Virus genome (UHGV): UHGV-2008032
DNA length: 40,884 nucleotides
Direction: 5' to 3' (one strand)
Source of the DNA: a virus
This document shows, one piece after another, positions 1 to 40,884 of the stretch. Below the pieces are notes generated by a model. That model had not been told where the DNA came from. It saw nothing but the letters and a program-made list of their open reading frames with translations, and searched no databases. Numbering within the stretch: the stretch's first letter is position 1; each line of letters opens with the position of its first letter. Made by a program: the position numbers and the translations under genes.

Positions 1-641
1 CAGCCGAAACCGACGCAGAGCTGCGCATTCGGCAGGGGCAAAGCGTCGCGCTACCATCGATCACACCGTTTGAAGGTGTCGACGGTGCAATAGCTAACGT
101 TGCTGGCGTGACACGTCACAAGCTGTATGAGAACGACACGGGGGCAACCGACAGCAACGGGCTGCCGCCGCACTCAATTTCCGCCATCGTCGATGGTGGG
201 GATGTTACCGAAATAGCCCAGACCATCAGGGGGAATAAAGGGCAGGGAACGGCAACCTACGGGACAACTTCTGTCACGGTGCCGGATACTTACGGTAATC
301 CTCACGTCATCAGTTTTTCACGCTCTACCGATGTGCCAATTTTCGTAGCCATTACCCTGAAAGTTTTTACCGGGTATACCTCTCAAATCGGCGAGCAGAT
401 CAAACAGGCTGTTGCCGACTATATTAACGGCCTGACAATTGGCGACGACGTTCTGCTGAGCCGTATTTATTCCCCGGCAAACCTTGGTGTTGTGAGCGGC
501 GGTAATGCCCGATATTACGACATTCAGGAGCTGCTCATCGGCAAATCCTCTGACTCAGTCGCAAGCGGAAATATCGATATTGCTTATGACGAATCTGCGT
601 CATGCGTTGCGAGTCACGTCACTATCACGGTGACCTCATGA
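1..641 (+). CDS. Baseplate J-like protein, C-terminal part (5' truncated by window start)
   Basis: Frame open from position 3 with no start codon; stop TGA 639-641; sits before gpI-like, fibre and Tfa genes as in P2 V-W-J-I-H-G. Confidence 0.6.
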   Translation, partial: AETDAELRIRQGQSVALPSITPFEGVDGAIANVAGVTRHKLYENDTGATDSNGLPPHSISAIVDGGDVTEIAQTIRGNKGQGTATYGTTSVTVPDTYGNPHVISFSRSTDVPIFVAITLKVFTGYTSQIGEQIKQAVADYINGLTIGDDVLLSRIYSPANLGVVSGGNARYYDIQELLIGKSSDSVASGNIDIAYDESASCVASHVTITVTS

Positions 642-1318
642 GCAAATACACCGAACTGATCACTAACTACCATGCTACCAAGCCACTCTTTTTTGACCAT
701 ATAGATCTGAGCACCCGCCCGCTGATTGATGTGTCCAGCACTATGTCAGGGCTTATAACAGCCTTCGATATCGATACTGCTGTCGGTGTACAGCTCGACA
801 TCCTCGGTCTGTGGATCGGACGCAGTCGCATAGTCAGCCAGCCAATTAGCGGAGTTTATTTCAGCTGGGACACTGACGGGCTTGGGTATGACCAGGGCAT
901 CTGGCAAGGGCCATATGATCCTGATTCTGGCTATACGACGCTAAGCGATGAGACGTACCGCATCATTCTGAAAGCGAAAATCGCTATCAACAACTGGGAC
1001 GGTCGGAACGACTCTCTGCCTCCCATCCTTGACGCTGCTACCGCAGGCTCAGGCCTGAGGATGCAGATCGTCGACAACCAGGACATGACGATTTCGGTCT
1101 GGGTTTTCCCTGAAACTGATATTTCTGATGTGTCTCTCGAACTGATCGCCGCTATCAAACAGGGCTATCTCACCGTTAAATCAGCTGGCGTATGGGCCGG
1201 TGATGTTGAAACGCCTTCGGTAGAAACACCGTCAGAAGGCTCTAAATTCTTTGGGTTTGATATGGATAACGAATACATCGGCGGGCTCGATGTTGGAGCA
1301 TGGGGGACTTTACTCTAA
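638..1318 (+). CDS. Baseplate/tail protein, P2 gpI-like (DUF2313-like)
   Basis: ATG 638 overlaps upstream stop (ATGA); position between J-like and tail fibre genes. Confidence 0.5.
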   Translation: MSKYTELITNYHATKPLFFDHIDLSTRPLIDVSSTMSGLITAFDIDTAVGVQLDILGLWIGRSRIVSQPISGVYFSWDTDGLGYDQGIWQGPYDPDSGYTTLSDETYRIILKAKIAINNWDGRNDSLPPILDAATAGSGLRMQIVDNQDMTISVWVFPETDISDVSLELIAAIKQGYLTVKSAGVWAGDVETPSVETPSEGSKFFGFDMDNEYIGGLDVGAWGTLL

Positions 1319-2199
1319 TGGCAACAAATAACTTTAAAGCGTTCGCGCTTGATCCTAACGCTAACGTCATGTCACAGGCAGACTGGGAAGCGCTTCCGGC
1401 GCTGCTGTCTGGTTTTACTGCCGGGAAGGCCTCCAGTGCGCAGGTTAACAAGGCGTTGCGGCAGAGCAGTACCATGGCAGCTGTTATCGCGCAATTCATG
1501 GCTGATAAAACAGGACAGGATGTACTGGATAATGGTAACACCAGCCAATTAGAGGCGATATTTGCCAGTGCAATCCAGGGGCGTCTAATCAATGTCCGTG
1601 TGTTTACATCATCCGGGACTTACACGCCAACCAATGGAACAAAGTCGATTATCGTCGAAGTGCAAGGAGGAGGCGGAGGTGGTGGTAATGCCAAGGCCAC
1701 TTCGTCCACCACATATACATTGACCTCATCGGGAGGGGCTGGTGGGTATGCTAAATCCAGACTTACCAATCTTGCCGCCTCTTATTCTGTAACTGTAGGA
1801 GCAGGAGGCGCGGGAGGTGTTTCTGGAGGGCAGTCAGTTTTTGGCTCTATTACATGCGGAGGAGGAGGTGCTGGCAGCCAAATAGGCGGGTCTTATACAG
1901 CATCGAGCAGTGTAGTAACACTTGGCGCATCAGGAGGCGATGCTTCGGGTGGCAATATAGTTAATGTTCCTGGTTCGAGTGCCGATCCGTCACTTTTAAT
2001 CGCTGGCGGGGCTGTGTCTGCTGTTGGTGGAAATTCAGTCATCGGTACTGGTGGGAAAGGTGCCGGTTCTTCTTCTGCTACCGGACTTCCTGGAACACTA
2101 GGCGGCGGTGGTGGTGGTGCTAATGCCGCTGGAAATACTACGTTAATTGCTGGCGGTAAAGGCGGTGACGGTATTGTTATAATTTGGGAGTTTGCATGA
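1318..2199 (+). CDS. Tail fibre protein with glycine-rich C-terminal repeats
   Basis: ATG 1318 overlaps upstream stop (TAATG); N-terminus MATNNFKAFALDPNANV...ASSAQVNKALRQ typical of fibre N-domains; C-terminus rich in GGxGG repeats; followed by Tfa. Confidence 0.6.
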   Translation: MATNNFKAFALDPNANVMSQADWEALPALLSGFTAGKASSAQVNKALRQSSTMAAVIAQFMADKTGQDVLDNGNTSQLEAIFASAIQGRLINVRVFTSSGTYTPTNGTKSIIVEVQGGGGGGGNAKATSSTTYTLTSSGGAGGYAKSRLTNLAASYSVTVGAGGAGGVSGGQSVFGSITCGGGGAGSQIGGSYTASSSVVTLGASGGDASGGNIVNVPGSSADPSLLIAGGAVSAVGGNSVIGTGGKGAGSSSATGLPGTLGGGGGGANAAGNTTLIAGGKGGDGIVIIWEFA

Positions 2200-2594
2200 T
2201 GGCTATTTACGCATTAGTTAAAGACGGCGTTGTAGAAAACACAGTCATCTGGGATGGGGGAGGTGATTTGTTTCCTGACTACCAGGCGGTTGAACTGAAC
2301 GAAAATGAAACCGCTGGTCCGGGATGGACTTATGACGGAACTGAGTTCTATCCTCCAGTTGAACCGGAAAAGAGCCATGAAGAGTTGGTGGTTGAGGCTG
2401 AGCAGCAGAAAGAAGCTTTATTGTCAGAGGCGCAGACAACGATAAGCCTTTGGCAAACTGAACTGCAACTTGGCATCATCAGCGACGAAGATAAGGCAAG
2501 TCTGATCGCGTGGGTTCAGTACATCAAAGCCCTTAAGGCGGTCGACACGTCGAAAGCTCCGGATATCACCTGGCCTGTGCCACCAGCGACTTAA
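2196..2594 (+). CDS. tfa: Tail fibre assembly chaperone (Tfa)
   Basis: ATG 2196 overlaps fibre stop; C-terminal ...LIAWVQYIKALKAVDTSKAPDITWPVPP typical of Tfa proteins. Confidence 0.7.
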   Translation: MMAIYALVKDGVVENTVIWDGGGDLFPDYQAVELNENETAGPGWTYDGTEFYPPVEPEKSHEELVVEAEQQKEALLSEAQTTISLWQTELQLGIISDEDKASLIAWVQYIKALKAVDTSKAPDITWPVPPAT

Positions 2595-2608
2595 TTTCAT
2601 TTTGGCGA

Positions 2609-2623
2609 TGTGCCATATTTGTG
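2609..2623 (+). repeat. Arm-type integrase-binding repeat TGTGCCATATTTGTG (P arm)
   Basis: Exact 15-bp direct repeat of 2827..2841; related TGTGCCATT at 2661..2669; flanks the tRNA-derived core. Confidence 0.5.
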
Positions 2624-2732
2624 TCATACGTGGTAAATCGCCTTTCACTATCTTGCGTCATGTGCCATTGAGTTATGCAATGTGAATGCGGCAATGTACA
2701 TGTAAAACAGTTAGTTAAAAGTGATTCTACTA

Positions 2733-2778
2733 ATTCGTAATGCGAAGGTCGTAGGTTCGACTCCTATTATCGGCACCA
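2733..2778 (+). other. attP-like core: 3' 46 nt of a tRNA-Thr(CGU) gene (anticodon loop through CCA), not an intact tRNA
   Basis: ATTCGTAATGCGAAGGTCGTAGGTTCGACTCCTATTATCGGCACCA folds as anticodon loop TTCGTAA, T-arm GTAGG/TTCGACT/CCTAT and acceptor 3' strand plus CCA; upstream sequence has no acceptor or D-arm; integrase stop lies 15 bp away. Confidence 0.65.
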
Positions 2779-2792
2779 CTAACCACGCGGGT

Positions 2793-3956
2793 TCACGCGA
2801 TATTCACCAGTTCAGCAAAAGCGCCTTGTGCCATATTTGTGCCATTCCCCGCCAGAAATGAGTCGATTTGCATGGCATGCTGCGTCAGGTGATTCGGTGC
2901 CAGATGGGCATAACGCTGTACCATCTCGATACTTTCCCACCCGCCCATTTCCTGTAGCGCACTGAGTGGCACGCCGGACTGTACAAGCCAGCTTGCCCAG
3001 GTGTGCCGCAGGTCATGGAAGCGGAAATTTTCTATTCCCGCCCGCCTTAACGCTGCTCGCCATGCCGTGTTAGCATCAGACCGCATTTTGCGCACTGCCT
3101 TTGTTCTCGTTCCATCCGGGCGAACGGATGATTCAGTGTGAACAAAGACCCACCGGTTATGTTTCCCCAGCTGCTCCCGCAGCACCTTACAGGCCGATTC
3201 GTTCAGGGCGACCCCAATCGCCCTTCCTGCTTTCGCGTCCTCGGGGTGAATCCACGCGACCTTCCTCTGCATATCAATTTGTGACCACTCCAGATCGGTG
3301 ATGTTCGACCTGCGCAGCCCCGTCGCCAGTGCAAAAATAACAACTGGCTTCATATGCTCGGGAAGTTCCCGGATCAGGTTCGCCGCTTCCTCTTTGGTTA
3401 GCCAGCGAATACGCTTATTTTTCGGCACCGGGCATTTGATGTTCGGCGCCTTGGCTATCCATCGCCATTCGTTGGCCGCACATCGTAACAGCGCCCGGAT
3501 GAAAGCAAGGTGCGTCGCCTTCGTCGCCAGCGACGCTGGTTTATCCTTAAATTCAGGAACCGGCTTACCTCTTCGCAGCAGGCTGTCCCGTTTCGCCTCC
3601 CAGTTCATTCGATGTTTGCGATTAACCATCGAACTCACCGCCGACAAGATCCTGTCTTCCGTGATTGCTGACAGGTCCATTCCTTTGAAGTGCATTCTCC
3701 AGAATCCGATCCGGCTTTTGTCATCGTCCAGGCTTTTCTTGTGCTGCTTTTCGTTAAGCCAGCGAACGCACGCTTCATCGAACGTTCTCGGCTTAAACTC
3801 ACCCATCTTATCAACTCGCCATGCTTCAGCTTTCAGCTGATCATAGAGCTCCTGCGCTTGCCTTTTGTCCGTTGTCCCAAGAGACCGTCTAATTCGACTT
3901 CCACCAGGCGTAACGAAGTCGCAGTGCCACGTACCGGCACGTTGTTTGATTGACAT
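2793..3956 (-). CDS. int: Tyrosine integrase
   Basis: 387 aa; N-terminal arm-binding-like domain; C-terminal HDLRHTWAS ... VQRYAHL catalytic motifs; adjacent to att core. Confidence 0.9.
2827..2841 (+). repeat. Arm-type repeat TGTGCCATATTTGTG (P' arm, inside int 3' end), tandem with TGTGCCATT
   Basis: Exact copy of 2609..2623 on the other side of the core. Confidence 0.5.
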
Positions 3957-4180
3957 GCTTTAACCTCCTGCACATCAACCGCATTCACCGCGCTATTGTG
4001 TCTCACAGACTTAAGCGCCGCAATGCAGTCTGACTTGCAAATGCGATATGGGCTTTTAGGTTTATCTGGATTTATCTTTGCGGCCTGAAGTCGTCCACTT
4101 CGTATCCACTGCGTGATAGTGCCTTTGTCTACCTTCAGATACGATGCTGCCTCTTCACGAGTGAAGATTTCTTCTTCCAC
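3833..4180 (-). CDS. xis: Excisionase-like HTH DNA-binding protein
   Basis: GTG start at 4180 with GGAG 6 nt upstream; helix-turn-helix [25 protein letters not shown]; 3' end overlaps int start by about 120 nt. Confidence 0.5.
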
Positions 4181-4267
4181 TTGGAATCTCCATTTATTGA
4201 GTTGGTATTATTGCGGTAGGTCTGGATATCTTGAGAAATGAACAGGCCTCATCGAGTGTGAGGCGGG

Positions 4268-4612
4268 TTAGTCCTTGCGTAGCTCGCTAATTCTTCTGTA
4301 AGTCTCTGGTGCTTTGTTTCCGTGTATCTTCATTTCAGACTTCAACAGAGCAACGAGGGAATCCCATTCGTTGAGGATGCCTTTGAATGCCGGAACGCGC
4401 TTTGCAACCTTGTTGAATGAATCTCTGATTTCTGGAATCTGCTCAACAAGTGCAACGCATCGCCGAAAGTCTGCTGCGTCATGGGGAGCACCGAAGTAAT
4501 GACCATAGATATTCTTTTTCAGTCCACATGCGATTGAGGCAAGAGTTGCGCTACTGATGCCAACATCGCCAGTCGATTGCCATTTCAAAACCTTCATAGC
4601 CAAATCTGACAT
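4268..4612 (-). CDS. Hypothetical early protein
   Basis: Start placed at internal ATG 4612 with GGAGA 6 nt upstream; the longer ORF start at 4639 lies inside a terminator stem. Confidence 0.45.
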   Translation of the reverse strand: MSDLAMKVLKWQSTGDVGISSATLASIACGLKKNIYGHYFGAPHDAADFRRCVALVEQIPEIRDSFNKVAKRVPAFKGILNEWDSLVALLKSEMKIHGNKAPETYRRISELRKD

Positions 4613-4624
4613 TTCTTGTCTCCA

Positions 4625-4646
4625 ATAAAAAACCGCCATCAGGCGG
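4625..4646 (-). terminator. Intrinsic terminator within the leftward operon
   Basis: Stem CCGCC/GGCGG with 4-nt loop followed on the minus strand by a U-run (forward A-run 4625-4632). Confidence 0.4.
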
Positions 4647-4712
4647 CTTGGTGTTCTTTCAGTTATTCAATTCGAATATTGGTTACATTGTTTTCATATA
4701 TGAATAAATAAA

Positions 4713-4892
4713 TTAGCTTTTTTCGTTGCCTTCGCTTTCTTTATTAATTTTAACAAACTCGTTTTTACCACGCTCTCCAAATGCGTCTTTAGAGTCGTTG
4801 TATCCGCAATCGCAGCACACATAATCTCCAGACCATCCACGCATTGTTTTTTCTTTTGCAATATTTCCAGAACCGCATTTTGGACAAGACAT
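4713..4892 (-). CDS. Small zinc-ribbon protein (CxxC...CxxC)
   Basis: ATG 4892 with GGAGG 7 nt upstream; MSCPKCGSG...CCDCGYN cysteine pairs. Confidence 0.5.
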   Translation of the reverse strand: MSCPKCGSGNIAKEKTMRGWSGDYVCCDCGYNDSKDAFGERGKNEFVKINKESEGNEKS

Positions 4893-4988
4893 ATCACTAC
4901 CTCCAAAGCATGAGTGAGATGACAACGTAACATTGATTGGAGATTAACAATAGATTGCTGATGTAAAAGATATGTATAAGCTTCGCTT

Positions 4989-5555
4989 TCAAAGTGGAGG
5001 CTCTGGTAGCGGCATCCAGTGAGTTACGTCATCCAAGATATTTCCTGATAAATACGTGAAAGCTCTATATTTTTTGTAATCAATTGGATTTACAACCCAG
5101 TTCCAATATGCGGCCACGATTTCACCTTGACTAAATGCCAGTAACATTTTGGTTTCTTCCGGCATTCGCTCACTACAGCTTATCCAACCATCCGGAGTTA
5201 CCGGAGAGTTGCCCGATAGCTCGTTCAACTTGTAAGTTTGGCTTACGAGTTCGGCTTCCAGTTCTGCTATGCGCTTTTTTGCTGCTTCCAGCTCGCCAAG
5301 CAGCGCCAAGACGGTAGCCGGATTGGCTGCAGCGATGAATTCAGCATTGGCCTGCTGTTCCATTTGGAAATCTTCATCGAAACCGCTTTCAGGATGCGCT
5401 CCTTCAATTCTGCAAATGGGAAGATATCCAACAACGTCACGATGAATTAGCGCATCATCACAATCAAATCGGCTCTCTCCATATTCGAGCGACCACACCC
5501 CACACGTTGCTTTCTCTGCCGCTTCACGCAGTGCCTGATAGTCAATCTTGCTCAT
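4989..5555 (-). CDS. Ead/Ea22-like protein with C-terminal DUF551-like domain
   Basis: N-terminal ...YQALREAAEKAT...ANAEFIAAANPATVLALLGELEAAKKRIAELE pattern; C-terminal DGWISCSERMPEE...WMPLPEPP. Confidence 0.55.
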   Translation of the reverse strand: MSKIDYQALREAAEKATCGVWSLEYGESRFDCDDALIHRDVVGYLPICRIEGAHPESGFDEDFQMEQQANAEFIAAANPATVLALLGELEAAKKRIAELEAELVSQTYKLNELSGNSPVTPDGWISCSERMPEETKMLLAFSQGEIVAAYWNWVVNPIDYKKYRAFTYLSGNILDDVTHWMPLPEPPL

Positions 5556-5556
5556 G

Positions 5557-5856
5557 TCACATCACCCTGAATCCGTTGCATTTACGTAAGAAATCGCAGA
5601 TATAGCCCTTCATTTTTTCATGCCAATCTCGATCATTCCCATTGCACCACCCATCAGGTGGAGTCCAGTTTTCTATCAGAGCAGCCATTTTCTTTGCTTT
5701 CGCCGGAGTAGCTGTTGCGGTATCGCAGTAATGACGAGTGTCAACAAACTTATCCATGCCATCGATATCAAGTACGCAAAACCATGTGTGATTCGGAATT
5801 CCTACAGGTGGTATTTGTTGCCCACGTCGGCGTTTATCAATGAGATATACACTCAC
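5557..5856 (-). CDS. Hypothetical early protein
   Basis: 99-aa ORF abutting neighbours on the same strand. Confidence 0.4.
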   Translation of the reverse strand: MSVYLIDKRRRGQQIPPVGIPNHTWFCVLDIDGMDKFVDTRHYCDTATATPAKAKKMAALIENWTPPDGWCNGNDRDWHEKMKGYICDFLRKCNGFRVM

Positions 5857-6320
5857 TGGTTACCTCCTTTGCGAAGCTCTGCGGCGAACTCGTTAAGTGA
5901 TATGTAGCAATCTCCAAATGTTAACGAACCGCTCGACTGCATATGCTCCATAGCCATCTCCACGCCCTGCGCCCGTACTTCAGCCAGGAAAGCATCGGTG
6001 GCTGGGGTTTCAGTAACATCATCTTCCCATTCGCTAAACTCCTCACGACAAAAGTCATTAAATTCCTTCTCAGATTGCTTAAGCGAGGTATTTTCAGCAG
6101 CCATCTTCGCGCATTTAGCCTCAAGGTTATCAATCGTGATTCCAGCAGAACGACACTCCCGCAACGCCGTTTCTAGTTTTGATTCAAGTTCACCGAACTT
6201 ACGCACCAGATATTCAGCGTTTGTTTCGTTAACCTTTAAATCTCGGGGGATGCATTTACCTTTCAGAAAACCATCCATCTCAATTAGTGACATTTGTTTC
6301 ATTTCTTCCCACTCCGCCAC
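5853..6320 (-). CDS. Hypothetical early protein (coiled-coil-like)
   Basis: 155-aa ORF in the leftward operon with 4-nt overlap to the downstream gene. Confidence 0.4.
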   Translation of the reverse strand: MAEWEEMKQMSLIEMDGFLKGKCIPRDLKVNETNAEYLVRKFGELESKLETALRECRSAGITIDNLEAKCAKMAAENTSLKQSEKEFNDFCREEFSEWEDDVTETPATDAFLAEVRAQGVEMAMEHMQSSGSLTFGDCYISLNEFAAELRKGGNQ

Positions 6321-6458
6321 ATTGCATTCAGATATTTGTTGTCATTAACAGAACCGAAATATTTCTCTTAAGCAATTCCTCTCTCGATGGCATTGGCTTT
6401 ACGCGTTGGCGAATAATCATTTCTGCCGGAAGAATGCCGGGATTGTATGCAAGTCCTC

Positions 6459-6749
6459 TCATGATTTACTCTCCACGAACTGGTCAACGGCCATGCTAAG
6501 TGACACACCTAAAGTATCGATATGCTGCTGAATATCCTGTAGCGTCCGCGCTTGAGATAACAGAATTTCACGGTTGCATAACTCTTTAACCAGATGCTCA
6601 AACTTGCTGTAATAACCGATACGGCTTAGTGTTTCTTTCCCTGCATTCTCACCTTCTTTGATAATTCCTCTTTCGCTAAGAATCAGGTCGTGTTTGGTTC
6701 CGGTAATAACGTATTTGCCGAGGTCGATGTTTAGCTTCATTGTTTTCAT
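6459..6749 (-). CDS. Hypothetical early protein
   Basis: Start placed at ATG 6749 ([11 protein letters not shown]...) with GAGGAA upstream, just after the stop of the 6760..7056 gene; the longer track ORF would overlap it. Confidence 0.4.
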
Positions 6750-6759
6750 TGTTAATTCC

Positions 6760-7056
6760 TCAGTCATTACTGATAGCGCCATAGCGTGAGCGGTAATTAC
6801 GCAGGCGCGGGTCGATATATTCAGGGAAGTGGGTATATGTGGCTTTGCGGAATGGTCGGATTGATGTCTGGTAAATTCGCTCTCGTTCTTCTTTCTCTGC
6901 AAGCCATATACAGTGGCGAAATTCCTTTTCTTCTTTCGTTTCCTGCGGTAGCGACATTATCCGGTCGTAGTTTTTCCTGAATTTATCCAGCACCTCCGAT
7001 ACGGAATTGCCGGAACAGCGGCGCGCGTCGTCCGCACCATACAGAGGCGCTGGCAT
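6760..7056 (-). CDS. Hypothetical early protein
   Basis: 98-aa ORF in the leftward operon. Confidence 0.4.
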   Translation of the reverse strand: MPAPLYGADDARRCSGNSVSEVLDKFRKNYDRIMSLPQETKEEKEFRHCIWLAEKEERERIYQTSIRPFRKATYTHFPEYIDPRLRNYRSRYGAISND

Positions 7057-7069
7057 GATTTTCTCCTGA

Positions 7070-7585
7070 TTAAATTGCGTGAATAGCGTGACGAGGGAAG
7101 GGGAGGGTTACTGGCGCAAAAGGTATATCGTCGTCAAACTCCATAGGTGGTTCGCTGTGATTTACCTGCTTCTGAGGCTGCTGTTTTTGTTGCTGACCGT
7201 TATTTCGCTGAGGTGAAGACTGTTCATTGCTTCCTTGCTTGCCACCAAGCATTTGCATGGTTCCACCAACGCCCACGATAACTTCGGTAGTGAACCGATC
7301 CTGTCCGCTTTGATCCTGCCATTTTCTTGTCCGCAATTTTCCTTCAAGATAAACCTCAGAGCCTTTTCGCAGATATTCGCTGGCAATTTCTGCCAGTTTC
7401 CCGCTCATTACCACACGGTGCCACTCCGTCTGCTCCTTTTGCTCTCCAGTTTGCTTATCACGCCATTGTTCTGACGTAGCAACTATAAGGTTTGCAAATG
7501 CCGTTCCTGATGGTGAATATCTGATTTCTGGATCATGCCCAAGGCGACCAATAATGATCACCTTATTTACGCCTCTACTTCCCAT
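7070..7585 (-). CDS. ssb: Single-stranded DNA-binding protein
   Basis: OB-fold-like N-terminus, Gly/Gln-rich linker, acidic C-terminal tail DDDIPF. Confidence 0.85.
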
Positions 7586-8293
7586 TTATGCCGCCTGTTT
7601 TAGTTCGTTAACTCTGATGTTCATTACCTGAACGCATTTAGCCTGCGCATCCTCATTGCCAGCCATTAATTGCCAGTCATGCTGATAACGTTCTATGAGT
7701 TTTTTCTTGTCAGTTTCTGTTGATGCATAATCGCTGAAGTCTTTCAGGATTTGTTCGCAGTCAACCGATGGAGATTTCTGGTTGGTATTTTCTGGTGATG
7801 GTTTGTTATCTGATGCTGGGATTGCCCAGCCCGGCAGCGATGGAGGGAGCCAGTAAAATCCTGTTCCATCCTTCAGTTTTGCCCTGTGCCACCCCTGTTT
7901 TTTATCGGGAGATGTTTGTGCGAAACCTTCCTCAAGGTTATACAGATACCGACCGATTCCCCACTGAACGGCAGCGCGCTTCATTGCACCGGAACGACCA
8001 CCTTTGACGGCTTCTACCTGCGTGTTTTCAGCAGCATCCCATTTGGTTACCCATTCGGAATCAATCTTTATTGATATGCCGCATTCAACGCCGCCGTTGT
8101 TGGGAATATCGCGGTATTCATTGCGCCATCCTGCTTTGCCACAAACATCGTCAAGGCGTTTCATGATTGCCCGGTTCGTAACATAAGCCAGCACCATAGC
8201 CCACACCTTGCCATCGCGTGTTTTACCGCTTTGCTGTATTCGCCATTCGATATCTTCAGGGCAGAATGGCTCATCGAATTTGTTCAAATCCAT
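7586..8293 (-). CDS. Single-strand annealing recombinase, Rad52/Sak-like
   Basis: Motifs ...GKAGWRNEY...SGAMKRAAVQWGIGRYLY resemble Rad52-family annealing proteins; immediately upstream of ssb. Confidence 0.55.
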   Translation of the reverse strand: MDLNKFDEPFCPEDIEWRIQQSGKTRDGKVWAMVLAYVTNRAIMKRLDDVCGKAGWRNEYRDIPNNGGVECGISIKIDSEWVTKWDAAENTQVEAVKGGRSGAMKRAAVQWGIGRYLYNLEEGFAQTSPDKKQGWHRAKLKDGTGFYWLPPSLPGWAIPASDNKPSPENTNQKSPSVDCEQILKDFSDYASTETDKKKLIERYQHDWQLMAGNEDAQAKCVQVMNIRVNELKQAA

Positions 8294-8392
8294 AATTCAC
8301 CTCAGAATGGACATGGCCCAAGGAAATAACGCTGGTTTAATACTTCGACTCGGGACAAATTAAGGCATACCCGCATTCCTTCGCGGTCACCA

Positions 8393-8551
8393 TTATGGCG
8401 ATACCAGAGAGCTTTCTGCGTGTACATGCGTCTCTGTAACTTGCTCTCCTTCACTGTGGTTGCAAGTGACATGAATATCTCCTTCGTTACCGATTAATTC
8501 TTTCATCTGACGAATGAATTCTTCGTCTGACCAGTTATCTGTAAAACTCAT
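8393..8551 (-). CDS. Small hypothetical protein (52 aa)
   Basis: Hand-translated; ATG overlaps upstream stop (ATGA); below the ORF-track size cut-off. Confidence 0.3.
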   Translation of the reverse strand: MSFTDNWSDEEFIRQMKELIGNEGDIHVTCNHSEGEQVTETHVHAESSLVSP

Positions 8552-8700
8552 TTCCTGCGATACCACGGAATGTTGATCGCTGATTTCATCGCTTTATTTG
8601 CTTCAAGCCACATTTTGGAATCACCAATAAATCTGGCTATTACTGCTTTGTTCTGTGCAGCACGAAGCATCTGGTGATTGATGGCTATTTCATTGCGCAT
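8548..8700 (-). CDS. Small hypothetical protein (50 aa)
   Basis: Hand-translated; GGAGG upstream; stop overlaps next start (ATGA). Confidence 0.3.
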   Translation of the reverse strand: MRNEIAINHQMLRAAQNKAVIARFIGDSKMWLEANKAMKSAINIPWYRRK

Positions 8701-8819
8701 AACGCCTCCAGTTGTTTCTTTGCTGCTCTGATTAATTGTTTAACTCGGCGTGATAATTCAGATTCGTGCGGGTAGAAAGCGGACATGACGCCGCTACCCG
8801 CGAGCTGAAAGTGCATCAT
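8685..8819 (-). CDS. Small hypothetical protein (44 aa)
   Basis: Hand-translated; AGGAG 6 nt upstream of ATG. Confidence 0.3.
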   Translation of the reverse strand: MMHFQLAGSGVMSAFYPHESELSRRVKQLIRAAKKQLEALCAMK

Positions 8820-8902
8820 GGGTAACTCCTTATATTTGATTGCATAACGAAAACGCCTCGAGTGAAGCGTTATTGGTATGCGGTAAAGCCGCGCTCAGGC
8901 GG

Positions 8903-9151
8903 CTACTCTATTTCTTCTTCGAATGATTTTATTAGTCGGTCAATAACATCATCCGTTTCAATATCATTTCCGTCTGATTGCTTTAATACATCTATTGATT
9001 CTGCAGCGGTAAATTCCATCGCTGTGAGAAACTCGACAATTGCACACTCAACGACATATCGTTCTTCATCTGTACGACATGAGATAAAAGAGCATTTAAT
9101 TGCTGTTATTACTTTTTGTTTAAGCTCTGCAGGGTAATCAGTTTTTATCAT
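8903..9151 (-). CDS. Small acidic early protein (82 aa)
   Basis: Strongly acidic C-terminal half (...DGNDIETDDVIDRLIKSFEEEIE); first gene after a leftward terminator. Confidence 0.5.
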   Translation of the reverse strand: MIKTDYPAELKQKVITAIKCSFISCRTDEERYVVECAIVEFLTAMEFTAAESIDVLKQSDGNDIETDDVIDRLIKSFEEEIE

Positions 9152-9163
9152 CGTTTACTCCGT

Positions 9164-9193
9164 CAAAAAAATTGCCCTCACATTAGAGGGCAA
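9164..9193 (-). terminator. Intrinsic terminator in the leftward operon
   Basis: 8-bp stem TTGCCCTC/GAGGGCAA followed on the minus strand by an 8-nt U-run. Confidence 0.6.
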
Positions 9194-9408
9194 AGAAGAT
9201 TTCCAATAATCAGAACAAGTCGGCTCCTGTTTAGTTACGAGCGACATTGCTCCGTGTATTCACTCGTTGGAATGAATACACAGTGCTGTGTTTATTCTGT
9301 TATTTATGCCAAAAATAAAGGCCACTATCAGGCAGCTTTGTTGTTCTATTAACCAAGTTCTCTGGCAATCATTGCCGTCGTTCGTATTGCCCACACCATT
9401 GATTCTTA

Positions 9409-9495
9409 TCAATAGTCGTAGTCATACGGATAGTCCTGGTATTGTTCCATCACATCCTGCGGATGCTCTTCGAACTCTTCAAATTCTTCTTCCAT
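9409..9495 (-). CDS. Very acidic micro-protein (28 aa, MEEEFEEFEEHPQDVMEQYQDYPYDYDY)
   Basis: Hand-translated; GAGGTG 4 nt upstream of ATG. Confidence 0.3.
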   Translation of the reverse strand: MEEEFEEFEEHPQDVMEQYQDYPYDYDY

Positions 9496-9557
9496 ATCTC
9501 ACCTCAAATAAGTGGTTTGCTGCCAAAACAATGAACCATCCGGAAATTCCAGATAGT

Positions 9558-9785
9558 TCATAATTCACTCTTCAATACTTCCAACTTACTAATCGCCGAT
9601 AGATATCCGCGCTGATAGGGCATCATCATTCCTTCGAGCTTGCCACTTCTTAACTCCTCCCTGAGCAATTGTATTGCTTGATCAATAACCTCTGCCTTAG
9701 CGTCCTTTATGGCTTGCTTGCGGGGCTTTGCTTTCTGCTTTGGCAGATTTCTCAAGCATGATGGAATGTATGTCTGATTCATCAC
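9558..9785 (-). CDS. Hypothetical early protein downstream of N-like gene
   Basis: 75-aa ORF abutting the stop of 9786..10058. Confidence 0.4.
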   Translation of the reverse strand: MMNQTYIPSCLRNLPKQKAKPRKQAIKDAKAEVIDQAIQLLREELRSGKLEGMMMPYQRGYLSAISKLEVLKSEL

Positions 9786-10058
9786 TTACCTGGCTGTCAG
9801 TTGTTTTGATTTCCGGTAGCCTGCCGAGTAAATGGCTACGTTTGGCAGGCAAATACTTCCACTGCATTCTTCTGCCTTCTTGCAGCGAAGGCTTCCTAGT
9901 GATGCTGCTTTATCTGCTCTGACGCAACCAGAGAGCTTTAGCGCAATTTTTCGTGACAATCGCTGTTCTTGCATTGCCTGTTCACGTTGAGCCTGTCTGC
10001 GTGCTCTGCGGCGATTTCTGGCGTTATCGTCAGCCAGATATGTAATGACTACTGTCAT
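9786..10058 (-). CDS. N-like antitermination protein (arginine-rich motif)
   Basis: N-terminal NARNRRRARRQAQREQ arginine-rich motif; first gene downstream of PL and nutL, the position of lambda N. Confidence 0.5.
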   Translation of the reverse strand: MTVVITYLADDNARNRRRARRQAQREQAMQEQRLSRKIALKLSGCVRADKAASLGSLRCKKAEECSGSICLPNVAIYSAGYRKSKQLTAR

Positions 10059-10165
10059 GTTGACCTCCGATGATTGACTTTGGCGGTGACGCGCCGGGTG
10101 CTTATCTTCCGGTTGCCGTCGTGCAGCTGCACTTCACGTCACCCCAAAGCCAACTACTCTTTGGT

Positions 10166-10207
10166 TCCCGCATTTCGGCGGGACAATCCCATCAATGTTA
10201 AAGAGCC
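10166..10207 (-). promoter_or_regulatory. nutL (boxA GGCTCTTTAACA + boxB hairpin)
   Basis: Minus-strand boxA then 6-bp boxB stem TCCCGC/GCGGGA with loop CGAAAT, identical to the boxB at 11396..11415. Confidence 0.65.
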
Positions 10208-10252
10208 TGCCAATCTGTTCCGTTTGGCTACCAGCTTCCTGCTGATGGCTAG

Positions 10253-10281
10253 ATAATCACAAATTGTGGTCGTACTGTCAA
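10253..10281 (-). promoter_or_regulatory. PL candidate promoter (TTGACA-17-GATTAT)
   Basis: Minus-strand -35 at 10281..10276 and -10 at 10258..10253, overlapped by operator sites. Confidence 0.55.
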
Positions 10282-10316
10282 CACGAAATGTGATTGTTTT
10301 TATCACAACCCGTGTT
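10256..10316. promoter_or_regulatory. OL operator cluster (three 15-bp sites, consensus ATCACA-N3-YGTGKT)
   Basis: Sites at 10256..10270, 10281..10295 (reverse) and 10302..10316; same motif as the OR sites. Confidence 0.55.
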
Positions 10317-10357
10317 TACATTGATTTTAAAGGTAATTTAATTTTCTTTGGGCAACA

Positions 10358-10380
10358 AAAAACCCGCCGAAGCGGGTTTG
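10358..10380 (-). terminator. Terminator downstream of cI (U-rich on both strands)
   Basis: Stem AAACCCGC/GCGGGTTT with loop CGAA; U-run follows on the minus strand, 23 nt past the cI stop. Confidence 0.65.
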
Positions 10381-10402
10381 ATGTTTTTAAGTGGCGGGTA
10401 TA

Positions 10403-11044
10403 TCAGGAGAATTTCATCATCATCTGCACTGCTACGCCGATTATCTTGCAGTTGCCGTCGATTGGGATCAACGGATAGGCAGGGTTAAGCCCTTTCAGGT
10501 ATTTGTTACCGCCATCAATGATTAGCTTCTTGAACGTGGCTTCATTAGCATCTGTCAGCTTCGCAACTACCAGGCTTCCATTAACGGCTTCCTTTCCAGT
10601 GTCGAACAGAACCAGCATACCCTCAGGAACGCTAAGGCCGGTAGGAGCTGTCATTGAGTCGCCCTGAACCCTGAGCCAGAAGGCGTCACCGACAACGTGA
10701 CAATCTGATTCATACCACTCATCCACTGCCTGAGGGTTGTACGGCTCTACGGCCTCACTCCATGCACCTGCGCTAACCCAGCTAATCAACGGAAACTTTT
10801 CCCCTGGCTTGTATTGTCCCTGATAGTTGTCGCCAAAAAGCAGTTCTGCCGGAGCGACACCCAAAGCTTTAGCTATTACCTCTGCGTCATCAACACTAAC
10901 GCTTCTGGTTCCTGATTCATAGTTGCCGATCCGAGATTGTGAAGCCCAGCCGCAAAGCTCCGCAAGAGCCTTCTGTGTAAGCCCTTTATCTTCCCGTAAT
11001 CGCTTGATACGCGCGGCGATAGTTTCTGTTCTGTTCATGCGCAT
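10403..11044 (-). CDS. cI: CI-like repressor (HTH plus LexA-like S24 autopeptidase)
   Basis: N-terminal XRE-type HTH; C-terminal GDSM serine and downstream lysine; divergent from cro; -10-like TATAAA abuts the ATG, so the mRNA may be leaderless. Confidence 0.85.
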   Translation of the reverse strand: MRMNRTETIAARIKRLREDKGLTQKALAELCGWASQSRIGNYESGTRSVSVDDAEVIAKALGVAPAELLFGDNYQGQYKPGEKFPLISWVSAGAWSEAVEPYNPQAVDEWYESDCHVVGDAFWLRVQGDSMTAPTGLSVPEGMLVLFDTGKEAVNGSLVVAKLTDANEATFKKLIIDGGNKYLKGLNPAYPLIPIDGNCKIIGVAVQMMMKFS

Positions 11045-11049
11045 TTTAT

Positions 11050-11111
11050 ATCACATTCCGTGGTTTAAGGCTTTACACGATTTGTGTTGACTATCAATCA
11101 CAATGTGTGTT
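11050..11111. promoter_or_regulatory. OR operator cluster (three sites) with PR
   Basis: Sites at 11050..11064, 11075..11089 (reverse) and 11097..11111; PR -35 TTGACT 11087..11092, -10 about 11110..11116; cro ATG at 11149. Confidence 0.55.
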
Positions 11112-11148
11112 TAATAAAGACTGAGTGAACTAGCTCTTAAGGAAACCT

Positions 11149-11364
11149 ATGAACAACATTGCCAACGAACGGAAAAAGCTTGGCATCACTCAATCTGCGT
11201 TAGCAGGCGCGTGTGGCTGGAACCAGTCCCGCTTAGCTAACTACGAGTCAGGTATCCGGACTCCAGATTTAGAGTCGTGCCGTAGCCTGGTAAAGGCGCT
11301 GAATAAATTGGGGAGCAAGACAACGCTAGATGGCTTGTTCCCGCCGCGTAAGAACGCCGCATAA
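11149..11364 (+). CDS. cro: Cro-like HTH repressor
   Basis: 71 aa, XRE-type HTH; SD AAGGA; divergent from cI. Confidence 0.75.
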   Translation: MNNIANERKKLGITQSALAGACGWNQSRLANYESGIRTPDLESCRSLVKALNKLGSKTTLDGLFPPRKNAA

Positions 11365-11370
11365 GCAAAT

Positions 11371-11415
11371 TGCTCTTTAACAGTCATGGTCCTCATTCCC
11401 GCCGAAATGCGGGAA
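11371..11415 (+). promoter_or_regulatory. nutR (boxA TGCTCTTTAACA + boxB hairpin)
   Basis: boxA 11371..11382; boxB stem TTCCCGC/GCGGGAA with loop CGAAAT at 11396..11415; near-identical to nutL. Confidence 0.65.
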
Positions 11416-11472
11416 TACAACGCGCATAAGTTGATGCGCATAACTTCTTATTTGTTAAGGAAATACTTACAT

Positions 11473-11751
11473 ATGGAACTTACAAGTACTCGCAAGAAAG
11501 CGAATGCAATTACAAGCAACATCCTAAATCGAATTGCTGTACGTGGTCAGCGAAAGGTTGCCGACGCGTTAGGGATTAATGAATCGCAAATTTCGCGATG
11601 GAAAGACAGCTTCATCCCCAAAATGGGAATGCTTCTTGCTGTTCTTGAATGGGGTGTTGAAGACGAGGAGTTGGCGGAACTGGCTAAGAAAGTAGCCAGA
11701 ATGCTGACAAAAGAAAAAGCCCCGAAGAACGGCGAATTCTTCGAGGCCTGA
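11473..11751 (+). CDS. cII: CII-like transcriptional activator
   Basis: ...[26 protein letters not shown]... matches the lambda CII helix-turn-helix region as recalled; start could instead be ATG 11434. Confidence 0.65.
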
Positions 11752-11785
11752 TGTAGAAAGACTGGATCAATCCACAGGAGTCATT

Positions 11786-11932
11786 ATGACAAAACAACTC
11801 AGTCCTTACCAGGACAAAATTCACAAACACATACTACGTGATCGCTTCCTGTCCAGCTTCAAGCAGCCTGGTCGATTCCGGGCTGAGTTGGAAAAAGTGA
11901 AGCTGATGCAGAAGGAGAAAGGTCATGAGTAA
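11786..11932 (+). CDS. Small hypothetical protein (48 aa) overlapping the O-like start
   Basis: Hand-translated; AGGAG 5 nt upstream of ATG; 8-nt overlap with the next gene. Confidence 0.3.
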
Positions 11933-12824
11933 CATATCTAATCTAGCCGAAGCCAGAGAGGCCAGAAGGCTACAACAACCGCATCAAAGCAGCGGTAAGG
12001 GGTATGCCTTGCTGCACCGTAAAATTATGGATGTGCCGTTTTACAAGGACGCAGAAGCTGCGCATCTGTGGGTTCACTTAATCCTCAAAGCAAAGCATAC
12101 GCCTGAGTATGTAATGACTGACGCAGGAGAAATTCTGGTAGGCAGAGGGAAGCTACTTGGCGGTAGAAACTCTCTGGCGTTTGAAACAGGACTCAAACCA
12201 GATCGCGTTCAGTACCTGCTTAGAAAGTTCAAAAAACTCGGCATGATTGACTGGGTTTCACACGGTAAATTCTCAGTTTTCTCGGTAGAGAAATATGACG
12301 ATTATCAGTCAAATTTTGTACCAGCAGATTACCAGCAAATTACCACCTCAAAGCCAGCAATACCAATGCCTGCAAGCAATACTGTACCAGCAGATTACCA
12401 GCAAATTACCACAGATAAAGAATATAATAATATTATCTCTAATACTGACGTATTAGAGAGTACCGCAGCAGACAAAAAGTCTGACAAGAAAAAACCTTCC
12501 GTTAGCTGTCAGGATGTTGTCGATGCTTACCACGAAATCCTTCCTGAAGCGCCAAGAATCCGCGCACTGAATGACAAGCGTAAAAACCAGATCCGAACGT
12601 TCTGGCGCAAAGCCGGAGTGATAACCCGCCAGCTTGACGGGCATGGGTTCACGATGCAGGACTGGAGAAATTATTTGAGCTACGTAGGCGAAAATTGCCG
12701 ATGGATGTTCGAAGAGCGTCCAAACCATCAACGCGGAACTGTCTGGCACAAAAAGGGATTTGATTTCCTGCTTAACGATAATACCTACCTGAAAGTTCGT
12801 GAGGGTGAACACGATGACCGATAA
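11925..12824 (+). CDS. Replication initiator, lambda O-like, with internal origin iterons
   Basis: Position after cII and before the helicase; contains direct repeats and an AT-rich block as lambda ori does inside O. Confidence 0.6.
12317..12412 (+). repeat. Origin-like iterons: two perfect 30-bp direct repeats TGTACCAGCAGATTACCAGCAAATTACCAC
   Basis: Copies at 12317..12346 and 12383..12412, each with two ATTACCA sub-repeats; AT-rich stretch 12413..12460 follows. Confidence 0.6.
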
Positions 12825-14250
12825 TTTTTATGCGCCGCCCCATAGCATCGAGGCAGAGCAGGCGGTGATTGGTGGATTGCTTCTGGATGATGACAGCAGT
12901 GAGCGCGTCCAGAAAGTTCTGGCGATGCTGAAGCCTGATTCATTTTACAGCCGACCACACAAAATCATTTTCGAAGAAATAACCAGAATGCACCGTGAGC
13001 AAAAGCCAGTAGATGGCCTGACGCTTTTCGATGAACTGGAGCGTAAATCGTTAACTGTGTCTGTTGGCGGTTTTGCTTATATAGCTGAGATCGCAAAGAA
13101 CACGCCAAGCGCCGCAAACATCGTTGCCTATGCAATGCAGGTTCGCGAAACCGCAATGGAACGCTACGCCATCAACCGCATGACTGAAGCGACGGAATTG
13201 CTCTATTCCCGCAACGGAATGACTGCGACGCAGAAGTACGAAGCTATTCAGTCGATTTTCACGCAACTGACAGACCATGCAAAAACCGGATCGCGTCGCG
13301 GCCTTCGCTCATTTGGTGAGGTTATGGAAGACTGGGTTAGCGACCTTGAGAAGCGATTTGACCCGTCAGGCGAACAACGAGGAATGAGCACAGGGATCCC
13401 ATCGCTGGACAGGATGCTGTCACCGAAAGGTCTGGTGAAAGGCTCTCTGTTTGTCATTGGCGCTCGCCCTAAGATGGGGAAAACGACGCTATACAGCCAG
13501 ATGGCAATCAACTGCGCAGTGCATGAGAAAAAGCCCGCTCTGATGTTCAGCCTTGAAATGCCCGGTGACCAGATACTGGAAAAACTGGTAGGACAGAAGT
13601 CAGGTGTTAACCCGAATATTTTTTACCTTCCGGCGACAAATGACGCTGATGACGGCTATCAGGGTGATTACGATGGTGACTTCAACAGGGCGATCGAAAC
13701 AGCCAATCGCTTGAGTGAAATCGACCTGCTTTACATCGACGACACGCCGGGATTATCTCTGGCTCAAATAGTCAGCGAAAGTCGTCGAATCAAGCGAGAA
13801 AAAGGATGTGTTGGCATGATTCTGGTCGATTACCTGACACTAATGACTGCTGAGAAGGCCGATCGCAACGACCTTGCTTACGGCATGATCACCAAAGGAC
13901 TGAAGAACCTTGCCAAAGAGCTTGATTGCGTTGTTGTGCTTCTGACGCAGCTTAACCGCGCACTGGAAAGCAGAACCAATAAACGCCCATTACCAAGTGA
14001 CTCACGAGATACAGGGCAGATTGAACAGGATTGCGATTATTGGGTGGGGATCCATCGTGAAGGTGCTTTTGATGACAGTGTTCCACCTGGTGAAACCGAA
14101 CTAATCCTTCGTCTCAATCGTCATGGCAATACCGGCACGGTGTATTGCATTCAGGCAAATGGCTCTATTTATGACACAGACCAACAGTCCGCTGAAATGC
14201 GCCGCCGTGAACGCGAGGAACCGCAATCCAAGAAGAAAGGAGGATTCTGA
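12814..14250 (+). CDS. Replicative DNA helicase, DnaB family
   Basis: Walker A GARPKMGKTT; DnaB-like N-terminal domain; ATG 12814 overlaps the upstream stop. Confidence 0.85.
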   Translation: MTDNFYAPPHSIEAEQAVIGGLLLDDDSSERVQKVLAMLKPDSFYSRPHKIIFEEITRMHREQKPVDGLTLFDELERKSLTVSVGGFAYIAEIAKNTPSAANIVAYAMQVRETAMERYAINRMTEATELLYSRNGMTATQKYEAIQSIFTQLTDHAKTGSRRGLRSFGEVMEDWVSDLEKRFDPSGEQRGMSTGIPSLDRMLSPKGLVKGSLFVIGARPKMGKTTLYSQMAINCAVHEKKPALMFSLEMPGDQILEKLVGQKSGVNPNIFYLPATNDADDGYQGDYDGDFNRAIETANRLSEIDLLYIDDTPGLSLAQIVSESRRIKREKGCVGMILVDYLTLMTAEKADRNDLAYGMITKGLKNLAKELDCVVVLLTQLNRALESRTNKRPLPSDSRDTGQIEQDCDYWVGIHREGAFDDSVPPGETELILRLNRHGNTGTVYCIQANGSIYDTDQQSAEMRRREREEPQSKKKGGF

Positions 14251-14334
14251 TGACCATCTACATCACTGAGCTAATAACAGGGGCTATTTACACAGTAGCC
14301 CTTTTTTATTGGATTAAGAACGAGGGGGATCCTG

Positions 14335-14547
14335 ATGGACACCGTTAACGGAATGTGTTCAGACGCACCGCGTGCCAAAAAATGTAAATGCGGAAAATCA
14401 CCGACAATATTCGACATGGAGAACGGGTGCCAAATCTACTGCGCTAACCACGCTGCTGTGGCGGCCGCGAATTATCGCAGTGCGGTAACGGAGTGGAATA
14501 ACCTGAAATCTGTTAGAGAGGGAAGTCATGAAAAAACTAACCTTTGA
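14335..14547 (+). CDS. Small cysteine-rich hypothetical protein
   Basis: 70 aa; GAGGGG upstream of ATG; CKCG...CQIYC pattern. Confidence 0.4.
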   Translation: MDTVNGMCSDAPRAKKCKCGKSPTIFDMENGCQIYCANHAAVAAANYRSAVTEWNNLKSVREGSHEKTNL

Positions 14548-14968
14548 AATTCGATCTCCGGCGCATCAGCAAAACGCTATTCACGCAGTACAGCAAATCC
14601 TTCCAGATCCAACCAAGCCAATCGTAGTGATCATTCAGGAGCGCAACCGTAGCTTAGACCAAAACAGGAAGCTATGGGCCTGCTTAGGTGACGTCTCTCG
14701 TCAGGTTGAATGGCATGGTCGCTGGCTGGATGCAGAAAGCTGGAAGTGTGTGTTTACCGCAGCATTAAAGCAGCAGGACGTTGTTCCTAACCTTGCCGGG
14801 AATGGCTTTGTGGTAATAGGCCAGTCAACCAGCAGGATGCGTGTAAGCGAATTTGCGGAGCTATTAGAGCTTATACAGGCATTCGGTACAGAGCGTGGCG
14901 TTAAGTGGTCAGACGAAGCGCGACTGGCTCTCGAATGGAAAGCGCGATGGGGAGACAGGGCGGCATGA
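14528..14968 (+). CDS. ninB: NinB recombination protein
   Basis: Sequence closely matches lambda NinB as I recall it ([28 protein letters not shown]...). Confidence 0.8.
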
Positions 14969-15147
14969 GACGACAGCGACGAAGTATCACCGACATAATC
15001 TGCGAAAACTGCAAATACCTTCCAACGAAACGCTCCAGAAATAAACGCAAGCCAATCCCGAAAGAATCTGACGTAAAAACCTTCAACTACACGGCTCACC
15101 TGTGGGATATCCGGTGGCTTAGAGAACGTGCGAGGAAAACAAGGTGA
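14965..15147 (+). CDS. ninE: NinE-like protein
   Basis: 60 aa; ATG overlaps the ninB stop (ATGA); resembles lambda NinE. Confidence 0.55.
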
Positions 15148-15314
15148 TTGACCAAAATCGAAGTTACGAACAAGGAAGTGTCGAGCGAGCTTTAACGTGC
15201 GCTAATTGCGGTCAAAAGCTGCATTTTCTGGAAGTTCACGTGTGCTCCGATTGCTGCGCAGAACTGATGAGCGATCCGAATAGCTCAATGTGCGAGGAAG
15301 AAGACGATGAATGA
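15144..15314 (+). CDS. ninF: NinF-like small zinc-binding protein
   Basis: Hand-translated 56 aa; GTG overlaps the ninE stop; ...[22 protein letters not shown]... resembles lambda NinF. Confidence 0.5.
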
Positions 15315-16032
15315 GTTAATAAATGGCAATGCCATCAAAATGACAAGCATTGAAATCGCTGAGTTGGTAGAAAGCCGCCATAGCAATGTAAAAGTATCCA
15401 TAGATAGATTGGTGAAACGTGGCGTTATCAAGCCTCCTGCATTGCAGCACACTAACATAATCAATTATTTAGGTGTTATTACCGGGAAGCGTGATTTCTA
15501 CGTCTTCGAGGGCGAACAAGGTAAGCGAGACAGTATTGTCGTTGTTGCCCAGTTGTCGCCAGAGTTCACCGCTCGCCTTGTTGACCGCTGGCGAGAGCTT
15601 GAAGAAGCTGCGGTTAATATCCCCAAAACGCTACCAGAAGCGTTGCGCCTTGCTGCTGATCTTGCTGAGCAGAAAATGCAACTGGAAAACCAGCTCGCAA
15701 TTGCCGCACCTAAAGTTGAGTTTGCCGATCGCGTTGGCGAGGCCAGCGGAATTTTGATTGGAAACTTTGCAAAGGTTGTCGGTATTGGTCAAAACAAACT
15801 GTTTGCATGGATGCGCGATCACAAAATCCTTATTGCTTCAGGTTCCCGGCGAAATGTGCCAATGCAGGAATATATGGATCGCGGCTATTTCACAGTGAAA
15901 GAAACAGCGGTCAACACAAATCACGGAATACAGATATCGTTCACCACAAAAATCACCGGGCGTGGTCAACAGTGGCTGACCAGAAAGCTGCTCGATAACG
16001 GAATGCTGAAAGTAACAGGGGAGGCTGCTTAA
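15307..16032 (+). CDS. Rha-family regulatory protein with KilAC antirepressor C-terminal domain
   Basis: N-terminal Rha-like region; C-terminal ...FAKVVGIGQNKLFAWMRDHKIL... KilAC-like. Confidence 0.6.
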   Translation: MNELINGNAIKMTSIEIAELVESRHSNVKVSIDRLVKRGVIKPPALQHTNIINYLGVITGKRDFYVFEGEQGKRDSIVVVAQLSPEFTARLVDRWRELEEAAVNIPKTLPEALRLAADLAEQKMQLENQLAIAAPKVEFADRVGEASGILIGNFAKVVGIGQNKLFAWMRDHKILIASGSRRNVPMQEYMDRGYFTVKETAVNTNHGIQISFTTKITGRGQQWLTRKLLDNGMLKVTGEAA

Positions 16033-16322
16033 TGGCTAACCTACGCAAAGAAGCGCGCGGCAGAGAATGCCAGGTACGTATTTACGGCGTATGCAATGGC
16101 AACCCTGAAACTACAGTTCTGGCACATTACCGGATGGCTGGAATTTGCGGAACGGGAATGAAGCCTGACGACCTGATCGGCGCATGGGCTTGTAGTGACT
16201 GCCACGCGGAGATCGACCGACGCACCCATAATCTCGACAACAAAGACGCCAGACTTTACCACCTCGAAGGCGTAATCAGGACGCAGGCGATACTGCTGAA
16301 GGAGGGGAAGATTAAGTCATGA
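16032..16322 (+). CDS. DUF1364 protein (YbcO-like putative nuclease)
   Basis: ...ARGRECQVRIYGVCNGNPETTVLAHYR...CSDCHAEIDRRTH pattern resembles DLP12 YbcO as I recall it; precedes rusA. Confidence 0.55.
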   Translation: MANLRKEARGRECQVRIYGVCNGNPETTVLAHYRMAGICGTGMKPDDLIGAWACSDCHAEIDRRTHNLDNKDARLYHLEGVIRTQAILLKEGKIKS

Positions 16323-16681
16323 ACGAATATCAGTTTGTGCTTCCTTACCCGCCGTCGGTGAACACCTACTGGCGAAGACGGGGAAGCCAATACTACATCA
16401 GCGATAAAGGCCAGAAATACCGAAAAGACGTTCAGCAAATCATCCGCCAACTCAAGTTAGACATTTTCACCAAATCACGACTCCGCATCAAAGTCATCGC
16501 AGACGTTCCAGACTCCCGCCGCCGCGACCTCGACAACATCCTGAAAAGTTTACTCGACTCCCTTATCCACGCCGGATTTGCGGAAGACGACGAGCAATTC
16601 GATGACATTCGCGTAATTCGTGGTGTGAAAGTACCAGGTGGAAGACTTGGAATAAAAATCACCGAACTGGAGAACGCATGA
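16319..16681 (+). CDS. rusA: RusA Holliday-junction resolvase
   Basis: 120 aa; ...YPPSVNTYWRRRG...RRRDLDNILKSLLD... RusA-like. Confidence 0.8.
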   Translation: MNEYQFVLPYPPSVNTYWRRRGSQYYISDKGQKYRKDVQQIIRQLKLDIFTKSRLRIKVIADVPDSRRRDLDNILKSLLDSLIHAGFAEDDEQFDDIRVIRGVKVPGGRLGIKITELENA

Positions 16682-16863
16682 ACGCCACAATTCAAACGAT
16701 ACCAGAGCTTCTTATCCAGACACGAGGCAATCAGACCGAAGTGGCGAGGATGCTTTCCTGTGCAAGAGGAACAGTGCTCAAGTACAACCGAGACAGCAAA
16801 GGTGAGCGTCACGTAATAGTTAACGGCGTCCTGATGGTAACGCCAGGCAAAAAGGGAAGATGA
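16678..16863 (+). CDS. ninH: NinH-like small DNA-binding protein
   Basis: ...YGNQTEVARMLSCARGTVLKY... matches the lambda NinH pattern. Confidence 0.6.
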   Translation: MNATIQTIPELLIQTRGNQTEVARMLSCARGTVLKYNRDSKGERHVIVNGVLMVTPGKKGR

Positions 16864-17381
16864 TGAGCATAAGAGAACTAAACCTCACCAAAGAACAGCA
16901 CGATTGGCTGAATTGCTGGCTTGAACTGTGGGGCGCATGGGTTTATTCAGGTCGTCTGGAAAAGCGCATGAGCAGCGTAATAGCGAAGTTCATGGAGAGC
17001 GTAGAGCCGGGAAGAGTTATGACAAGGCCAATGTGCAATGATGATGATGGAATGTTGATTTCTCAGGTCGTCGATTCCGTCATGTACATTGACAAGAAAG
17101 CCTTTGGCATCCTCCTCAGCTACTACGCTCATGGTTCATCTAAGCGAGCAATTGCATCCTACTATCACGCGACTGCAAAGCCACGCAAGATGTGTGGACG
17201 TGGTGGCGAGGGATGGAGAAAACCTTCACTGGCAACCTGTAGAAACGAAATTGACGACATCCTGAAAGCGTCGTTATTTGTTTTGTACCAGCCAATGCAA
17301 AATGCTTTCAAAATGCGTAAACGTGTTGAGAAAGTTAAGCATGTTGCTGTTAAAAGCCTTGACATGCAATTATCCATTTAG
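16860..17381 (+). CDS. Late-gene antiterminator Q-like protein
   Basis: Last gene of the nin region; ...WGAW...RPMCNDDDGMLI... pattern resembles Q-family proteins; followed by a strong promoter. Confidence 0.6.
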   Translation: MMSIRELNLTKEQHDWLNCWLELWGAWVYSGRLEKRMSSVIAKFMESVEPGRVMTRPMCNDDDGMLISQVVDSVMYIDKKAFGILLSYYAHGSSKRAIASYYHATAKPRKMCGRGGEGWRKPSLATCRNEIDDILKASLFVLYQPMQNAFKMRKRVEKVKHVAVKSLDMQLSI

Positions 17382-17388
17382 CCATAAT
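17359..17388 (+). promoter_or_regulatory. Late promoter candidate (PR-prime-like): TTGACA-18-CATAAT
   Basis: -35 at 17359..17364 inside the Q 3' end; -10 at 17383..17388 just after the Q stop. Confidence 0.55.
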
Positions 17389-17398
17389 TAGAAGGTAA

Positions 17399-17440
17399 GC
17401 TGCCGTTAGTGACTCTTAAGTTGCAATGGTGGCTTTTTTT
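17399..17440 (+). terminator. Possible tR-prime-like terminator (weak hairpin plus T7 run)
   Basis: 9-bp stem with three G-U pairs and a 17-nt loop, then TTTTTTT at 17434..17440. Confidence 0.3.
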
Positions 17441-17598
17441 GTTTGCACAACAGGTAAGAGCATTGAACCCGCAGACCTCGCGGAATTGGTGAAAGGTGCC
17501 GCGCAGTGCTCTTATCGTTGTGGTGAACTCAATGGCGAGCTAGCAGATAGGCGACAGTGAAAATACTAGTCATGTAGCTGACCGCCGCGCGTACTGCA

Positions 17599-17647
17599 AT
17601 CGGCAGCGCACCGATGGAAGCCGGTTCGATTCCGGCCGCCACAACCC
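17599..17647 (+). other. tRNA-like remnant (anticodon-arm-like and T-arm-like hairpins, no acceptor or D arm)
   Basis: ATCGG/CAGCGCA/CCGAT hairpin then GCCGG/TTCGATT/CCGGC T-arm with canonical GGTTCGATTCC loop; no matching 5' half found. Confidence 0.25.
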
Positions 17648-17808
17648 AAACTGAGCCGTAGCCACTGGCTATCCTGAATTCATCAGTGATAGTTACGCTG
17701 CGGCCTTCTACACATGACCTTCGTGAAAGCGGGTGGTTCAATTCTGCTGTCTTCTTCACGTTAAAAGAGGAATTAGGCTTCGAAAATGCAAAAACTTGCA
17801 AAAATGAC

Positions 17809-17836
17809 TTGAAAACGAGTTTTGAAACTGCATAAT
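17809..17836 (+). promoter_or_regulatory. Candidate promoter TTGAAA-16-CATAAT upstream of the cargo leader
   Basis: -35 at 17809..17814, -10 at 17831..17836 in an AT-rich spacer. Confidence 0.35.
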
Positions 17837-17918
17837 TCCTATATGCTCGGACGTCAAAGGCGAAAGAGCTTACCCACCAGCGAAGATGCCTTGTGCGGAG
17901 CGGTGGGAAACACATTCA

Positions 17919-17947
17919 AGCCCTTGCAGAAATGCAGGGGCTTTTTT
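17919..17947 (+). terminator. Strong intrinsic terminator 31 nt upstream of the first cargo gene
   Basis: 10-bp stem AGCCCTTGCA/TGCAGGGGCT with GAAA tetraloop followed by TTTTTT. Confidence 0.7.
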
Positions 17948-17977
17948 ATTGGCTCAGTGCCACCAGGTGAACACCGT

Positions 17978-18529
17978 ATGCACACGGCGATCATTTGCGC
18001 TTCCGGACCTTCCCTCACCCACGACGACTGCCAGAAAGCCATTGGCGCTGGATTACCCGTTATTGCGGTGAATTCTTCATGGCGCGCGGTGCCGGGATGC
18101 TCTCACATTTACGCGGGTGATCTGCGCTGGTGGGATGTGAACATTCCCGCGCTGCCCGATGGCCCCGAACGCTGGTCATGTAACCGGAGAGCACACACCC
18201 GATACGGCGTGAGCCTCTTCCCGACAGATACCAGCGGCACATTCAATTCGGGGCAGAGAGCAATCCTGTTCGCTCACTGGCTGGGTGCCAGTAGCATCAT
18301 CCTTCTGGGCTTCGATTGCTCAATCTCAAACGGTAGTCACTGGCACGGCGATCACACAGTCCTCGATAACCCGACAGCAGCGAACGTAAAGCGCTGGCAT
18401 GGCGAGTTTGCCCGGGTTGCGGCGCAGCTGCGTGGAAGCGTCAATATCATCAACAGCAGCCGCCAGACGGCGCTTAATTGCTTTCGTCGCTTACCTCTTG
18501 AAGCTGCGATCAGCGAGGTTACATGCTGA
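17978..18529 (+). CDS. Cargo protein A: CstII/GT42-like or DUF115-like Rossmann-fold putative glycosyltransferase
   Basis: ATG 17978 with AGGTGA 7 nt upstream, after the terminator; motifs IICASGPSL, VIAVNSS, NSGQRAILFAHWLGASSIILLGFDCS, HWHGDH parallel the GNGPSL and YLSGIDFY layout of CstII-type enzymes. Confidence 0.45.
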   Translation: MHTAIICASGPSLTHDDCQKAIGAGLPVIAVNSSWRAVPGCSHIYAGDLRWWDVNIPALPDGPERWSCNRRAHTRYGVSLFPTDTSGTFNSGQRAILFAHWLGASSIILLGFDCSISNGSHWHGDHTVLDNPTAANVKRWHGEFARVAAQLRGSVNIINSSRQTALNCFRRLPLEAAISEVTC

Positions 18530-19464
18530 ATCCTCCGATTTACATCGATGGCATGCTGGGAATGGGAGATACCATTTACCAGCGCGCTTTCGTCAAACAA
18601 CTGCCTGCTGGGACATTCATTAAGACGGCATGGCCGGAGCTTTACGAAGATCTGCCGGTGAAAGTTGTCCGAAGTGACACCACGCTCAGAACGCAGCGTA
18701 AAAATGAGTTTCGCAGTTCGGCAAAGTTTTATCCGCCGCCATCGCCACGACAGACGAAGCGAATATTTTACGGACCGTATGATCTGCGGCGCGGTTCGAT
18801 ATTTGATGCGATGCGACGCCAGTTCGGCGTAACGCCAGCAGCGCTTGATTTGCCATCCTTTGGCCCGTCGCAGTTTACGCACCAAAAGCCGATCGCCGTT
18901 ATCCGTCCGGCAACGGTTCGTTCTGAATGGCGTAGCGACTCCCGAAACCCTGACCCCGATTACCTCCTGCGCGCATCGAGAATCCTGCGGAAACATTTCT
19001 GCGTGATTAGCGTTGCTGATTTGCAGGACGGGGAAGAGTGGCTGGTGGGTGAAGAACCAGAGGCGGATCTGAAAATGCACGCTGGCGAGCTCAATATCAA
19101 AGAGCTGATGCGCCTGGTTGAGCATGCCGCTGTCGTGGTTACGCCTGTTGGCTGGGCGCTGCCCGCTGCCATTGCGTACAAAACACCTGTTTACGTTGTC
19201 GCTGGTGGGCGCGGTGGGCATAACGCTCCCGAGATAGTCACCGATCCGGCGATGGATTTATCCCGCGTTGGCTGGGCAATCCCGGACAATTATTGTCGCT
19301 GCGAAGCGTGGGATCACCATTGCGACAAACGCATCTTCAACTTTGATTCAAAATTCGAGACATGGCTGAATGAAGTCGTTTTATCAGGAACTGAACAGCG
19401 GGCTGGTATTCCTCCCGGAGCTGGGCATCGGTCGTTATCCGGTTCCGGCATCACGCCCGTATGA
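18523..19464 (+). CDS. Cargo protein B: GT-B fold, GT9 (heptosyltransferase)-like putative glycosyltransferase
   Basis: 7-nt overlap with gene A; N-terminal IDGMLGMGDTIYQRAFVKQL and C-terminal AAVVVTPVGWALPAAIAYKTPVYVVAGG resemble the GT9 layout; Cys/His cluster CRCEAWDHHC. Confidence 0.45.
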   Translation: MLNPPIYIDGMLGMGDTIYQRAFVKQLPAGTFIKTAWPELYEDLPVKVVRSDTTLRTQRKNEFRSSAKFYPPPSPRQTKRIFYGPYDLRRGSIFDAMRRQFGVTPAALDLPSFGPSQFTHQKPIAVIRPATVRSEWRSDSRNPDPDYLLRASRILRKHFCVISVADLQDGEEWLVGEEPEADLKMHAGELNIKELMRLVEHAAVVVTPVGWALPAAIAYKTPVYVVAGGRGGHNAPEIVTDPAMDLSRVGWAIPDNYCRCEAWDHHCDKRIFNFDSKFETWLNEVVLSGTEQRAGIPPGAGHRSLSGSGITPV

Positions 19465-19984
19465 CGAGCAGTATTTCGCGAAGTATCAGCAGCTTGCCGA
19501 CACCGAAACAGGCAGAGCCTTAACGCAATCCCGTATTGAGCTGGTGGCGCGCCATTTTCACGGTCCTGTTCTCGACGTTGGTATCGGTGCCGGTCAGTTC
19601 GTCTCTACCCGACCGGGAACGCTTGGGTATGACATTAATCCGGCTGGTATCGCCTGGCTGAACGAGCGGGGCGCATTCGCTGACCTCTACGCCAGTCAGT
19701 GGCGCGCGCTGACGATGTGGGATGTCCTGGAGCACATCGACGAGCCGGAGCTGGCGGTACAGCAGGCTACAGAGTTTGTTTTCGTGTCGATCCCCATTTT
19801 TACCGATGCCGGAGACATTCTTCGCTCGCACCATTTCAGGAAGAACGAGCACATCTGGTATTTCACTGACGACGGTATTAAGCGCTGGTTTGCAGAGCAG
19901 GGCTTCGAATGCGCTGAACAGAACACAATCGAATGCCAGTTAGGGCGTAAGGGCGTCGCTTCGTACGCTTTCCGCCGCGTTTAG
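19370..19984 (+). CDS. Cargo protein C: class I SAM-dependent methyltransferase
   Basis: Motif I VLDVGIGAGQF, acidic loop YDINPAG, WDVLEHIDEP; no DPPY/NPPW DNA-methylase motif; start overlaps gene B by 95 nt. Confidence 0.55.
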   Translation: MKSFYQELNSGLVFLPELGIGRYPVPASRPYDEQYFAKYQQLADTETGRALTQSRIELVARHFHGPVLDVGIGAGQFVSTRPGTLGYDINPAGIAWLNERGAFADLYASQWRALTMWDVLEHIDEPELAVQQATEFVFVSIPIFTDAGDILRSHHFRKNEHIWYFTDDGIKRWFAEQGFECAEQNTIECQLGRKGVASYAFRRV

Positions 19985-20058
19985 TCCCCTCTTAGCCCAT
20001 TGCATTTGGGTTTATTCCAGTTTCGCACACATCACCCGCAAACAGGCGAGGTCAACCT

Positions 20059-20217
20059 ATGAATAGCTCTCACGGGATTTTTGAACAAACCATGAAATGG
20101 ATCGCGCTATATCTGCCGTCAGTTTACGCCGGGTTATGCGCTCTGGGCATCTCAGCGCTTATCGACATACGCGCAGGGAAGCCGAAACTCTACACCGCCA
20201 CTGGCGCGCTAAATTAA
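20059..20217 (+). CDS. Small hydrophobic protein (52 aa) upstream of the holin
   Basis: Hand-translated; GAGGT 7 nt upstream of ATG; one predicted membrane segment. Confidence 0.3.
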   Translation: MNSSHGIFEQTMKWIALYLPSVYAGLCALGISALIDIRAGKPKLYTATGALN

Positions 20218-20248
20218 ATAGAGCAAATCCCCTTATTGTGGGTAAGAC

Positions 20249-20572
20249 ATGAAGATGCCAGAAAAACATGACCTGTTAGCCGCCATTCTCGCGGCAAAGG
20301 AACAAGGCATCGGGGCAATCCTTGCGTTTGCAATGGCGTACCTTCGCGGCAGATATAATGGCGGTGCGTTTACAAAAACAGTAATCGACGCAACGATGTG
20401 CGCCATTATCGCCTGGTTCATTCGTGACCTTCTCGACTTCGCCGGACTAAGTAGCAATCTCGCTTATATAACGAGCGTGTTCATCGGCTACATCGGTACT
20501 GACTCGATTGGTTCGCTTATCAAACGCTTCGCTGCTAAAAAAGCCGGAGTAGAAGATGGTGGAAATCAATAA
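20249..20572 (+). CDS. S: Class I holin, lambda S-like with dual start
   Basis: [20 protein letters not shown]... closely matches lambda S as I recall it, including the Met-Lys-Met dual-start motif. Confidence 0.9.
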
Positions 20573-21032
20573 TCAACGTAAGGCGTTCCTCGATATGCTG
20601 GCGTGGTCAGAGGGAACTGATAACGGACGTCAGAAAACCAGAAATCATGGTTATGACGTCATTGTAGGCGGAGAGCTATTCACTGATTACTCTGATCACC
20701 CTCGCAAACTTGTCACGCTAAATCCGAAACTCAAATCAACAGCCGCCGGACGCTACCAGCTTCTTTCCCGTTGGTGGGATGCCTACCGCAAGCAGCTTGG
20801 CCTGAAAGACTTCTCTCCGAAAAGCCAGGACGCTGTGGCATTGCAACAGATTAAAGAGCGTGGCGCTTTACCGATGATTGACCGCGGTGATATTCGTCAG
20901 GCAATCGACCGTTGCAGCAATATCTGGGCTTCACTGCCGGGCGCTGGTTATGGCCAGTTCGAGCATAAGGCTGACAGCCTGATTGCAAAATTCAAAGAGG
21001 CTGGCGGAACGGTCAGAGAGATTGAGGTATGA
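20556..21032 (+). CDS. R: Endolysin, lambda R-like lytic transglycosylase
   Basis: [39 protein letters not shown]... closely matches lambda R as I recall it. Confidence 0.9.
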
Positions 21033-21466
21033 GCAGAGTCACCGCGATTATCTCCGCTCTGGTTATCTGCATCATCGTTTGCCTGTCATGGGCTGTTAAT
21101 CATTACCGGGATAACGCCATCGCCTACAAAGCCCAGCGCGACAAAGCCACATCCATCATCGCTGACATGCAGAAGCGTCAACGTGATGTAGCAGAACTTG
21201 ACGCCAGATACACAAAGGAGCTTGCTGATGCTAACGCGACTATCGAAAGTCTCCGTGCTGATGTTTCTGCTGGTCGTAAGCGCCTGCAAGTCGCCGCCAC
21301 CTGTGCAAAGTCAACGACCGGAGCCAGCAGCATGGGCGATGGAGAAAGCCCAAGACTTACAGCAGATGCTGAACTCAATTATTACCGTCTCCGAAGTGGA
21401 ATCGACAGGATAACCGCGCAGGTTAACTACCTGCAGGAATACATCAGGACGCAATGCCTGAAATAA
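21029..21466 (+). CDS. Rz: Inner-membrane spanin Rz
   Basis: N-terminal membrane anchor and coiled-coil periplasmic domain; overlaps the R stop. Confidence 0.85.
21228..21413 (+). CDS. Rz1: Outer-membrane lipoprotein spanin Rz1 (embedded in Rz, +1 frame)
   Basis: ATG 21228 inside Rz; lipobox LVVSAC; proline-rich mature region. Confidence 0.7.
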
Positions 21467-21498
21467 TTTTTTTGCAAATCACAAAGTCAATTTAATGA

Positions 21499-21520
21499 GC
21501 CTCGCGATGCGGGGCTTTTT
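21499..21520 (+). terminator. Intrinsic terminator after the lysis cassette
   Basis: 7-bp stem GCCTCGC/GCGGGGC followed by TTTTT. Confidence 0.5.
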
Positions 21521-21664
21521 ATATCTGAATTTCACAGCGCATCTCACGCGCATATTAACGAGAGCCTTTCAGTAAGCGAGCCTGAGAAATGCCGTTATAG
21601 GTGGCGACCTCTCTCGGGCGGCTTTTCTGTGAGACAGGCTCACTTTCTAAAAGGTAAAGACGCT

Positions 21665-22183
21665 ATGAATCATCAATTGGCTAATCTCGATTTCCGGGAC
21701 ATGGTGGTTGTTTCTGGTGATCGCGTGATCACAACCTCCCGCAAGGTAGCAGCTTACTTCGACAAGCAGCATCACCACATCATTCAGAAAATCGAAAAGC
21801 TAGACTGTTCGGATGAATTTCTAACCAGCAACTTTTCGCGGGTTACCTATGAACACAAGGGTAATCAGTATGTTGAATATGAAATTTCCAAAGACGGCGC
21901 GATGTACATCATCATGTCGTTTACCGGCAAAAAAGCTGCCGCCATCAAAGAGGCGTTTATCAAAGCATTTAATTGGATGCGTGACAGGCTGATGGAGATG
22001 GCTCACTCATACCAAAGAGAGCACAACGAGTTAATGCTGGAGTTCATGAAGGAAAAGGATGTTGCCAGTATGTCAGGACGCTTGCTGAACCGCTGGGGCA
22101 GGATCAAAAAACCGCAACTCATAGCAAGAATCGAAAGGCTTGAGCAGCAGGCGCAAATATCGATCCCCGGACTGCCAAAGTGA
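21665..22183 (+). CDS. Rha-family phage regulatory protein
   Basis: ...SRKVAAYFDKQHHHIIQKI...MSFTGKKAAAIKEAFIKAFNWM... Rha-like; start placed at ATG 21665. Confidence 0.55.
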   Translation: MNHQLANLDFRDMVVVSGDRVITTSRKVAAYFDKQHHHIIQKIEKLDCSDEFLTSNFSRVTYEHKGNQYVEYEISKDGAMYIIMSFTGKKAAAIKEAFIKAFNWMRDRLMEMAHSYQREHNELMLEFMKEKDVASMSGRLLNRWGRIKKPQLIARIERLEQQAQISIPGLPK

Positions 22184-22535
22184 CCATTCCAAAGCCCATC
22201 TACGGGTGGGCTTGATAATGAAACCGTGATTTACATCCCCACAATCCGGGTATGTAAAAGATAGTTCAGGCGAGAACAGATTTAACTAAATCTGTGCACC
22301 ACCAGTTACGGCAGTACCACGAAGCAACCCAAGCCAGTAAGTGGGGAAATAACACTGGCAGCCACTGAAAGATGAACCTCCAGCCTTATGGCAAAAAAGA
22401 TTCTTTGTGGTGGCGGGCTGATGGAAAGACATCGGTTATTGCAGAGACCATTCAATGAGTGGTCTCGACAATGGCTTATACCCTACACGGGATAACTTAA
22501 CTGATATCCCTTTTAACGGATAAACGGAGCCAATA

Positions 22536-23033
22536 ATGGCAAAGCTCACAGACAAACAAGAGCTGTTTGCCCATCCGGATGATGTGTATGTCGGAGAGTG
22601 TGTGATTTATACCGGCTACATAAATAAGCGAGGGTATGGGCAGAAGCACATTTCACGAAAGCCGCACTACGCACATCGAATCGCATACTGCGAAGCTAAC
22701 GGAATTTCGCTAGATAGCATCAAGGACCTGGTTGTTAGGCATAAATGCGATAATCCATCATGCGTGAATCCTGACCATCTGATTATAGGTACTGTCGCTG
22801 ACAATAATCGTGACAGGTCAAGGCGAGGCAGAAACTCATACCCTGACCGTTCAGGTGAAAAGAACGGAATGGCGAAATTAAAAGAGTGCGATGTCATCTG
22901 CATTCGACGTGAATATGTCCGCGGGAGCATTGGTAGGGGGCTTAGATCCTTATCAGAGAAATATGGCGTATCGACGACCATGATTGCTGACATCGTTAAT
23001 TATAGAAATTGGAGCAACGTTTCGGGGGTGTGA
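22536..23033 (+). CDS. HNH endonuclease (terminase-associated)
   Basis: H-N-H motif region ...HRIAYCEANG...RHKCDNPSCVNPDHL...; immediately upstream of the small terminase. Confidence 0.75.
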   Translation: MAKLTDKQELFAHPDDVYVGECVIYTGYINKRGYGQKHISRKPHYAHRIAYCEANGISLDSIKDLVVRHKCDNPSCVNPDHLIIGTVADNNRDRSRRGRNSYPDRSGEKNGMAKLKECDVICIRREYVRGSIGRGLRSLSEKYGVSTTMIADIVNYRNWSNVSGV

Positions 23034-23034
23034 T

Positions 23035-23589
23035 TTGAAACAGCTCACACCTAAGCAGGAACTGTTCTGCCGGGAATATTTAAAAGATTTAAACGCCACT
23101 CAGGCAGCTATCAGGGCGGGTTACAGCGAGAAAACTGCTCGCGCCACTGGTAGCGAGAACCTGTCAAAACCTGACATAGCAGATCGCATTGCTGAGCTAA
23201 AGGCTGAACGCAATGAAGAGGTAGGTATAGACGCTGCCTATGTATTGCGACGGCTGACTGAAATCGATCAGATGGACGTGCTTGACATTCTGCTTGCCAA
23301 TGGCGAACTGAAGCCCATTAAAGACTGGCCTAAGGTATGGCGCACAACGCTATCAGGAATGGATGTCGTCGAGATGGCATCAGCAGATAGTGCTGCTCTC
23401 CTGAAGAAAATCAAATGGCCTGATAAGGTTAAAAACCTTGAGTTGCTCGGGCGTCATGTTTCTGTTCAGGCGTTTAAAGACAATGTCAAAAATGAAGTGA
23501 CTGGTGCTGACGGAGGACCAGTCAGAACAGAAATTACCAACTTAACGCCGGAGCAGGCTGCAGAAGCGTATAAAAAAATGATGGGCTAA
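23035..23589 (+). CDS. Terminase small subunit
   Basis: ...[28 protein letters not shown]... small-terminase-like; TTG start 23035 chosen just after the HNH stop, but TTG 22984 is possible. Confidence 0.6.
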
Positions 23590-23591
23590 GT

Positions 23592-25214
23592 ATGCCGTTA
23601 CCATTTCCCTTCGATTTTAAACATCCTGATTACCAGATGGTTTTTGAATGGCGGATGGAACGCTTACAGCGCATTCGCCAGAACCCTGAAATATTGCCAG
23701 CACTAAAACAGTTTTACCGAACCAACCCGGCTCAGTTCATCATCGACTGGGGCATGACAACGGACCCGCGTAATATTGATTATGGCCTGCCGGTGACCAT
23801 TCCGTTTTTACTCTTCCCTAAGCAGGAGGAGTGGATCCACTGGATTATGGAACGCTGGGGCAATCGGGAGAATGGTATTACCGAAAAATCCCGTGAAATG
23901 GGACTCAGTTGGACCGCGATCGGACTGGCCTGCTCGCTTTGTCTCTTCAACAAAGAAATGGTCATCGGCTTCGGCTCCCGTAAAGAGGAATACGTCGACA
24001 GCACCGGTGACCCGAAGGCGCTGTTCTGGAAGGCGCGAAAGTTCGTGGAAACACTGCCCATCGAGTTTCGTGGTTCGTGGGACGAGAAGAAGCATGCGCC
24101 GTATATGCGCGTTGAGTTTCCAGATACTGGCGCGGTTATCAAAGGCGAGGCTGGCGACAATATCGGACGTGGTGACCGTACCACGCTCTACCTGGTGGAT
24201 GAAGCTGCATTCCTCCAGCGTCCTCTGTTGATTGATGCGGCGCTGTCGCAAACCACCCGTTGCCGTATTGACCTGAGCTCGGTTAATGGCATGGCGAACC
24301 CGTTCGCGCAGAAGCGCCACGGCGGAAAAATACCAGTATTCACGTTCCACTGGCGAGATGACCCGCGCAAGGATGAAGAGTGGTATCGCAGGGAGTGCGA
24401 GAAAATCGACAATCCGGTGGTGGTGGCGCAGGAACTTGACCTGAACTACAGCGCATCTGCGGAAGGCGTCCTGATCCCGTCCGACTGGGTACAGGCTGCC
24501 GTCGACGCGCATATCAAACTTGGTATTCAGCCAACGGGCAAGCGACTGGGCGCGATGGACGTCGCCGACGAAGGCAGGGACAAAAATTCCTTTTCCACCC
24601 GTCATGGCTTCCTCCTGGAGAATGTGCGGGAATGGTCCGGTGTGGGCAGCGACATTTATCAGTCCGTCGAGAAGGTCTTCGGTTTTTGCGAACAGGACAA
24701 CCTCGAAGAGTTTCGCTTTGACGAGGACGGGCTGGGCGCTGGCGTTCGCGGCGATGCACGCGCTATCAACGAACTGCGTAACGCTGCGCGCCGACCGTCA
24801 ATACTCGCCACACCGTTTCGAGGTAGTGGCGCGGTATTTGATCCGGATGATGAAGCTATTCGCGGGGACAACGGGCAAGCCGCCCGCCTGAACAAGGACT
24901 TCTTCGCTAACGCCAAGGCCCAGAGCTGGTGGCGGTTACGTAAACTTTTTCAGAATACCTGGCGCGCCGTGGTTGAAGGTATGGCTTACAACCCGGACGA
25001 AATCATCTCAATCAGCAGTAGCATGGCACTCAAAGATAAACTCATCATCGAGCTTTCGCAGCCGACCTATTCCATTAATGGTGTGGGAAAAATCGTTATT
25101 GATAAACAGCCTGACGGCACCAAGTCGCCGAACCTCGCCGACTCGGTGATGATCAGCTACGCGCCAATGAATTCAGCCCTGAACATCTGGGAGCTGCTAG
25201 GGAGACAGGCCTGA
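23592..25214 (+). CDS. Terminase large subunit
   Basis: 540 aa between small terminase and portal; acidic nuclease-like C-terminal region. Confidence 0.75.
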
Positions 25215-26680
25215 TGGCACGAAACAAGCAAGCCTCTCAGCGAACGGCGCAGGCCACCGCTGATGGCTACGAGAACTTTGTCGCCCGCGTGGGGATGCAG
25301 ACGCCTAACCAGCATTCAGCATCGACCTACCGGGCGAACTTCACCAGCCGCAACCGCATGCTGGTGGAATGGTCCTATCGTTCGTCCTGGATCATCGGCG
25401 AAGCGGTCGACGCTATCCCGGATGATATGACCCGCAAAGGCATTCGCATTACTTCGGAAATTGATGCAAAAGATCGCGGCATTCTCGAATCACAACTTGA
25501 TGAGTTGCAGATCTGGGATGCGCTGAACGACGTGCTGAAATGGTCTCGCCTCTACGGCGGCGCGGTCGGCTTCATCATGATCGAGGGGCAGGCACCAATG
25601 ACCCCGCTGCGGCTCGAAACCATTGGAGAAGGCAAGTTTAAGGGCATTCTCCCGCTTGACCGCTGGATGATTAACCCGGTGCTGACCCGTCGCATTAAAG
25701 AGATGGGGCCAGATCTCGGCAAACCTGAGTTTTACGACGTGGTGACCACTGCAACGGGCATCCCGGCCTGGCGCATCCATCACAGCCGCCTGATTCGCTT
25801 CGACGGGGTGACGCTACCATTCCAGCAGAAGATGACCGAAAACGAATGGGGAATGTCGGTTGTAGAGCGTATCTGGGATCGGCTTACTGCGTTCGACAGC
25901 GCCACTGTCGGCGCGGCGCAGCTTGTCTACAAAGCGCATCTGCGTACCTACAAAGTGAAAAAACTCCGTGAGCTTATTGCGCTGGGTGGCCCCGCGTTCG
26001 AAGCGCTGCTGAAGAACATCGATCTGATTCGCCAGTTCCAGAGCAATGAAGGCATGACGCTGATGGATTCCGAAGATACTTTCGAAACCCACCAGTACAG
26101 CTTCAGTGGTCTGGATGACATTCTTTCGCAGTTCGCTGAGCAGATCAGCGGTGCCGTTGGTATCCCGCTGGTACGCCTGTTCGGTCAATCCCCGAAAGGC
26201 TTCTCTACTGGTGATGCAGACCTCGCCAACTATTACGACCGGGTGAGTTCATTGCAGGAGCGCCGCTTACGGATTCCGATGCGCCGGATACTGGACATTA
26301 TGCACCGCTCGGAACTCGGTAAGCCGCTGCCGGACGATTTCACGTTTGAGTTTAACCCGCTCTGGCAAATGTCTGATGTCGATCGCTCAACGGTGGCGTT
26401 AAACACTACCAACGCAATCAGTACGGCGCTGGGTGATGGTCTGATGACACTGAAAGCCGCTATGACCGATTTGCGCGAAAATTCTGACGTAACCGGCATC
26501 GGGGCATCCATTACCGACGAGGACATAGAGAATGCCGAAGACGAAGCGCCGCCAGGCATCGGCGAACTTGGCGACAAACCGCCAGAGTCGCCAGGCGGAG
26601 ATCCGATATCGAACGAGCCTACGGCAGATAGCGCGGGCGGTCGGGGATATCGTAAATGGGCGCTACGATGGTTCAAATGA
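25214..26680 (+). CDS. Portal protein
   Basis: 488 aa after the large terminase; disordered acidic/Gly-rich C-terminus. Confidence 0.65.
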   Translation: MARNKQASQRTAQATADGYENFVARVGMQTPNQHSASTYRANFTSRNRMLVEWSYRSSWIIGEAVDAIPDDMTRKGIRITSEIDAKDRGILESQLDELQIWDALNDVLKWSRLYGGAVGFIMIEGQAPMTPLRLETIGEGKFKGILPLDRWMINPVLTRRIKEMGPDLGKPEFYDVVTTATGIPAWRIHHSRLIRFDGVTLPFQQKMTENEWGMSVVERIWDRLTAFDSATVGAAQLVYKAHLRTYKVKKLRELIALGGPAFEALLKNIDLIRQFQSNEGMTLMDSEDTFETHQYSFSGLDDILSQFAEQISGAVGIPLVRLFGQSPKGFSTGDADLANYYDRVSSLQERRLRIPMRRILDIMHRSELGKPLPDDFTFEFNPLWQMSDVDRSTVALNTTNAISTALGDGLMTLKAAMTDLRENSDVTGIGASITDEDIENAEDEAPPGIGELGDKPPESPGGDPISNEPTADSAGGRGYRKWALRWFK

Positions 26681-27305
26681 TAGCGTTACCGAAATAATGG
26701 ATGCGCTGGAGCGCTACAGCGAAATCATCACCCCCTGGGCGACTAAGGTTGCTGAGAGCTTCACCGCCGACATTGCGCGCCAGAATGAAAAGCAGTGGCG
26801 TCAACACAGCCGGAACATCAGCGCAGAGCTGCGCAACATGGTTGACCGCGCCCCGGTAGGCCAGGTGATGAAATCCATCGTCGCCGAGCAAATTAAGTAC
26901 ATCAAATCTCTGCCTCTTGAGGCCGCCGATCGGGTGTATGACATTCAGAACAAGGCCATCGAGGCCGTTGTGTCTGGTGGCCGCGCTGAACCATTCGCGA
27001 AAGAGATAGCAGCGTCCGGTGACGTGTCACGCTCACGAGCGAACCTTATCGCCCGGACTGAGCTTGGGCGCGCAACCGGCGCGCTCGATCAGGCGCGTGC
27101 GCTGTCAATCGGCTCGAATGGTTATATCTGGCGTACAGCCGAAGATGGCGACGTCCGGCATTCTCATCGAGAGATGGAAGGGAAGTTTGTCGAATGGGGC
27201 CGACCTCCAACGCTTGACGGCATGACCGGTCACGCTGGCGAGCTCCCGAACTGCCGCTGTTACAAAGAAATCGTCTTCCCCAACCCTCATTCTTATCTCG
27301 CCTGA
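26532..27305 (+). CDS. Head morphogenesis protein, Mu F-like
   Basis: C-terminal ...LIARTELGRATG...DGDVRHSHREMEGKFV...HAGELPNCRCYKE... MuF-like; start 26532 has GAGGA upstream but overlaps the portal by 149 nt. Confidence 0.6.
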   Translation: MPKTKRRQASANLATNRQSRQAEIRYRTSLRQIARAVGDIVNGRYDGSNDSVTEIMDALERYSEIITPWATKVAESFTADIARQNEKQWRQHSRNISAELRNMVDRAPVGQVMKSIVAEQIKYIKSLPLEAADRVYDIQNKAIEAVVSGGRAEPFAKEIAASGDVSRSRANLIARTELGRATGALDQARALSIGSNGYIWRTAEDGDVRHSHREMEGKFVEWGRPPTLDGMTGHAGELPNCRCYKEIVFPNPHSYLA

Positions 27306-27319
27306 ATCGCAGGTAAACC

Positions 27320-28540
27320 ATGAAATATTTTTTCAATACCCGGCTGGGGGAAACCCGCTATCAGCTGGCTGACGGCTCGTTGCTGTGCAAAGACGTGCCG
27401 ATAGGACGAACAGGTAAGCAGCTCTATGGTGCTGATGACCTGCCAAAACTGAAACCCGATAAGTTCGGTGAAATAGTCGTCACGCGTTCTCCTGAGCAGG
27501 TATTCCATCCCGCCACGCTTGCCTCATTCGAAGGAATGAGTATCACGGTGTTGCATCCCGAGGATGAAAACGGGGATGTGCGGCTGGTCAACCCCGAGAA
27601 CTGGAAAGAGCTTGCGGTCGGGCATCTTCAGAACGTTCGGCGCGGGACTGGTGATCAGTCTGATTTGATGCTGGCTGACCTTATCGTCAAAGACGAAAGC
27701 GCCATTCAGCTTATCGAAGATGGCCTGCGTGAAGTGTCGTGTGGCTATGACGCGGAGTACGAGCAGACCGAGCCAGGTAAAGCCGAGCAGGTCGATATTA
27801 CCGGAAACCATGTGGCTCTTGTCCCTAAAGGCAGAGCCGGAAATCGTTGTGCAATTGGAGACAGAGACACAATGGCAAATCAAAAGAAAAGCTGGTGGAC
27901 CCGCATGCGCACGGCCATCAAAACGGGTGACGCTGACACCATGAACGAACTGCTGGACTCTGCGCCAGCGGCGGTAACGGGTGACGAAGGGGATCTGCCG
28001 AGCGGCGTTAACCTCAACATTAACCTTTCACCGCAGCAACCATTGCCGGACAAAAAGCCGGAAATGGGCGGAGAGCCAACCGGCGACGGCGAGGACGATA
28101 TCAAAACCTTGCTTAAAGCCCTGCTGGCTAAGCTGGAAGGAAATGCGACGGGCGATAACGACAATAAGCCTGACGATAATCCGACCGGTGACGGCGAGGA
28201 CGATGAAGAGGAAACCACGATTACTGGTGACTCAGCCTGGCGTGCCGAAGTTATCGTTCCGGGTATCGATCTGAGCCGTAAGATGAAACCGACCGCGTTC
28301 AAACGCGAGGTTCTGGCTTCCGCTGACAAAACGCTGGTTCGCCAGATAGTCGGCGATGCGGATATCCGCAAATTGCCGAAACAATCGGTCAACATGGCGT
28401 TTAATGCCGTGTCAGAGATTGCCAAAGGGCGAAACACCCGCAGCACCACGGGCGATGCACAACGTCCAAATATGGGCATGACCAGCATCGCTTCCCTGAA
28501 CAAACAAAACGCCGACTTCTGGTCTAACCGCAAAGGATAA
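27320..28540 (+). CDS. Putative head scaffolding/maturation protein
   Basis: 406 aa with a long acidic low-complexity middle region, between MuF-like and capsid genes. Confidence 0.45.
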   Translation: MKYFFNTRLGETRYQLADGSLLCKDVPIGRTGKQLYGADDLPKLKPDKFGEIVVTRSPEQVFHPATLASFEGMSITVLHPEDENGDVRLVNPENWKELAVGHLQNVRRGTGDQSDLMLADLIVKDESAIQLIEDGLREVSCGYDAEYEQTEPGKAEQVDITGNHVALVPKGRAGNRCAIGDRDTMANQKKSWWTRMRTAIKTGDADTMNELLDSAPAAVTGDEGDLPSGVNLNINLSPQQPLPDKKPEMGGEPTGDGEDDIKTLLKALLAKLEGNATGDNDNKPDDNPTGDGEDDEEETTITGDSAWRAEVIVPGIDLSRKMKPTAFKREVLASADKTLVRQIVGDADIRKLPKQSVNMAFNAVSEIAKGRNTRSTTGDAQRPNMGMTSIASLNKQNADFWSNRKG

Positions 28541-28544
28541 TCCA

Positions 28545-29048
28545 ATGACTGCATATCTGTACCGGATGCCTGTTGGCATTGCCGGGGCTATCTCTCGCCC
28601 GCAGGACTTAACCGTCGAACCGGTGGTCCTTAAATCCGATAACGCCTTTGCTGCCTATGGGCTGGCTGGTAAATACGATGATGACGGTTTTTTCGTGCCG
28701 CTGGAGGACGGTGACACCGCCGACAAGGTGAAGGGGATCTACGTTCGTCCGTATCCGACCACATCGCAGCCAGACATGGTTCGCCAGGTGGGGACGGATA
28801 AGAATTTCCCGGGCGACGCCATGAAACGTGGCTACATGACCGTTAACCTTGGATCTGGCTTCGATGCCAGCACCATCAAAAAAGGTGATCCTGTCTACGT
28901 GGTCGTTTCGCTCGATTCAACCATTGACGTGCCGCTGGGCGGCTTCATGTCCACGTCCGTCAGTGGCAAAAACGTGGCGCTGACCAACGCCGAATTCACA
29001 GGGGCCGGTGACGCTAACGGCAATGCAGAAATCTCCTGGAAGATTTAA
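28545..29048 (+). CDS. Putative capsid decoration or accessory head protein
   Basis: 167 aa immediately upstream of the major capsid gene. Confidence 0.35.
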   Translation: MTAYLYRMPVGIAGAISRPQDLTVEPVVLKSDNAFAAYGLAGKYDDDGFFVPLEDGDTADKVKGIYVRPYPTTSQPDMVRQVGTDKNFPGDAMKRGYMTVNLGSGFDASTIKKGDPVYVVVSLDSTIDVPLGGFMSTSVSGKNVALTNAEFTGAGDANGNAEISWKI

Positions 29049-29059
29049 GGAACAGACGA

Positions 29060-30001
29060 ATGATTACTTTTGATCAGGCAACAGTTGATAGCTCTGGTGC
29101 CTTTCTCATCGGGGAGCTGGAGCGACTCGACCAGACGCTGAACCTGCCACTGGTGGGGTACACCTGGACCCGCGATATCCAACTGCGTGAAGATGTCTCC
29201 ATCGCAGATGACATTTCCAGCTGGACGAATACCAGCTTCGCCGCTGCGGGTACTGGCGCAAATCCGAATGGCAAAAACTGGGTAGGCAAAGACTCAACCG
29301 CTATTGCTGGCGTAAACGTGGATATCGGCAAATCCGGTAACCCGCTGAATCTCTGGGGCATGGAACTGGGCTGGACCGTTGTAGAGCTGGCAGCAGCTCA
29401 GCAGGTAGGTCGCCCGATTGACACCCAGAAGTACGACGGGATGCAGCTCAAATGGCAGATGGACAACGACGAGCAGGTGTATGTTGGCGATTCCGCATTA
29501 AACCTGAAAGGCCTTGTTACCCTGAACGGTGTTCCTGTCAACAACGCTGCCAAAACGTGGGCAACCTCAACACCGGACGAAATCCGCGCAAGCATTAACC
29601 AGGTGCTGTCTGATGCGTGGGCCGCTTCTGGTTACTCTGTGGTTCCGCGTGATTTGCTGATCCCGCCAGAGCAGTTTGCTCTGTTGTCCAGCATCATCGT
29701 TTCATCTGCGGGTAACCAGTCCCTGTTGACGTACCTTCAGACCAACACCATCAGCTATCACCAGAACGGTGTTCCGCTGAATATCCGCGCGGTTAAATGG
29801 CTGAAAGGCCGTGGTGTGGGGAATAAGGATCGCATGGTTGCGTACACCAACGATAAAAAATACGTCCGCTATCCGCTGGTGCCGTTGCAGAGCGTTCCTA
29901 TCCAGTATCGCGGTCTGTATCAGATTGCGACCTACTACGGCAAGCTCGGTGCGGTTGAGCCAGTGTACAAAGAAACCATTTCGTACGTTGATGGCATTTA
30001 A
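29060..30001 (+). CDS. Major capsid protein
   Basis: 313 aa in the expected position; followed by a strong GC hairpin. Confidence 0.6.
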   Translation: MITFDQATVDSSGAFLIGELERLDQTLNLPLVGYTWTRDIQLREDVSIADDISSWTNTSFAAAGTGANPNGKNWVGKDSTAIAGVNVDIGKSGNPLNLWGMELGWTVVELAAAQQVGRPIDTQKYDGMQLKWQMDNDEQVYVGDSALNLKGLVTLNGVPVNNAAKTWATSTPDEIRASINQVLSDAWAASGYSVVPRDLLIPPEQFALLSSIIVSSAGNQSLLTYLQTNTISYHQNGVPLNIRAVKWLKGRGVGNKDRMVAYTNDKKYVRYPLVPLQSVPIQYRGLYQIATYYGKLGAVEPVYKETISYVDGI

Positions 30002-30007
30002 CAGCCA

Positions 30008-30027
30008 TATGGCCCCCTTGCGGGGCC
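30008..30027 (+). promoter_or_regulatory. Stable hairpin just after the capsid gene
   Basis: 8-bp stem ATGGCCCC/GGGGCCAT with loop TTGC; no U-run. Confidence 0.4.
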
Positions 30028-30042
30028 ATTAAGGATGACCCA

Positions 30043-30264
30043 ATGGCAAAAAATAATGCAGTAATACACGTACATACCCCGTTTGTGCTCACGCTTCCCG
30101 ACGGTTCGCGGCGCGAGTTTGTTAAAGGCCGTCATGCAGTGGAGGAAGACGTTGCCACGCACTGGTTCACTCGTGCGCACGCGGAAGTATCCGTTGGCAA
30201 AGCCACAGACGCGCGTAACGAGGTAAAAAATGCCAAAGAATCAAAGTCTGCCAACGGTAAGTGA
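30043..30264 (+). CDS. Small head-associated hypothetical protein
   Basis: 73 aa; AAGGA 8 nt upstream of ATG. Confidence 0.4.
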
Positions 30265-30637
30265 TTTTCGCCGCGACTTCCCGCAGTTTGTTGACCCTGC
30301 CAAATATCCCGAAGCGCAAATCCAGTTTCGTCTGAATCTGGCCGATGAACTGCTGAGCGAAAACGTCACCGGCAAAAAGTTGTTTCCGTACTTTGCCGGG
30401 TTGTTCGTTGCGCACTACATGACGCTCTGGGCGGCAGACAGCAGAGCGATGCTGGCTGGTGGTCCGGGCGGTTCAACCAATGGTGTTCAATCCTCTAAGT
30501 CCGTTGACAAGGTAAGCGTCAGCTATGACACCAGCGCGACGCTGAATCCTGATGCAGGTTTCTGGAATAACACCCGATATGGCGTTGAATTTTATCAGTT
30601 GATCACGATGTTCGGTGCAGGTGGTCGCCAGCTATGA
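30230..30637 (+). CDS. Head-tail connector/adaptor-like protein
   Basis: 135 aa; GAGGT upstream of ATG; position between capsid and tail genes. Confidence 0.4.
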
Positions 30638-31188
30638 GTTTCAAAAGCGGTGTAACAACGAGGGTGGATAACGCTAAGGCCATTCTGGATGCGCTCAGGT
30701 CGCTAACCAAAAAGGATGTGCTGGTCGGCATCCCTTCGGAAGACAGCGAGCGTGAAGATGTTCAGTTTGGTAATGCCGGGATCGGCTATGTCAACGAATA
30801 CGGCTCACCAGCGCAAAACATCCCCCCACGCCCGCACCTGACCCCCGGCGTTAAATCGGTAGAGGAACAGACAGTGCCGCAGCTCAAAGCAGCGGCGCAG
30901 GCTGCGCTTGATGGAAATGCGGTGGGGGCGGAAAGAGCGCTCAACCGTGCCGGAACGCTGGCCGCTAATGGCGTCAGGCGTTACATGACTATTACCGGCT
31001 TTACACCGCTTGCTGATAGCACCGTTGAAGCCCGCGCACGTCGAGGTCGCAAAGGGGCGAAAGCTGAGCTTGCCCGACGCGCTGCTGGTGAGTCTCCTGG
31101 AACCGATCTGGTGAAACCGCTAATCGACACCGGGCAATATCGCAGAGCTATTACCCATATTGTGAGGGATAAAGATGCCGACTCTTGA
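30634..31188 (+). CDS. Head-tail joining hypothetical protein
   Basis: 184 aa, overlapping-stop arrangement typical of morphogenesis operons. Confidence 0.4.
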
Positions 31189-31561
31189 TGTAACAGACGT
31201 GCTTTTTGACCCCGATTTTTGCGACTTCAACCTGTGGGTAACGCGTCGCGCGCAAACGGTGGACGATGACGGGATCGGCAGCGACAGCGAAGTTAAAACG
31301 CAGTTTGCCGGGGTTGTTACTGTTGACCGCTCCCTGGAAAACCGCCGCATGCAGGCCGGGCAGGTTATCAGCGGCGCGATTCTCATCGTGACAACTGAGC
31401 GGCTGACACAGGGGCAGACTGGCCGTGATGCCGATATCGTGACGTATCAGGGCCGTGATTATCGTGTGACATTCGTCGACCCGTATACCGCTTACGGTGC
31501 TGGCTTCGTCCAGGCGCATTGCGAACTGTTGCCGTTTGATGGGGGTACTCCCGTTGAGTAA
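31175..31561 (+). CDS. Head-tail joining hypothetical protein
   Basis: 128 aa, overlaps neighbours. Confidence 0.4.
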   Translation: MPTLDVTDVLFDPDFCDFNLWVTRRAQTVDDDGIGSDSEVKTQFAGVVTVDRSLENRRMQAGQVISGAILIVTTERLTQGQTGRDADIVTYQGRDYRVTFVDPYTAYGAGFVQAHCELLPFDGGTPVE

Positions 31562-32102
31562 TAACACCAGCACAGAGCGCGGCTGGCTGACACCCACCAG
31601 CGGCGATCCGGCTTATGACGAAGCGCTCGACAGGCTGTTAAGCCAGTGGATGCGTAACGTTTCCGGTCTGTCTGCCGGGATGGTTCGTCCGCGCTGGCAG
31701 AAAAATCAGCCGCCACTGCCACCCGTTGAAACGAACTGGTGCGCGTTTGGCGTTACCGGGTTGCTCATTGATAACAACCCTGCATTCACCGGGCAGACTG
31801 AAGAGGGCGCTCAGCTCTGGAGGCATGAAACGTTCGAGTGCATGGCGTCGTTCTATGGTCCGGCGGGGATGGTGTATGCGTCCCGGTTTCGTGACGGTAT
31901 ATCTGTACCGCAGAACAACGCAGCACTGAATGCGCTGGGGCTGTCTCTTGGCGATTACACAGGTCTGACTCCCTTCCCCGAACTTATCAACCAGCAATGG
32001 GTTCGCCGTTACGACATGACGGTGCGACTGCGCCGGAAGGTTGTCCGCGAGTATGGCATCAAATCGCTGGTGGAAGTGCCAGTCACCTTTTTTGGAGAAT
32101 AA
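31539..32102 (+). CDS. Tail completion-like hypothetical protein (start uncertain)
   Basis: ORF frame from 31497; ATG 31539 or TTG 31554 are the plausible starts. Confidence 0.35.
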   Translation: MGVLPLSNNTSTERGWLTPTSGDPAYDEALDRLLSQWMRNVSGLSAGMVRPRWQKNQPPLPPVETNWCAFGVTGLLIDNNPAFTGQTEEGAQLWRHETFECMASFYGPAGMVYASRFRDGISVPQNNAALNALGLSLGDYTGLTPFPELINQQWVRRYDMTVRLRRKVVREYGIKSLVEVPVTFFGE

Positions 32103-32105
32103 ACT

Positions 32106-33266
32106 ATGACGCAGGGCTTACCTGTATCCAACGTTGTAAACGTTGATGTGATCATCTCGCCGAAAGCGGCTACTGGTCGTAACTTCGGCGCATTGCTAAT
32201 CCTTGGCTCTTCCACTGTCATTCCGGTGACAGAACGTACTCGCCTATATGCTTCCATTGAGGACATTGGCGAAGACTTCGGTGTCGACAGCCCGGAATAT
32301 AAAGCAGCGCAGGTTTTCTTCAGCCAGTCACCGAAGCCGACACAGGTTTATGTTGGTCGCTGGGCGAAGACGCTGAGTTCTTCCGAGAGTGGAGATACTG
32401 AAACTATCGTGCAAGCCGTTAATGCCTGCCTGCAATATACCAACTGGTATGGGCTGGTTGTCGCTGATGATGTTGTCGCTGGTGGCGATGTGCTTGATGC
32501 TGATGACGTGATTGAGGTTGCTAAACTCATCGAAGCGTCCAGCCTGAGCCGCATTTTCGGGGTAACATCTGCTGACGCCGAGATTATCAGCACGACTTCG
32601 ACGACTGATGTTGCGTCGAAATTAAAGGCTGGCAAGTATTCCCGTACCTTTGTTCAGTATTCCACCAGCAGCCCTTATGCGGCTGTTTCAGCTTTCGGTC
32701 GCGCGTTTACTGTCAATTTCAACGGCAGCAATACCACCATTACCCTGAAATTCAAACAGGAACCGAGCGTAACCTACGAAACGCTGACGGTAGGACAGGC
32801 GGCGGCTGTGGATGCGAAGAATGCGAACGTGTTCGTGTACTACGCCAACGACACGGCGATCCTGCAACAGGGCGTCATGGCGAACGGTGACTTCTTCGAC
32901 GAGCGCCACGGGCTCGACTGGTTGCAGAACTACGTTCAGACCAACCTCTATAACCTGCTTTACACCAGCACCACCAAAATTCCGCAGACTGATGCCGGTG
33001 TGACCCGTCTGCTTTCCAACGTTGAACAGTCCATGGATCAGTCCGTCACGAACGGTCTGGTAGCGGCTGGCGTGTGGAATGGTGGACCTATCGGACAGCT
33101 GAATTCCGGCGATACGCTGACCAAAGGTTATTACGTGTATGCGCAACCTCTTTCAGAACAGGCGCAGGCCGACCGAGAAGCTCGCAAAGCACCGTTAATT
33201 CAGGTGGCCTGTAAGCTGGCTGGCGCAGTTCATTATGCCGATGTGCAGATCAACGTGGTTCGCTAA
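32106..33266 (+). CDS. Tail sheath protein
   Basis: 386 aa immediately upstream of the tube gene. Confidence 0.55.
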
Positions 33267-33276
33267 GGAGCGATAA

Positions 33277-33717
33277 ATGGCAACTTATTCTTTTCTCGAT
33301 GTAACCGCGTCGCTCACCGGGCCGACCGGCGTTATCGATCTTGGTCAGGGTTCTGCCAACTCTGAGGAAGGTATCACCCAGACCATGGGCGGCAACAAGA
33401 ACACTATGACCATCGGTGCCGATGGCGAAGTGATGCACAGCCTGCACGCCGATAAGTCAGGCACCATTACGGTGACGCTGCTGAAAACCTCCCCGGTGAA
33501 CAAGAAGCTGTCTCTGGCGTATAACGCGCAAAGCCAGTCCTCTGCCACCTGGGGCAATAACGTGATCGTCATTCGCAACACGGCATCGGGTGATATTTCT
33601 ACTGCGCGTTCGTGCGCATTCCAGAAACAGCCTGATTTCAATAACGCCAAAGAGGGCGGGACTGTTTCCTGGGTGTTCGACTGCGGCAAGATTGACCAGC
33701 TGCTCGGGGAGTTTTAA
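33277..33717 (+). CDS. Tail tube protein
   Basis: 146 aa between sheath and chaperone genes. Confidence 0.55.
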   Translation: MATYSFLDVTASLTGPTGVIDLGQGSANSEEGITQTMGGNKNTMTIGADGEVMHSLHADKSGTITVTLLKTSPVNKKLSLAYNAQSQSSATWGNNVIVIRNTASGDISTARSCAFQKQPDFNNAKEGGTVSWVFDCGKIDQLLGEF

Positions 33718-33720
33718 CGC

Positions 33721-34146
33721 ATGGAATTCGAAATTAAAGGCGTGAAATATCGCACCGCAAAGCTCAGCGTTTTCGAACAGCTGAAGGTGTCCCGCAAGCT
33801 GTTGCCGGTGCTGGCCGGGATGGTTTCTGACTTTCGGAGCGTTCAGGAGAAGATCAGCAGCAAAGACACCGAAGGCGCGATGGCTACCATCCTGCCAAAG
33901 ATTGCCAATGCTGTGTCCGATCTGAGCGATGGCGACGTGGACGCTATCCTGTTCCCCTGCCTTTCCGTTGTTTCACGCGAGCACATGAAAGGCTGGGTGC
34001 CGGTCTGCCAGCATGGCGAAATGGCGTTTGACGATATCGACCTGCTGACCATGCTGCAACTGGTGGCGCGGGTGGTCGCCGACTCGCTGGGAAATTTTTT
34101 GCAAGGACTCCCTACCAGCGAGACGCCCACCCCGCCAGCGGAATAA
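33721..34146 (+). CDS. Tail assembly chaperone (zero-frame product)
   Basis: 141 aa directly upstream of the tape measure gene; contains a slippery heptamer near its 3' end. Confidence 0.6.
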   Translation: MEFEIKGVKYRTAKLSVFEQLKVSRKLLPVLAGMVSDFRSVQEKISSKDTEGAMATILPKIANAVSDLSDGDVDAILFPCLSVVSREHMKGWVPVCQHGEMAFDDIDLLTMLQLVARVVADSLGNFLQGLPTSETPTPPAE

Positions 34147-34334
34147 CCTTCAACAGCCTGCCGGGCGGTGAAGATTTTATTCTTCGTCCGGCGCTTGCCT
34201 TCCAGATTGACCAGAAAGACCTTAACAGCGGTGCGGTAGACCTCTGCCGCATCGCGCTTCTCAATGACTACCTCGACATGCGCGAGGATAACGACGCCCG
34301 GGTAGATAAATGGAGAGCGGCCAATGAGCGGTAA
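34095..34334 (+). other. Programmed -1 frameshift site T_TTT_TTG and -1 frame extension of the tail chaperone
   Basis: Heptamer 34095..34101 in the zero frame (aaT TTT TTG); -1 frame is open from there to TAA 34332..34334, which overlaps the tape measure start. Confidence 0.55.
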
Positions 34335-36339
34335 CGCAGATACGATTAAAGATTTCCTTGTTTCGCTGGGATTCGATATCGATCAGGCTGGCGCTAATAA
34401 GTTTGAAGCCGTGCTGAAAGGCGTTACCGCGAACGTTCTGAAGGTCGGCGCGGTGGTGAAAGGCGCAGCGCTGAGCATTGTCGGATTTACCACCCAGATC
34501 GCGAATGGTCTGGATAAAATTTACTGGGCATCCCAGCGGACGGGGGCCAGCGTCCAGGGCATCAAAGCGCTGGGCTATGCCGCATCGCAAACTGGCGCCA
34601 GCGCTGAGTCGGCCATGTCCTCCCTCGAAGGGTTGGCTGGCTTCATGCGTAGCAATCCGGGGGCGGAAGGGTTCCTGAACCGTCTTGGTGTCCAGACCCG
34701 CGATGCCAGCGGAAAGATGCGTGATACTGCTGCCATCTTTACTGGCGTTGGGCAAAAGCTCAACAACATGCCGTATTACCGCGCGAAGCAATACGCGCAG
34801 ATGCTCGGCATCGATGAAAACACGCTGATGGCGATGCGCAGAGGGATGGGGCAGCTCAGTTCTGAGTACGCGTTGACGGCAAAGCGTATTGGTTTTAATG
34901 CTGAGTCAGCGGCTAAACAGTCCAATATTTTCATGACCTCCATGCGTAATCTGACGATGACGCTTGGACAGGCGAAAGACAAGATTGGCTCTAACCTAGC
35001 TGGTGGCCTTGCTGGCAGCATTGATAACTTCCGCAGGCAGATACTCGACAACTGGCCGAAGATTGAAGCGGTCATCACGAAGATCATCAAAGGAATTCTC
35101 TGGGCAGGTGACGCGATTACCCGCGTGTTATGGCGAACTGGGCAAGCTGTTGAGGGTGTGATCGCCTGGTTCAAAAAGCTGAACCCAGCCACGCAGCAGC
35201 TTATCGCATTGTTCAGTGGGCTGTTGGTTGCATGGCGGCTGCTAAATACCGCTTTCATGTCATCACCCTTGGGCATGATAACGACGCTTATTATTGCACT
35301 TGGTCTGCTCTTTGATGATTACCAGACGTGGAAAGAAGGTGGCAAAAGCCTGATTGACTGGGGGAAATGGAAGACTGAAATTGATCAGGCCGTCAAAATG
35401 ATTGGTGACCTGAAAAAGACTGTTACGGACCTGACAAAAGCGCTGGCTAAGTTGCTCGGTATTGACCCCAAGTCATGGTCCCTAAAGTGGGATTTTAGCA
35501 ACTTCATTTCGCAAATGGGTGAGTTCGGCAAGATGCTGAACATGATCGCCGACCTGCTCAACGCCATTAAAGATGGCCGCTGGGCTGATGCCGCCAGCAT
35601 CGGCAAACAGATGCTTAATCAGGGCAGCGAAAATCCGTCAGCGATGCCGATGGTAACAGACAGCGCCAACGGAACCGCCGACTGGATTAAAGAGCACTGG
35701 GGATTCGATCCTCGCAGCGTGGGCCGAACGGTGCGCGGCTGGTTCGGTGATGATGAGCCTGAACAGCTCGGCCAGTCAGTTAAGCGGCCACAGCCAACCA
35801 AAGCAGGCTCTGAACTGCTGGGATGGATGCAGCCGATGTTTACCAACCTGGAACAGCTCTACCGGCTTCCGGAGGGGTTATTGCGCAGCGTGGCCATAAC
35901 GGAATCGGGCGGTAATCAGTTCGCCGTTTCAGGCGCTGGCGCGAAAGGTCTGTTTCAGTTTATGGATGGCACGGCGCGCGACATGGGCCTGCGTGGCAAT
36001 GATGTATTCGACCCGGAAAAGTCAGCTCAGGCAGCCGCTAAGTACCTCAGCCAGCTGTTGCGGCAGAACGGCGGAGACCTTAGCAAAGCACTGGCATCAT
36101 ATAACTGGGGGATCGGGAATGTTAAGCGTTATGGAATGGGGCTAATGCCGCAGGAAACGCGCAACTACATTCCGAAAGTAATGAGCAATATGCCCACCAG
36201 CGCCCCGGTGATTCAGCAGGAAACGAATATTAACATCCACGGTGTTTCCGATCCGCGTGAAGCTGCCCGTTTGACTGTTGACCGTCAAAAGGGCGTGAAT
36301 TCACAGTTAACCCAGCAACTCCCCGCAGGACCGAGATAA
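34324..36339 (+). CDS. Tail tape measure protein with C-terminal lytic transglycosylase-like domain
   Basis: 671 aa; central hydrophobic segments; C-terminal ...ITESGGNQFAVSGAGAKGLFQFMDGTARDMGL...NWGIGN... SLT-like. Confidence 0.75.
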   Translation: MSGNADTIKDFLVSLGFDIDQAGANKFEAVLKGVTANVLKVGAVVKGAALSIVGFTTQIANGLDKIYWASQRTGASVQGIKALGYAASQTGASAESAMSSLEGLAGFMRSNPGAEGFLNRLGVQTRDASGKMRDTAAIFTGVGQKLNNMPYYRAKQYAQMLGIDENTLMAMRRGMGQLSSEYALTAKRIGFNAESAAKQSNIFMTSMRNLTMTLGQAKDKIGSNLAGGLAGSIDNFRRQILDNWPKIEAVITKIIKGILWAGDAITRVLWRTGQAVEGVIAWFKKLNPATQQLIALFSGLLVAWRLLNTAFMSSPLGMITTLIIALGLLFDDYQTWKEGGKSLIDWGKWKTEIDQAVKMIGDLKKTVTDLTKALAKLLGIDPKSWSLKWDFSNFISQMGEFGKMLNMIADLLNAIKDGRWADAASIGKQMLNQGSENPSAMPMVTDSANGTADWIKEHWGFDPRSVGRTVRGWFGDDEPEQLGQSVKRPQPTKAGSELLGWMQPMFTNLEQLYRLPEGLLRSVAITESGGNQFAVSGAGAKGLFQFMDGTARDMGLRGNDVFDPEKSAQAAAKYLSQLLRQNGGDLSKALASYNWGIGNVKRYGMGLMPQETRNYIPKVMSNMPTSAPVIQQETNINIHGVSDPREAARLTVDRQKGVNSQLTQQLPAGPR

Positions 36340-36965
36340 TGGATATTTTATCAGCGATTTTTCGCCAGCAATCCCGGCGAATTGGCCTGCTGATCCCCAG
36401 CGTGGTCGTCTCCGAAAAGCATTCTGATGCGCTCGAAATTACTGAGCATCCGGTGGAGAAGCCAACAACGAATAGCGCGTCGGGTTTCATCGCCGATCAT
36501 GCGTATAAGCGTCCCAGCGAAGTCACAATGGAATGCGGCTTTGCTGGTGGCGGTTCGTTGCTGGACTTCATCGATACATCTTCAATCGGCCTCAGCGCCG
36601 GGCTTAGCCCAAAAGAAACATACCAAAAGCTGCTGGATATGCAGCTTGAGCGCGTGCCATTCGATGTGGTTACCGGGAAGAGGGTGTACACCAATATGCT
36701 GGTGCGTGCCATTGAGGTGACGACCGATAAAACCAGCGAGAACGTGCTGAACTGCACGCTTACCCTGCGTGAAGTCATCATAACGCATACAAAAAATGTC
36801 ACCGTTGCTGATAAATCCGATATGCAGGACGGGGTTAGTACATCTGCGGTGCAGAATTCCGGGACTAAATCCACCACCCCAGTAAATGAATCGGTAATTA
36901 AGTCAACAGGGTGGTTTGATGGACTAAAAGGAACCAGTCTTGGTAACTCTATAGGTATCCAATGA
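36339..36965 (+). CDS. Tail/baseplate assembly protein (hypothetical)
   Basis: 208 aa, follows the tape measure gene. Confidence 0.35.
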   Translation: MDILSAIFRQQSRRIGLLIPSVVVSEKHSDALEITEHPVEKPTTNSASGFIADHAYKRPSEVTMECGFAGGGSLLDFIDTSSIGLSAGLSPKETYQKLLDMQLERVPFDVVTGKRVYTNMLVRAIEVTTDKTSENVLNCTLTLREVIITHTKNVTVADKSDMQDGVSTSAVQNSGTKSTTPVNESVIKSTGWFDGLKGTSLGNSIGIQ

Positions 36966-37267
36966 ATGTAACTGAAATCCCTTTATCGCCGGATAACCAG
37001 CTATTTCGCATTCAGTTAGCAGAGACAACATACACGCTGAGAGTCATTTGGCGTGATTCTGCTGGCTGGATTCTGGATGTACAAGATAGCAGTGGCGAAC
37101 CGCTTCTTTCTGGCGTGCCGCTGGTAACCGGTGTAAATCTTCTTGAGCAATATCCTCAACTAGGTATTAACGGGGCGCTGCTCGTTGGCTGCGATGTAGG
37201 CGCACCGGACGAGCCCACCAAAACCAACCTCGGCACATACAGCCACCTCATTTTCGTGCAGGAGTAG
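36962..37267 (+). CDS. Tail/baseplate assembly protein (hypothetical)
   Basis: 101 aa, overlapping-stop arrangement. Confidence 0.35.
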   Translation: MNVTEIPLSPDNQLFRIQLAETTYTLRVIWRDSAGWILDVQDSSGEPLLSGVPLVTGVNLLEQYPQLGINGALLVGCDVGAPDEPTKTNLGTYSHLIFVQE

Positions 37268-37269
37268 AA

Positions 37270-38334
37270 ATGTCTCTTAACTGGATGCGCCATTTTGAGT
37301 TGCAGCTGTTGGACCAGAACGGGCAGGGTATTTCCCTGTCTGATTTTAAGGTCACGTTCCAGATCGAGTGGGCAGATACACGCTGGCCGCGCGTGGCAAA
37401 CGTGAAAATTTACAACCTTTCGACCGATACCACGAACAAGATACTGGGGCAGGAATTTGCCAAAATTCGCATCATTGCCGGGTATGACGGTATTGCGCCG
37501 GATGTTGATGCGAGCCAGGTTGGTGTCGCCCGGGAGATTTCACCAGACCAGGTAGGGCAGGTGAACGGTCAGAACTACGGCCTGATATTTGACGGTGATA
37601 TTCGCTTCACCGTCACCGGGAAGGACAACATCACCGATTCCTGGGTGCTGATTCAGGCCATCAGTAACCACGAAGCGTTCCTCTACGCGACTACCATCAC
37701 CACGCTTGCCGCTGGTTATACCGTTGCGGACCTGCACCGGGCGACTATGCAGGATTTCAACGCGTTCGGCGTGACGCAGGGCATTACCGGTGACTTTCCT
37801 GATACCGTGTTTCCTCGTGGCCGTGCGATTTATTCATCCACCCGTAACGTGATGGATAATATTGCTGCGCAGTGCAAAGCGACATGGCAGCTGGTGGATG
37901 GTCAGGTCCAGATGGTGCCGGAGGATAAATATATTCACGAAGCCATTGTGTTGAATGCCGATACTGGCCTGATCGGTATGCCGCAACAAACGATGGGCGG
38001 CGGAGTAAACGTGCGGTGCCTGATAAACCCAAACATCCGTATTAATGGTCTTATCCAGCTCGATCAGGCTTCGGTGTACCGCGCTGCGCTCGGCAATAGC
38101 GAAATCGCTCAGTCGCCCGGGCGTATCACCGAAACGGAAGAGAACGGCAACCGCGTGCTGACAGGTACGACGTCACAGGCTGCCAGCATTGCGACAGATG
38201 GCGTTTATATCGTCAAAGCTATCGACTATACTGGCGACACCAGAGGTCAGGCGTGGTACATGGATTTGATGTGTTTTGCGCGTGGGGCTCGCGAGCTTTA
38301 CAGCCAGAATGCCATGCTGAAAACCAACTATTGA
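37270..38334 (+). CDS. Putative baseplate hub / tail protein, P2 gpD-like
   Basis: 354 aa; size and position after the tape measure gene. Confidence 0.4.
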   Translation: MSLNWMRHFELQLLDQNGQGISLSDFKVTFQIEWADTRWPRVANVKIYNLSTDTTNKILGQEFAKIRIIAGYDGIAPDVDASQVGVAREISPDQVGQVNGQNYGLIFDGDIRFTVTGKDNITDSWVLIQAISNHEAFLYATTITTLAAGYTVADLHRATMQDFNAFGVTQGITGDFPDTVFPRGRAIYSSTRNVMDNIAAQCKATWQLVDGQVQMVPEDKYIHEAIVLNADTGLIGMPQQTMGGGVNVRCLINPNIRINGLIQLDQASVYRAALGNSEIAQSPGRITETEENGNRVLTGTTSQAASIATDGVYIVKAIDYTGDTRGQAWYMDLMCFARGARELYSQNAMLKTNY

Positions 38335-38344
38335 GGTGAATATT

Positions 38345-38689
38345 GTGAAGCGTGTAGCAGCCGTAATTTTTCTGCTGACTTCGTTTTTATCCTTGAGTGC
38401 ATTTGCTGATTCACAATGTGGTAACTACAGGGTGCACTGGGCGGATGATGGGCTTGCAAGAATTAATGGCGCAAAACCAGAAACTCAAAAAATCACTTTT
38501 CTGAAAAAAGAAGGTGATTATAACAATGTAAAATTTGAGTGGGTTGTTGCTACCGATCAACCCGGTCGCTGGGTGGGAATGGAGTTCATTGGGCGCAACG
38601 GAAAAGCCATTCTCAATGTCCAGTGGCTGCAAGCCAGCATGAATGCGCCGCGTCAGTATGCAACATACGACTGCCGAAAAGTAAAATAG
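38345..38689 (+). CDS. Secreted protein (signal peptide, two Cys) within the tail cluster
   Basis: GTG 38345 with GAGGTG 6 nt upstream; MKRVAAVIFLLTSFLSLSAFA then DSQC...; Cys near each end of the mature protein. Confidence 0.5.
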   Translation: MKRVAAVIFLLTSFLSLSAFADSQCGNYRVHWADDGLARINGAKPETQKITFLKKEGDYNNVKFEWVVATDQPGRWVGMEFIGRNGKAILNVQWLQASMNAPRQYATYDCRKVK

Positions 38690-38707
38690 CCCGCCAGATA
38701 GGCGGGC
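38689..38707 (-). terminator. Hairpin between convergent accessory genes (terminator-like for the minus-strand gene)
   Basis: 7-bp stem GCCCGCC/GGCGGGC with loop AGATA; U-rich tract follows on the minus strand. Confidence 0.45.
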
Positions 38708-38712
38708 ATGCG

Positions 38713-39003
38713 TCAAAAATATTGAGCTTTAATTATAATAAACACAATAATTACGAACAGGATGTTTCTAATTATTTTTTGCTTATGAGTAAGTTGTTTT
38801 TTTTCTGTCGATTTCCCGGGAGAGTAAAGGTTAGTGGTATGCGACAGCCCCGTGCCGGGAAGGCCATTTGTCATCTTTACGCCTTTTTTCCCGATGTTAA
38901 TGGTGGAACCTTTACCACCAATTGAAGTGCTTACTCCGCTTTTGCTAATGTTGATCGCGAGTCCGGGCGCAATCCGGATTCTTTTGCGAAATCTAAAGCC
39001 CAT
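38713..39003 (-). CDS. DUF4236-like protein with C-terminal transmembrane helix
   Basis: MGFRFRKRIRIAPGLAINISKSGVSTSIGGKG...GLPGTGLSH signature; C-terminal IIRNILFVIIVFIII; AT-rich context; AGGAG 6 nt upstream of ATG. Confidence 0.55.
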   Translation of the reverse strand: MGFRFRKRIRIAPGLAINISKSGVSTSIGGKGSTINIGKKGVKMTNGLPGTGLSHTTNLYSPGKSTEKKQLTHKQKIIRNILFVIIVFIIIKAQYF

Positions 39004-39191
39004 TTGTTACTCCTGTAGTCAAGAATGCGATGGTGCAGGTCCACTCTATGGCGGCTTCATGGCTGAAATTGATTTTTAATGCTTACTTGTTGCAAATATA
39101 TCCTAATACACCTTGTGAATATGTGCCATTGCAGCGGAAAAGCCTTACTTCACACTGATGTAGCTTAGTTACTAAGAGATAATTGATACCA

Positions 39192-39215
39192 AACCAGCTT
39201 CGGCTGGTTTTTTTA
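39192..39215 (+). terminator. Intrinsic terminator 10 nt upstream of the baseplate spike gene
   Basis: 7-bp stem AACCAGC/GCTGGTT with loop TTCG followed by TTTTTTT. Confidence 0.65.
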
Positions 39216-39225
39216 TGGGGTTTTT

Positions 39226-39966
39226 ATGCCAATTCCTACTCAATCACAGATCGGCGGCGAGCAGCAGACCGCGCAGGCCATTGCCGATTCGGTGTCTACT
39301 CAGATGCGCGTAGCGATGCCTGGCATCATTCAGTCGTTCGATCCTGACGCTGTAACCTGCACAGTAGAGGTGGCGCTTCGCGGTATTGTTGGCGACGACT
39401 CCACCGAATTAAAACCGCTGGTGGATGTGCCTGTCATCTTCCCGCGCGGAGGCGGTTGCACGCTGACCTTTCCGGTAAAAGAAGGCGATGAGTGCCTGCT
39501 GATCTTTGCCGACCGTTGCATCGATTTCTGGTGGCAGAGCGGCGGCGTTCAGGAGACCGTCGACCCGCGCCAGCATGACTTATCTGATGCGTTCGCCATC
39601 GTTGGCCCGCAGTCGCAAGCGCAAAAAATCAGCGGTATCAGTACCAGCGCCGCGCAGCTGCGAACCGATGATGGTGTGGCGTTCGTAGAGGTTTCCGCAG
39701 GACATAACATCACCGTTCAAACACCGGGCCAGCTCACGGCTACGGCTGAAGGTGGAACGACAATCACATCCCCGACTATCACGCTGAACGGCAACGTAAC
39801 GATTAATGGCAATCTGTCTCAGGGAATGGGAGAAAGTGGTGGTACTGCGACGATGCTTGGGCCGGTTACGGTAACGAATGATGTGACAGCTTCAGGTATA
39901 AGTGTCGCCACGCATAAACATGGCGGAGTTCAGACAGGCGGGGGAACTACTGGAGGGCCGCAATAA
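39226..39966 (+). CDS. Baseplate spike protein, P2 gpV-like
   Basis: 246 aa; C-terminal ...VATHKHGGVQTGGGTTGGP; precedes gpW-like and J-like genes. Confidence 0.55.
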   Translation: MPIPTQSQIGGEQQTAQAIADSVSTQMRVAMPGIIQSFDPDAVTCTVEVALRGIVGDDSTELKPLVDVPVIFPRGGGCTLTFPVKEGDECLLIFADRCIDFWWQSGGVQETVDPRQHDLSDAFAIVGPQSQAQKISGISTSAAQLRTDDGVAFVEVSAGHNITVQTPGQLTATAEGGTTITSPTITLNGNVTINGNLSQGMGESGGTATMLGPVTVTNDVTASGISVATHKHGGVQTGGGTTGGPQ

Positions 39967-40319
39967 TGCGATACCGACGAGAAGATGCTGACGGCGATTA
40001 CACTTTCGGGCAAGGTGACGACACCTTCCTTATCGACAGTCCGGAATGTGTCGCCCAGGCCGTAAAAACCCGTTTCGAGCTCTGGCGCGGTCAGTGGTTT
40101 CTCGATCTGACGGAAGGCACGCCGTATGTTCAGTCAGTGCTTGGGAAACAGCGATCAGACGTCTACATCCTGGCTATACGCGAACGCATACAGGACACGC
40201 CGGGCGTTCTGTCGATTCTTTCCTTCGATACCAATTATGACGGCACCAGCCGCCGCGTCACTTTCACTTCCTCCATTGACACAATCTACGGCCAGACGAC
40301 TGTAACAAGCGAGGCATAA
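39966..40319 (+). CDS. Baseplate wedge protein, gpW/gp25-like
   Basis: 117 aa; position between spike and J-like genes; overlapping start and stop. Confidence 0.5.
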   Translation: MRYRREDADGDYTFGQGDDTFLIDSPECVAQAVKTRFELWRGQWFLDLTEGTPYVQSVLGKQRSDVYILAIRERIQDTPGVLSILSFDTNYDGTSRRVTFTSSIDTIYGQTTVTSEA

Positions 40320-40884
40320 ATGGCTTTGAACCTCGACACGCTGGGGCTATCGGCAACGGTAACCGCCCAGGGGATTAGTGCGCCTGATTACCAGACAATC
40401 CTCGATACACTGACCAGCTATTTCAGGCAGATTTACGGTAGTGATGCCTACCTCGAACCAGACAGCAAAGATGGGCAAATGGTCGCGCTGGTGGCTCTGG
40501 CTGTGCATGATGCTAACAATACCGCTATCGAGATCTACAACTCGTTTTCACCGACGACAGCGCAGGCCGCAGCGCTTAGCAGCAATGTGAAAATTAACGG
40601 GATCACGCGAAAAGTAGCGACAAACTCTACTGCTGACCTTCTGTTAACCGGTACGGCGGGCACGACTATCACGAATGGCTCCGCACGGGATAAAAACGGC
40701 ATTATCTGGAATTTTCCCGCGAGTGTAGCAATCGGGGTTGATGGTACTGTGCTGGTGACGGCCACATGTGCGAATAGCGGTTCGGTTGCGGCGATGGCCG
40801 GGACTATTACCACCATTAACACACCGACTCGCGGCTGGGTGTCGGTAACCAACCCTGCTGCGGCTATTGTCGGTTCACCAGCCG
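40320..40884 (+). CDS. Baseplate J-like protein, N-terminal part (3' truncated by window end)
   Basis: ATG 40320 overlaps upstream stop; 188 codons open to the last base; joins in frame with 1..641. Confidence 0.6.
   Translation, partial: MALNLDTLGLSATVTAQGISAPDYQTILDTLTSYFRQIYGSDAYLEPDSKDGQMVALVALAVHDANNTAIEIYNSFSPTTAQAAALSSNVKINGITRKVATNSTADLLLTGTAGTTITNGSARDKNGIIWNFPASVAIGVDGTVLVTATCANSGSVAAMAGTITTINTPTRGWVSVTNPAAAIVGSPA

What the first reader, a model, noticed from the sequence alone, without database searches (positions are those of the whole stretch)
10253..11116. Two three-site operator clusters with a shared 15-bp motif overlapping PL and PR
Six sites fitting ATCACA-N3-YGTGKT occur as two triplets, overlapping the -35/-10 elements of a leftward TTGACA-17-GATTAT promoter and a rightward TTGACT promoter. 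A TATAAA -10-like element abuts the cI ATG, suggesting a leaderless PRM transcript as in lambda. This defines the immunity specificity of the phage.
Basis: seen in the sequence. Interest (0 to 1): 0.45.

Follow-up and report, generated by a model that had tools for sequence, protein, structure and literature searches.

The report
Lambda-style operators of a lambdoid phage
These are the left and right repressor-binding sites of an ordinary lambda-like phage switch, laid out almost base for base like phage lambda's, so they are real but textbook, and related phages already carry the same motif annotated as putative operators.

Summary
ATCACA-N3-YGTGKT matches exactly five times in 40.9 kb (0.00 expected), and all five matches lie in two clusters flanking a lambda-type cI gene. 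The sixth site, OR2 at 11074-11088, misses the written motif by two bases. Its position, its rank under a scoring matrix and its conservation still support it.

PL (TTGACA-17-GATTAT) is confirmed. PR (TTGACT-17-TTTAAT) is plausible, but its -10 lacks the usual A at position 2.

Spacings and promoter overlaps nearly match lambda's annotated operators. In 23 distinct OR and 28 distinct OL regions from related phages the half-sites are conserved and the central triplets and spacers vary. The OL cluster sits 0.8-2.3 kb from cro but keeps its internal spacing.

cI is 33% identical to lambda cI. cI and Cro share the recognition helix QSR[IL][GA]NYE.

There are two corrections:
- The lambda-like leaderless geometry points to the second in-frame ATG (11038), not the one the TATAAA abuts (11044).
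- The motif alone does not define immunity. VT1-Sakai and mEpX1, reported as a separate immunity group, carry the same operator family, already annotated as putative operators.

The immunity cassette matches phages ECP1 and mEp213, whose records annotate no operators. Verdict: a new member of a known kind, of low interest. No binding data exist.

The parts
10253..10258 (-). PL -10 hexamer GATTAT. The inferred transcript start is the A at 10246.
   Evidence: Promoter scan. The hexamer is invariant in 28 distinct relatives. The downstream sequence CCTGCTGAT is shared with lambda PL.
10256..10270 (+). OL1, ATCACAAATTGTGGT. It overlaps the PL -10 and the spacer.
   Evidence: Exact motif hit. Mean half-site information is 1.95 bits against 1.22 for the central triplet.
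10276..10281 (-). PL -35 hexamer TTGACA.
   Evidence: GTCAACAC is invariant in relatives.
10280..10294 (-). OL2, ATCACATTTCGTGTT on the minus strand. It overlaps the PL -35 and lies 24 bp from OL1, as in lambda.
10302..10316 (+). OL3, ATCACAACCCGTGTT. It lies 22 bp from OL2 and is the least conserved of the six sites.
   Evidence: Half-site information is 1.53 bits. The site is degenerate or absent in some relatives.
10354..10385 (-). Intrinsic terminator ending the cI transcript (tIMM-like). It has a GC-rich hairpin with a UUCG loop and a U6 tail.
   Evidence: The RNA fold is -16.8 kcal/mol with z = -3.56.
10403..11044 (-). cI repressor gene, with an HTH_3 N-terminal domain and a Peptidase_S24 C-terminal domain. 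The longest ORF gives 213 aa. The likely leaderless start at 11038 gives 211 aa.
   Evidence: Pfam. The closest solved relative is lambda repressor 3bdn, E = 1.2e-26. Identity to lambda cI is 33%.
11045..11050 (-). PRM -10-like hexamer TATAAA, preceded by TGn. It lies 6 nt upstream of the ATG at 11038 and overlaps the outer edge of OR3.
   Evidence: Read from the sequence. The register is the same as lambda's and as the VT1/mEpX1 clade's, where TAnnnT lies 6-7 nt upstream of the ATG in 34 of 34 distinct sequences. Promoter function is inferred.
11050..11064 (+). OR3, ATCACATTCCGTGGT. Its centre is at -19 relative to the proposed PRM start, as in lambda.
11074..11088 (-). OR2, AACACAAATCGTGTA on the minus strand. 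It has two mismatches to the motif and overlaps the PR -35. Its centre is at about -41 of PR and -43 of PRM.
   Evidence: Rank 7 under the scoring matrix. Half-site information is 1.90 bits.
11087..11092 (+). PR -35 hexamer TTGACT, identical to lambda's PR -35.
   Evidence: TTGA is invariant in relatives.
11097..11111 (+). OR1, ATCACAATGTGTGTT. It lies in the PR spacer and overlaps the -10. It has the top matrix score.
11110..11115 (+). PR -10 hexamer TTTAAT, 17 nt from the -35. It lacks the consensus A at position 2.
   Evidence: Read from the sequence. GTGTTTAAT is invariant in 23 relatives. The scan tool did not call it.
11149..11364 (+). cro, 71 aa, an HTH_3 protein. It is a paralogue of the cI N-terminal domain and shares its recognition helix.
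   Evidence: Pfam. Identity to the cI N-terminal domain is 49%, E = 1e-13. Alignment.

Best explanation
The six sites are the OL and OR operators of a lambda-type genetic switch. The immunity cassette runs from about 10234 to 11365, from PL to the cro stop codon. It matches phages ECP1 and mEp213.

Shown by sequence: each operator is an imperfect 15-17-bp palindrome. It has one strong half-site ATCAC(A/G), a free 3-bp centre, and a weaker half-site A(A/C/T)CAC(A/G).

Inferred mechanism:
- Dimers of the cI repressor bind these sites. Dimers of Cro bind the same sites, since Cro carries nearly the same recognition helix QSR[IL][GA]NYE.
- In a lysogen, cI on OL1/OL2 and OR1/OR2 covers the -10/-35 elements of PL and PR and shuts off the early leftward (N) and rightward (cro-cII-replication) transcripts.
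- cI at OR2, centred about -43, probably helps RNA polymerase at the weak PRM promoter. PRM would start at the A of the second in-frame ATG (11038) and give a leaderless cI mRNA.
- OR3 overlaps the PRM -10 and would give negative autoregulation by cI and early shut-off of cI by Cro.
- The repressor has the Ala-Gly, Ser and Lys residues needed for RecA-stimulated self-cleavage, so the switch should be SOS-inducible.

The confidence given is for the operator assignment as a whole. The leaderless-PRM step on its own is about 0.55-0.6.
For: Statistics: five exact motif hits against 0.00 expected, and no excess elsewhere in the window.

Anatomy: cI (HTH_3 plus Peptidase_S24) and cro (HTH_3) are divergent. 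N lies downstream of PL, and cII downstream of cro.

Geometry against lambda's annotated operators:
- OL1-OL2 is 24 bp in both phages.
- OR3-OR1 is 47 bp in both.
- The 17-bp OR2 overlaps the TTG of an identical TTGACT -35 in both.
- The PL -10 overlaps the first 4 nt of the 17-bp OL1 in both.
- Ten nucleotides separate the cI start codon from the 17-bp OR3 in both, if the window's start is 11038.

Phylogenetic footprint: across 23 distinct OR and 28 distinct OL regions (Cro identity 75-100%), half-site columns carry 1.84 bits, central triplets 1.13 bits and inter-operator spacers 1.05-1.22 bits.

Mobility of the OL cluster: it sits 840 to about 2,300 bp from the cro ATG in the relatives with Cro at least 75% identical. 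It keeps 24 bp between OL1 and OL2 and, where an OL3 match is present, 22-23 bp to OL3. No motif hits occur elsewhere in the roughly 5-kb loci.

Protein side:
- The closest solved structure is lambda repressor.
- Lambda residues Q33, Q44 and S45 align with Q, Q and S here. From my knowledge of the Jordan-Pabo and Beamer-Pabo structures, these residues contact the outer ATCAC of the lambda half-site. This fits the shared ATCAC.
- The recognition helix is invariant across cI and Cro relatives that keep this operator family.
- The A92-G93 cleavage site, S130 and K172 are invariant.

mEp213 is an experimentally defined immunity group of its own (PMC3442831).
Against: No binding, footprint or transcript-mapping data exist for this immunity type in anything I could search. 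The public records for ECP1 and mEp213 annotate no operators.

Conservation of the half-sites is partly confounded with conservation of the overlapping promoter hexamers.

The PR -10 (TTTAAT) lacks the nearly invariant A at position 2 and was not called by the scan.

The PRM hexamer TATAAA lacks T at its last position, and there is no recognisable -35. PRM, its activation by cI at OR2 and the leaderless start are therefore analogy only.

Cooperativity and OL-OR looping are untested.
Confidence: 0.88

Rival explanations
1. OR has only two true operators, OR1 and OR3. The so-called OR2 would be sequence conserved because it flanks and overlaps the PR -35. The switch would then have five sites, as in phage 933W, which has fewer than six.
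For: OR2 has two mismatches to the motif. At that stringency the window holds 13 hits against 9.8 expected. In shuffled sequence, 1.48 positions per 40.9 kb score as well as OR2. PMC10742460 states that 933W has only five operator sites.
Against: OR2 lies 24 and 23 bp from its neighbours, which is lambda's arrangement. Both of its half-sites keep the CAC core. Its conservation (1.90 bits) extends 12 bp beyond the -35 hexamer and exceeds that of OR3. OL2 with the PL -35 and OR2 with the PR -35 form mirror-image copies (I12). The VT1-Sakai record annotates a putative operator at the equivalent place.
Confidence: 0.1
2. The operators are real, but cI is not made from a leaderless mRNA. PRM would start further upstream, or translation would start at 11044 from a short-leader transcript, as the VT1-Sakai annotators assumed for their phage.
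For: The VT1-Sakai record places a putative maintenance promoter so that cI has a short leader, and AAGGG precedes its annotated ATG. The window's TATAAA lacks T at its last position. The first ATG at 11044 is kept as ATG or GTG in all 23 relatives, which hints that it is used. All public records call the 213-aa ORF.
Against: No Shine-Dalgarno-like sequence precedes either ATG in the window. The hexamer-N6-ATG register to 11038 equals lambda's. That register recurs as TAnnnT-N6/7-ATG in 34 of 34 distinct sequences of the VT1/mEpX1 clade, including TAGATT, lambda's own PRM -10. Only the second ATG is invariant in the window's clade.
Confidence: 0.35
3. The repeats are sites for a host factor such as CRP, or are merely promoter-associated conserved sequence, and are not phage repressor operators.
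For: The half-sites TCACA and TGTGA are the same pentamers as in the CRP consensus. This rests on my own knowledge of that consensus.
Against: CRP sites read TGTGA-N6-TCACA. Here the order is inverted and the gap is 3 bp (TCACA-N3-TGTGA). Adjacent operators give N9-N10, not N6. The motif occurs only beside cI/cro pairs that carry the QSR..NYE helix. It moves with them across mosaic genomes. HK620 has a related cI C-terminal domain but a different HTH, and it has quite different annotated operators at the same positions.
Confidence: 0.02

Closest known systems
Phage lambda OL1-3 / OR1-3 with PL, PR and PRM
   Same: Both have three sites on each side of cI. Operator-promoter overlaps are the same: the PR -35 TTGACT is identical, and the PL -10 overlaps OL1 by 4 nt. 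OL1-OL2 is 24 bp and OR3-OR1 is 47 bp in both. The start-codon-to-OR3 register is the same. The outer half-site ATCAC is shared. cI is homologous over both domains (33% identity, E = 8e-35), with Q33/Q44/S45 equivalents and the self-cleavage residues kept.
   Different: The inner half-site differs: lambda reads ATCACCG, this phage reads ATCAC(A/G)N with a free 3-bp centre. This cI lacks lambda's N-terminal arm, since the alignment begins inside lambda helix 1. The OR3-OR2 and OR2-OR1 spacings are swapped (24/23 here, 23/24 in lambda). OL2-OL3 is 22 bp, not 20. There are no rexAB genes, so OL and OR are 0.8 kb apart rather than about 2.4 kb. Cro here is an HTH_3 paralogue of the cI N-terminal domain, unlike lambda Cro. 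mEp213 immunity is reported as distinct from lambda's.
Putative operators annotated in Stx1 phage VT1-Sakai (AP000400), identical in mEpX1
   Same: It carries the same operator family, A(T/A/C)CAC(A/G)-N3-(C/T)GTG..: OR1 ATCACAAATTGTGTG, OL2 ATCACAAAATGTGTA, OR3 AACACGCAACGTGAT. Three sites lie on each side, with the same overlaps with TTGACT-17-TGTAAT and PL. The recognition helix pattern is the same (xSR[LI]GNYE), and Cro has NQSRLANYE-type helices.
   Different: The cI N-terminal domain is only 57% identical, and the whole protein 47%. The first helix-3 position is Pro instead of Gln. The outer half-site positions look less regular in the six VT1-Sakai sites; I read this by eye and did not quantify it. 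OR spacing is 24/24. mEpX1 is reported as a separate immunity group from mEp213. The sites are annotated there only as putative.
Phage 434 / P22-type switches
   Same: From my own knowledge, Cro and the repressor N-terminal domain in those phages are homologous all-helical HTH domains that read the same operators. The window shows the same relationship between its Cro and cI.
   Different: The operator sequences differ. I did not compare them with tools.
HK620 annotated OL/OR (AF335538)
   Same: The layout is the same, and the N leader and PL start region are nearly identical up to window position about 10251. The cI C-terminal domain is related (51% overall identity).
   Different: The repressor HTH differs, and the operators are unrelated (AATAC..GGTAT type). 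This shows that the motif tracks the HTH and not the backbone.

Membership tests
Lambda-type OL/OR tripartite immunity operators | Divergent cI (HTH plus S24 self-cleaving domain) and cro genes separated by a roughly 100-bp control region, with a second control region upstream of N | tested here: met
   ORFs and Pfam. The intergenic region is 104 bp. The N peptide family gene lies downstream of PL.
Lambda-type OL/OR tripartite immunity operators | Three related imperfect palindromes in each control region, absent elsewhere in the genome | tested here: met
   Five exact hits against 0.00 expected. OR2 is degenerate but ranks 7th of about 40,870 positions. The only other near-match is at chance level.
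Lambda-type OL/OR tripartite immunity operators | Sites overlap the -35/-10 elements of PL and PR | tested here: met
   PL was called by the scan. PR TTGACT-17-TTTAAT was read from the sequence and is conserved, but the tool did not call it because its -10 is non-canonical.
Lambda-type OL/OR tripartite immunity operators | Centre-to-centre spacing of 20-24 bp between adjacent sites | tested here: met
   The spacings are 24 and 22 bp at OL and 24 and 23 bp at OR. Lambda has 24/20 and 23/24.
Lambda-type OL/OR tripartite immunity operators | Sites conserved in relatives with the same DNA-reading helix, more than the surrounding DNA | tested here: met
   Half-sites carry 1.84 bits, against 1.13 for centres and about 1.1 for spacers. 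The OL cluster is mobile but keeps its internal spacing.
Lambda-type OL/OR tripartite immunity operators | Repressor and Cro physically bind the sites, with ordered affinities and pairwise cooperativity | not testable with these tools
   This needs EMSA or footprinting. No published data were found.
Lambda-type OL/OR tripartite immunity operators | PRM overlapping OR3, activated from OR2, giving a leaderless cI mRNA | tested here: inconclusive
   The register to the second ATG equals lambda's and recurs in the sister clade. No Shine-Dalgarno sequence is present. However, the hexamer TATAAA lacks the final T, there is no -35, and there are no transcript data.
Lambda-type OL/OR tripartite immunity operators | Repressor carries the Ala-Gly cleavage site and the Ser/Lys dyad for SOS induction | tested here: met
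   A92-G93, S130 and K172 align with the corresponding lambda residues and are invariant.
Lambda immunity itself (imm-lambda) | Operators matching TATCACCGC-type half-sites read by lambda cI, with shared immunity | tested here: not met
   Only ATCAC is shared, and the inner positions differ. cI is 33% identical. mEp213 is listed as a separate immunity group from lambda.
VT1-Sakai / mEpX1 operator family | Half-site A(T/A/C)CAC(A/G) with a 3-bp centre, and a repressor/Cro helix xSR[ILV][GA]NYE | tested here: met
VT1-Sakai / mEpX1 operator family | Same immunity group (cross-repression) | not testable with these tools
   The literature states that mEp213 and mEpX1 are separate immunity groups (PMC3442831). 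I did not see the primary cross-immunity data.
CRP binding sites | TGTGA-N6-TCACA | tested here: not met
   The half-site order is inverted and the gap is 3 bp. Neighbouring operators give N9-N10.

The most novel reading that the evidence does not exclude
Two experimentally heteroimmune lambdoid groups, mEp213/ECP1-type and mEpX1/VT1-Sakai-type, use operators with essentially the same consensus and near-identical recognition helices (ASQSRIGNYE against AAPSRLGNYE). Immunity specificity between them would then be set by something subtler than the half-site consensus. Candidates are the Gln/Pro at the first helix-3 position reading the outer two bases, central-triplet shape readout, or clade-specific cooperativity. 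If so, the pair would be a natural system for studying how new immunities bud off with minimal change, possibly with one-way cross-immunity.
Probability: 0.3. Interest if true: 0.4.

Novelty: new member of a known kind. Interest (0 to 1): 0.2.

Why it matters
The finding supplies operator, promoter and likely start-codon coordinates for an immunity type (mEp213 / ECP1 / Bas106 and 14 of the 5,426 complete E. coli genomes searched) whose public records annotate only the genes. That helps annotation, the design of virulent or reporter derivatives, and comparative work on how lambdoid switches diverge.

It adds no new principle. The architecture is lambda's, and the motif family was already annotated as putative operators in VT1-Sakai.

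The one mildly interesting thread is that phages reported as heteroimmune share this operator consensus.

Tried and rejected
- I searched the paper library for mEp213, ECP1, CurroJimenez/Bas106, mEpX1 and general lambdoid operator terms. No paper describes these operators. PMC10742460 and PMC8630535 concern other phages.
- A word-indexed homologue search with the cI N-terminal domain returned only 13 short proteins and was of little use. The degenerate-pattern locus searches replaced it.
- Rfam found nothing in the window.
- A CRP-site reading was considered and rejected on half-site order and spacing.
- The near-match at 15952 was checked and dismissed as an intragenic chance hit.
- Alternative PR -10 registers (TTAATA at an 18-nt spacer, TAATAA at 19 nt) were considered. 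They fit the consensus worse, and their distinguishing positions vary in relatives.
- I did not run structure prediction or the large protein-representative search, because neither could test DNA binding.
Full report
**What is there**

The finding's span (10253-11116) encloses a minus-strand gene, 10403-11044. Its product has an N-terminal HTH_3 domain and a C-terminal Peptidase_S24 domain. It is a cI/LexA-type repressor.

To its right lies a divergent 71-aa HTH_3 gene, cro (11149-11364), followed by a Phage_CII gene. To its left lies an N-peptide antiterminator gene, 9786-10058 on the minus strand. An intrinsic terminator follows cI (10354-10385).

**Checking the observation**

ATCACANNNYGTGKT matches exactly five times in the 40,884-base window, against 0.00 expected. 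Three matches lie at 10256-10316 and two at 11050-11111.

The sixth claimed site, 11074-11088, reads AACACAAATCGTGTA and has two mismatches. At that stringency the window is at chance level: 13 hits against 9.8 expected.

Other evidence supports the sixth site:
- A palindromic half-site scoring matrix trained on the other five ranks it 7th of about 40,870 positions.
- It falls in the one slot that gives lambda-like 24- and 23-bp spacings.
- The repeat finder recovers the same families unprompted.

Allowing one mismatch adds only a hit at 15952, inside an ORF, against 0.78 expected. The refutation condition, 'similar density elsewhere', is therefore not met.

**Promoters**

PL (TTGACA-17-GATTAT, 10281-10253, with TG before the second hexamer) is the only promoter the consensus scan reports in 9900-11600.

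The tool does not call it because its -10 lacks A at position 2. GTGTTTAAT is nevertheless invariant in all 23 distinct relatives.

**Where it comes from**

The segment 10050-11450 is 99.9% identical to phage ECP1. The stretch from about 10234 to 11365, from PL to the cro stop, is 98.5% identical to mEp213 and Bas106. DNA to the left of about 10251 matches many other lambdoids such as HK620.

This is the classical exchangeable immunity cassette. The rest of the window is a mosaic of other phages.

None of the ECP1 or mEp213 records annotates operators. mEp213 is reported as an immunity group of its own (PMC3442831). Fourteen of 5,426 complete E. coli genomes carry at least 80% of the 10050-11450 segment.

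**Comparison with lambda, using its annotated operators**

| Feature | Lambda | Window |
|---|---|---|
| OL1 to OL2 | 24 bp | 24 bp |
| OL2 to OL3 | 20 bp | 22 bp |
| OR3 to OR2 | 23 bp | 24 bp |
| OR2 to OR1 | 24 bp | 23 bp |
| OR3 to OR1 | 47 bp | 47 bp |
| PR -35 | TTGACT, overlaps the last three bases of the 17-bp OR2 | the same |
| PL -10 | overlaps the first four bases of the 17-bp OL1 | the same |
| Transcribed sequence after PL | ATCAGCAGG | ATCAGCAGG |

The outer half-site ATCAC is also shared. Lambda's half-site reads TATCACCG. Here it reads (T/A)ATCAC(A/G)N.

**Proteins**

The closest solved structure is lambda repressor itself (3bdn, E = 1.2e-26). Overall identity to lambda cI is 33% over both domains.

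In those alignments lambda Q33, Q44 and S45 align with Q, Q and S here. From my knowledge of the lambda repressor-operator crystal structures, these residues read the outer part of the half-site. This is an inference that fits the shared ATCAC.

The alignment begins inside lambda helix 1, so this protein has no counterpart of lambda's N-terminal arm. That arm reads the inner positions in lambda, so its absence fits the free 3-bp centre. This too is inference.

The Ala-Gly cleavage site and the Ser/Lys dyad are conserved.

Unlike lambda Cro, this Cro is a paralogue of the cI N-terminal domain (49% identity, E = 1e-13). It has nearly the same recognition helix: cI has SQSRIGNYE and Cro has NQSRLANYE.

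**Relatives as an independent test**

Pattern searches of viral contigs with Cro and with the cI N-terminal domain returned 80 and 73 loci. The Cro set gave 40 distinct OR regions with Cro identity of 55-100%.

In the 23 distinct OR and 28 distinct OL sequences with Cro at least 75% identical, information content is as follows:

| Columns | Mean information (bits) |
|---|---|
| Half-sites | 1.84 |
| Central triplets | 1.13 |
| Inter-operator spacers | 1.05-1.22 |

The invariant spacer bases are the promoter hexamers.

In those closer relatives the OL cluster sits 840 to about 2,300 bp from the cro ATG, depending on cargo inserted after cI. It keeps 24 bp between OL1 and OL2 and, where an OL3 match is present, 22-23 bp to OL3. 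No motif hit occurs anywhere else in the roughly 5-kb loci.

OL3 is the least conserved site and is degenerate or missing in some relatives.

HK620 has a related cI C-terminal domain but a different HTH. It has unrelated annotated operators at the same positions. The motif therefore follows the DNA-reading domain.

**PRM and the start codon**

TATAAA (11050-11045) abuts the ATG at 11044. A -10 element abutting an ATG cannot place +1 on that ATG.

The registers compare as follows (+ strand as listed, so CAT is the complement of the cI ATG):
- Lambda: CAT-ACGTTA-AATCTA-TCACC.
- Window: CAT-GCGCAT-TTTATA-TCACA, where CAT is the second in-frame ATG (11036-11038).

That second ATG is invariant in 23 relatives. 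The first start is GTG in two of them.

In the sister clade (VT1-Sakai/mEpX1), a TAnnnT hexamer lies 6-7 nt upstream of the first ATG in 34 of 34 distinct sequences. The hexamers include TAGATT, lambda's own PRM -10.

No Shine-Dalgarno sequence precedes either ATG in the window. I therefore favour a leaderless PRM transcript starting at 11038 and a 211-aa repressor, with a probability of about 0.55-0.6.

Three weaknesses remain. TATAAA lacks the final T, there is no -35, and the VT1-Sakai annotators assumed a short leader.

**Known relatives of the motif**

VT1-Sakai (AP000400) annotates three 'putative operators' on each side of cI:
- OR3 AACACGCAACGTGAT
- OR2 TACACGAATTGAGGT
- OR1 ATCACAAATTGTGTG
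- OL1 GTCACATATTGTGAT
- OL2 ATCACAAAATGTGTA
- OL3 GACACGTTATGTGTA

 The mEpX1 OR region is identical. A further 48 distinct sequences of that clade keep the pattern.

The operator family has therefore already been recognised, though only as putative. The VT1-Sakai cI N-terminal domain is 57% identical to the window's, and its helix reads AAPSRLGNYE.

mEpX1 and mEp213 are reported as different immunity groups. The 15-bp consensus as written therefore cannot by itself 'define the immunity specificity'. What distinguishes the two groups is unexplained.

**Verdict**

The sites are real and far beyond chance. They are almost certainly the OL/OR operators of a lambda-type switch. This instance is unannotated, but it is a new member of a thoroughly known kind. 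Binding, cooperativity, PRM activation and the leaderless start all remain inferences that need experiments.

Noticed in passing
window 10165-10183 and 11397-11415; 10189-10206 and 11372-11389: These look like nutL and nutR. A 19-nt boxB hairpin sequence (TCCCGCCGAAATGCGGGAA) is 100% complementary between the two arms. An adjacent boxA-like GCTCTTTAACA lies next to it, mirrored on either side of the immunity cassette.
   Followed up: partly
window 11506-11519 (-); also 144, 10952, 17175, 17788, 22114 (-) and others: The lambda cII-site pattern TTGC-N6-TTGC occurs 10 times against 2.95 expected. The copy 43 nt inside cII is where PRE would be expected. One copy lies inside cI, and several others might mark PI- or PaQ-like promoters.
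   Followed up: no
window 10321-10345: An AT-rich block just beyond OL3 (TTGATTTnAAGGnAATTTAnTTTT) is conserved in relatives, even where 0.4-1.5 kb of extra genes separate it from cI. It might be an upstream element or a bending-protein site for PL, or part of the cassette boundary.
   Followed up: no
relatives L018, L025-L063 (between cI and OL): The distance from OR to OL varies from 0.8 kb to 2.3 kb among relatives with the same switch. This implies a cargo slot downstream of cI, at the position of lambda rexAB. The window has none.
   Followed up: no
L003 (KY979108, ECP1) 1854-2240: The GenBank record for ECP1 annotates only a 387-bp hypothetical ORF where an intact 642-bp cI is encoded, 100% identical to the window's. 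This looks like an annotation gap rather than a mutation.
   Followed up: partly
window 1-40884: The window is a mosaic. The early region is 94-97% identical to mEpX2, HK75 and Sf6. The immunity region matches ECP1 and mEp213. The late region, 25-40.9 kb, is about 92% identical to Citrobacter phage Omnitron and has few E. coli phage matches.
   Followed up: partly
window 11036-11044 and the relatives' cI starts: Two in-frame start codons close together are conserved in both clades: ATG-NNN-ATG here and ATG-AAA-ACN-ATG in VT1/mEpX1, the latter often with a G-rich stretch before the second. Different starts may be used on leaderless PRM transcripts and on long-leader PRE transcripts.
   Followed up: partly
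window 15952-15966: A one-mismatch operator-like sequence, ATCACCGGGCGTGGT, lies inside a 241-aa ORF. It is at chance level (0.78 expected).
   Followed up: yes

What the first reader, a model, noticed from the sequence alone, without database searches (positions are those of the whole stretch)
12317..12460. Origin-like iterons embedded in the O-like initiator gene
Two perfect 30-bp direct repeats 66 bp apart, each with two ATTACCA sub-repeats, are followed by an AT-rich stretch. This mirrors lambda ori lying inside O, and the repeats encode a duplicated peptide [10 protein letters not shown] in the initiator linker.
Basis: partly seen in the sequence, partly recalled or inferred. Interest (0 to 1): 0.45.

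Follow-up and report, generated by a model that had tools for sequence, protein, structure and literature searches.

The report
Known phage origin inside initiator gene
The repeats are real and are almost certainly the replication origin of an HK022/VT2-Sakai-type lambdoid phage, but the identical sequence is already annotated as "ori iterons" in public phage records, so the finding is correct and ordinary.

Summary
Observation confirmed. TGTACCAGCAGATTACCAGCAAATTACCAC occurs perfectly at 12317-12346 and 12383-12412. It is the only exact repeat of 16 nt or more in the 40.9-kb window. It lies in a 299-aa initiator gene (11925-12824) just upstream of a DnaB-like helicase gene. Refined anatomy: each 30-mer holds three units spaced 11 bp apart (six in all), and the clusters start 66 bp apart. 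A 23-bp tract of 91% A+T follows, then a perfect 10-bp palindrome (12436-12459). Across 106 distinct relatives the layout holds (11-bp period in 104, 66-bp spacing in 97) while the unit sequence changes by lineage. Unit type follows the protein's winged-helix N-domain, not its C-domain. The iterons stay conserved at synonymous sites. The palindrome shows compensatory changes at all 10 pairs. The whole element is encoded in the protein's predicted disordered linker. Ori-lambda has the same three-part layout, although the two initiator proteins show no detectable sequence similarity. I found no experimental test of this origin type. Low interest.

The parts
11925..12824 (+). Initiator gene of the HK022 'O' / phage L gp18 type, 299 aa
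   Evidence: ORF. PHROG 345 'replication initiation O-like', E 5.6e-88. 98.8-99.7% nucleotide identity to the O genes of HK022, VT2-Sakai, phage 86 and mEp235.
12012..12299 (+). Codes for the N-terminal winged-helix domain (about aa 30-125), the presumed iteron-binding domain
12317..12346 (+). Iteron cluster 1: three 11-bp-phased units (TGTACCAGCAG / ATTACCAGCAA / ATTACCAC...)
   Evidence: Annotated 'ori iteron 1' in AP000422. 92% conserved, 90% at third codon positions, against 12 divergent relatives.
12347..12382 (+). 36-bp variable spacer between the clusters, which keeps them 66 bp (6 x 11) apart
   Evidence: Only 60% conserved (58% at third positions) in the same comparison. Spacing is 66 bp in 97 of 106 unique relatives.
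12383..12412 (+). Iteron cluster 2, identical to cluster 1
   Evidence: Annotated 'ori iteron 2' in AP000422. 98% conserved, including third codon positions.
12413..12435 (.). AT-rich tract (91% A+T), the presumed DNA-unwinding element
   Evidence: An 18-22 nt tract of 84-95% A+T is present in most relatives.
12436..12459 (.). Perfect 10-bp palindrome with a 4-nt loop: TCTCTAATAC-TGAC-GTATTAGAGA
   Evidence: Covariation at all 10 pairs, 97.6% of cells paired against 61% in shuffles, and no G-T wobble in the inner nine pairs. At least 24 arm variants.
12492..12821 (+). Codes for the C-terminal domain (about aa 190-299), the presumed partner/helicase-interaction domain
   Evidence: AF2 pLDDT above 90. 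It is exchanged independently of iteron type. The Erwinia relative has a different C-domain (23% identical to the window's) and a lambda-P-like partner.
12814..14250 (+). DnaB-like replicative helicase gene, whose start overlaps the end of the initiator gene
   Evidence: Pfam DnaB (1.5e-31) and DnaB_C (3.1e-60). The start matches the VT2-Sakai P annotation. The mechanical ORF list gives GTG at 12799.

Best explanation
This is the vegetative replication origin of a lambdoid phage or prophage with the HK022 / VT2-Sakai / HK620 type of replication module. Shown here: six 11-bp units (core TACCA) are arranged as two triplets whose starts are 66 bp apart, so they repeat about once per helical turn. 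A 23-bp tract of 91% A+T follows, then a 10-bp palindrome. All of this lies in the part of the initiator gene that encodes a flexible linker. Inferred mechanism: after pR transcription produces the initiator, its winged-helix N-terminal domain binds the 11-bp units, probably one domain per unit in head-to-tail arrays because the units have no dyad symmetry. The resulting nucleoprotein complex destabilises the adjacent AT-rich tract. The C-terminal domain then recruits the phage's own DnaB-like helicase, encoded by the next gene, to the opened DNA. The palindrome is a structure-selected accessory element of the origin, matching in position the inverted repeat to the right of the AT-rich tract in ori-lambda. 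Its exact role is unknown.
For: Identity: the same two 30-mers are annotated 'ori iteron 1/2' in VT2-Sakai. Other records carry rep_origin features at the homologous site: HK620, a joined feature over the two clusters; phage L, 'putative origin'; Sf6, 'putative; reminiscent of the lambda origin'. PMC8022706 describes the L-type as six 11-bp repeats that are likely the origin. Context: the element lies between a cI/cro/cII module and a DnaB-like helicase. Architecture: of 106 distinct relatives, 104 have an 11-bp period and 97 have 66-bp cluster spacing, most have the AT tract, and 100 have a perfect hairpin, while the unit sequence differs by lineage (TACCA, GTCCA, TGCCA, ATCCA). DNA-level selection: 11 bp is out of codon phase, so the three units of a cluster are read in three different frames. 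The clusters are 92-98% conserved, 90-98% at third codon positions. The N-domain stands at 75% and 56%, and the spacer at 60% and 58%. Specificity: no pair with different iteron types has N-domains more than 74% identical, while 331 such pairs have C-domains at least 95% identical. Mosaic breakpoints against phage L, ST160 and Sf6 enclose exactly the N-domain plus the iterons. The N-domain has a winged-helix fold. The palindrome covaries at 10 of 10 pairs. Ori-lambda has the same three-part order.
Against: No experiment on this origin type was found in the searchable literature. All public statements say 'putative', 'likely' or 'reminiscent'. The initiator shows no detectable sequence similarity to lambda O (BLASTP E 4.7, hhalign probability 1.4%) and does not hit Pfam Phage_rep_O, so the analogy with lambda rests on layout and genome position. 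Binding, unwinding and helicase recruitment are all inferred. The hairpin set used for covariation was picked by requiring a perfect stem of at least 7 bp, which inflates the percentage paired, although 100 of the 106 sequences passed. The iteron/N-domain association could partly reflect physical linkage.
Confidence: 0.85

Rival explanations
1. The repeat is only a tandem 66-bp duplication of linker-coding sequence, that is, a peptide repeat in a disordered linker with no function as DNA.
For: The repeats encode a duplicated decapeptide in a low-confidence linker. Copy number varies naturally from one to four clusters (L110, L103/L106, P0002, P0001), as unequal crossing-over would produce.
Against: The 11-bp sub-period is out of codon phase. 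The encoded peptide differs entirely between lineages while the DNA layout is kept. Third codon positions in the clusters are 90-98% conserved, against 56-58% in the flanking coding sequence. The two clusters stay near-identical within each genome but differ between lineages.
Confidence: 0.03
2. The repeats are binding sites for the initiator or another protein but serve regulation, such as autoregulation, a transcriptional roadblock or copy-number control ('handcuffing'), and replication starts elsewhere.
For: Iterons in plasmids also act in copy control. Binding sites inside the initiator's own gene could modulate its transcription. No origin mapping exists for this type.
Against: The sites are directly followed by an AT-rich tract and a palindrome in the same order as in the experimentally defined ori-lambda (PMC7466680 and PMC3349717). 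Per PMC8022706, earlier genetics (Hilliker 1981) showed that the whole L replication region, but not its single genes, can substitute for that of P22, which places the origin within this region. No other repeat of 16 nt or more exists in the window.
Confidence: 0.07
3. The conserved hairpin plus the adjacent A/T run is a minus-strand intrinsic terminator, or an mRNA structure, rather than part of the origin.
For: The simple scan flags 12459-12436 as terminator-like on the minus strand. The phage L record annotates predicted terminators on the minus strand in this region.
Against: The stem has only 3 G-C pairs and the tail is mixed A/T rather than a T run. The inner nine pairs show zero G-T wobbles across 34 distinct sequences. 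That pattern is expected for a palindrome selected in double-stranded DNA or on both strands, and is unusual for an RNA stem. No sigma-70-like promoter match was found anywhere in 11000-13200, so none is placed to drive antisense transcription. Ori-lambda has an equivalent inverted repeat.
Confidence: 0.05

Closest known systems
Putative origins annotated in VT2-Sakai (AP000422 'ori iteron 1/2'), HK620 (NC_002730 rep_origin) and HK022 O
   Same: The iteron sequence, position and gene are identical or nearly so. The gene is 98.7-99.7% identical, and the two 30-mers are the same in VT2-Sakai and HK620.
   Different: Nothing of substance. HK022 itself has one mismatch in cluster 2 (L100). The window is a different mosaic phage outside this module.
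Phage L / ST64T / Sf6-type origin (six 11-bp repeats TGTCCAACGGA in gene 18; PMC8022706)
   Same: The initiator is homologous (64-68% aa identity in alignment A1). The layout is the same: 3+3 units, 11-bp period, 66-bp spacing, AT tract and an almost identical palindrome. The C-domain and helicase are 93-100% identical.
   Different: The unit core is GTCCA rather than TACCA, and the N-domain is diverged (about 50% identity), which implies a different origin specificity.
Bacteriophage lambda ori within gene O
   Same: The origin lies in the middle of a 299-aa initiator gene, in the inter-domain region. The order is iterons, AT-rich tract, then an inverted repeat with a 4-nt loop. It sits in the pR operon downstream of cII (PMC7466680, PMC3349717).
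   Different: Lambda has four 18-19-bp iterons that are themselves imperfect inverted repeats; here there are six 11-bp direct units with no dyad symmetry. The initiators show no detectable sequence similarity. The partner here is a phage DnaB-like helicase, not the lambda P loader that captures host DnaB.
Iteron-type plasmid origins (directly repeated sites bound by winged-helix Rep proteins, next to an AT-rich unwinding element) - from general knowledge
   Same: Direct, helically phased repeats are presumably bound by a winged-helix initiator domain next to an AT-rich tract.
   Different: Plasmid iterons are typically about 17-22 bp and lie outside the rep gene. Here the units are 11 bp and are embedded in the initiator's own coding sequence. 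I did not test any plasmid system.

Membership tests
HK022 / VT2-Sakai / HK620-type lambdoid origin (annotated, putative) | Sequence identity to the annotated iterons | tested here: met
   AP000422 misc_binding 'ori iteron 1/2' maps exactly to window 12317-12346 and 12383-12412. The sequences are identical in VT2-Sakai and HK620.
HK022 / VT2-Sakai / HK620-type lambdoid origin (annotated, putative) | Located inside the HK022-type O gene, followed by a DnaB-like helicase gene | tested here: met
HK022 / VT2-Sakai / HK620-type lambdoid origin (annotated, putative) | 3+3 units with an 11-bp period and 66-bp cluster spacing, then an AT-rich tract, then a palindrome | tested here: met
HK022 / VT2-Sakai / HK620-type lambdoid origin (annotated, putative) | Supports initiator-dependent replication | not testable with these tools
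   Needs an ori-test plasmid or origin mapping. No published test was found.
Lambda-type origin (ori-lambda with O and P) | Iterons inside the initiator gene, followed by an AT-rich tract and an inverted repeat | tested here: met
   Window. Lambda reference.
Lambda-type origin (ori-lambda with O and P) | 18-19-bp iterons, each with internal dyad symmetry | tested here: not met
   The only inverted repeat in 12290-12480 is the 12436-12459 palindrome. The units are 11-bp direct repeats.
Lambda-type origin (ori-lambda with O and P) | Initiator homologous to lambda O | tested here: not met
   BLASTP E 4.7, hhalign probability 1.4%, no Pfam Phage_rep_O hit. The only link is the broad PHROG label 'O-like'.
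Lambda-type origin (ori-lambda with O and P) | Partner is a lambda-P-type loader of host DnaB | tested here: not met
   The downstream gene is a DnaB-like helicase. Only the Erwinia relative Ehr59 pairs this origin layout with a P-like loader.
Winged-helix iteron-binding initiators (general class) | Winged-helix DNA-binding domain whose type co-varies with the repeat sequence | tested here: met
   Fold. Co-segregation. Mosaic boundaries.
Winged-helix iteron-binding initiators (general class) | Direct physical binding of the initiator to the repeats | not testable with these tools
   Requires EMSA or footprinting.

The most novel reading that the evidence does not exclude
This origin class may work differently from ori-lambda in two ways. 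First, the initiator's winged-helix domains may bind as head-to-tail arrays, one per 11-bp unit (about one per helical turn), rather than as dimers on palindromic iterons. Second, the strictly Watson-Crick palindrome, variable in sequence but with a conserved asymmetric T-R-A-M loop, may be extruded as a hairpin or cruciform when the AT tract opens, and may act as a structure-specific helicase-loading or priming signal. That signal would serve both DnaB-like-helicase partners and lambda-P-like partners. Neither point has been described for this family in what I could search.
Probability: 0.25. Interest if true: 0.45.

Novelty: already known. Interest (0 to 1): 0.12.

Why it matters
This replication module is extremely common in E. 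coli prophages, including Shiga-toxin phages such as VT2-Sakai, Stx1/Stx2 phages and phage 86. Individual protein clusters occur on at least 1000 contigs. Phage replication is reported to be needed for efficient toxin production (PMC7466680). Published biochemical work on Stx-phage origins that I could find covers only the lambda-type O/iteron system, so this second, widespread origin type remains experimentally uncharacterised. The finding itself adds nothing new. The comparative data collected here give a ready design for experiments: the unit definition, the specificity classes, natural variants with one to four clusters, and the covarying palindrome.

Tried and rejected
- Rfam scan of the whole window at gathering threshold: no hits.
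- Pfam on the initiator: only a sub-threshold DUF7376 match. NCBIfam: nothing.
- Profile search of PDB sequences: nothing significant.
- Similarity to lambda O: none detectable.
- Dyad symmetry inside the iterons: none.
- Single-strand folding of the iteron region: no better than shuffled sequence, z +1.07, so the iterons are not a structured element.
- Hairpin as a terminator: judged weak.
- Whether the hairpin sequence is specific to the C-domain, the helicase or the N-domain: it is not. The same arm occurs with C-domains 22-32% identical, and different arms occur with domains at least 90% identical. A sequence-specific recognition model tied to either domain was therefore dropped.
- A possible fourth, degenerate in-phase unit in the spacer (AGCCAGCAA at 12352): seen by eye, but not consistently conserved among relatives, so not claimed.
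- Six literature searches for an experimental test of this origin type found none. The library lacks most subscription journals, so the HK022, HK620, Sf6 and VT2-Sakai genome papers could not be read.

Full report
OBSERVATION. The sequence TGTACCAGCAGATTACCAGCAAATTACCAC occurs at 12317-12346 and again, without a mismatch, at 12383-12412, 66 bp start to start. About 7e-10 exact 30-mer pairs are expected in a window of this size, and this is the only exact repeat of 16 nt or more in all 40,884 bases. Both copies lie in the 299-aa ORF 11925-12824 and encode the duplicated peptide [10 protein letters not shown]. They are followed by AGATAAAGAATATAATAATATTA (12413-12435, 91% A+T), which coincides with the local GC minimum of 0.25. 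Two points refine it. First, each 30-mer contains three cores, not two, in strict 11-bp register (TACCA at 12319, 12330 and 12341, and at 12385, 12396 and 12407). The pattern TACCA-N6-TACCA-N6-TACCA matches twice against 0.00 expected. Second, the AT tract is followed directly by a perfect 10-bp inverted repeat with a 4-nt loop, TCTCTAATAC-TGAC-GTATTAGAGA, at 12436-12459.

CONTEXT. The neighbourhood is a typical lambdoid early-right region:
- cI-like repressor, 10403-11044 on the minus strand (HTH plus Peptidase_S24)
- cro-like gene, 11149-11364
- cII, 11386-11751 (Pfam Phage_CII)
- a 48-codon ORF, 11786-11932
- the initiator gene
- a DnaB-like helicase, 12814-14250 (the mechanical ORF list begins at GTG 12799)
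- NinB

The initiator matches PHROG 345 'replication initiation O-like' at E 5.6e-88. At the nucleotide level it is 98.7-99.7% identical to the 'O' genes of mEp235, VT2-Sakai, Stx2 phage 86, CP-1639, HK022, HK630 and HK620. The rest of the window is a different mosaic: the best phage records cover only about 40% of the first 25 kb.

ALREADY ANNOTATED. The VT2-Sakai record AP000422 carries two misc_binding features, 'ori iteron 1' and 'ori iteron 2', bound moiety O protein. They map exactly to window 12317-12346 and 12383-12412. HK620 has a joined rep_origin feature over the same two clusters. Sf6 has 'putative; repeat region reminiscent of the phage lambda origin; similar to phage HK620', and phage L has 'putative origin of replication'. 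I found no paper that tests it experimentally. The library lacks most subscription journals, so an older test could exist.

COMPARATIVE ANATOMY. I collected 140 loci that encode relatives of the initiator: 11 annotated phage records, 48 bacterial-genome loci and 80 IMG/VR contigs, together with the window itself. They reduce to 106 distinct origin regions. An unbiased scan over periods of 9-13 bp and cluster spacings up to 130 bp gave an 11-bp period in 104 and a 66-bp spacing in 97. The exceptions are six remote, mostly Firmicute, homologs (L055-L060), two loci with a 12/68 arrangement (L032, L033), and one natural single-cluster variant (L110). The unit sequence is lineage-specific:
- TACCAGCA in the window / HK022 type
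- TGTCCAACGG in L, ST64T, Sf6 and ENT47670
- TGTCCAGCC in Klebsiella Chronis and Enterobacter CobraSix
- GTGCCAACAG in Klebsiella, Erwinia and Yersinia phages
- AATCCAA in two further genomes

Most relatives have an A+T tract of 18-22 nt (84-95% A+T), and 100 of the 106 have a perfect hairpin of at least 7 bp.

IS THE DNA ITSELF UNDER SELECTION? Three arguments say yes. First, 11 is not a multiple of 3, so the three units of a cluster are read in three different frames. The repetition cannot be a by-product of selection on a peptide, and the encoded peptides differ completely between lineages ([50 protein letters not shown]). Second, I compared 12 relatives that share the TACCA unit but have diverged in the protein. 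Against the window, the clusters are 92% and 98% identical (90% and 98% at third codon positions). The N-domain coding sequence is 75% identical (56% at third positions), and the 36-bp spacer between the clusters is 60% (58%). Third, within each genome the two clusters match at 22-29 of the 30 positions scored, and at 26 or more in most, while differing between lineages.

THE PALINDROME. As single-stranded DNA the hairpin folds at -7.5 kcal/mol, z = -5.4 against shuffles, and equally well on either strand. In 34 distinct loop-centred sequences, all 10 pairs show changes on both sides. 97.6% of cells are paired, against 61% in shuffles and 29-47% when the partner is slid by 1-3 columns. The covariation score is 0.825 against 0.186. 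The encoded peptide changes ([24 protein letters not shown]...) while pairing is kept. The inner nine pairs contain no G-T wobble at all. That is what selection for a true DNA palindrome predicts, because a G-T on one strand is an A-C on the other, and it is unusual for an RNA stem. The loop is asymmetric and conserved (T-R-A-M; columns 15 and 17 are invariant). One caveat: the sequences were chosen by requiring a perfect stem of at least 7 bp, though 100 of the 106 passed. The arm sequence is not tied to either protein domain or to the helicase. The same arm occurs with C-domains 22-32% identical, and different arms occur with N-domains at least 90% identical (58 pairs) or C-domains at least 90% identical (8 pairs). 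Selection therefore seems to act on the symmetry, not on a particular sequence. A simple scan calls the stem terminator-like on the minus strand. But it has only 3 G-C pairs and a mixed A/T tail, and no promoter-like site was found in 11000-13200, so none is placed to feed it.

COMPARISON WITH LAMBDA. I analysed the lambda reference with the same tools. Its four annotated iterons (locus 735-819) are followed by an A-rich/AT-rich tract and then a 12-nt inverted repeat with a 4-nt loop (863-874 / 879-890), all in the middle of a 299-aa O gene. The three-part order is the same. Three things differ. Lambda's iterons are 18-19 bp and are themselves imperfect inverted repeats (PMC7466680), whereas the only inverted repeat in 12290-12480 here is the palindrome. 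The two initiators show no detectable sequence similarity. The partner here is a DnaB-like helicase rather than the lambda P loader. The Erwinia phage Ehr59 combines this origin layout and N-domain with a different C-domain and a lambda-P-like partner gene. That fits a model in which the C-domain selects the partner.

MECHANISM. Shown: the anatomy, its conservation, DNA-level selection, co-segregation of iterons with the N-domain, the winged-helix fold, and the covarying palindrome. Inferred by analogy with ori-lambda and iteron plasmids: the N-domain binds the 11-bp units, the AT tract opens, and the C-domain recruits the phage helicase. Because the units are direct repeats one helical turn apart with no dyad symmetry, binding is more likely one domain per unit in head-to-tail arrays than lambda-style dimers. 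This is conjecture. The role of the palindrome is unknown.

COPY-NUMBER VARIANTS. Relatives exist with one cluster (L110, gene 66 nt shorter), three clusters (L103, L106; many 321-aa E. coli proteins such as P0002) and four clusters (P0001, 343 aa). Each step is exactly 66 bp or 22 aa. This is what unequal exchange between the repeats would give, and it parallels the four-versus-six iteron difference between lambda and 933W-type Stx phages (PMC7466680).

VERDICT. The feature is an already annotated, very common element: the putative origin of the HK022 / VT2-Sakai / HK620 replication module. It is neither surprising nor new. What remains open is experimental. Nobody appears to have shown binding, unwinding or origin activity for this class, and the role of the palindrome is unexplained.

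Noticed in passing
window 11717-11793, minus strand: An oop-like antisense unit sits at the cII/orf48 junction. A strong terminator-like hairpin (14 pairs, 6 G-C, T-rich tail) lies at 11749-11717 on the minus strand. The 33-bp block 11761-11793 (ACTGGATCAATCCACAGGAGTCATTATGACAAA) matches the conserved pO/oop 5' sequence quoted in PMC3349717. Rfam gave no hit at gathering threshold.
   Followed up: partly
window 11786-11932 (+): This 48-codon ORF (orf48 of HK022/P22) overlaps the initiator start (ATGAGTAA). Its homologs are labelled 'tail protein' in RefSeq records and in PHROG 1913. That label looks like a propagated mis-annotation for a gene in the replication module.
   Followed up: no
L110, L103, L106 (IMG/VR); proteins P0001, P0002: Natural variants of the same gene have one, three or four iteron clusters instead of two, each step being exactly 66 bp (22 aa).
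   Followed up: yes
L010 (Erwinia phage vB_EhrS_59), locus 830-2256: It has the same origin layout and N-domain family, but its C-domain differs (23% identical to the window's) and its downstream gene is a lambda-P-like loader rather than a DnaB-like helicase. This suggests the C-domain determines which partner is used.
   Followed up: partly
window 12453-12812, minus strand: A 119-codon ORF runs antisense inside the initiator gene. The Stx1 phage record annotates its counterpart as hypothetical protein 'ORF b66'. It is probably not a gene.
   Followed up: no
window 12799-12824: The helicase start overlaps the end of the initiator gene. ATG 12814, as annotated in VT2-Sakai, lies 11 nt inside the initiator ORF, and GTG 12799 is also open. 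This suggests translational coupling.
   Followed up: no
L048 (Xanthomonas pisi, 386-bp contig); L018 (Chryseobacterium sp., 799-kb contig): Enterobacterial-phage-like initiator sequences appear in assemblies labelled as non-enterobacterial species. L048 is 100% identical to the window protein over 84 aa. L018 carries an Sf6-type origin. These are likely contamination or mislabelling.
   Followed up: no
L055-L060 (Firmicute and other remote homologs): Remote homologs of the N-domain (27-31% identity) lack the 3+3 / 66-bp arrangement, and four of the six also lack the palindrome. The origin layout described here may therefore be confined to Enterobacterales phages.
   Followed up: partly

Follow-up and report, generated by a model that had tools for sequence, protein, structure and literature searches.

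How does a phage with nin and lysis genes of the lambda kind come to carry a contractile tail? The question is raised by the interval 14528-21466 of the virus genome UHGV-2008032, whose full stretch of 40,884 nucleotides is called the window here. The original prediction described a mosaic of lambda-like nin and lysis genes and a P2-like contractile tail. Very probably, the 40.9-kb window is a complete, circularly permuted genome, and the phage is temperate, lambdoid and a member of the SEN34 (Brunovirus)-like group, an assignment that does not imply formal membership of Brunovirus. The two ends of the window lie within gene J (40320..40884, on into 1..641), an intact reading frame of 401 amino acids that reads through them. 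Both halves of the proposed mosaic, one with lambdoid control, nin and lysis genes and the other with a contractile-tail virion module, are present. The mosaic is real but ordinary, and its architecture is already known from Salmonella phage SEN34, a lambda-like phage described in 2017 whose contractile tail was seen by electron microscopy and whose regulation genes are lambda-like (PMC5261728). The micrographs of SEN34 are the reason for predicting a contractile morphology for UHGV-2008032, which is presumably a viable phage.

The regulatory, replication, nin, Q and lysis genes would have been drawn from a freely recombining lambda/HK97/P22 gene pool, and the packaging, head and contractile-tail genes would form one colinear unit that is of the SEN34/Omnitron type throughout. 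An attP site with the 3' half of a tRNA-Thr(CGU) gene was read from the sequence at about 2728-2788. It lies beside the integrase gene (2793..3956; Pfam Phage_integrase), which is on the minus strand; all other features described here are on the plus strand. The ends of E. coli prophages and the start of the Omnitron record map to 2733-2735. The phage would integrate through this attP into the tRNA-Thr(CGU) gene, which we take to be thrW.

The nin region (14528-16863) begins with ninB (14528..14968; Pfam NinB, E 7e-54), encoding an Orf-family recombination mediator that is 98.6% identical to the lambda protein (96.7% at the nucleotide level). The products of ninE (14965..15147; NinE, E 7e-43) and ninF (15144..15314; NinF, E 5e-13) have 81% and 91% amino acid identity with their lambda counterparts, and the pair is 93.2% identical in nucleotides to lambda 42097-42434. 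As ninE and ninF abut ninB directly, lambda ninC and ninD are absent, as is the methyltransferase gene that separates ninB from ninE in HK97. The next gene, roi (15307..16032), is 96% identical to HK97 roi in nucleotides and has no match in lambda. It encodes a DNA-binding protein with a KilAC/ANT domain (Pfam ANT, E 3e-33) and a weak Rha-like N-terminus, which scores 24.8 bits against Phage_pRha, below the Pfam cut-off of 29.9 bits for this Rha N-terminal domain. This gene is the Rha/KilAC antirepressor gene of the original prediction. The genes for a YbcO-like nuclease (16032..16322; YbcO, E 1e-43), the RusA resolvase (16319..16681; RusA, E 1e-16) and NinH (16678..16863; NinH, E 5e-23) constitute a block (16032..16863) with 96.4% nucleotide identity to HK97. 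It had been noticed that rusA and a ybcO-like gene take the place of lambda ninG, and roi, ybcO and rusA do lie at that place between ninF and ninH. This is not a new replacement, however, since roi-ybcO-rusA-ninH is the standard arrangement in HK97, CUS-3 and HK75. NinH is just 54% identical to its lambda counterpart in amino acids and has no nucleotide match there, so that the close resemblance to lambda claimed for the nin genes holds for NinB, NinE and NinF but not for NinH.

The late antiterminator gene Q (16860..17381; PF06530 Phage_antitermQ, E 1e-25) is of the HK75/CUS-3 type and is not lambda Q. It is 95% identical in nucleotides to its CUS-3 homolog, differs from the Q of HK97 and has no tblastn match in lambda. 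The late promoter pR' (17359..17388; TTGACA-18-CATAAT in a promoter scan) and the terminator tR' (17398..17439) were located from the homologous HK75 sequence, in which pR' and Tr' are annotated at the corresponding positions; the region is 98.9% identical to HK75. A conserved boundary sequence (17632..17736), found 5' of the lysis genes, is 94.8% identical to lambda 44936-45032 and 97% identical to 'bsq3' of CUS-3. It forms the left edge of a three-gene insert of 2.5 kb (17737-20211), which makes up 36% of the interval 14528-21466. Downstream of a second promoter-like site (17809..17836; promoter scan) lies a terminator with a strong hairpin and a T-run (17918..17943; computed scan). Omnitron has the segment 17733-17946 at 93.9% identity; there it is the 214-bp leader located directly 5' of the holin gene, and the insert is missing. 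Q would load at pR' (17359-17388) and allow RNA polymerase to pass both tR' and the second terminator (17918-17943), so that the insert, the lysis genes and all of the virion operon would be transcribed.

The lysis genes (20249-21466) consist of the dual-start (MKM) holin gene S (20249..20572; Pfam holin), R (20556..21032; no Pfam match), Rz (21029..21466; Pfam Rz) and Rz1, embedded in Rz (21228..21413; Pfam Rz1). S and R have 99% and 98.7% amino acid identity with lambda and fit the description of this cassette as close to lambda, whereas Rz (59%) and Rz1 (41%) do not. The low value for Rz is explained by the lambda DNA match stopping at 21277, past which the HK97 and CUS-3 matches carry on at 96-98%.

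Nucleotide comparison with lambda, HK97, HK75 and CUS-3 resolves the interval 14528-21466 into a patchwork of short exchanged segments. Lambda has ninB, ninE and ninF in common with this genome; roi-ybcO-rusA-ninH corresponds to HK97, and Q, pR' and tR' correspond to HK75 and CUS-3. After the 2.5-kb insert, S, R and the 5' portion of Rz again match lambda, and what remains of Rz/Rz1 matches HK97 and CUS-3. Some 1.9 kb, or 28%, of the 6.9-kb interval can be aligned to lambda DNA. HK97, CUS-3 and HK75 match the nin/lysis segment better (95-97% in nucleotides), and HK97/CUS-3/HK75-like is a better description of it than lambda-like. The order ninB-ninE-ninF-roi-ybcO(hkbD)-rus-ninH-Q-S-R-Rz/Rz1 is common to this genome and HK97, HK022, HK75, HK620 and CUS-3, at 95-97% nucleotide identity. 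All five of these phages lack the insert between Q and S and have siphovirus or podovirus virion modules, unlike the present genome. The comparison with lambda that had been put forward as a check gives a divided answer, with high identity for NinB, NinE, NinF, S and R, low identity for NinH, Rz and Rz1, and no match for Q. At the nucleotide level, identity with lambda is 93-97% for ninB, ninE, ninF, S, R and the 5' portion of Rz, and the boundary sequence upstream of S occurs in both phages. Lambda's ninC, ninD, ninG and ninI are missing here. Q and O/P are unrelated to those of lambda, the P equivalent being of the DnaB type; the Red recombination genes are likewise unrelated, with Rad52-type, SSB and Abc2 proteins here, as is the entire virion module.

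The lysis genes are joined to the virion module by a junction zone that contains genes for a Rha/ORF11CD3 regulator (21629..22183; Pfam) and an HNH endonuclease (22536..23033; Pfam). Lambdoid phages with other kinds of virion, for example JEP4, Gally and APC_JM3.2, have the rha segment at 97-99% identity. Such a widely shared stretch (21467-22544) could in principle have served as a bridge by which a lambdoid siphovirus or podovirus and an unrelated myovirus were mis-joined during assembly. An artefact of this kind is extremely improbable, because the join Q - insert - lysis - rha/HNH - TerS/TerL recurs in closed E. coli chromosomes and in independent assemblies. The lysis/virion-module join is also found in the isolated phages SEN34 and Omnitron, both of which lack the insert; J is continuous over the window ends, and the order Tfa-attP-int agrees with that of Omnitron.

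The virion module begins with the genes for TerS, TerL, portal, MuF, DUF2213, cement, DUF4054, Neck1, adaptor and tail terminator (23035..32102; Pfam, PHROG), with the major capsid protein at 29060..30001 (Pfam, PHROG). The packaging, head and neck proteins have 77-96% amino acid identity with SEN34, apart from g73 (53%) and TerS, which matches in its C-terminus only. The genes for the sheath (32106..33266; DUF3383), tube (33277..33717), chaperone (33721..34146, with a -1 extension to 34331) and tape measure protein (34324..36339; SLT domain), all with Pfam matches, follow. Their products are 54-77% identical to those of SEN34 and 76-100% identical to those of Omnitron. The chaperone gene contains three in-phase -1 slippery heptamers (G_GGA_AAT, A_AAT_TTT and T_TTT_TTG) at 34089-34101, and the -1 reading frame, which extends to 34331, carries DUF6889. 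Both features support the frameshifted chaperone of the original prediction, and two forms of the protein would be produced. The baseplate genes (within 36339..40884; Pfam, PHROG) encode a Dit-like protein, a Pam3 gp18-like plug, the hub and g117. The spike gene V (39226..39966; gp138_N plus GpV apex, Pfam) and W (39966..40319; Pfam, PHROG) precede J, and on the other side of the window ends are the I-like gene (602..1318; Pfam DUF2612), the tail fibre gene (1300..2199; Gly_rich_2) and tfa (2184..2594; Caudo_TAP).

The original prediction amounts to a hybrid of lambda itself and a P2-like (Peduoviridae) phage. The series V-W-J-I-fibre-Tfa does exist here, the spike has the GpV apex motif, and J matches Baseplate_J; the apex motif and the Baseplate_J domain are shared with Mu/SfV-type and P2-type tails. 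The 26 virion proteins were compared by tblastn with P2, Mu, SfV, lambda, SEN34 and Omnitron. Only the C-terminal half of Tfa is matched in P2 (36% identity with P2 G), leaving 25 of the 26 proteins without a match, so the P2-like label has to be dropped; SfV matches none. Mu matches three (J at 28%, Tfa and, weakly, TerL), J alone being clear, and lambda matches no virion protein besides Tfa. In SEN34 and Omnitron all 26 are matched and colinear, with 34-96% amino acid identity in SEN34. The sheath, tube, chaperone, plug and hub belong to DUF3383, KPP10_Orf10, Phage_TAC_15, Pam3_gp18 and E217_GP41, which are not P2 families, and the virion shares its Pfam families with E217, Pam3, XM1 and KPP10, myophages with a simple baseplate. 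Equivalents of P2 gpU, gpD and gpX were not detected among the virion proteins. The 'P2/Mu-like' gene order is correct only in its Mu half. The tail order reads correctly because the genome is circularly permuted: sheath-tube-chaperone-tape measure-hub-V-W-J-I-fibre-Tfa is shared with Mu, although Mu gp43, the DNA circularisation protein, has no match here. In P2, unlike this genome, V-W-J-I-H-G precedes FI-FII-E-T-U-D, placing the V operon 5' of the sheath operon. Together with nin and lysis DNA that is nearer to HK97 and CUS-3 than to lambda, this makes the lambda/P2 hybrid highly improbable, and a tail of P2 type is refuted at both the sequence and the family level. Judged from the protein matches, the predicted contractile tail is of the SEN34/Brunovirus type and not P2-like.

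SEN34 (Brunovirus SEN34; 'temperate 26' lambda cluster) has the same overall plan, comprising int/xis, lambdoid cI-cro-cII-O-P, nin, Q, S-R-Rz and TerS through Tfa, but nucleotide similarity is limited to the virion half, of which 47% is covered, at 86%. Its nin genes (NinG, YlcG), Q and lysis genes are different, and its recombination is of the exo/bet/gam kind. Citrobacter phage Omnitron (CP115737) is closer, as are E. coli prophages such as I3 (NZ_CP195969), with 92-97% nucleotide identity in the virion half; Omnitron also shares attP-int at 94%. The I3 prophage is 99.75% identical in the Q-S insert and 97% identical in the nin block, but differs in its Q (lambda-type), its lysis cassette (with a GH19 endolysin), its replication module, and its integrase and site. 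The combination of lambdoid genes and this virion module is also found in E. coli I3, 730V1, LHM10-1, DX6 and 25-06685, in six draft assemblies and in many IMG/VR contigs. Among 5426 complete E. coli genomes, 26 contain 80% or more of the virion half. For the left half, coverage of 80% or more is reached by no phage or E. coli record, and the exact combination of segments has therefore not been seen previously, which is normal for lambdoid phages.

The insert between Q and the holin gene is uncharacterised and is the least understood portion of the genome. It went unmentioned in the original prediction, and no publication on it was found. Gene 1 (17978..18529; 183 amino acids) encodes a minimal Maf/sialyltransferase-like domain. 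Gene 2 (18523..19464; 313 amino acids; PHROG 6804) encodes a GT-B (GT9-like) glycosyltransferase in which C258, C260, H265 and C267 are invariant. Its AF2 model has a pLDDT of 92. In Foldseek the protein heptosyltransferase TibC ranks first (E 1.5e-10), and LPS heptosyltransferases come next. Gene 3 (19370..19984; 204 amino acids) encodes a class I SAM-dependent methyltransferase (Pfam Methyltransf_23, E 1e-10; PHROG 6564).

Glycosylation of virion proteins may be considered a candidate role. In a plausible but tentative scheme of late-expressed protein O-glycosylation, the TibC-like and Maf-like transferases would attach sugars to virion proteins, and the methyltransferase would modify the sugar. 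However, GT9 LPS heptosyltransferases fit gene 2 nearly as well (Foldseek E about 1e-6), the cassette is carried by phages with unrelated head types, so that no common substrate is evident, and it is absent from SEN34, where Q and the holin gene have no cassette between them, and from Omnitron.

A non-protein target, either the host LPS core or phage DNA before packaging, is rather unlikely. Modification of the LPS core would amount to lysogenic conversion or would keep the progeny from sticking to debris. WaaC and WaaF, which are LPS heptosyltransferases, have the GT9 fold, and the promoter-like site at 17809-17836 could give expression without Q, but a strong terminator separates this site from gene 1, and late expression would leave little time for remodelling the LPS of the outer membrane. 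Precedents are Mu Mom, a case of DNA modification expressed late, and the glucosylation of T4 DNA by GT-B enzymes. A hydroxymethylase, dioxygenase or DNA-methyltransferase-type partner was, however, not found by Pfam in the window.

The cassette is located in the late operon in all relatives whose context was examined. Homologs of genes 1-3, none with a demonstrated function, occur in Pseudomonas phage D3 (orf7/orf12/orf13), PAJU2 (gp10-12) and the pmgO/pmgP region of P1, with 32-47% amino acid identity, and lie inside late or morphogenetic gene clusters. P1 has a match to gene 1 and is missing among the phage matches for gene 2. In D3, the homologs are positioned among the head-tail connector genes, with gene 1 apart from genes 2 and 3.

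The plus strand of the genome carries, from about 11.1 kb onwards, cro, cII, O, a DnaB-type helicase, the nin genes, Q, the lysis genes and the full virion operon. On the minus strand, the segment from 2.8 to 11.0 kb contains int, xis and the early-left genes and ends with a cI-type repressor. Immunity and early control are represented by an S24-HTH repressor, a Cro-like HTH protein, CII and an N peptide. Replication is of the O/P type, the equivalent of P being the DnaB-type helicase (12799-14250). The early-left recombination genes (6760-8293, minus strand) encode a Rad52/22-family annealase, an SSB and the anti-RecBCD protein Abc2; this is the P22/HK620 type of recombination set and differs from the exo/bet/gam genes of lambda.

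By Pfam assignment, the products of the first 2.6 kb of the plus strand are the C-terminal part of J, an I-like DUF2612 protein, a fibre rich in glycine and Tfa. Joining 40320-40884 to 1-641 creates a single uninterrupted Baseplate_J ORF of 401 amino acids, so that J is split by the ends of the window. Because J is intact across the joined ends, the window is a circularly permuted complete genome and not a prophage with host flanks. The possibility that positions 1-2700 are host flank was ruled out on the same grounds, since the tail module ends in this segment. Between Tfa and int, at about 2728-2788, the sequence contains the 3' half of a tRNA-Thr(CGU) gene, which extends from the anticodon loop to the CCA end; scanning the entire window for tRNAs and Rfam families gave no match. 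The fragment, lying beside int, is presumably derived from thrW. The ends of related E. coli prophages and the start of the record of Citrobacter phage Omnitron map to 2733-2735, and the fragment therefore likely represents the attP core.

The contractile tail was originally predicted to be P2-like. The 26 virion proteins, TerS to Tfa (23035-40884 continued through 1-2594), were compared by tblastn (E<=0.01) with P2, Mu, SfV, lambda, SEN34 and Omnitron. P2 produced one match, with 36% identity to the C-terminal half of Tfa, and no homology to P2 was found for the sheath, tube, E/E', T, U, D, V, W, J or I. Mu matched J at 28%, Tfa and, weakly, TerL, and no counterpart of Mu gp43, the DNA circularisation protein, is present among the 26. 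SfV gave no match, and sequence homology does not identify the tail as Mu/SfV-like. Tfa was the sole match in lambda. All 26 proteins were matched in SEN34, where they are colinear with amino acid identities of 34-96% (TerS and the fibre over part of their length only), and all 26 were matched in Omnitron, mostly at 89-100%.

The Pfam families of the virion proteins are those of phages with simple baseplates of the E217/Pam3/XM1 type. The packaging and head proteins belong to the Phage_portal_3, Mu F-like, DUF2213, E217 gp24/XM1 gp53 cement (Phage_cement) and Major_capside families. The neck and tail comprise DUF4054, tail terminator_9, a DUF3383 sheath, a KPP10_Orf10 tube, TAC_15 and a tape measure bearing an SLT domain. 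The baseplate contains a Dit-like protein, a Pam3 gp18 plug, an E217 gp41 hub, a spike combining gp138_N with a GpV-apex, Baseplate_J and DUF2612. Phage_cement/XM1_gp53, Major_capside, tail_terminator_9, DUF3383, KPP10_Orf10 and Pam3_gp18 scored above their cut-offs, and the E217_GP41 hub, at 25.8 bits, fell slightly below its cut-off of 27.

The gene order of P2, with V-W-J-I-H-G upstream of FI-FII-E-T-U-D, is absent: the sheath and tube genes of the window precede the baseplate and fibre genes. The order sheath-tube-chaperone-tape measure-hub-V-W-J-I-fibre-Tfa is that of Mu gp39-gp50, and of the P2/Mu-like order proposed earlier only the comparison with Mu stands. With one partial match among 26 proteins, other Pfam families and another operon order, the P2-like tail has to be abandoned. 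The homology of its proteins places the contractile tail in the SEN34/E217/Pam3 lineage, and not in that of P2 or Mu.

The proposal that the tail chaperone gene is frameshifted is supported by the sequence. Three overlapping, in-phase -1 slippery heptamers, G_GGA_AAT, A_AAT_TTT and T_TTT_TTG, are found near the end of the chaperone gene at 34089-34101 (GGGAAATTTTTTG). The -1 frame, which lacks a canonical start, is open to 34331 and carries DUF6889; its equivalent in E. coli I3 is annotated as a separate gene in RefSeq. Elsewhere in the virion operon, a DUF4236 gene (38713-39003) lies on the minus strand within the baseplate block, between hub/g117 and the spike. The E. coli I3 prophage also has such a gene, which is probably a small moron. 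In the prophage of E. coli LHM10-1, RefSeq annotates a 110-nt 'tRNA-OTHER' (22987-23096 of that locus) flanked by the genes for head morphogenesis and DUF2213; no equivalent was found in the window.

The layout of the window is the same as that of Brunovirus SEN34. The publication on SEN34 (PMC5261728) reported lambda-like genetics combined with Myoviridae morphology in electron micrographs, and made the phage the prototype of a new lambda cluster. A contractile tail is predicted for the present phage as well from its sheath and tube genes, the micrographs being those of SEN34. The virion half is 92% identical to that of Omnitron and 95-97% identical to prophages of closed E. coli chromosomes, and at least 80% of it occurs in 26 of 5426 complete E. 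coli genomes. No single phage or E. coli record covers at least 80% of the left half, as is usual for the early regions of lambdoid phages. A megablast comparison with SEN34 gave 86% identity over 47% of the virion half and matched very little of the early half, and whole-genome nucleotide identity to SEN34 probably does not reach the genus level. The genome is thus a further example of an already described type of lambdoid myovirus.

The region upstream of the virion operon has the organization of a lambdoid nin and late region. NinB, NinE, NinF and NinH, all with Pfam matches above the cut-offs, are encoded between the replication genes and Q, in an order colinear with lambda, HK97 and CUS-3. 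Q (PF06530) is followed by pR'/tR', S, R and Rz with an embedded Rz1. S starts with MKM (a dual start), and Rz1 is nested within Rz in the +1 frame.

The nin and lysis genes had been described as close to those of lambda. Comparison with lambda (NC_001416) by blastn and tblastn bears this out for five of the proteins. NinB is 98.6% identical (96.7% at the DNA level, 14516-14968), NinE 81% and NinF 91% (93.2% for the DNA of the ninE-ninF segment, 14972-15309), S 99% and R 98.7% (92.9% for the DNA of S, R and the 5' part of Rz, 20212-21277). A boundary segment downstream of Q (17640-17736) is 94.8% identical in DNA. In contrast, NinH (54%) and Rz1 (41%) have no DNA match, and Rz is 59% identical with a DNA match that stops at 21277. 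Q, roi, ybcO and rusA have neither a protein nor a DNA match in lambda, and lambda ninC, ninD and ninI are missing from the window. Overall, about 28% of 14528-21466 (about 1.9 of 6.9 kb) aligns with lambda, at 93-97%; the 3' part of Rz, Rz1, NinH, Q, roi, ybcO, rusA and a cassette inserted between Q and S do not align, so that high nucleotide identity to lambda does not extend across the region.

HK97 aligns over 14250-14968, 14957-16867 and 20212-21570 at 96-97%, and CUS-3 over 14250-15138, 15172-17527, 17632-17736 and 20212-21459 at 95-98%. Both phages are annotated with roi, hkbD (YbcO family), rus and ninH in the order found in the window. The replacement of ninG by rusA and a YbcO-like gene, and the Rha/KilAC antirepressor (roi, 15307-16032) described as inserted, are therefore real in gene content but not novel: they represent the nin region variant that is standard in HK97, HK022 and HK620.

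Several junctions can be located. NinB abuts ninE at 14968/14972. The lambda match stops and the HK97 block starts at about 15310, and at 16867 the HK97 match gives way to a Q of the HK75/CUS-3 type. The edges of the 2.5-kb insert are at 17736/17737 and 20211/20212, and the lambda match stops within Rz at 21277. The transition to the virion module, at about 21467-23035, runs through a Rha/ORF11CD3 gene and an HNH endonuclease gene; the rha segment is 97-99% identical to lambdoid phages with other virion types. An assembly chimera was considered as an explanation of the mosaic and rejected. The mosaic itself was in part confirmed, and its interpretation holds in part once the 'P2-like' label is dropped; it is textbook modular exchange among lambdoid phages. 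Its chief value is a correction of annotation, the tail being that of the SEN34/E217/Pam3 lineage. In the transition segment, the Rha-family gene is the second in the genome (with an ORF11CD3 domain), and together with the HNH endonuclease gene it occupies 21629-23033, directly upstream of TerS. This pairing of HNH endonuclease and terminase recalls HK97-like cos phages.

The only feature of the window that deserves follow-up was overlooked in the original prediction. It is a 2475-bp insert (17737-20211) that lies after the conserved boundary sequence (17632-17736) and before S, and it is absent from lambda, HK97, CUS-3, SEN34 and Omnitron. Upstream of it, the positions of pR' (17359-17388) and tR' (17398-17439) follow from 98.9% identity to the sites annotated in HK75. 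A promoter scan detected a second promoter-like site at 17809-17836, with a strong intrinsic terminator 3' of it at 17918-17943. The HK75-type pR'/tR' precede this unit (17809-17943) by about 400 bp. Omnitron has the same unit, 94% identical, directly before its holin, and the unit may be a second late promoter-terminator acquired by recombination. A stretch resembling the T-arm and acceptor of a tRNA (GGTTCGATTCCGGCCGCCAC) is present at 17590-17650, where BTP1 and its relatives have tRNA-Thr and tRNA-Asn genes. ARAGORN and Rfam called no tRNA here, and a permissive Rfam scan of 17350-18000 returned only sub-threshold noise, such as a 17-nt tmRNA/T-arm-like match at 17620-17636. The stretch is thus a remnant at most.

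The insert contains three overlapping genes. Gene 1 (17978-18529) has the fold of the Maf catalytic domain; its product has 183 residues, compared to 632 in Maf, and the flanking domains are missing. Gene 2 (18523-19464) encodes a protein of 313 residues without a sequence match in Pfam, NCBIfam or the PDB. Its AF2 model (pLDDT 92) has the GT-B fold of the GT9 family. The best Foldseek match of the model is the autotransporter heptosyltransferase TibC (4rb4/4rap; E 1.5e-10, probability 1.0), followed by the GT9 LPS heptosyltransferases WaaC and WaaF and another GT9 protein (E 1e-6 to 1e-4). Residues C258, C260, H265 and C267, which form a C-x-C-x4-H-x-C motif, are invariant across 54 homologues and are a candidate metal-binding cluster. 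Gene 3 (19370-19984) encodes a class I SAM methyltransferase according to Pfam. NCBIfam gave no match for any gene of the cassette, and a PDB sequence-profile search returned nothing for gene 2 and noise for gene 1.

A nucleotide search of 50,697 phage records with the cassette matched its flanks only, and homologues in phages were found at the protein level alone. Among 5426 complete E. coli genomes, about 9 have the cassette at the nucleotide level. Prophages of Enterobacter, Salmonella, Citrobacter, Rahnella, Kluyvera, Pantoea and Serratia commonly carry it, and each of the 80 IMG/VR loci retrieved shows the three genes in synteny. Like the window, the 11 close contexts that were inspected have the cassette between a late antiterminator and a holin, together with a virion module of the SEN34 type; the type of Q and the lysis, nin and replication genes vary among them. 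A specific tie to the SEN34-type virion would fit these 11 contexts and the window. However, more distant copies (m2 at 55-61% identity) are found in phages whose heads are of the HK97 type or of other types, where they are positioned between Rz and terS, so the tie was rejected as a general rule. Pseudomonas phage D3 has homologues (orf7, orf12 and orf13) among its head-tail connector genes, and further homologues are found in PAJU2 and in jumbo phages. In P1 the homologue of gene 1 is in the late pmg region annotated pmgO/pmgP; both pmgO and pmgP are dispensable as judged by CRISPRi (PMC10695390).

The cassette is in a late operon in all contexts examined, and what these contexts have in common is a position for expression late, along with genes for lysis and morphogenesis. 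For both transferases, the closest relatives with a solved structure are enzymes that glycosylate proteins. For this reason the leading hypothesis, put forward tentatively, is that the cassette could be a system for protein O-glycosylation, expressed late and acting on virion proteins, with subsequent methylation. Modification of LPS or DNA instead is somewhat less likely; LPS heptosyltransferases are among the structural matches of gene 2. No functional study of the cassette was found in the literature on phage virion glycosylation, heptosyltransferases and pmgO/pmgP. If virion proteins are indeed the substrate, the known range of virion glycosylation, so far shown for mycobacteriophages, would widen to include temperate phages infecting Enterobacterales and Pseudomonas, and a function could be assigned to D3 orf7, orf12 and orf13 and to the P1 pmgO/pmgP region. 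Glycosylated virions would also have consequences for immune recognition, stability and receptor interactions of potentially therapeutic phages. As a widespread and strictly syntenic late-operon set in many Enterobacterales and Pseudomonas phages, the cassette has more potential than the mosaic. A hydrophobic ORF of 41-52 amino acids (20059/20092-20217) that matches no family occupies the 3' end of the insert, immediately before S; it is called as a gene in one related assembly.

Follow-up and report, generated by a model that had tools for sequence, protein, structure and literature searches.

The mascRNA from MALAT1 and the engineered 'tRNA scaffolds' for recombinant RNA are tRNA-shaped modules that tRNA-processing enzymes cut out of longer transcripts; such a module either accepts foreign inserts at the position of the anticodon arm or has no functional anticodon. 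Among phage RNAs, the natural substrates of RNase P include phi80 M3, P1/P7 C4 and P4 CI (PMC5499578, PMC11143913). A Y RNA that mimics tRNA is also cut by RNase P and receives a CCA end (PMC4201824). The small RNAs described near Q in prophages are short, Hfq-type and end at intrinsic terminators (PMC4825925, PMC7547250, 10.64898/2026.05.13.724894). Here these systems are compared with a structured RNA element in the virus genome UHGV-2008032; "the window" below refers to the whole stretch of 40,884 nucleotides that was analysed.

The element is built of two domains, a hairpin followed by a tRNA-like fold (Table 1). Neither a tRNA in decay nor a functional one, it is an intact copy of a widespread, unannotated phage family that combines a conserved scaffold with hypervariable inserts. 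No prior description of this family was found in the literature, including by searches with verbatim motif strings. The neighbours of the element are Q (PF06530), an MptE-like ORF, a methyltransferase and a holin, with cargo and lysis genes. The U-tract of tR', a terminator listed in Table 1 for context only, directly precedes the element.

Table 1. Coordinates of the element, its parts and its flanks in the window.
Feature	Positions	Strand	Remarks
Two-domain structured RNA element	17444-17648	+	Downstream of Q/pR'/tR', within the Q-dependent late transcript
tR' intrinsic terminator	17400-17441	+	Read from sequence; pR' and Tr' are annotated at the homologous positions in HK75
Block 1, CACAAC	17446-17451	+	Upstream competitor strand; can pair with GUUGUG 17517-17522 (Form I)
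Domain 1 hairpin	17453-17516	+	13-bp stem, 17453-17465 with 17504-17516, core TAAGAGCA/TGCTCTTA; apical region variable
Acceptor-like stem, 5' strand GTTGTGGTG	17517-17525	+	Pairs with 17637-17645; the 7-bp core conserved family-wide is 17519-17525
D-arm	17527-17541	+	Stem CTC/GAG (17528-17530 with 17537-17539); loop AATGGC with GG dinucleotide
Long irregular arm at the anticodon-arm position	17543-17597	+	RNAalifold; core helix GGCGACAG 17550-17557 with CTGACCGCC 17578-17586
Hairpin ATCGG-CAGCGCA-CCGAT at the variable-arm position	17599-17615	+	RNAalifold; competes with the CTGC/GCAG hairpin 17594-17606
T-arm GCCGG-TTCGATT-CCGGC	17620-17636	+	17620-17624/17625-17631/17632-17636; canonical T-loop
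Acceptor-like stem, 3' strand CGCCACAAC	17637-17645	+	Abuts the T-stem without a spacer; followed by CCA 17646-17648
Right-flank leader sequence, conserved (boundary sequence bsq3)	17649-17736	+	Alignment; common to lambda, HK75, BTP1 and CUS-3

In domain 2, the acceptor-like stem of the window is 9 bp long (one of them G·U), an AA linker joins it to the D-arm, and an insert of ∼75 nt, consisting of the long arm and the following hairpin, replaces the anticodon arm. The sequence-only reading of this DNA had picked out a perfect T-arm and a hairpin resembling an anticodon arm, and both are present, the latter just upstream of the T-arm as either CTGC-AATCG-GCAG or the competing hairpin of Table 1. 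Its statement that there is no acceptor 5' strand and no D-arm was mistaken: GTTGTGGTG lies just outside the start of the stretch that it considered and pairs with the 3' strand, and a CTC/GAG stem with an AATGGC loop is found at 17528-17539.

The domain 1 stem was recovered in the RNAalifold consensus of 19 sequences of class A, the class to which the window belongs, with a stem probability of 1.0; its ends are conserved, while lambda, L042 and many genera have another interior in its place. In the long arm, the changes seen in the A2 subvariant (A-U to U·G, and A·C to A-U) leave the pairing of GGCGACAG with CUGaCCGCC intact or better than before, the helix being read from the A1 and A2 sequences in a register slightly off that of RNAalifold. 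Among class A variants, some T-arm pairs have changed on one side only, giving G·U or U·G. Perfect T-arms are rare in the window: its two strands have 40 GTTCRA sites, and the 5-bp stem pairs completely at three of them, namely this T-arm, a genuine thrW fragment in attP (∼2755) and a wobble-rich site at 17736. Single-sequence thermodynamics was not significant (z = -1.26 for 17510-17655), and the case against chance is made by the comparative evidence below.

Much of the geometry of a tRNA is found in the element. Positions 17519-17525 and 17637-17643 form a helix contiguous with the 5-bp T-stem, the T-loop is of the TTCRANY form, GG is present in the D-loop, and the 7-bp acceptor length is conserved family-wide. 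The 3' strand is in the register of the 3' end of the BTP1 tRNA-Thr, relative to their common right flank. At the anticodon position, instead of a 7-nt loop with U33 and a purine at 37, there is a 55-nt irregular arm and a hairpin whose loop, CAGCGCA, has A at 33. The 3' end of the window copy reads C + CCA in an 8-bp register (17645-17648) and A + CCC in a 7-bp register; of 77 units in the family, 5 have NCCA, and a discriminator plus CCA is not conserved. Because the anticodon loop is absent and CCA is not conserved in the family, the element is not a decoding tRNA. A tRNA gene is a plausible evolutionary ancestor.

ARAGORN and Rfam (gathering and E-value modes) were run on the window, lambda, CUS-3, HK629 and nine diverse loci, and returned only real tRNAs and sub-threshold tmRNA and isrJ fragments across those loci. 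ARAGORN, which had been suggested as a check for this locus, found no tRNA there, with 0 genes in the window, HK75, CUS-3 and HK629. Nothing was reported over the element by Rfam at gathering thresholds, and the Rfam tRNA model (RF00005) had no match in the window even at E up to 10; the same tests on BTP1 scored its real tRNAs at 55-61 bits. The only Rfam response of the element was to the tRNA-like domain of tmRNA (RF00023; 20.2 bits, E = 3.9e-6, gathering score 47), and ARAGORN made no tmRNA call in the window.

The architecture of the element recurs in hundreds of phage contigs, and its closing stem is maintained by compensatory change. A formal count was made on 74 distinct sequences, among which the acceptor strand takes 48 different forms. 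Each of the 7 bp that adjoin the T-like stem (columns 3-9) is present in 94-100% of them and shows 11-31 double-sided changes. The acceptor covariation score was 0.321, compared with 0.102 for shuffled data (0 of 500 shuffles as high), and pairing fell to ∼28% when the partner was slid by one column. In a set of 90 distinct cores, 7.71 of 9 acceptor positions were paired, versus 5.50, and at most 5.91, in the re-optimised permutation control. When the T-like hairpin alone was used as an independent anchor, a perfect 7-nt partner was found in 101 of 114 units, 87 of which then have AAU and a hairpin with a GGCUGA loop. Pairing of the D-stem and T-stem was imposed by selection in the A2 alignment, where the acceptor statistics alone are unbiased. 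G·U outnumbered A·C in the stems by 38 to 5, and the plus-strand RNA is therefore taken as the functional form.

In most members the canonical D and T loops are replaced by a mutually complementary pair, GGCUGA and (A)UCAGC; the GCUGA/UCAGC pairing is invariant and therefore unproven by covariation. Canonical tRNA loops are found in L151, L154 and class A, including the window, with AATGGC and TTCGATT in class A rather than GGCUGA/(A)UCAGC; class A, with these loops, is a minority subtype of the family. The window copy nonetheless has each part by which the family is defined, namely a 5' hairpin domain, a 7-bp closing stem abutting a 3'-terminal 5-bp hairpin, an AA(U) linker, a D-like hairpin and a variable insert. 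In 56% of units the base at position -1 is U. Inserts have a median length of 74 nt and are mutually unrelated, the 80 distinct inserts having no common motif; they are weakly structured (mean z = -0.74), 14 of the 80 are stem-closed, and a minimal unit (L126) has an insert of 13 nt. Lambdoid phages that are close relatives can carry different insert 'alleles' within the same flanks, and several such alleles were seen. Among the substitutions in class A, transitions that preserve G·U are favoured.

The acceptor 5' strand has two mutually exclusive partners. In Form I it pairs with the upstream strand, which extends the domain 1 hairpin, and in Form II it pairs with the 3' strand, which completes the tRNA shape. 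In the window, the predicted pairing probability of block 1 with the acceptor strand is ∼1.0 while the transcript is nascent and 0.71 once the unit is complete. Between unrelated units, a change of the acceptor strand goes with a change of the equivalent upstream strand: duplex energies were -16.1 kcal/mol with a unit's own upstream region versus -11.8 for the regions of other units, and 14 of 58 units lay beyond the 1% tail (p = 1.6e-7). These duplex energies replaced an MFE-based swap control that was too blunt (5.98 vs 5.24 nt). The acceptor strand is predicted to be sequestered in the nascent RNA of 58 of 67 units; full-length RNAs split 32 to 28 between the two forms, and two-dimensional energy models put ∼40% of units in the non-tRNA form.

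A 1-nt deletion, between 17527 and 17528, sets the window copy apart from all others. In the fetched loci, each of the 22 other distinct class A sequences has an additional base behind GTGAA. This base is nearly always G and completes a GCTC/GAGC D-stem, so that every class A copy but that of the window has a D-stem of 4-5 bp, compared with 3 bp in the window. Because of this deletion, the D-arm is weakened and Forms I and II are isoenergetic in the window copy as it stands; with the G restored, the tRNA-like fold becomes the MFE structure (-80.1 kcal/mol).

The copy in HK75 is near-identical to that of the window (∼99% identity), and full-length copies were found in 158 of 5,426 complete E. 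coli genomes. Among the matches listed, nothing is annotated in 24 of 25 E. coli records (PGAP 'none'), and one genome (H41) annotates a hypothetical protein over the match. Allelic variants with common ends and different interiors occur in CUS-3, HK629, L042, L087 and many genera, and classes B, C and D, which occupy this locus too, have the domain 1 and acceptor sequences of the window element. Homology of the right flank stops at 17736, the start of the cargo block. Lambda has retained the conserved blocks, with a closing stem in compensatory form (GTTGTGCTG/CAGCACAAC), but not the T-like hairpin, and is one of the relatives, L139 being another, that lack the T-like geometry altogether. Further members lie in the operon leaders of P1, HK620 and many Klebsiella and Pseudomonas phages, and the motif is also present in unrelated phage groups without the lambdoid flanks. 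The same class D insert is found in P1 and in lambdoid phages, and tandem units are present in L042 and P1.

Real tRNAs occupy or adjoin the slot in BTP1, P1, L137, L140 and L145, as well as in Sf6 and L-type phages. The sequence-only reading had stated that lambdoid phages often carry tRNA genes at this place, and this is borne out in relatives such as BTP1, with tRNA-Asn and tRNA-Thr; in P1 the order is tRNA-Asn, tRNA-Thr and then the unit. Genomic contexts are mixed and include late leaders and terminase, RecT, SSB, Sak4-like and CI-like repressor genes, so a rule that the element always follows Q was rejected. Upstream terminators are enriched (15 of 83 units vs ∼5 expected), at a frequency that also rejects a rule that the element always follows a terminator; at least six terminator types precede an identical block 1 in other phages. 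Co-orientation of units with long ORFs (56 vs 30 loci) was weakly informative.

A coaxial helix of 7 + 5 bp without a spacer is the geometry that is measured by tRNA-processing enzymes. On balance we favour, with a little better than even confidence, the explanation that the element is a bistable tRNA-shaped RNA whose Form II is recognised and excised by host tRNA-processing enzymes. Within the late transcript these enzymes, RNase P first, are the best candidate recognisers that we can infer; cleavage of the element by RNase P is purely conjectural. Form I would fold first, during transcription, and the RNA would then shift, partly or conditionally, to Form II. Once recognised by the host enzymes, Form II would be cut by RNase P at the 5' end of the acceptor stem and trimmed at its 3' side within the A/C-rich trailer. 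The outcome would be the excision of a stable tRNA-like RNA of ∼130 nt, parting the pR'/tR' leader from the downstream late mRNA. Points against this explanation are the lack of a conserved CCA, the mixed contexts, the absence of T-like geometry in some relatives and the weakened D-arm of the window. In addition, a pure processing signal leaves the long and mutually unrelated inserts unexplained.

The inserts are central to another reading, which we consider rather unlikely, in which the tRNA shape is a scaffold for processing or stability and the functional parts, phage-specific and regulatory, decoy or counter-defence in nature, are the hypervariable insert and the domain 1 interior. It is compatible with RNase P processing. 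The many distinct inserts on one conserved scaffold, the 'alleles' between identical flanks, the class D insert common to P1 and lambdoid phages and the tandem units all speak for such a payload, and the median insert length argues against neutrality. However, the inserts of the window have no antisense target within the window (longest matches 11 nt, E ∼0.3-1.6), most inserts show little structure of their own, and units as small as L126 exist. Nor are anticodon-arm mimics generally enriched among the inserts (6 observed vs 1.7 expected), two of the six being T-loops, and the same counts do not support an anticodon-nuclease decoy.

It is distinctly unlikely that the element is instead a cis-acting conformational switch of its own operon, controlling transcription, termination, mRNA stability or translation with tRNA enzymes uninvolved. 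The two exclusive pairings do track each other between units and are nearly isoenergetic, the element directly follows tR' in lambda-like phages, and upstream terminators are enriched. Yet neither form is consistently coupled to a terminator or ribosome-binding site, the contexts are mixed, and a switch leaves unexplained the exact 7 + 5 bp tRNA geometry with the canonical loops of class A, L151 and L154.

The sequence-only reading had regarded the locus as a tRNA-like remnant, either a decayed tRNA or a small structured RNA. An eroding, functionless pseudogene of a former phage tRNA in the Q-proximal slot is very improbable. The real tRNA genes in the slot of BTP1, Sf6 and L-type phages, the canonical T-loop and D-loop GG, the tRNA register of the 3' end, the silence of ARAGORN and the Rfam tRNA model, and the D-stem deletion of the window copy would all fit erosion. 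They are met by ∼99% conservation across HK75 and the 158 E. coli genomes, an intact 9-bp closing stem and D-arm, a conserved domain 1 partner with a covarying competitor strand, and the G·U-preserving bias of class A substitutions. The scaffold moreover recurs with mostly non-tRNA loops, unrelated inserts and strong compensatory covariation, and because of these covariation data the pseudogene reading is refuted for the family. What stands of the earlier description is the small structured RNA, with its tRNA-like shape and its place in the tRNA slot of relatives; remnant and decay do not. Absence of both a tRNA score and conservation in related phages had been named as grounds for dropping the idea, and while no tRNA model scores, conservation is plain.

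A role at the DNA level only, as boundary sequences for mosaic recombination or an attachment site without RNA function, is extremely improbable. The CUS-3 annotation calls the flanks boundary sequences bsq3 and bsq4, phages have exchanged the interior in the manner expected of modules, and tRNA-like DNA is a common integrase target, the real attP of the window being a thrW fragment; against this, compensatory changes keep the pairing across completely different sequences, the strand-asymmetric excess of G·U over A·C points to RNA, and the motif occurs in unrelated phage groups without lambdoid flanks. That the locus is protein-coding is hardly credible at all: the minus-strand ORF 17529-17915 (128 aa) and the plus-strand ORF 17426-17560 (44 aa) appear in the mechanical listing, and H41 annotates a hypothetical protein, but the former starts in the cargo block past 17736, which is absent from HK75, lambda and other relatives, the latter begins within the terminator stem, relatives differ by unrelated inserts and by indels of lengths not divisible by three, and the other 24 of the 25 E. 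coli records among the matches listed have no annotation there.

The family accounts for an intergenic block without annotation that recurs in hundreds of prophages of E. coli, Klebsiella and Pseudomonas. If it is real, much-studied phages (P1, HK620 and other lambda relatives) carry a structured RNA unreported by annotation pipelines and RNA databases, and lambda itself retains the conserved framework. It would also be a new bacterial tRNA mimicry beside tmRNA and Y RNAs, with a built-in competing helix and a scaffold plus variable insert, and would offer a testable handle on the RNase P punctuation and processing of long phage transcripts and a handle on the clustering of tRNA genes at particular sites of phage genomes. 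A wider proposal, which we put forward tentatively and think doubtful, is that the units form a previously undescribed class in phages of many Proteobacteria, bistable tRNA-shaped RNAs excised from leaders, with inserts that act as phage-specific effectors (decoys, sponges or guides) in phage-host and phage-phage conflict. If that effector reading is true, the tRNA fold would be a natural 'scaffold' delivering diverse small RNAs.

Compared with the known systems, the element shares with phage tRNA-Asn and tRNA-Thr genes (BTP1, Sf6, P1) the slot after Q/tR' or in the P1 tRNA cluster, a 7-bp acceptor on a 5-bp T-stem and, in class A, the canonical T-loop and D-loop GG, but has ∼75 nt of other structure in place of the anticodon stem-loop and a preceding, competing hairpin domain. 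Like tmRNA, it places an acceptor stem, a D-loop analogue and a T-arm around a large non-tRNA insert. Unlike tmRNA, which is a stand-alone gene, it sits in an operon leader, has no pseudoknot series or tag reading frame, and folds its ∼75-nt insert as two hairpins; its third acceptor pair (7-bp register) is U-A rather than the G3·U70 alanine identity pair. The mascRNA and the tRNA scaffolds are eukaryotic or artificial, with no sequence relationship to the element and no competing upstream hairpin.

The IsrK/StxS-type pR'-tR' transcripts, PasD/STnc100 and IsrJ are also non-coding RNAs of the Q-proximal late leader of lambdoid prophages, whereas the element lies downstream of tR', lacks its own terminator and is not matched by any of their Rfam models. 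Identity with Pas, STnc100 and StxS-type sRNAs was rejected, these being a different class, Hfq-type and terminator-ended. IsrJ was also rejected, as a 3' sRNA of a different operon: a 34.5-bit match in L263 reflects a common hairpin, trailer and terminator style, and the match in the window (17.8 bits) covers the cargo terminator only.

YrlA is, like the element, a non-coding RNA of bacteria and phages in which a T-arm, a D-arm and acceptor-like elements are joined to a second stem module (PMC4201824). It differs in being circularly permuted (T-arm, acceptor-like stem, D-arm) and encoded beside Ro60/Rsr (PMC4201824). Identity with YrlA or Y RNA was rejected on the order of parts in the element (acceptor 5' strand, D, insert, T, acceptor 3' strand), and a Ro60 (TROVE) gene is not among the neighbours named above; the Rfam Y RNA models gave no match at E up to 10. 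The Rfam C4 model likewise had no match in the window, lambda or the diverse loci, and phi80 M3, P1/P7 C4 and P4 CI are described as hairpin-type substrates without a T-loop equivalent. They nevertheless offer the parallel of small phage RNAs freed by RNase P from longer transcripts, as the element may be; phi80 is a lambdoid phage, and P1 also carries the motif of the element.

The feature that the sequence-only reading had placed at 17534-17650 and taken for a tRNA-like remnant between Q and the cargo genes is real, but its scaffold is that of a recurrent, covarying family, and the element should be regarded as a slightly damaged representative of a phage RNA family that is intact, widespread and so far undescribed, and not as a tRNA remnant. 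It occupies 17444-17648 on the plus strand and comprises a domain 1 hairpin followed by a tRNA-shaped domain with a long insert. The T-arm was as reported, as was a hairpin near it, which lies directly 5' of the T-arm. The acceptor 5' strand and the D-arm, both said to be absent, are present, the former just beyond the interval that had been considered. The MFE z-score of the single window sequence was unremarkable (-1.26), and the case for the element therefore rests on comparison with relatives. RNAalifold, run without constraints on 19 class A sequences (window-type units with canonical tRNA D and T loops), returned a two-domain, cloverleaf-like fold. In predicted folds, GUUUG (17441-17445) and CAAAC (17647-17651) could form an extra outer helix closing the whole two-domain unit; this helix is probably not conserved, since the corresponding lambda sequence is ATATCTG.

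Parts of the element and other features in the window
Feature	Position	Strand	Details
387-aa ORF	2793-3956	minus	Adjoins attP; presumably the integrase
Q antiterminator ORF	16860-17381		PF06530
Acceptor-like 5' strand, GTTGTGGTG	17517-17525	+	Partner CGCCACAAC at 17637-17645
D-arm, CTC-AATGGC-GAG			After the AA linker 3' of the acceptor 5' strand
T-arm, GCCGG-TTCGATT-CCGGC	17620-17636	+	Perfect 5-bp stem, canonical T-loop
Acceptor-like 3' strand, CGCCACAAC	17637-17645	+	Abuts the T-stem with zero spacer
Cargo	17978-19984		MptE-like ORF (sub-threshold match), 313-aa ORF without Pfam hit, class I methyltransferase

Acceptor pairing was assessed in 90 distinct cores with 48 different acceptor 5' strands. 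The 9 nt 5' of the AA linker and the 9 nt 3' of the T-like hairpin had a mean of 7.71 paired positions, compared with 5.50 (maximum 5.91) in a permutation control that re-optimised the hairpin choice. A formal count on the 74 cores of equal length gave 95.3% paired cells versus 83.7% in shuffles and a covariation score of 0.321 versus 0.102, which was reached by 0 of 500 shuffles; with the partner slid by one column, pairing was ∼28%. In these cores, each of columns 3-9 was paired in 94-100% of sequences and showed 11-31 double-sided changes, and the two outer acceptor pairs were present in only roughly half of cases. This sets the conserved stem at 7 bp, the tRNA length, giving a 7 + 5 bp acceptor/T-arm geometry. 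Because D-stem and T-stem pairing in the 74-core alignment was imposed by the selection of sequences, only the acceptor statistics are unbiased; both stems covary in sets picked with other anchors. In an independent scan anchored on the T-like hairpin alone, 101 of 114 units had a perfect 7-nt partner (chance expectation ∼23%), and in 87 of the 101 this partner was followed by AAU and the GGCUGA hairpin. G·U outnumbered A·C by 38 to 5, and thus the functional molecule is the plus strand RNA.

The acceptor 5' strand has a second, mutually exclusive partner. Since conserved blocks 1 and 2 form an almost perfect inverted repeat, it can pair upstream and lengthen the domain 1 hairpin, and this pairing is kept with different sequences in unrelated units (CCATCATAAAATA...TATTTTATGATGG; CCAACAAGAAAGAGCG...CGCTCTTTTTCTTGTTGG). 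Duplex energy was -16.1 kcal/mol with a unit's own upstream region versus -11.8 kcal/mol with those of other units, and 14 of 58 units lay beyond the 1% tail (p = 1.6e-7). The acceptor strand was predicted to be sequestered in the nascent RNA of 58 of 67 units; among full-length RNAs, predictions favored the tRNA-like form in 32 and the sequestered form in 28. The two forms are isoenergetic in the window copy (-75.8 and -75.7 kcal/mol), and restoring a base found in every other class A copy made the tRNA-like form the MFE structure (-80.1 kcal/mol).

Pattern scans brought up hundreds of loci. Among E. coli lambdoid phages, three conserved blocks (CACAAC-AGG-TAAGAGCA; TGCTCTT-NNC-GTTGTGSTG-AA; the 3' strand followed by CCAAAC) surround at least seven unrelated interiors. 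Lambda keeps the blocks and a compensatory stem (GTTGTGCTG/CAGCACAAC) around an interior without the T-like hairpin. A gapped scan covering one genome for each species detected variants in Serratia, Klebsiella, Pantoea, Kluyvera, Citrobacter, Erwinia, Enterobacter, Brenneria and other genera. The majority of members carry a D-like hairpin loop GGCUGA and a T-like hairpin loop AGAUCAGCA, complementary over 5 nt; class A and loci L151 and L154 differ in having the canonical D and T loops of tRNA. BLAST with a short unit located the motif pair, which nearly always lacked annotation, in P1, HK620, mEp460 and Stx2-converting phages, and also in many Klebsiella and Pseudomonas phages, Erwinia phiEt88 and Hafnia, Ralstonia and Burkholderia phages. 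Of 5,426 complete E. coli genomes, 158 contain the entire class A unit, for which the PGAP annotation is 'none'. Lambda-identical or near-identical sequence, over the stretch compared, was also seen in species-representative assemblies from taxa unrelated to one another, among them Pseudomonas, Oceanobacillus, Bradyrhizobium and Enterococcus (L128, L129, L132, L134, L136, L141-L144, L147, L149, L153, L155, L156, L158-L160, L162, L167-L169); these loci sit on ∼48.4 kb or very small contigs and most likely represent contamination from a lambda sequencing spike-in.

Units co-locate with real tRNA genes. In P1 (L384 2414-2700), unit 1 comes directly after tRNA-Asn and tRNA-Thr, and a second unit begins after it; tandem units also occur in L042 (1-500). 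Domain 1 of P1 unit 1 holds its own T-arm-like hairpin (AGGG-TTCGAAT-CCCT), and similar ones were seen in L217, L250 and L259. Real tRNA genes lie directly 3' of the unit in two MAG contigs (L137, L140) and past a terminator in Rouxiella (L145); a tRNA-like segment that has a canonical D-arm is embedded in the L137 insert. The unit is not confined to the vicinity of Q, since other copies precede terminase genes or adjoin RecT, Sak4-like, SSB and CI-like genes. Upstream terminators are enriched among units, though not universal. In HK629 (L004 1560-2340), an HNH endonuclease gene between two tR'-type terminators lies 5' of the unit and appears to have been inserted into the late leader.

HK75, 99% identical to window 17300-17736, has pR' and tR' annotated at homologous positions. 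The element starts directly after the tR' U-tract and ends where the right flank common to lambda, HK75, BTP1 and CUS-3 begins. As the sequence-only reading had anticipated, relatives carry tRNA genes in this slot: in BTP1-type phages these flanks enclose tRNA-Asn and tRNA-Thr, and the CCA of their tRNA-Thr, measured from the shared flank, falls in register with the CCA at 17646-17648. Homology to relatives ends at 17736, exactly where a wobble-rich, weak T-arm-like string (GGTGG-TTCAATT-CTGCT, 17732-17748) is found; the cargo block that follows, before the holin at 20249, is absent from HK75, CUS-3 and lambda. Around 17800-17950, a promoter-like TTGAAA-17 nt-CATAAT and, ∼100 nt further on, a terminator (AAGCCCTTGCAGAAATGCAGGGGCTTTTTT) resemble either a further module of the pR'/tR' type or a small RNA, travelling with the cargo block. 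This terminator gave weak Rfam matches (RF02278, 19.2 bits; isrJ, 17.8 bits) and also lies immediately 5' of a unit in Citrobacter (L151). The sole genuine tRNA fragment of the window is a thrW 3' fragment (ATGCGAAGGTCGTAGGTTCGACTCCTATTATCGGCACCA) forming an exact P22-type attP at 2740-2778, unrelated to the element.

A decoding tRNA was ruled out, as the element has no anticodon loop and NCCA follows in only 5 of 77 units; ARAGORN, the check proposed earlier, found no tRNA or tmRNA across the entire window. Rfam 15 gave no matches in the window at gathering thresholds, the sole response in permissive mode being the tRNA-like domain of tmRNA (20.2 bits versus a gathering score of 47). Identity with tmRNA, YrlA, C4, IsrJ or a Pas/STnc100-type sRNA was rejected in each case.

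The element is very probably a conserved tRNA-shaped structured RNA. Its processing by RNase P is a serious but tentative possibility, for which phage RNAs serving as RNase P substrates (PMC5499578, PMC11143913) and a Y RNA tRNA mimic cleaved by this enzyme (PMC4201824) offer precedent. Host tRNA-processing enzymes would recognise the tRNA-like form, with RNase P acting at the 5' end of the acceptor stem before 3' trimming in the A/C-rich trailer; a stable tRNA-like RNA would be excised and the leader severed from the downstream mRNA, and the upstream helix may time or gate these steps. As the inserts are long and hypervariable, an additional payload function is suggested; they yielded no shared motif, no general enrichment of anticodon-arm mimics and, for those of the window, no antisense targets within it.

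No prior description was found in Rfam 15, the annotation of all matches or the mainly open-access literature, and an older or paywalled account is possible. Mimicry of tRNA as such is already known. The architecture of the element is a new variant of it, because a competitor helix is built in, the scaffold is conserved around variable inserts, and in most members a complementary loop pair, predicted to form and yet to be proven by covariation, would stand in for the tRNA elbow.

What the first reader, a model, noticed from the sequence alone, without database searches (positions are those of the whole stretch)
17809..17977. Promoter, structured leader and strong terminator gating the cargo operon
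A TTGAAA-16-CATAAT promoter candidate at 17809..17836 is followed about 85 nt later by a 10-bp-stem GAAA-tetraloop terminator at 17919..17947, only 31 nt before the cargo start. A second helix (CCCACC at 17871..17876 pairing with GGTGGG at 17904..17909) lies just upstream. Either this is a small RNA or attenuator leader, or the cargo is expressed only when Q-modified polymerase reads through, as for stx.
Basis: partly seen in the sequence, partly recalled or inferred. Interest (0 to 1): 0.55.

Follow-up and report, generated by a model that had tools for sequence, protein, structure and literature searches.

The report
Orphan phage late promoter-terminator cassette
The promoter, folded leader and terminator in front of the cargo genes are the late-gene control cassette of a different lambda-like phage, carried in with the cargo but without its own antiterminator gene; this is an ordinary kind of element in an unusual orphan, tandem arrangement.

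Summary
TTGAAA-16-CATAAT lies at 17809..17836. An 11-bp GAAA-loop terminator lies at 17918..17943, with a T-run through 17947. A CCCACC/GGTGGG helix is present, at 17873..17878 and 17902..17907, 2 nt from the stated coordinates.

It is not a cargo-specific leader. 17733..20212 is a 2.5-kb insert in an HK75-like backbone. It carries the last 32 codons of a foreign Q-like gene, that gene's late promoter, leader and terminator, three cargo genes, and a donor holin stub.

The window keeps only a stub of that gene. Its own Q21-family Q (16860..17381) has its own PR' and tR' 450 nt upstream.

Most likely (inferred) the orphan promoter makes only a terminated RNA of about 105 nt. The cargo would then be expressed when polymerase modified by the resident Q reads through both terminators. 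The stx-like reading is therefore partly right; the attenuator reading is not supported. No experiment or RNA data was available.

The parts
16860..17381 (+). Resident antiterminator Q gene (Q21 family), HK75-like
   Evidence: Pfam PF06530 E=1.4e-25. PF06530 is the Q21 family according to PMC9388147. 98.5-99% identical to HK75 Q.
17359..17388 (+). Resident late promoter PR' (TTGACA-18-CATAAT)
   Evidence: Best promoter match in 19 kb, 11 of 12. The homologous site is annotated as pR' in HK75.
17397..17440 (+). Resident tR' terminator hairpin and U-tract
   Evidence: RNA fold dG -18.4, z = -3.0. The homologous HK75 feature is annotated as terminator Tr'.
17737..17835 (+). Relic 3' end (last 32 codons and stop) of a foreign Q-like gene (phrog_753 / DUF1133-like); it lies under the orphan promoter
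   Evidence: tblastn matches only residues 196-227 of the Omnitron protein, 87.5% identity, E=4e-13. The HK75 homology ends at 17736.
17809..17836 (+). Orphan late promoter: -35 TTGAAA, 16-nt spacer, -10 CATAAT
   Evidence: The same architecture occurs in 133 related loci. Other variants (TTGATT, TTGCAA; TATATT, TACATT, TATGAT) keep the register.
17842..17847 (+). TATGCT, a conserved -10-like hexamer at -1..+5; candidate sigma-dependent pause element
   Evidence: TAYGCT is present in almost every variant of the family and is CATGCT in ST64B. The resident PR' has TAAGCT at 17396..17401. Pausing itself was not tested.
17843..17869 (+). Invariant 27-nt start of the transcript; the RNA folds as a hairpin from +3 (17845..17869)
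   Evidence: One copy in the window, none expected by chance. Exact copies in 96 IMG/VR stretches and in 8 species-representative genomes of 7 named genera plus one Enterobacteriaceae MAG. All 11 sequence variants fold as a hairpin from +3.
17873..17907 (+). Second helix of the leader (CCCACC ... GGTGGG), specific to this leader type
   Evidence: Present in the MFE fold. There are no compensatory changes among 16 close variants, and 4 of them break one pair.
17918..17947 (+). Intrinsic terminator (tR'-equivalent of the foreign cassette)
   Evidence: 11-bp stem, GAAA loop, T-run. dG -19, z = -4.5. 78 of 85 related leaders have a terminator within 300 nt.
17978..19984 (+). Cargo trio: 183-aa MptE-like/DUF115-like protein, 313-aa unknown protein, 204-aa SAM methyltransferase
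   Evidence: Pfam and PHROG hits. The trio always lies between a Q-type cassette and a holin gene.
20059..20212 (+). Relic 5' part of the donor phage's holin gene; right end of the 2.5-kb insert
   Evidence: Window 17733..20212 aligns to L004 4001..6480, where the holin gene starts at 6327. HK75 homology resumes at 20212.

Best explanation
The feature is the late-gene control cassette (PR'-type promoter, initial transcribed region, tR'-type terminator) of a lambdoid phage lineage. That lineage's antiterminator is a divergent relative of phage 21 Q with the same fold (phrog_753 / DUF1133-like, 204-227 aa).

Recombination placed a 2.5-kb piece of such a phage (17733..20212) into an HK75-like backbone, between the resident tR' and the resident holin gene. 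The piece carries the last 32 codons of the foreign Q gene, the cassette, three passenger genes and a holin stub.

In its native setting (inferred from the known Q mechanism) the promoter fires constitutively and polymerase pauses close to the start. The cognate Q then loads and carries polymerase through the terminator into the passenger and lysis genes.

In this window the cognate Q is missing. The orphan promoter should therefore yield only a terminated RNA of about 105 nt (17843 to about 17947). The cargo should be transcribed mainly from the resident PR' (17359..17388), after the resident Q makes polymerase resistant to both terminators.

Shown: the mosaic structure, the conservation, the synteny and the fold match.
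Inferred: the transcription start at 17843, pausing, constitutive activity, terminator efficiency, and read-through by the resident Q.
For: - Mosaic boundaries. HK75 identity of 98% stops at 17736 and resumes at 20212. 17733..20212 matches prophages L004 (94.7%) and L006 (99.7%).
- Native context. In Omnitron, LHM10-1, 730V1 and EC2001 the order is NinB, DUF1364, RusA, a 227-aa protein, this cassette, then tRNA-Asn or the cargo, then holin.
- Linkage. 88 of 89 distinct loci with the 27-nt core have the Q-like gene directly upstream.
- Promoter. Eight or more sequence variants keep the -35, the 16-17-nt spacer and the -10 in register with the start. The promoter and spacer type track the Q subfamily, while the first 27 nt are identical between subfamilies whose proteins are 26-31% identical.
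- Terminators. 78 of 85 leaders have one within 300 nt.
- Required elements. Q needs a -10-like element in the initial transcribed region and a binding site between -35 and -10 (PMC6606751). A conserved TAYGCT lies at -1..+5.
- Constitutive activity. PR' is reported as always active and terminated in lysogens, giving a short RNA (PMC7547250).
Against: - No transcript data, so the start site, promoter strength and termination are predictions.
- The count of promoter-like matches in the region is not above chance.
- The protein model is of moderate confidence (mean pLDDT 65), and the Foldseek E-values are weak (0.07 to 0.7).
- The pause consensus TNYG is not evident at the expected distance from TATGCT.
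- Complete identity of 27 nt across very divergent Q proteins is more than a sigma pause element alone would require. Part of the element's role is therefore unexplained.
- The host could carry a second prophage that supplies the cognate Q in trans.
Confidence: 0.78

Rival explanations
1. The cassette is kept because its short terminated transcript is a trans-acting regulatory small RNA, comparable to StxS made from the Stx-phage PR'. The orphan state would reflect selection for the RNA rather than hitch-hiking.
For: - The predicted RNA has the usual sRNA shape: a 5' hairpin, a second hairpin, an 11-nt single-stranded A/U-rich linker, and a strong terminator with a U-tail.
- The promoter-to-terminator unit is kept intact at three different left junctions: native, the window at 17733, and E. 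coli I3 at 17809.
- The short PR' transcript of Stx phages is a functional sRNA (PMC7547250).
Against: - The leader body downstream of +27 is replaced by at least six unrelated versions among relatives.
- Helix 2 shows only pair-breaking changes among 16 close variants.
- No Rfam family reaches threshold.
- Only 2 of 91 arrangements are orphans, and the window's junction is found nowhere else. Retention may therefore simply reflect a recent event and close linkage.
- This reading does not exclude the best explanation.
Confidence: 0.15
2. It is an attenuator or riboswitch-like leader that senses a signal and controls the cargo operon from its own promoter.
For: - A promoter, a structured RNA of about 75 nt and a terminator lie 30 nt ahead of the cargo start.
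- The whole leader folds better than shuffles, z = -3.9.
Against: - The leader travels with the Q-like gene, not with the cargo (88 of 89 loci).
- It precedes tRNA-Asn plus holin in Omnitron and EC2001.
- The cargo has a different leader in L195 and L196.
- The MFE and centroid folds are identical, with three separate hairpins and no antiterminator alternative.
- No leader or riboswitch family in Rfam reaches threshold; the only such match, Phe_leader, scores 16.6 bits against a gathering score of 55 (E = 6.8).
Confidence: 0.04
3. It is an inert recombination scar. The promoter and terminator are non-functional leftovers, and the 27-nt core is conserved only as a recombination linker between phage modules.
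For: - The same core joins different promoters to different leader bodies, so crossovers do occur there.
- The cassette diverges from L004 about as much as the whole 17733..20212 insert, which is mostly cargo sequence (93.5% vs 94.7%).
Against: - The promoter, core and terminator in the window match the commonest native architecture (TTGAAA-16-CATAAT, the exact 27-nt core, and a terminator hairpin whose pairing is intact); within them only the discriminator just upstream of the start and one pair-preserving base at the foot of the terminator stem differ among native copies.
- An intact sigma-70 promoter and an 11-bp terminator are expected to work in any context.
- Compensatory changes in the 5' hairpin point to function rather than mere homology.
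Confidence: 0.08

Closest known systems
Phage 21 (and HK75-type) Q21-family late cassette: Q, PR' with Q-binding element and -10-like pause element, tR'
   Same: - Gene order: Q-like gene, promoter that overlaps or follows its stop codon, short leader, intrinsic terminator, then late and lysis genes.
- A -10-like hexamer lies at the start of the transcript: TATGCT here, TAAGCT in the resident Q21-type PR'.
   Different: - The protein is outside Pfam PF06530 and is longer (204-227 aa against about 150-170 aa).
- No TGAGCA direct repeats, which form the 21Q binding site, are seen in the spacer.
- The first 27 nt are invariant and form a conserved 5' hairpin. I found no description of such a feature for lambda or phage 21 in the papers read.
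- In this window the cassette lacks its Q gene.
Stx-phage PR'-tR'-stx arrangement and the StxS short transcript
   Same: Passenger genes sit directly behind the late terminator and ahead of the lysis genes. A constitutive late promoter would give a short terminated RNA in lysogens (PMC7547250).
   Different: - No sequence similarity to it was found (no Rfam match).
- The cargo is a putative transferase/methyltransferase trio, not a toxin.
- Two promoter-terminator sets lie in tandem, and only the upstream one has its Q.
Lambda PR' and 6S RNA
   Same: A constitutive late promoter gives a short terminated RNA unless Q is present. A sigma-dependent promoter-proximal pause element is involved.
   Different: Lambda Q belongs to an unrelated fold family (PF03589). 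The sequence and the leader length differ.
Morons of lambdoid phages (a gene flanked by its own promoter and terminator)
   Same: Extra genes inserted between conserved phage modules, with a promoter upstream.
   Different: The terminator lies upstream of the genes, not downstream. The promoter belongs to a Q system rather than to the cargo.

Membership tests
Q-dependent late regulatory cassette (PR' / qut / tR') of lambdoid phages | Lies directly downstream of the Q gene and upstream of the lysis and late genes | tested here: met
   In relatives, 88 of 89 distinct loci have the Q-like gene ending 10 or 61-62 nt before the core, with a holin gene downstream. In the window only the last 32 codons of that gene remain, but the position between a Q gene and the holin gene is kept.
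Q-dependent late regulatory cassette (PR' / qut / tR') of lambdoid phages | Sigma-70 promoter | tested here: met
   TTGAAA-16-CATAAT. Eight or more sequence variants in relatives keep both hexamers, the spacing and the distance to the conserved start. Activity was not measured.
Q-dependent late regulatory cassette (PR' / qut / tR') of lambdoid phages | -10-like element in the initial transcribed region that causes sigma-dependent pausing | tested here: inconclusive
   A conserved TAYGCT (A at position 2, T at position 6) lies at -1..+5 in nearly all variants. Pausing cannot be tested here, and no clear TNYG pause motif is seen at the expected distance.
Q-dependent late regulatory cassette (PR' / qut / tR') of lambdoid phages | Q-binding element between -35 and -10 that is recognised by the cognate Q | not testable with these tools
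   Indirect only. The spacer sequence differs between the two protein subfamilies and tracks them perfectly, as expected for a protein-specific site.
Q-dependent late regulatory cassette (PR' / qut / tR') of lambdoid phages | Intrinsic terminator shortly downstream of the promoter | tested here: met
   Window: 11-bp stem plus T-run, about 76-105 nt after the predicted start. Relatives: 78 of 85 leaders have one within 300 nt.
Q-dependent late regulatory cassette (PR' / qut / tR') of lambdoid phages | A cognate Q antiterminator encoded next to it | tested here: not met
   Window: only residues 196-227 of the phrog_753 protein are encoded, and there is no other copy. Relatives: the protein is a 21Q structural homologue. 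The cassette is therefore an orphan member.
Known small-RNA or cis-regulatory RNA families (Rfam 15) | Match to a curated covariance model at its gathering score | tested here: not met
   No hit at gathering score in the whole window. Only sub-threshold matches driven by the terminator at E of 0.19 or more.
StxS-like trans-acting sRNA from a late promoter | A stable short transcript that binds Hfq and pairs with target mRNAs | not testable with these tools
   The architecture is compatible, but there are no expression, binding or target data.
Transcription attenuator or riboswitch for the cargo | Mutually exclusive terminator and antiterminator folds, and a stable association with the regulated genes | tested here: not met
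   Three independent hairpins, with the MFE equal to the centroid. The leader is linked to Q, not to the cargo.
Moron | A gene flanked by its own promoter upstream and its own terminator downstream | tested here: not met
   The terminator lies between the promoter and the genes. The scan (10000..29000) shows no terminator-like site on the + strand between the cargo end (19984) and the one at 21497, beyond the resident lysis genes.

The most novel reading that the evidence does not exclude
The invariant 27-nt start is identical across Q-like proteins that are only 26-31% identical, and across several genera. It folds as a hairpin from +3 with compensatory changes in distant variants. It may act as RNA: a nascent-RNA signal needed to load this divergent Q21-fold antiterminator, or one that acts on RNA polymerase itself. 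That would be a hybrid between DNA-loaded Q and RNA-loaded N/put systems. Alternatively, the orphan promoter may be retained to make a regulatory sRNA in lysogens.
Probability: 0.15. Interest if true: 0.7.

Novelty: new member of a known kind. Interest (0 to 1): 0.36.

Why it matters
- It corrects how the cargo is read. The three passenger genes are late-operon passengers, like stx. They should be silent in the lysogen and switched on by the resident Q after induction. They do not form an operon with its own sensor.
- It shows a tandem arrangement of two late promoter-terminator sets, only one of which has its Q. That arrangement predicts a constitutive short RNA of foreign origin.
- It defines the likely control site of an uncharacterised branch of the Q21 fold family (phrog_753 / DUF1133-like). 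The site has a sharply bounded, invariant 27-nt element that could be tested directly in vitro.

Tried and rejected
- Rfam at gathering score on the whole window, and at E up to 10 on 17300..18100. Only sub-threshold matches driven by the terminator, plus a tRNA-like relic.
- ARAGORN found no tRNA in the window.
- Pfam, NCBIfam and PDB sequence searches with the Omnitron 227-aa protein, and a PDB search with a family profile. Nothing useful. The link to Q came only from PHROGs, from a few members that reach DUF1133, and from fold comparison.
- Leaderless small ORF. The predicted transcript starts with AUG at 17843 and is in frame with cargo gene 1 (ORF 17822..18529). Many relatives have a 12-14-codon basic ORF. 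Rejected as a conserved feature because distant variants start with ACG or have a stop after 4 codons.
- Covariation in helix 2. Close variants show no compensatory change. Other leader types carry a GGUG.../...CACC helix at the same place, but they cannot be aligned with this one.
- The exact junction sequence (17718..17744) was searched in genome contigs and viral contigs, with no match. The window's source and the spread of this arrangement remain unknown.
- Literature search for a described late promoter, or an sRNA, for ST64B or DUF1133-type Q. Only an HHpred-based label was found.

Full report
**1. What is in the sequence**

The stated elements are present.
- TTGAAA (17809..17814), a 16-nt spacer, then CATAAT (17831..17836).
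- A terminator with an 11-pair stem (17918..17928 / 17933..17943), a GAAA loop, and a T-run through 17947. It folds at -19 kcal/mol, z = -4.5.
- The helix CCCACC/GGTGGG exists, but at 17873..17878 and 17902..17907. That is 2 nt off the stated positions on each arm.
- The cargo ATG is at 17978, with AGGTG 8 nt upstream.

The whole 108-nt stretch from 17843 folds into three separate hairpins (dG -42.7, z = -3.9, MFE equal to the centroid).

A consensus match alone is not significant here. A 19-kb scan finds fewer promoter-like sites than the shuffles do. However, the two best + strand sites are this one and the site at 17359..17388.

**2. The surroundings**

The window is a lambdoid phage.
- 16860..17381 encodes a Q protein of Pfam PF06530. 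That is the Q21 family according to PMC9388147.
- The region is 98.5-99% identical to phage HK75. There the homologous sites are annotated as pR' (window 17359..17388) and Tr' (window about 17397..17440).
- The resident Q therefore already has its own late promoter and terminator, about 450 nt upstream of the finding.

**3. The finding lies in a foreign insert**

- HK75 homology stops at 17736 and resumes at 20212, 37 nt before the resident holin gene.
- The 2.5 kb in between aligns with prophages of E. coli 730V1 (94.7%), LHM10-1 (82.5%) and I3 (99.7% from 17809).
- The first 214 bp (17733..17946) also match Citrobacter phage Omnitron at 93.9%.
- In those genomes the 214 bp begin inside a 227-aa gene. 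That gene occupies the Q position: NinB, DUF1364, RusA, this gene, then tRNA-Asn or the cargo, then holin.
- The window keeps only its last 32 codons, 17737..17835, and the stop codon lies inside the -10 hexamer.
- The right end of the insert carries the first 154 nt of the donor's holin gene, 20059..20212.

**4. What the 227-aa protein is**

- It has no Pfam, NCBIfam or PDB sequence match of its own.
- It matches phrog_753 "anti-termination protein Q-like" at E = 1e-57.
- Some close relatives reach Pfam DUF1133 just above the cut-off. The resident Q21-family Q also hits DUF1133.
- An AlphaFold model was built from 31 homologues. It has mean pLDDT 65 and is confident in the C-terminal half.
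- With Foldseek, phage 21 Q chains are the top eight PDB hits (probability 0.93-1.0, weak E-values).

I conclude that it is a divergent antiterminator with the Q21 fold. This rests on prediction, not on experiment.

**5. The cassette belongs to that protein**

The first 27 nt after the predicted start are ATGCTCGGACGTCRAAGGCGAAAGAGC (window 17843..17869).
- They occur in 96 IMG/VR stretches.
- They occur in prophages of the species-representative genomes of Pantoea, Klebsiella, Kosakonia, Serratia, Citrobacter, Trabulsiella and Apirhabdus, and of an Enterobacteriaceae MAG.
- Of 89 distinct loci with enough upstream sequence, 88 have a phrog_753 gene ending 10 or 61-62 nt before the core. The one exception is E. 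coli I3. The window is a second exception.

The proteins fall into two subfamilies that are only 26-31% identical to each other.
- Subfamily A always has TTGAAA-16-CATAAT.
- Subfamily B has TTGATT-16-CATAAT or TATATT, or TTGAAA-17-TACATT.
- The 27-nt core is identical in both.

An unbiased set of loci was also found through the protein rather than the core. In it, 57 of 79 have the exact core. More distant relatives (49% identity and below, including ST64B and ENT47670) have variants.

Downstream of the core there are at least six unrelated leader bodies. 78 of 85 distinct leaders have an intrinsic terminator within 300 nt.

This pattern matches what is expected for a Q-utilisation region: a -35/-10 promoter, a protein-specific spacer, a conserved initial transcribed region, and then a terminator. 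According to PMC6606751, Q needs a -10-like element in the initial transcribed region and a binding element between -35 and -10.

**6. Details of the conserved start**

- A hexamer TAYGCT (A at position 2, T at position 6) spans -1..+5 in nearly all variants.
- The resident Q21-type PR' has TAAGCT at the equivalent place.
- This is a candidate sigma-dependent pause element. Pausing was not tested, and the TNYG pause motif is not obvious at the expected distance.

All 11 sequence variants of the start fold as a hairpin that begins at +3.
- There are compensatory differences: outer pair C6-G against U6-A, and inner pair C13-G17 against U13-A17.
- There is a U-G to C-G change.
- This favours an RNA-level constraint, or at least a hairpin-level one.
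- Its role is unknown. Possibilities include part of the loading signal, or a 5' stem-loop that protects the long late mRNA.
- Leader bodies are shuffled between subfamilies at this core, so it also serves as a recombination joint.

Helix 2 of the window-type leader has no covariation support. Among 16 close variants the common substitutions fall in unpaired positions, one keeps a pair, and one (in four sequences) breaks a pair.

**7. The cargo is a late-operon passenger**

- The trio is a 183-aa MptE-like/DUF115-like protein (PHROG label "alpha-2,3-sialyltransferase"), a 313-aa unknown protein, and a 204-aa SAM methyltransferase.
- It is rare, present in 9 of 5,426 complete E. coli genomes.
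- It always lies between a Q-type cassette and a holin gene.
- In strains DX6 and 25-06685 an 80%-identical trio follows a Qlambda-family Q (PF03589). That Q has its own, unrelated leader and terminator.
- Conversely, the leader studied here precedes tRNA-Asn plus holin in Omnitron and EC2001.

The leader is therefore not a sensor for the cargo.

**8. How it most likely works in this window (inference)**

- The orphan promoter matches the native ones in both hexamers and spacing. Like other late promoters, it should be constitutive (PMC7547250).
- Without its Q, transcripts should stop at 17947, giving an RNA of about 105 nt.
- After induction the resident Q should load at 17359..17388. Polymerase would then pass the resident tR' and the foreign terminator, so the cargo, lysis and late genes are expressed together.
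- The two promoters share no spacer similarity, so cross-activation of the orphan promoter by the resident Q seems unlikely.
- A second prophage in the host could supply the cognate Q in trans. That cannot be checked here.

**9. Rivals**

- A trans-acting sRNA function is possible and compatible with the above. The evidence for it is only the architecture and the retention of the unit at three different left junctions.
- An attenuator or riboswitch reading is contradicted by the linkage data.
- An inert scar is unlikely, because the promoter hexamers, the core and the terminator are intact. Still, the junction is unique and may be recent.

**10. Verdict**

The element is a late promoter-terminator cassette of a known kind. 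It belongs to an uncharacterised branch of the Q21 fold family, and here it is displaced from its Q and placed in tandem behind another Q cassette.

The finding as written is of modest interest. The invariant 27-nt start with its conserved 5' hairpin is the part that deserves an experiment.

Noticed in passing
window 17589..17647 (+): A tRNA-like relic. It matches the acceptor and T-arm parts of the tmRNA model at 20 bits (E=4.5e-6), below the gathering score, and ARAGORN calls no tRNA. Related phages carry tRNA-Thr and tRNA-Asn between Q and the lysis genes, so this looks like a decayed tRNA gene within the HK75-like spacer.
   Followed up: partly
window 17978..19984 (+): The cargo trio is a 183-aa MptE-like/DUF115-like protein (PHROG label alpha-2,3-sialyltransferase), a 313-aa protein with no Pfam family (phrog_6804), and a 204-aa SAM methyltransferase. 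Genes 2 and 3 overlap by 95 nt. The trio is rare (9 of 5,426 E. coli genomes) and always sits between a Q cassette and a holin gene. Its function is unknown.
   Followed up: partly
window 20059..20217 (+): This 52-codon ORF is the truncated 5' part of the donor phage's holin gene. It lies just upstream of the intact resident holin gene (20249..20572) and marks the right recombination junction at about 20212.
   Followed up: yes
window 17843..18529 (+): The predicted transcript begins with AUG at +1. That AUG is in frame with cargo gene 1, with no stop codon, so the frame runs through the terminator. Many relatives instead have a 12-14-codon basic ORF (MLGRQRRKS...). Distant variants lack the AUG, so this is probably coincidental.
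   Followed up: partly
L006 (E. coli I3) 3503..4164: A second, independent orphan copy of the same cassette plus cargo, this time behind a Qlambda-family Q. The junction lies exactly at the -35 hexamer and shortens the spacer to 15 nt.
   Followed up: partly
L185 (Salmonella phage ST64B) about 2060..2190: ST64B gene sb49 belongs to the same Q-like family. It is followed by TTGAAA-16-TATGAT, a 5' hairpin (GCUU-GGCA-AAGC) and a terminator. Published Salmonella transcriptomes could therefore test whether such a short RNA is made in lysogens.
   Followed up: no
window 17529..17915 (-): A 128-codon ORF on the opposite strand spans the whole promoter and leader region. It has no Pfam match and crosses the mosaic junction, so it is most likely spurious.
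   Followed up: partly

Follow-up and report, generated by a model that had tools for sequence, protein, structure and literature searches.

The stretch of DNA analyzed here (40,884 nt, hereafter the window) corresponded to the almost complete genome of a temperate myophage whose early genes were lambda-like, and encoded an integrase, a CI-like repressor, Erf, an O-like initiator, a DnaB-like helicase, terminase, portal, protease, and the major head protein. The unannotated Citrobacter phage Omnitron displayed 98.5% identity to it across the chaperone region. Tail genes followed the order sheath, tube, chaperone, tape measure (Table 1), with the tube gene directly upstream of the chaperone and the chaperone pair lying between tube and tape measure; baseplate genes coding for a Dit-like protein, a Pam3_gp18 plug, and an E217_gp41-like hub were located downstream of the tape measure gene. 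The product of the zero-frame chaperone ORF matched the Pfam family Phage_TAC_15 (PF21822) over residues 6–128 (114.9 bits, cut-off 22) and the tail assembly chaperone family phrog_1688 (3e-57), and is by analogy the counterpart of lambda gpG and P2 gpE. A phmmer search of the chaperone against PDB sequences returned nothing meaningful. The tape measure protein carried an SLT lytic transglycosylase domain at its C-terminus (Pfam SLT, 4e-25, residues 507–605). The GGAG Shine-Dalgarno sequence of its gene sits inside the conserved K-W-R codons of the −1 extension of the chaperone, and the equivalent sequence is annotated as the ribosome binding site in phage Mulock.

Table 1. Coordinates of the genes and sequence elements around the chaperone frameshift region of the window.
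Feature	Position	Strand	Family matches and remarks
Tail sheath gene (386 aa)	32106..33266	+	Pfam DUF3383 (8e-103); phrog_205 tail sheath (5e-130)
Tail tube gene (146 aa)	33277..33717	+	Pfam KPP10_Orf10, also listed as Phage_Tube_PhiTE (6e-60); phrog_280
Zero-frame tail assembly chaperone ORF (141 aa)	33721..34146	+	Phage_TAC_15; phrog_1688
GGGTGG, candidate Shine-Dalgarno-like stimulator	34070..34075	+	Weak; 16–19 nt upstream of the slip sites
Slippery run GGGAAATTTTTTG	34089..34101	+	Three overlapping in-phase heptamers
T_TTT_TTG, heptamer of the original prediction	34095..34101	+	TTTTTTN in 65/65 Enterobacterales relatives
−1 frame extension (77 codons + TAA)	34101..34334	+	DUF6889; phrog_4364; last 77 residues of the 204-aa fusion
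GGAG, Shine-Dalgarno sequence of the tape measure gene	34312..34315	+	Read from the sequence; 8 nt before the ATG at 34324
Tape measure protein gene (671 aa)	34324..36339	+	phrog_2276 tail length tape measure protein (3e-227)

The original prediction placed a T_TTT_TTG heptamer in the zero frame of the chaperone gene, 43 nt before its stop codon, and both statements were borne out by the sequence: the heptamer is contained in the codons GGA AAT TTT TTG CAA, in the X_XXY_YYZ phase, and 14 codons separate it from the TAA at 34144–34146. After a −1 slip on it, reading would resume with the codon that starts at 34101. The −1 frame was open already from 34032 and remained so through 34334, and the length of about 78 codons given for it agreed with the 77 sense codons plus the TAA at 34332–34334 (78 triplets). 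This stop had also been described as overlapping the tape measure ATG, which was not the case, since the ATG occupies 34324–34326 and the TAA lies 6 nt downstream; it is the two ORFs that overlap, sharing 11 nt. As a slip site, T_TTT_TTG turned out to be universal in the clade, but two further candidates overlap with it. The GGGAAATTTTTTG run is made up of G_GGA_AAT (34089–34095), A_AAT_TTT (34092–34098), and T_TTT_TTG itself.

The −1 extension displayed both family matches and a substitution pattern of protein-coding sequence. The conceptual fusion of 204 aa matched the Pfam family DUF6889 (PF21829) over residues 165–200 (41.6 bits, cut-off 23.9; 1e-10), and the extension matched phrog_4364 (3e-17). 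When the extensions of 65 relatives were aligned, conservation began at the first post-slip codon, with the pattern ARTP(Y/R)QRD...LPGGEDYILRP...VDLxDIALMNDYL...KWR, and in 64 of these relatives the extension ended where the tape measure gene starts. In the region past the zero-frame stop, synonymous changes made up 40% of the pairwise codon differences in the −1 frame vs. 7–8% in the other two frames, and entropy in the −1 frame was about twice as high at the third codon position (1.40) as at positions 1 and 2 (0.74 and 0.59, respectively). In a natural variant with a run of seven Ts (L081), both parts were encoded as a single in-frame protein of 213 aa, which fits a functional fusion polypeptide; the additional T may also be a homopolymer sequencing error. 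The AlphaFold model of the extension, obtained with 21 sequences, was mostly helical and of moderate confidence (pLDDT 69), and a Foldseek comparison of this structure with the PDB gave no fold match.

Conservation of the site was analyzed in 65 loci from different species of Enterobacterales, which covered many genera and displayed 46–100% identity in the chaperone protein, the set not being near-clonal. One of the two peptide patterns used in the search held GNFL, by which the amino acids at the site were biased; the synonymous conservation at the slip site is not a search artefact, because in terms of DNA the patterns allowed degeneracy. The heptamer TTTTTTN appeared in phase around 42 nt before the stop in every locus, and the −1 extension continued past this stop for 61–66 codons (about 63) in 64 of the 65, the exception being a locus (L108) where a 5-bp CCCGG duplication truncates it. 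Among the 46 conserved degenerate columns of the alignment, the lowest synonymous codon entropies corresponded exactly to GGA, AAT, TTT, and TTG of the slip site (Gly124 as GGA in 98%, Asn125 as AAT in 100%, Phe126 as TTT in 100%, and Leu127 as TTG in 98%); the neighboring Asp121, Ser122, and Leu123 varied freely, with 2, 6, and 4 codons used, respectively. The exact 13-mer GGGAAATTTTTTG was present in 54 of the 65 relatives. All three heptamers were found in 56 loci, the second and third only in seven, and T_TTT_TTN alone in two (L111 and L118, both with a change from Asn to Ser). In close relatives from IMG/VR the run was exactly T6 in 80 out of 80. A tblastn search with the fusion matched 40 of 40 phage records, 39 of them in two frame-shifted pieces and one in the chaperone part only.

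In more distant phages the extension was kept, with other heptamers at the equivalent L-G-x-F position. Thus, Bordetella IFTN9 presented G_GGA_AAT only (sequence GGGAAATAC, without a T run), Acinetobacter Ab105-1phi presented G_GGA_AAT and A_AAT_TTT (sequence AAATTTTA, with a T run of 4), and the slip site of Burkholderia Magia and BgManors32 was C_CCT_TTT (Burkholderia sequence CCCTTTTA, also with a T run of 4). Ralstonia PY059YO380 showed G_GGT_TTT together with T_TTT_TTC. The extension was also kept in Edwardsiella ZHS, where no canonical heptamer was found.

These comparisons bear on other ways in which the two reading frames could be expressed. If RNA polymerase stuttered on the T6 run and added one U, the same fusion would be made, with the junction GNFFAR. 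The homopolymer is indeed present at the site, and the T7 variant, which encodes the fusion in frame, indicates that one additional nucleotide leads to a functional-looking product. However, a run of six Ts is short for productive slippage by bacterial RNA polymerase, which usually needs runs of around 9. Moreover, distant relatives keep the layout with four Ts or with none, and always with an in-phase heptamer (Edwardsiella excepted). Synonymous conservation at the site also includes GGA and AAT, two codons relevant to the re-pairing of tRNAs but not to stuttering on a T run. We consider transcriptional slippage very unlikely for these reasons. Even less likely is that the −1 ORF constitutes an independent small gene, expressed from a start of its own or through reinitiation once the chaperone has terminated, and never as a fusion. 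Gene calls point in this direction, as RefSeq PGAP annotates in E. coli genomes a separate CDS for a 42-aa 'DUF6889 family protein', equivalent to 34206–34334, and the databases hold many small ORF calls of 42–75 aa for the extension region. The start assigned by PGAP is, however, an ATT, and the −1 frame of the window contains no ATG, GTG, or TTG before 34278, the sole start-like codon of the ORF being the ATG at this position, which lacks a Shine-Dalgarno sequence and is situated 18 codons before the end. N-termini were placed in public gene calls at no fewer than eight different, non-homologous positions, and the protein is conserved, with synonymous variation, upstream of every one of the called starts and back to the slip site. 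In 52 of 66 sequences, no ATG, GTG, or TTG preceded the LPGG motif in the −1 ORF, and a start-like codon accompanied by a Shine-Dalgarno-like sequence was found in just one of the 66. The alignment of the extensions showed no conserved start codon column before column 56 of 80, and no promoter-like site was found between the chaperone and −1 ORFs.

It could also be argued that no recoding takes place, and that amino acid composition and the G+C-rich sequence produced both the heptamer and the open −1 frame as by-products. At around 3% of random in-gene positions of the window, the −1 frame stayed open over 77 codons or more. Across its 46 putative genes (about 10,400 codons) the whole window contained 24 in-phase XXXYYYZ heptamers, and the −1 frame ran past the zero-frame stop only for the three of the chaperone and for one at the 3' end of the tape measure gene, which likewise enters an open frame. 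The latter (A_AAG_GGC at 36288, close to where the tape measure ORF stops) was tried as a second candidate frameshift and attributed to chance, being missing from 52 of the 65 relatives; the chaperone site, in contrast, occurred in all 65 and was synonymously frozen. For a single sequence, the coincidence of heptamer and open frame was unlikely but not overwhelmingly so, and it was the comparative evidence that proved decisive; given the protein-coding substitution pattern of the −1 frame and the matches to curated protein families, mere coincidence is hardly credible.

As stimulators of programmed −1 ribosomal frameshifting we considered, downstream of the slip site, conserved hairpins and pseudoknots and, 6–17 nt upstream of it, Shine-Dalgarno-like elements. 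Positions 34102–34200 of the window folded with −33 kcal/mol (z = −2.3). For the downstream region of 56 relatives, RNAalifold yielded 0 conserved pairs; when the fold of the window was mapped on the alignment, 58% of the cells were paired, a value equal to that of shuffles, with no covariation, and Rfam gave no match at the site. A conserved downstream hairpin or pseudoknot of the dnaX or IS3 type was rejected on the basis of RNAalifold, the shuffles, and Rfam, and it seems that an RNA stimulator is not needed, as reported for P2. On the upstream side, anti-Shine-Dalgarno pairing was profiled over 450 nt and averaged for 63 relatives, and GGGTGG was one of the two strongest positions, with a mean pairing energy of −4.9 kcal/mol and values of −5 kcal/mol or lower in 62% of the sequences. 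The codon GTG of Val118 showed unusually low synonymous variation. Stimulators of the dnaX type are usually nearer to the slip site than GGGTGG is here, and this element is offered only as a lead, an unproven candidate.

Experiments with E. coli reporters placed H_HH.U_UU.Y, including A_AAU_UUU and C_CCU_UUU, among the efficient motifs; U_UUG behaved as a weak A-site tetramer, and U_UUU_UUG fell outside the efficient heptamers (PMC4066793). Because U_UUG was weak in these reporters, T_TTT_TTG may not be the main slip site. In addition, the third base of GGA, which is frozen, is required by the first two heptamers only. From these patterns of sequence conservation we conclude that the whole G_GGA_AAT_TTT_TTG run probably acts as the functional unit. 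The heptamer employed would be reflected in the product: slippage on T_TTT_TTG would give the junction GNFLAR (peptide VVADSLGNFLAR), and slippage on G_GGA_AAT or A_AAT_TTT, or a transcript with one additional U, would give GNFFAR (peptide VVADSLGNFFAR). We put forward more tentatively, and with considerable doubt, the proposal that the run could be a tandem slip site free of stimulators, to which all three heptamers contribute, and that DUF6889 could be the frameshift-only 'T' domain of Phage_TAC_15 chaperones.

The conserved chaperone fusion arrangement of the original prediction was upheld as a whole: gene order, slip site, missing independent start, protein domain, relatives, synonymous constraint, and prior annotation all agreed. 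Judging from sequence comparison, we estimate at roughly 90% the probability that a programmed −1 ribosomal frameshift on the chaperone mRNA yields a short and a long form of the chaperone. According to this model, a minority of the ribosomes would slip back 1 nt on the run at 34089–34101 and read the −1 frame through to the TAA at 34332–34334. Two products with a common N-terminus would result, an abundant chaperone of 141 aa ending in ...GNFLQGLPTSETPTPPAE and a rarer fusion of 204 aa, whose last 77 residues would contain DUF6889, a helical domain, as well as the conserved LPGGED(F/Y)ILRP motif. The roles of both parts may be analogous to those in lambda gpG/gpGT and P2 gpE/gpE+E': the N-terminal part common to both forms would coat the tape measure protein, and the frameshift-only C-terminal part would bring in the tube protein, leading to polymerization around the tape measure, first of the tube and afterwards of the sheath. 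Neither form of the chaperone would be expected, on the same analogy, in the finished virion.

The arrangement is the textbook one of lambda G/GT or P2 E/E+E', and as such it is already known. As in lambda gpG/gpGT, the chaperone gene is directly upstream of the tape measure gene and the products would have a common N-terminus. The lambda heptamer is G_GGA_AAG, as compared with G_GGA_AAT for the first heptamer of the run described here. Lambda differs in being a siphovirus, whereas the tail of the phage studied here is contractile and its genes include those of sheath and tube; no sequence similarity between both systems was detectable (the Pfam matches being Phage_TAC_15 and DUF6889 only), and the slip site is here a 13-nt run with three overlapping heptamers. 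Products of lambda G and GT are made in a skewed ratio and neither is present in the virion (PMC5009743); the same work reviews the G/GT mechanism and the roles of both proteins, and cites Levin 1993 and Xu 2004 for this type of frameshift.

Phage P2, a myovirus of E. coli, has the identical TTTTTTG heptamer, which is described as the proven −1 frameshift site of E/E+E' in PMC3091744, where Christie 2002 and Xu 2004 are cited for it. The P2 frameshift operates without a downstream RNA structure, its products have 91 and 142 aa, and the gene pair is situated between the genes of tube and tape measure (PMC3091744); the frameshift efficiency is reported to be 2–3 fold above that of lambda (PMC5009743). 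Here, in contrast to P2, the products are larger (141 and 204 aa) and the upstream GGGAAA extension of the run is conserved. The protein families are also different, since Phage_TAC_15 and DUF6889 were the only matches here when Pfam was scanned at E ≤ 0.01; what is common to both phages is the heptamer and the mechanism.

True homologues were identified by tblastn of the fusion in Klebsiella phage Mulock (CPT_Mulock_014/015, 56% identity), where the GGGAAATTTTTTG run is present 45 nt before the stop, and in Burkholderia phage Magia (CPT_Magia_015/016, 37% identity), which differs in its C_CCT_TTT slip site. The GenBank records of both phages list a 'tape measure chaperone' and a joined 'tape measure chaperone frameshift product', these being predictions at the annotation level; the frameshift is not discussed in the Mulock genome paper. 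Our literature search retrieved no paper naming DUF6889 and no experimental confirmation of a frameshift for this chaperone family. The 'DUF6889 family protein' of RefSeq and Pfam is identical in sequence to the C-terminal part of the −1 extension but is treated in RefSeq as a stand-alone protein of unknown function; elsewhere in the databases the extension is mislabelled as 'lytic transglycosylase'. The evidence says, as far as sequences can tell, that DUF6889 would be the domain which the Phage_TAC_15 chaperone acquires at its C-terminus only by frameshifting. Neither this assignment nor the conserved triple-heptamer run was found in the records searched.

The finding will not surprise phage biologists and opens no new question. 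Its value is mainly one of annotation, as the corresponding records should carry a ribosomal-slippage join like that of phage Mulock. The triple-overlapping run, for which no conserved RNA stimulator was found, would also offer a convenient natural test of heptamer additivity in E. coli. If the run does behave as a tandem site, three consecutive −1 chances would set the ratio of chaperone to fusion without any RNA structure, and the fusion would be a mixture of two junctions, GNFFAR and GNFLAR.

Near the end of the -1 extension of the tail assembly chaperone, the K-W-R codons (AAA TGG AGA; window 34308-34326) were near-invariant. Within them lies GGAG, the Shine-Dalgarno sequence for the tape measure gene, so that the segment doubles as coding sequence and ribosome binding site. 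At the opposite end of the tape measure gene an in-phase A_AAG_GGC heptamer was present, whose -1 frame is that of the following gene (Dit-like), so that a slip could in principle fuse the tape measure and Dit-like proteins. Since this heptamer was missing from 52 of 65 relatives, its occurrence at this position is almost certainly due to chance.

Coordinates of features in the window
Feature	Position	Strand	Remarks
Integrase	2793-3956	minus	lambda-like early gene
CI-like repressor	10403-11044	minus	lambda-like early gene
GGGTGG, Shine-Dalgarno-like	34070-34075		16-19 nt 5' of slip sites
Separate DUF6889 call, transferred from RefSeq (PGAP)	34206-34334		start codon ATT
GGAG, Shine-Dalgarno of tape measure gene			inside K-W-R codons; 8 nt 5' of tape measure ATG
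SLT lytic transglycosylase domain, C-terminal	residues 507-605 of tape measure protein (34324-36339)	
A_AAG_GGC heptamer	36288-36294		in phase; 42 nt 5' of tape measure stop
Dit-like gene	36339-36965		

Upstream of the slip sites, the GGGTGG element ranked among the sites with the strongest anti-Shine-Dalgarno pairing when the profile was averaged over the family. The GTG codon of Val118 was unusually invariant at its synonymous site. Judged from these sequence features, the element could be a weak stimulator of the frameshift and is regarded here as a candidate.

The slippery run itself contained T6 in 80 of 80 close IMG/VR relatives and in all 65 genome loci, whereas a single relative (L081, positions 2470-2490; Logan SRR23924998, protein P0004) displayed T7, which joins chaperone and extension in one in-frame ORF of 213 aa with the junction GNFFAY. 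This represents either a genuine but rare variant producing only the fusion or an assembly error at the homopolymer. The extension was intact in all of the 65 loci except that of Enterobacter sp. R1(2018) (L108, ~2970-2990), where a 5-bp duplication of CCCGG leaves only 23 codons of it beyond the stop of the chaperone; the locus probably belongs to a prophage in decay. A homologous -1 extension was also retained in a distant relative, Edwardsiella phage vB_EpM_ZHS (L154, ~970-1010), and no canonical X_XXY_YYZ heptamer was found at its conserved L-G-x-F position (CTC GGG GAT TTT ATG). This phage may shift frame through slippage of a single tRNA on T_TTT or by a different mechanism.

In RefSeq (PGAP), the 3' part of the extension is annotated as a protein in its own right, a 'DUF6889 family protein' of 42 aa (2430-2558 in locus L147). 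Across public protein databases the extension ORF appeared with at least eight differing N-termini and lengths of 42-75 aa, and was occasionally labelled 'lytic transglycosylase'. These separate calls, varied N-termini and names look like annotation artefacts derived from an unrecognised frameshift; the SLT domain of the tape measure protein is probably the reason why small neighbouring ORFs are mislabelled in this way in some records.

No tRNA genes were found in the window (1-40884), which also encodes further lambda-like early functions (Erf, O-like initiator and DnaB-like helicase) and a contractile tail module of the E217/PhiTE/Pam3 type. Over the 1.1-kb region around the chaperone, Citrobacter phage Omnitron was 98.5% identical to the window, and matches covering at least 80% of this region were carried by 39 of 5,426 complete E. 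coli genomes. The window comprises practically the entire genome of a temperate myophage.
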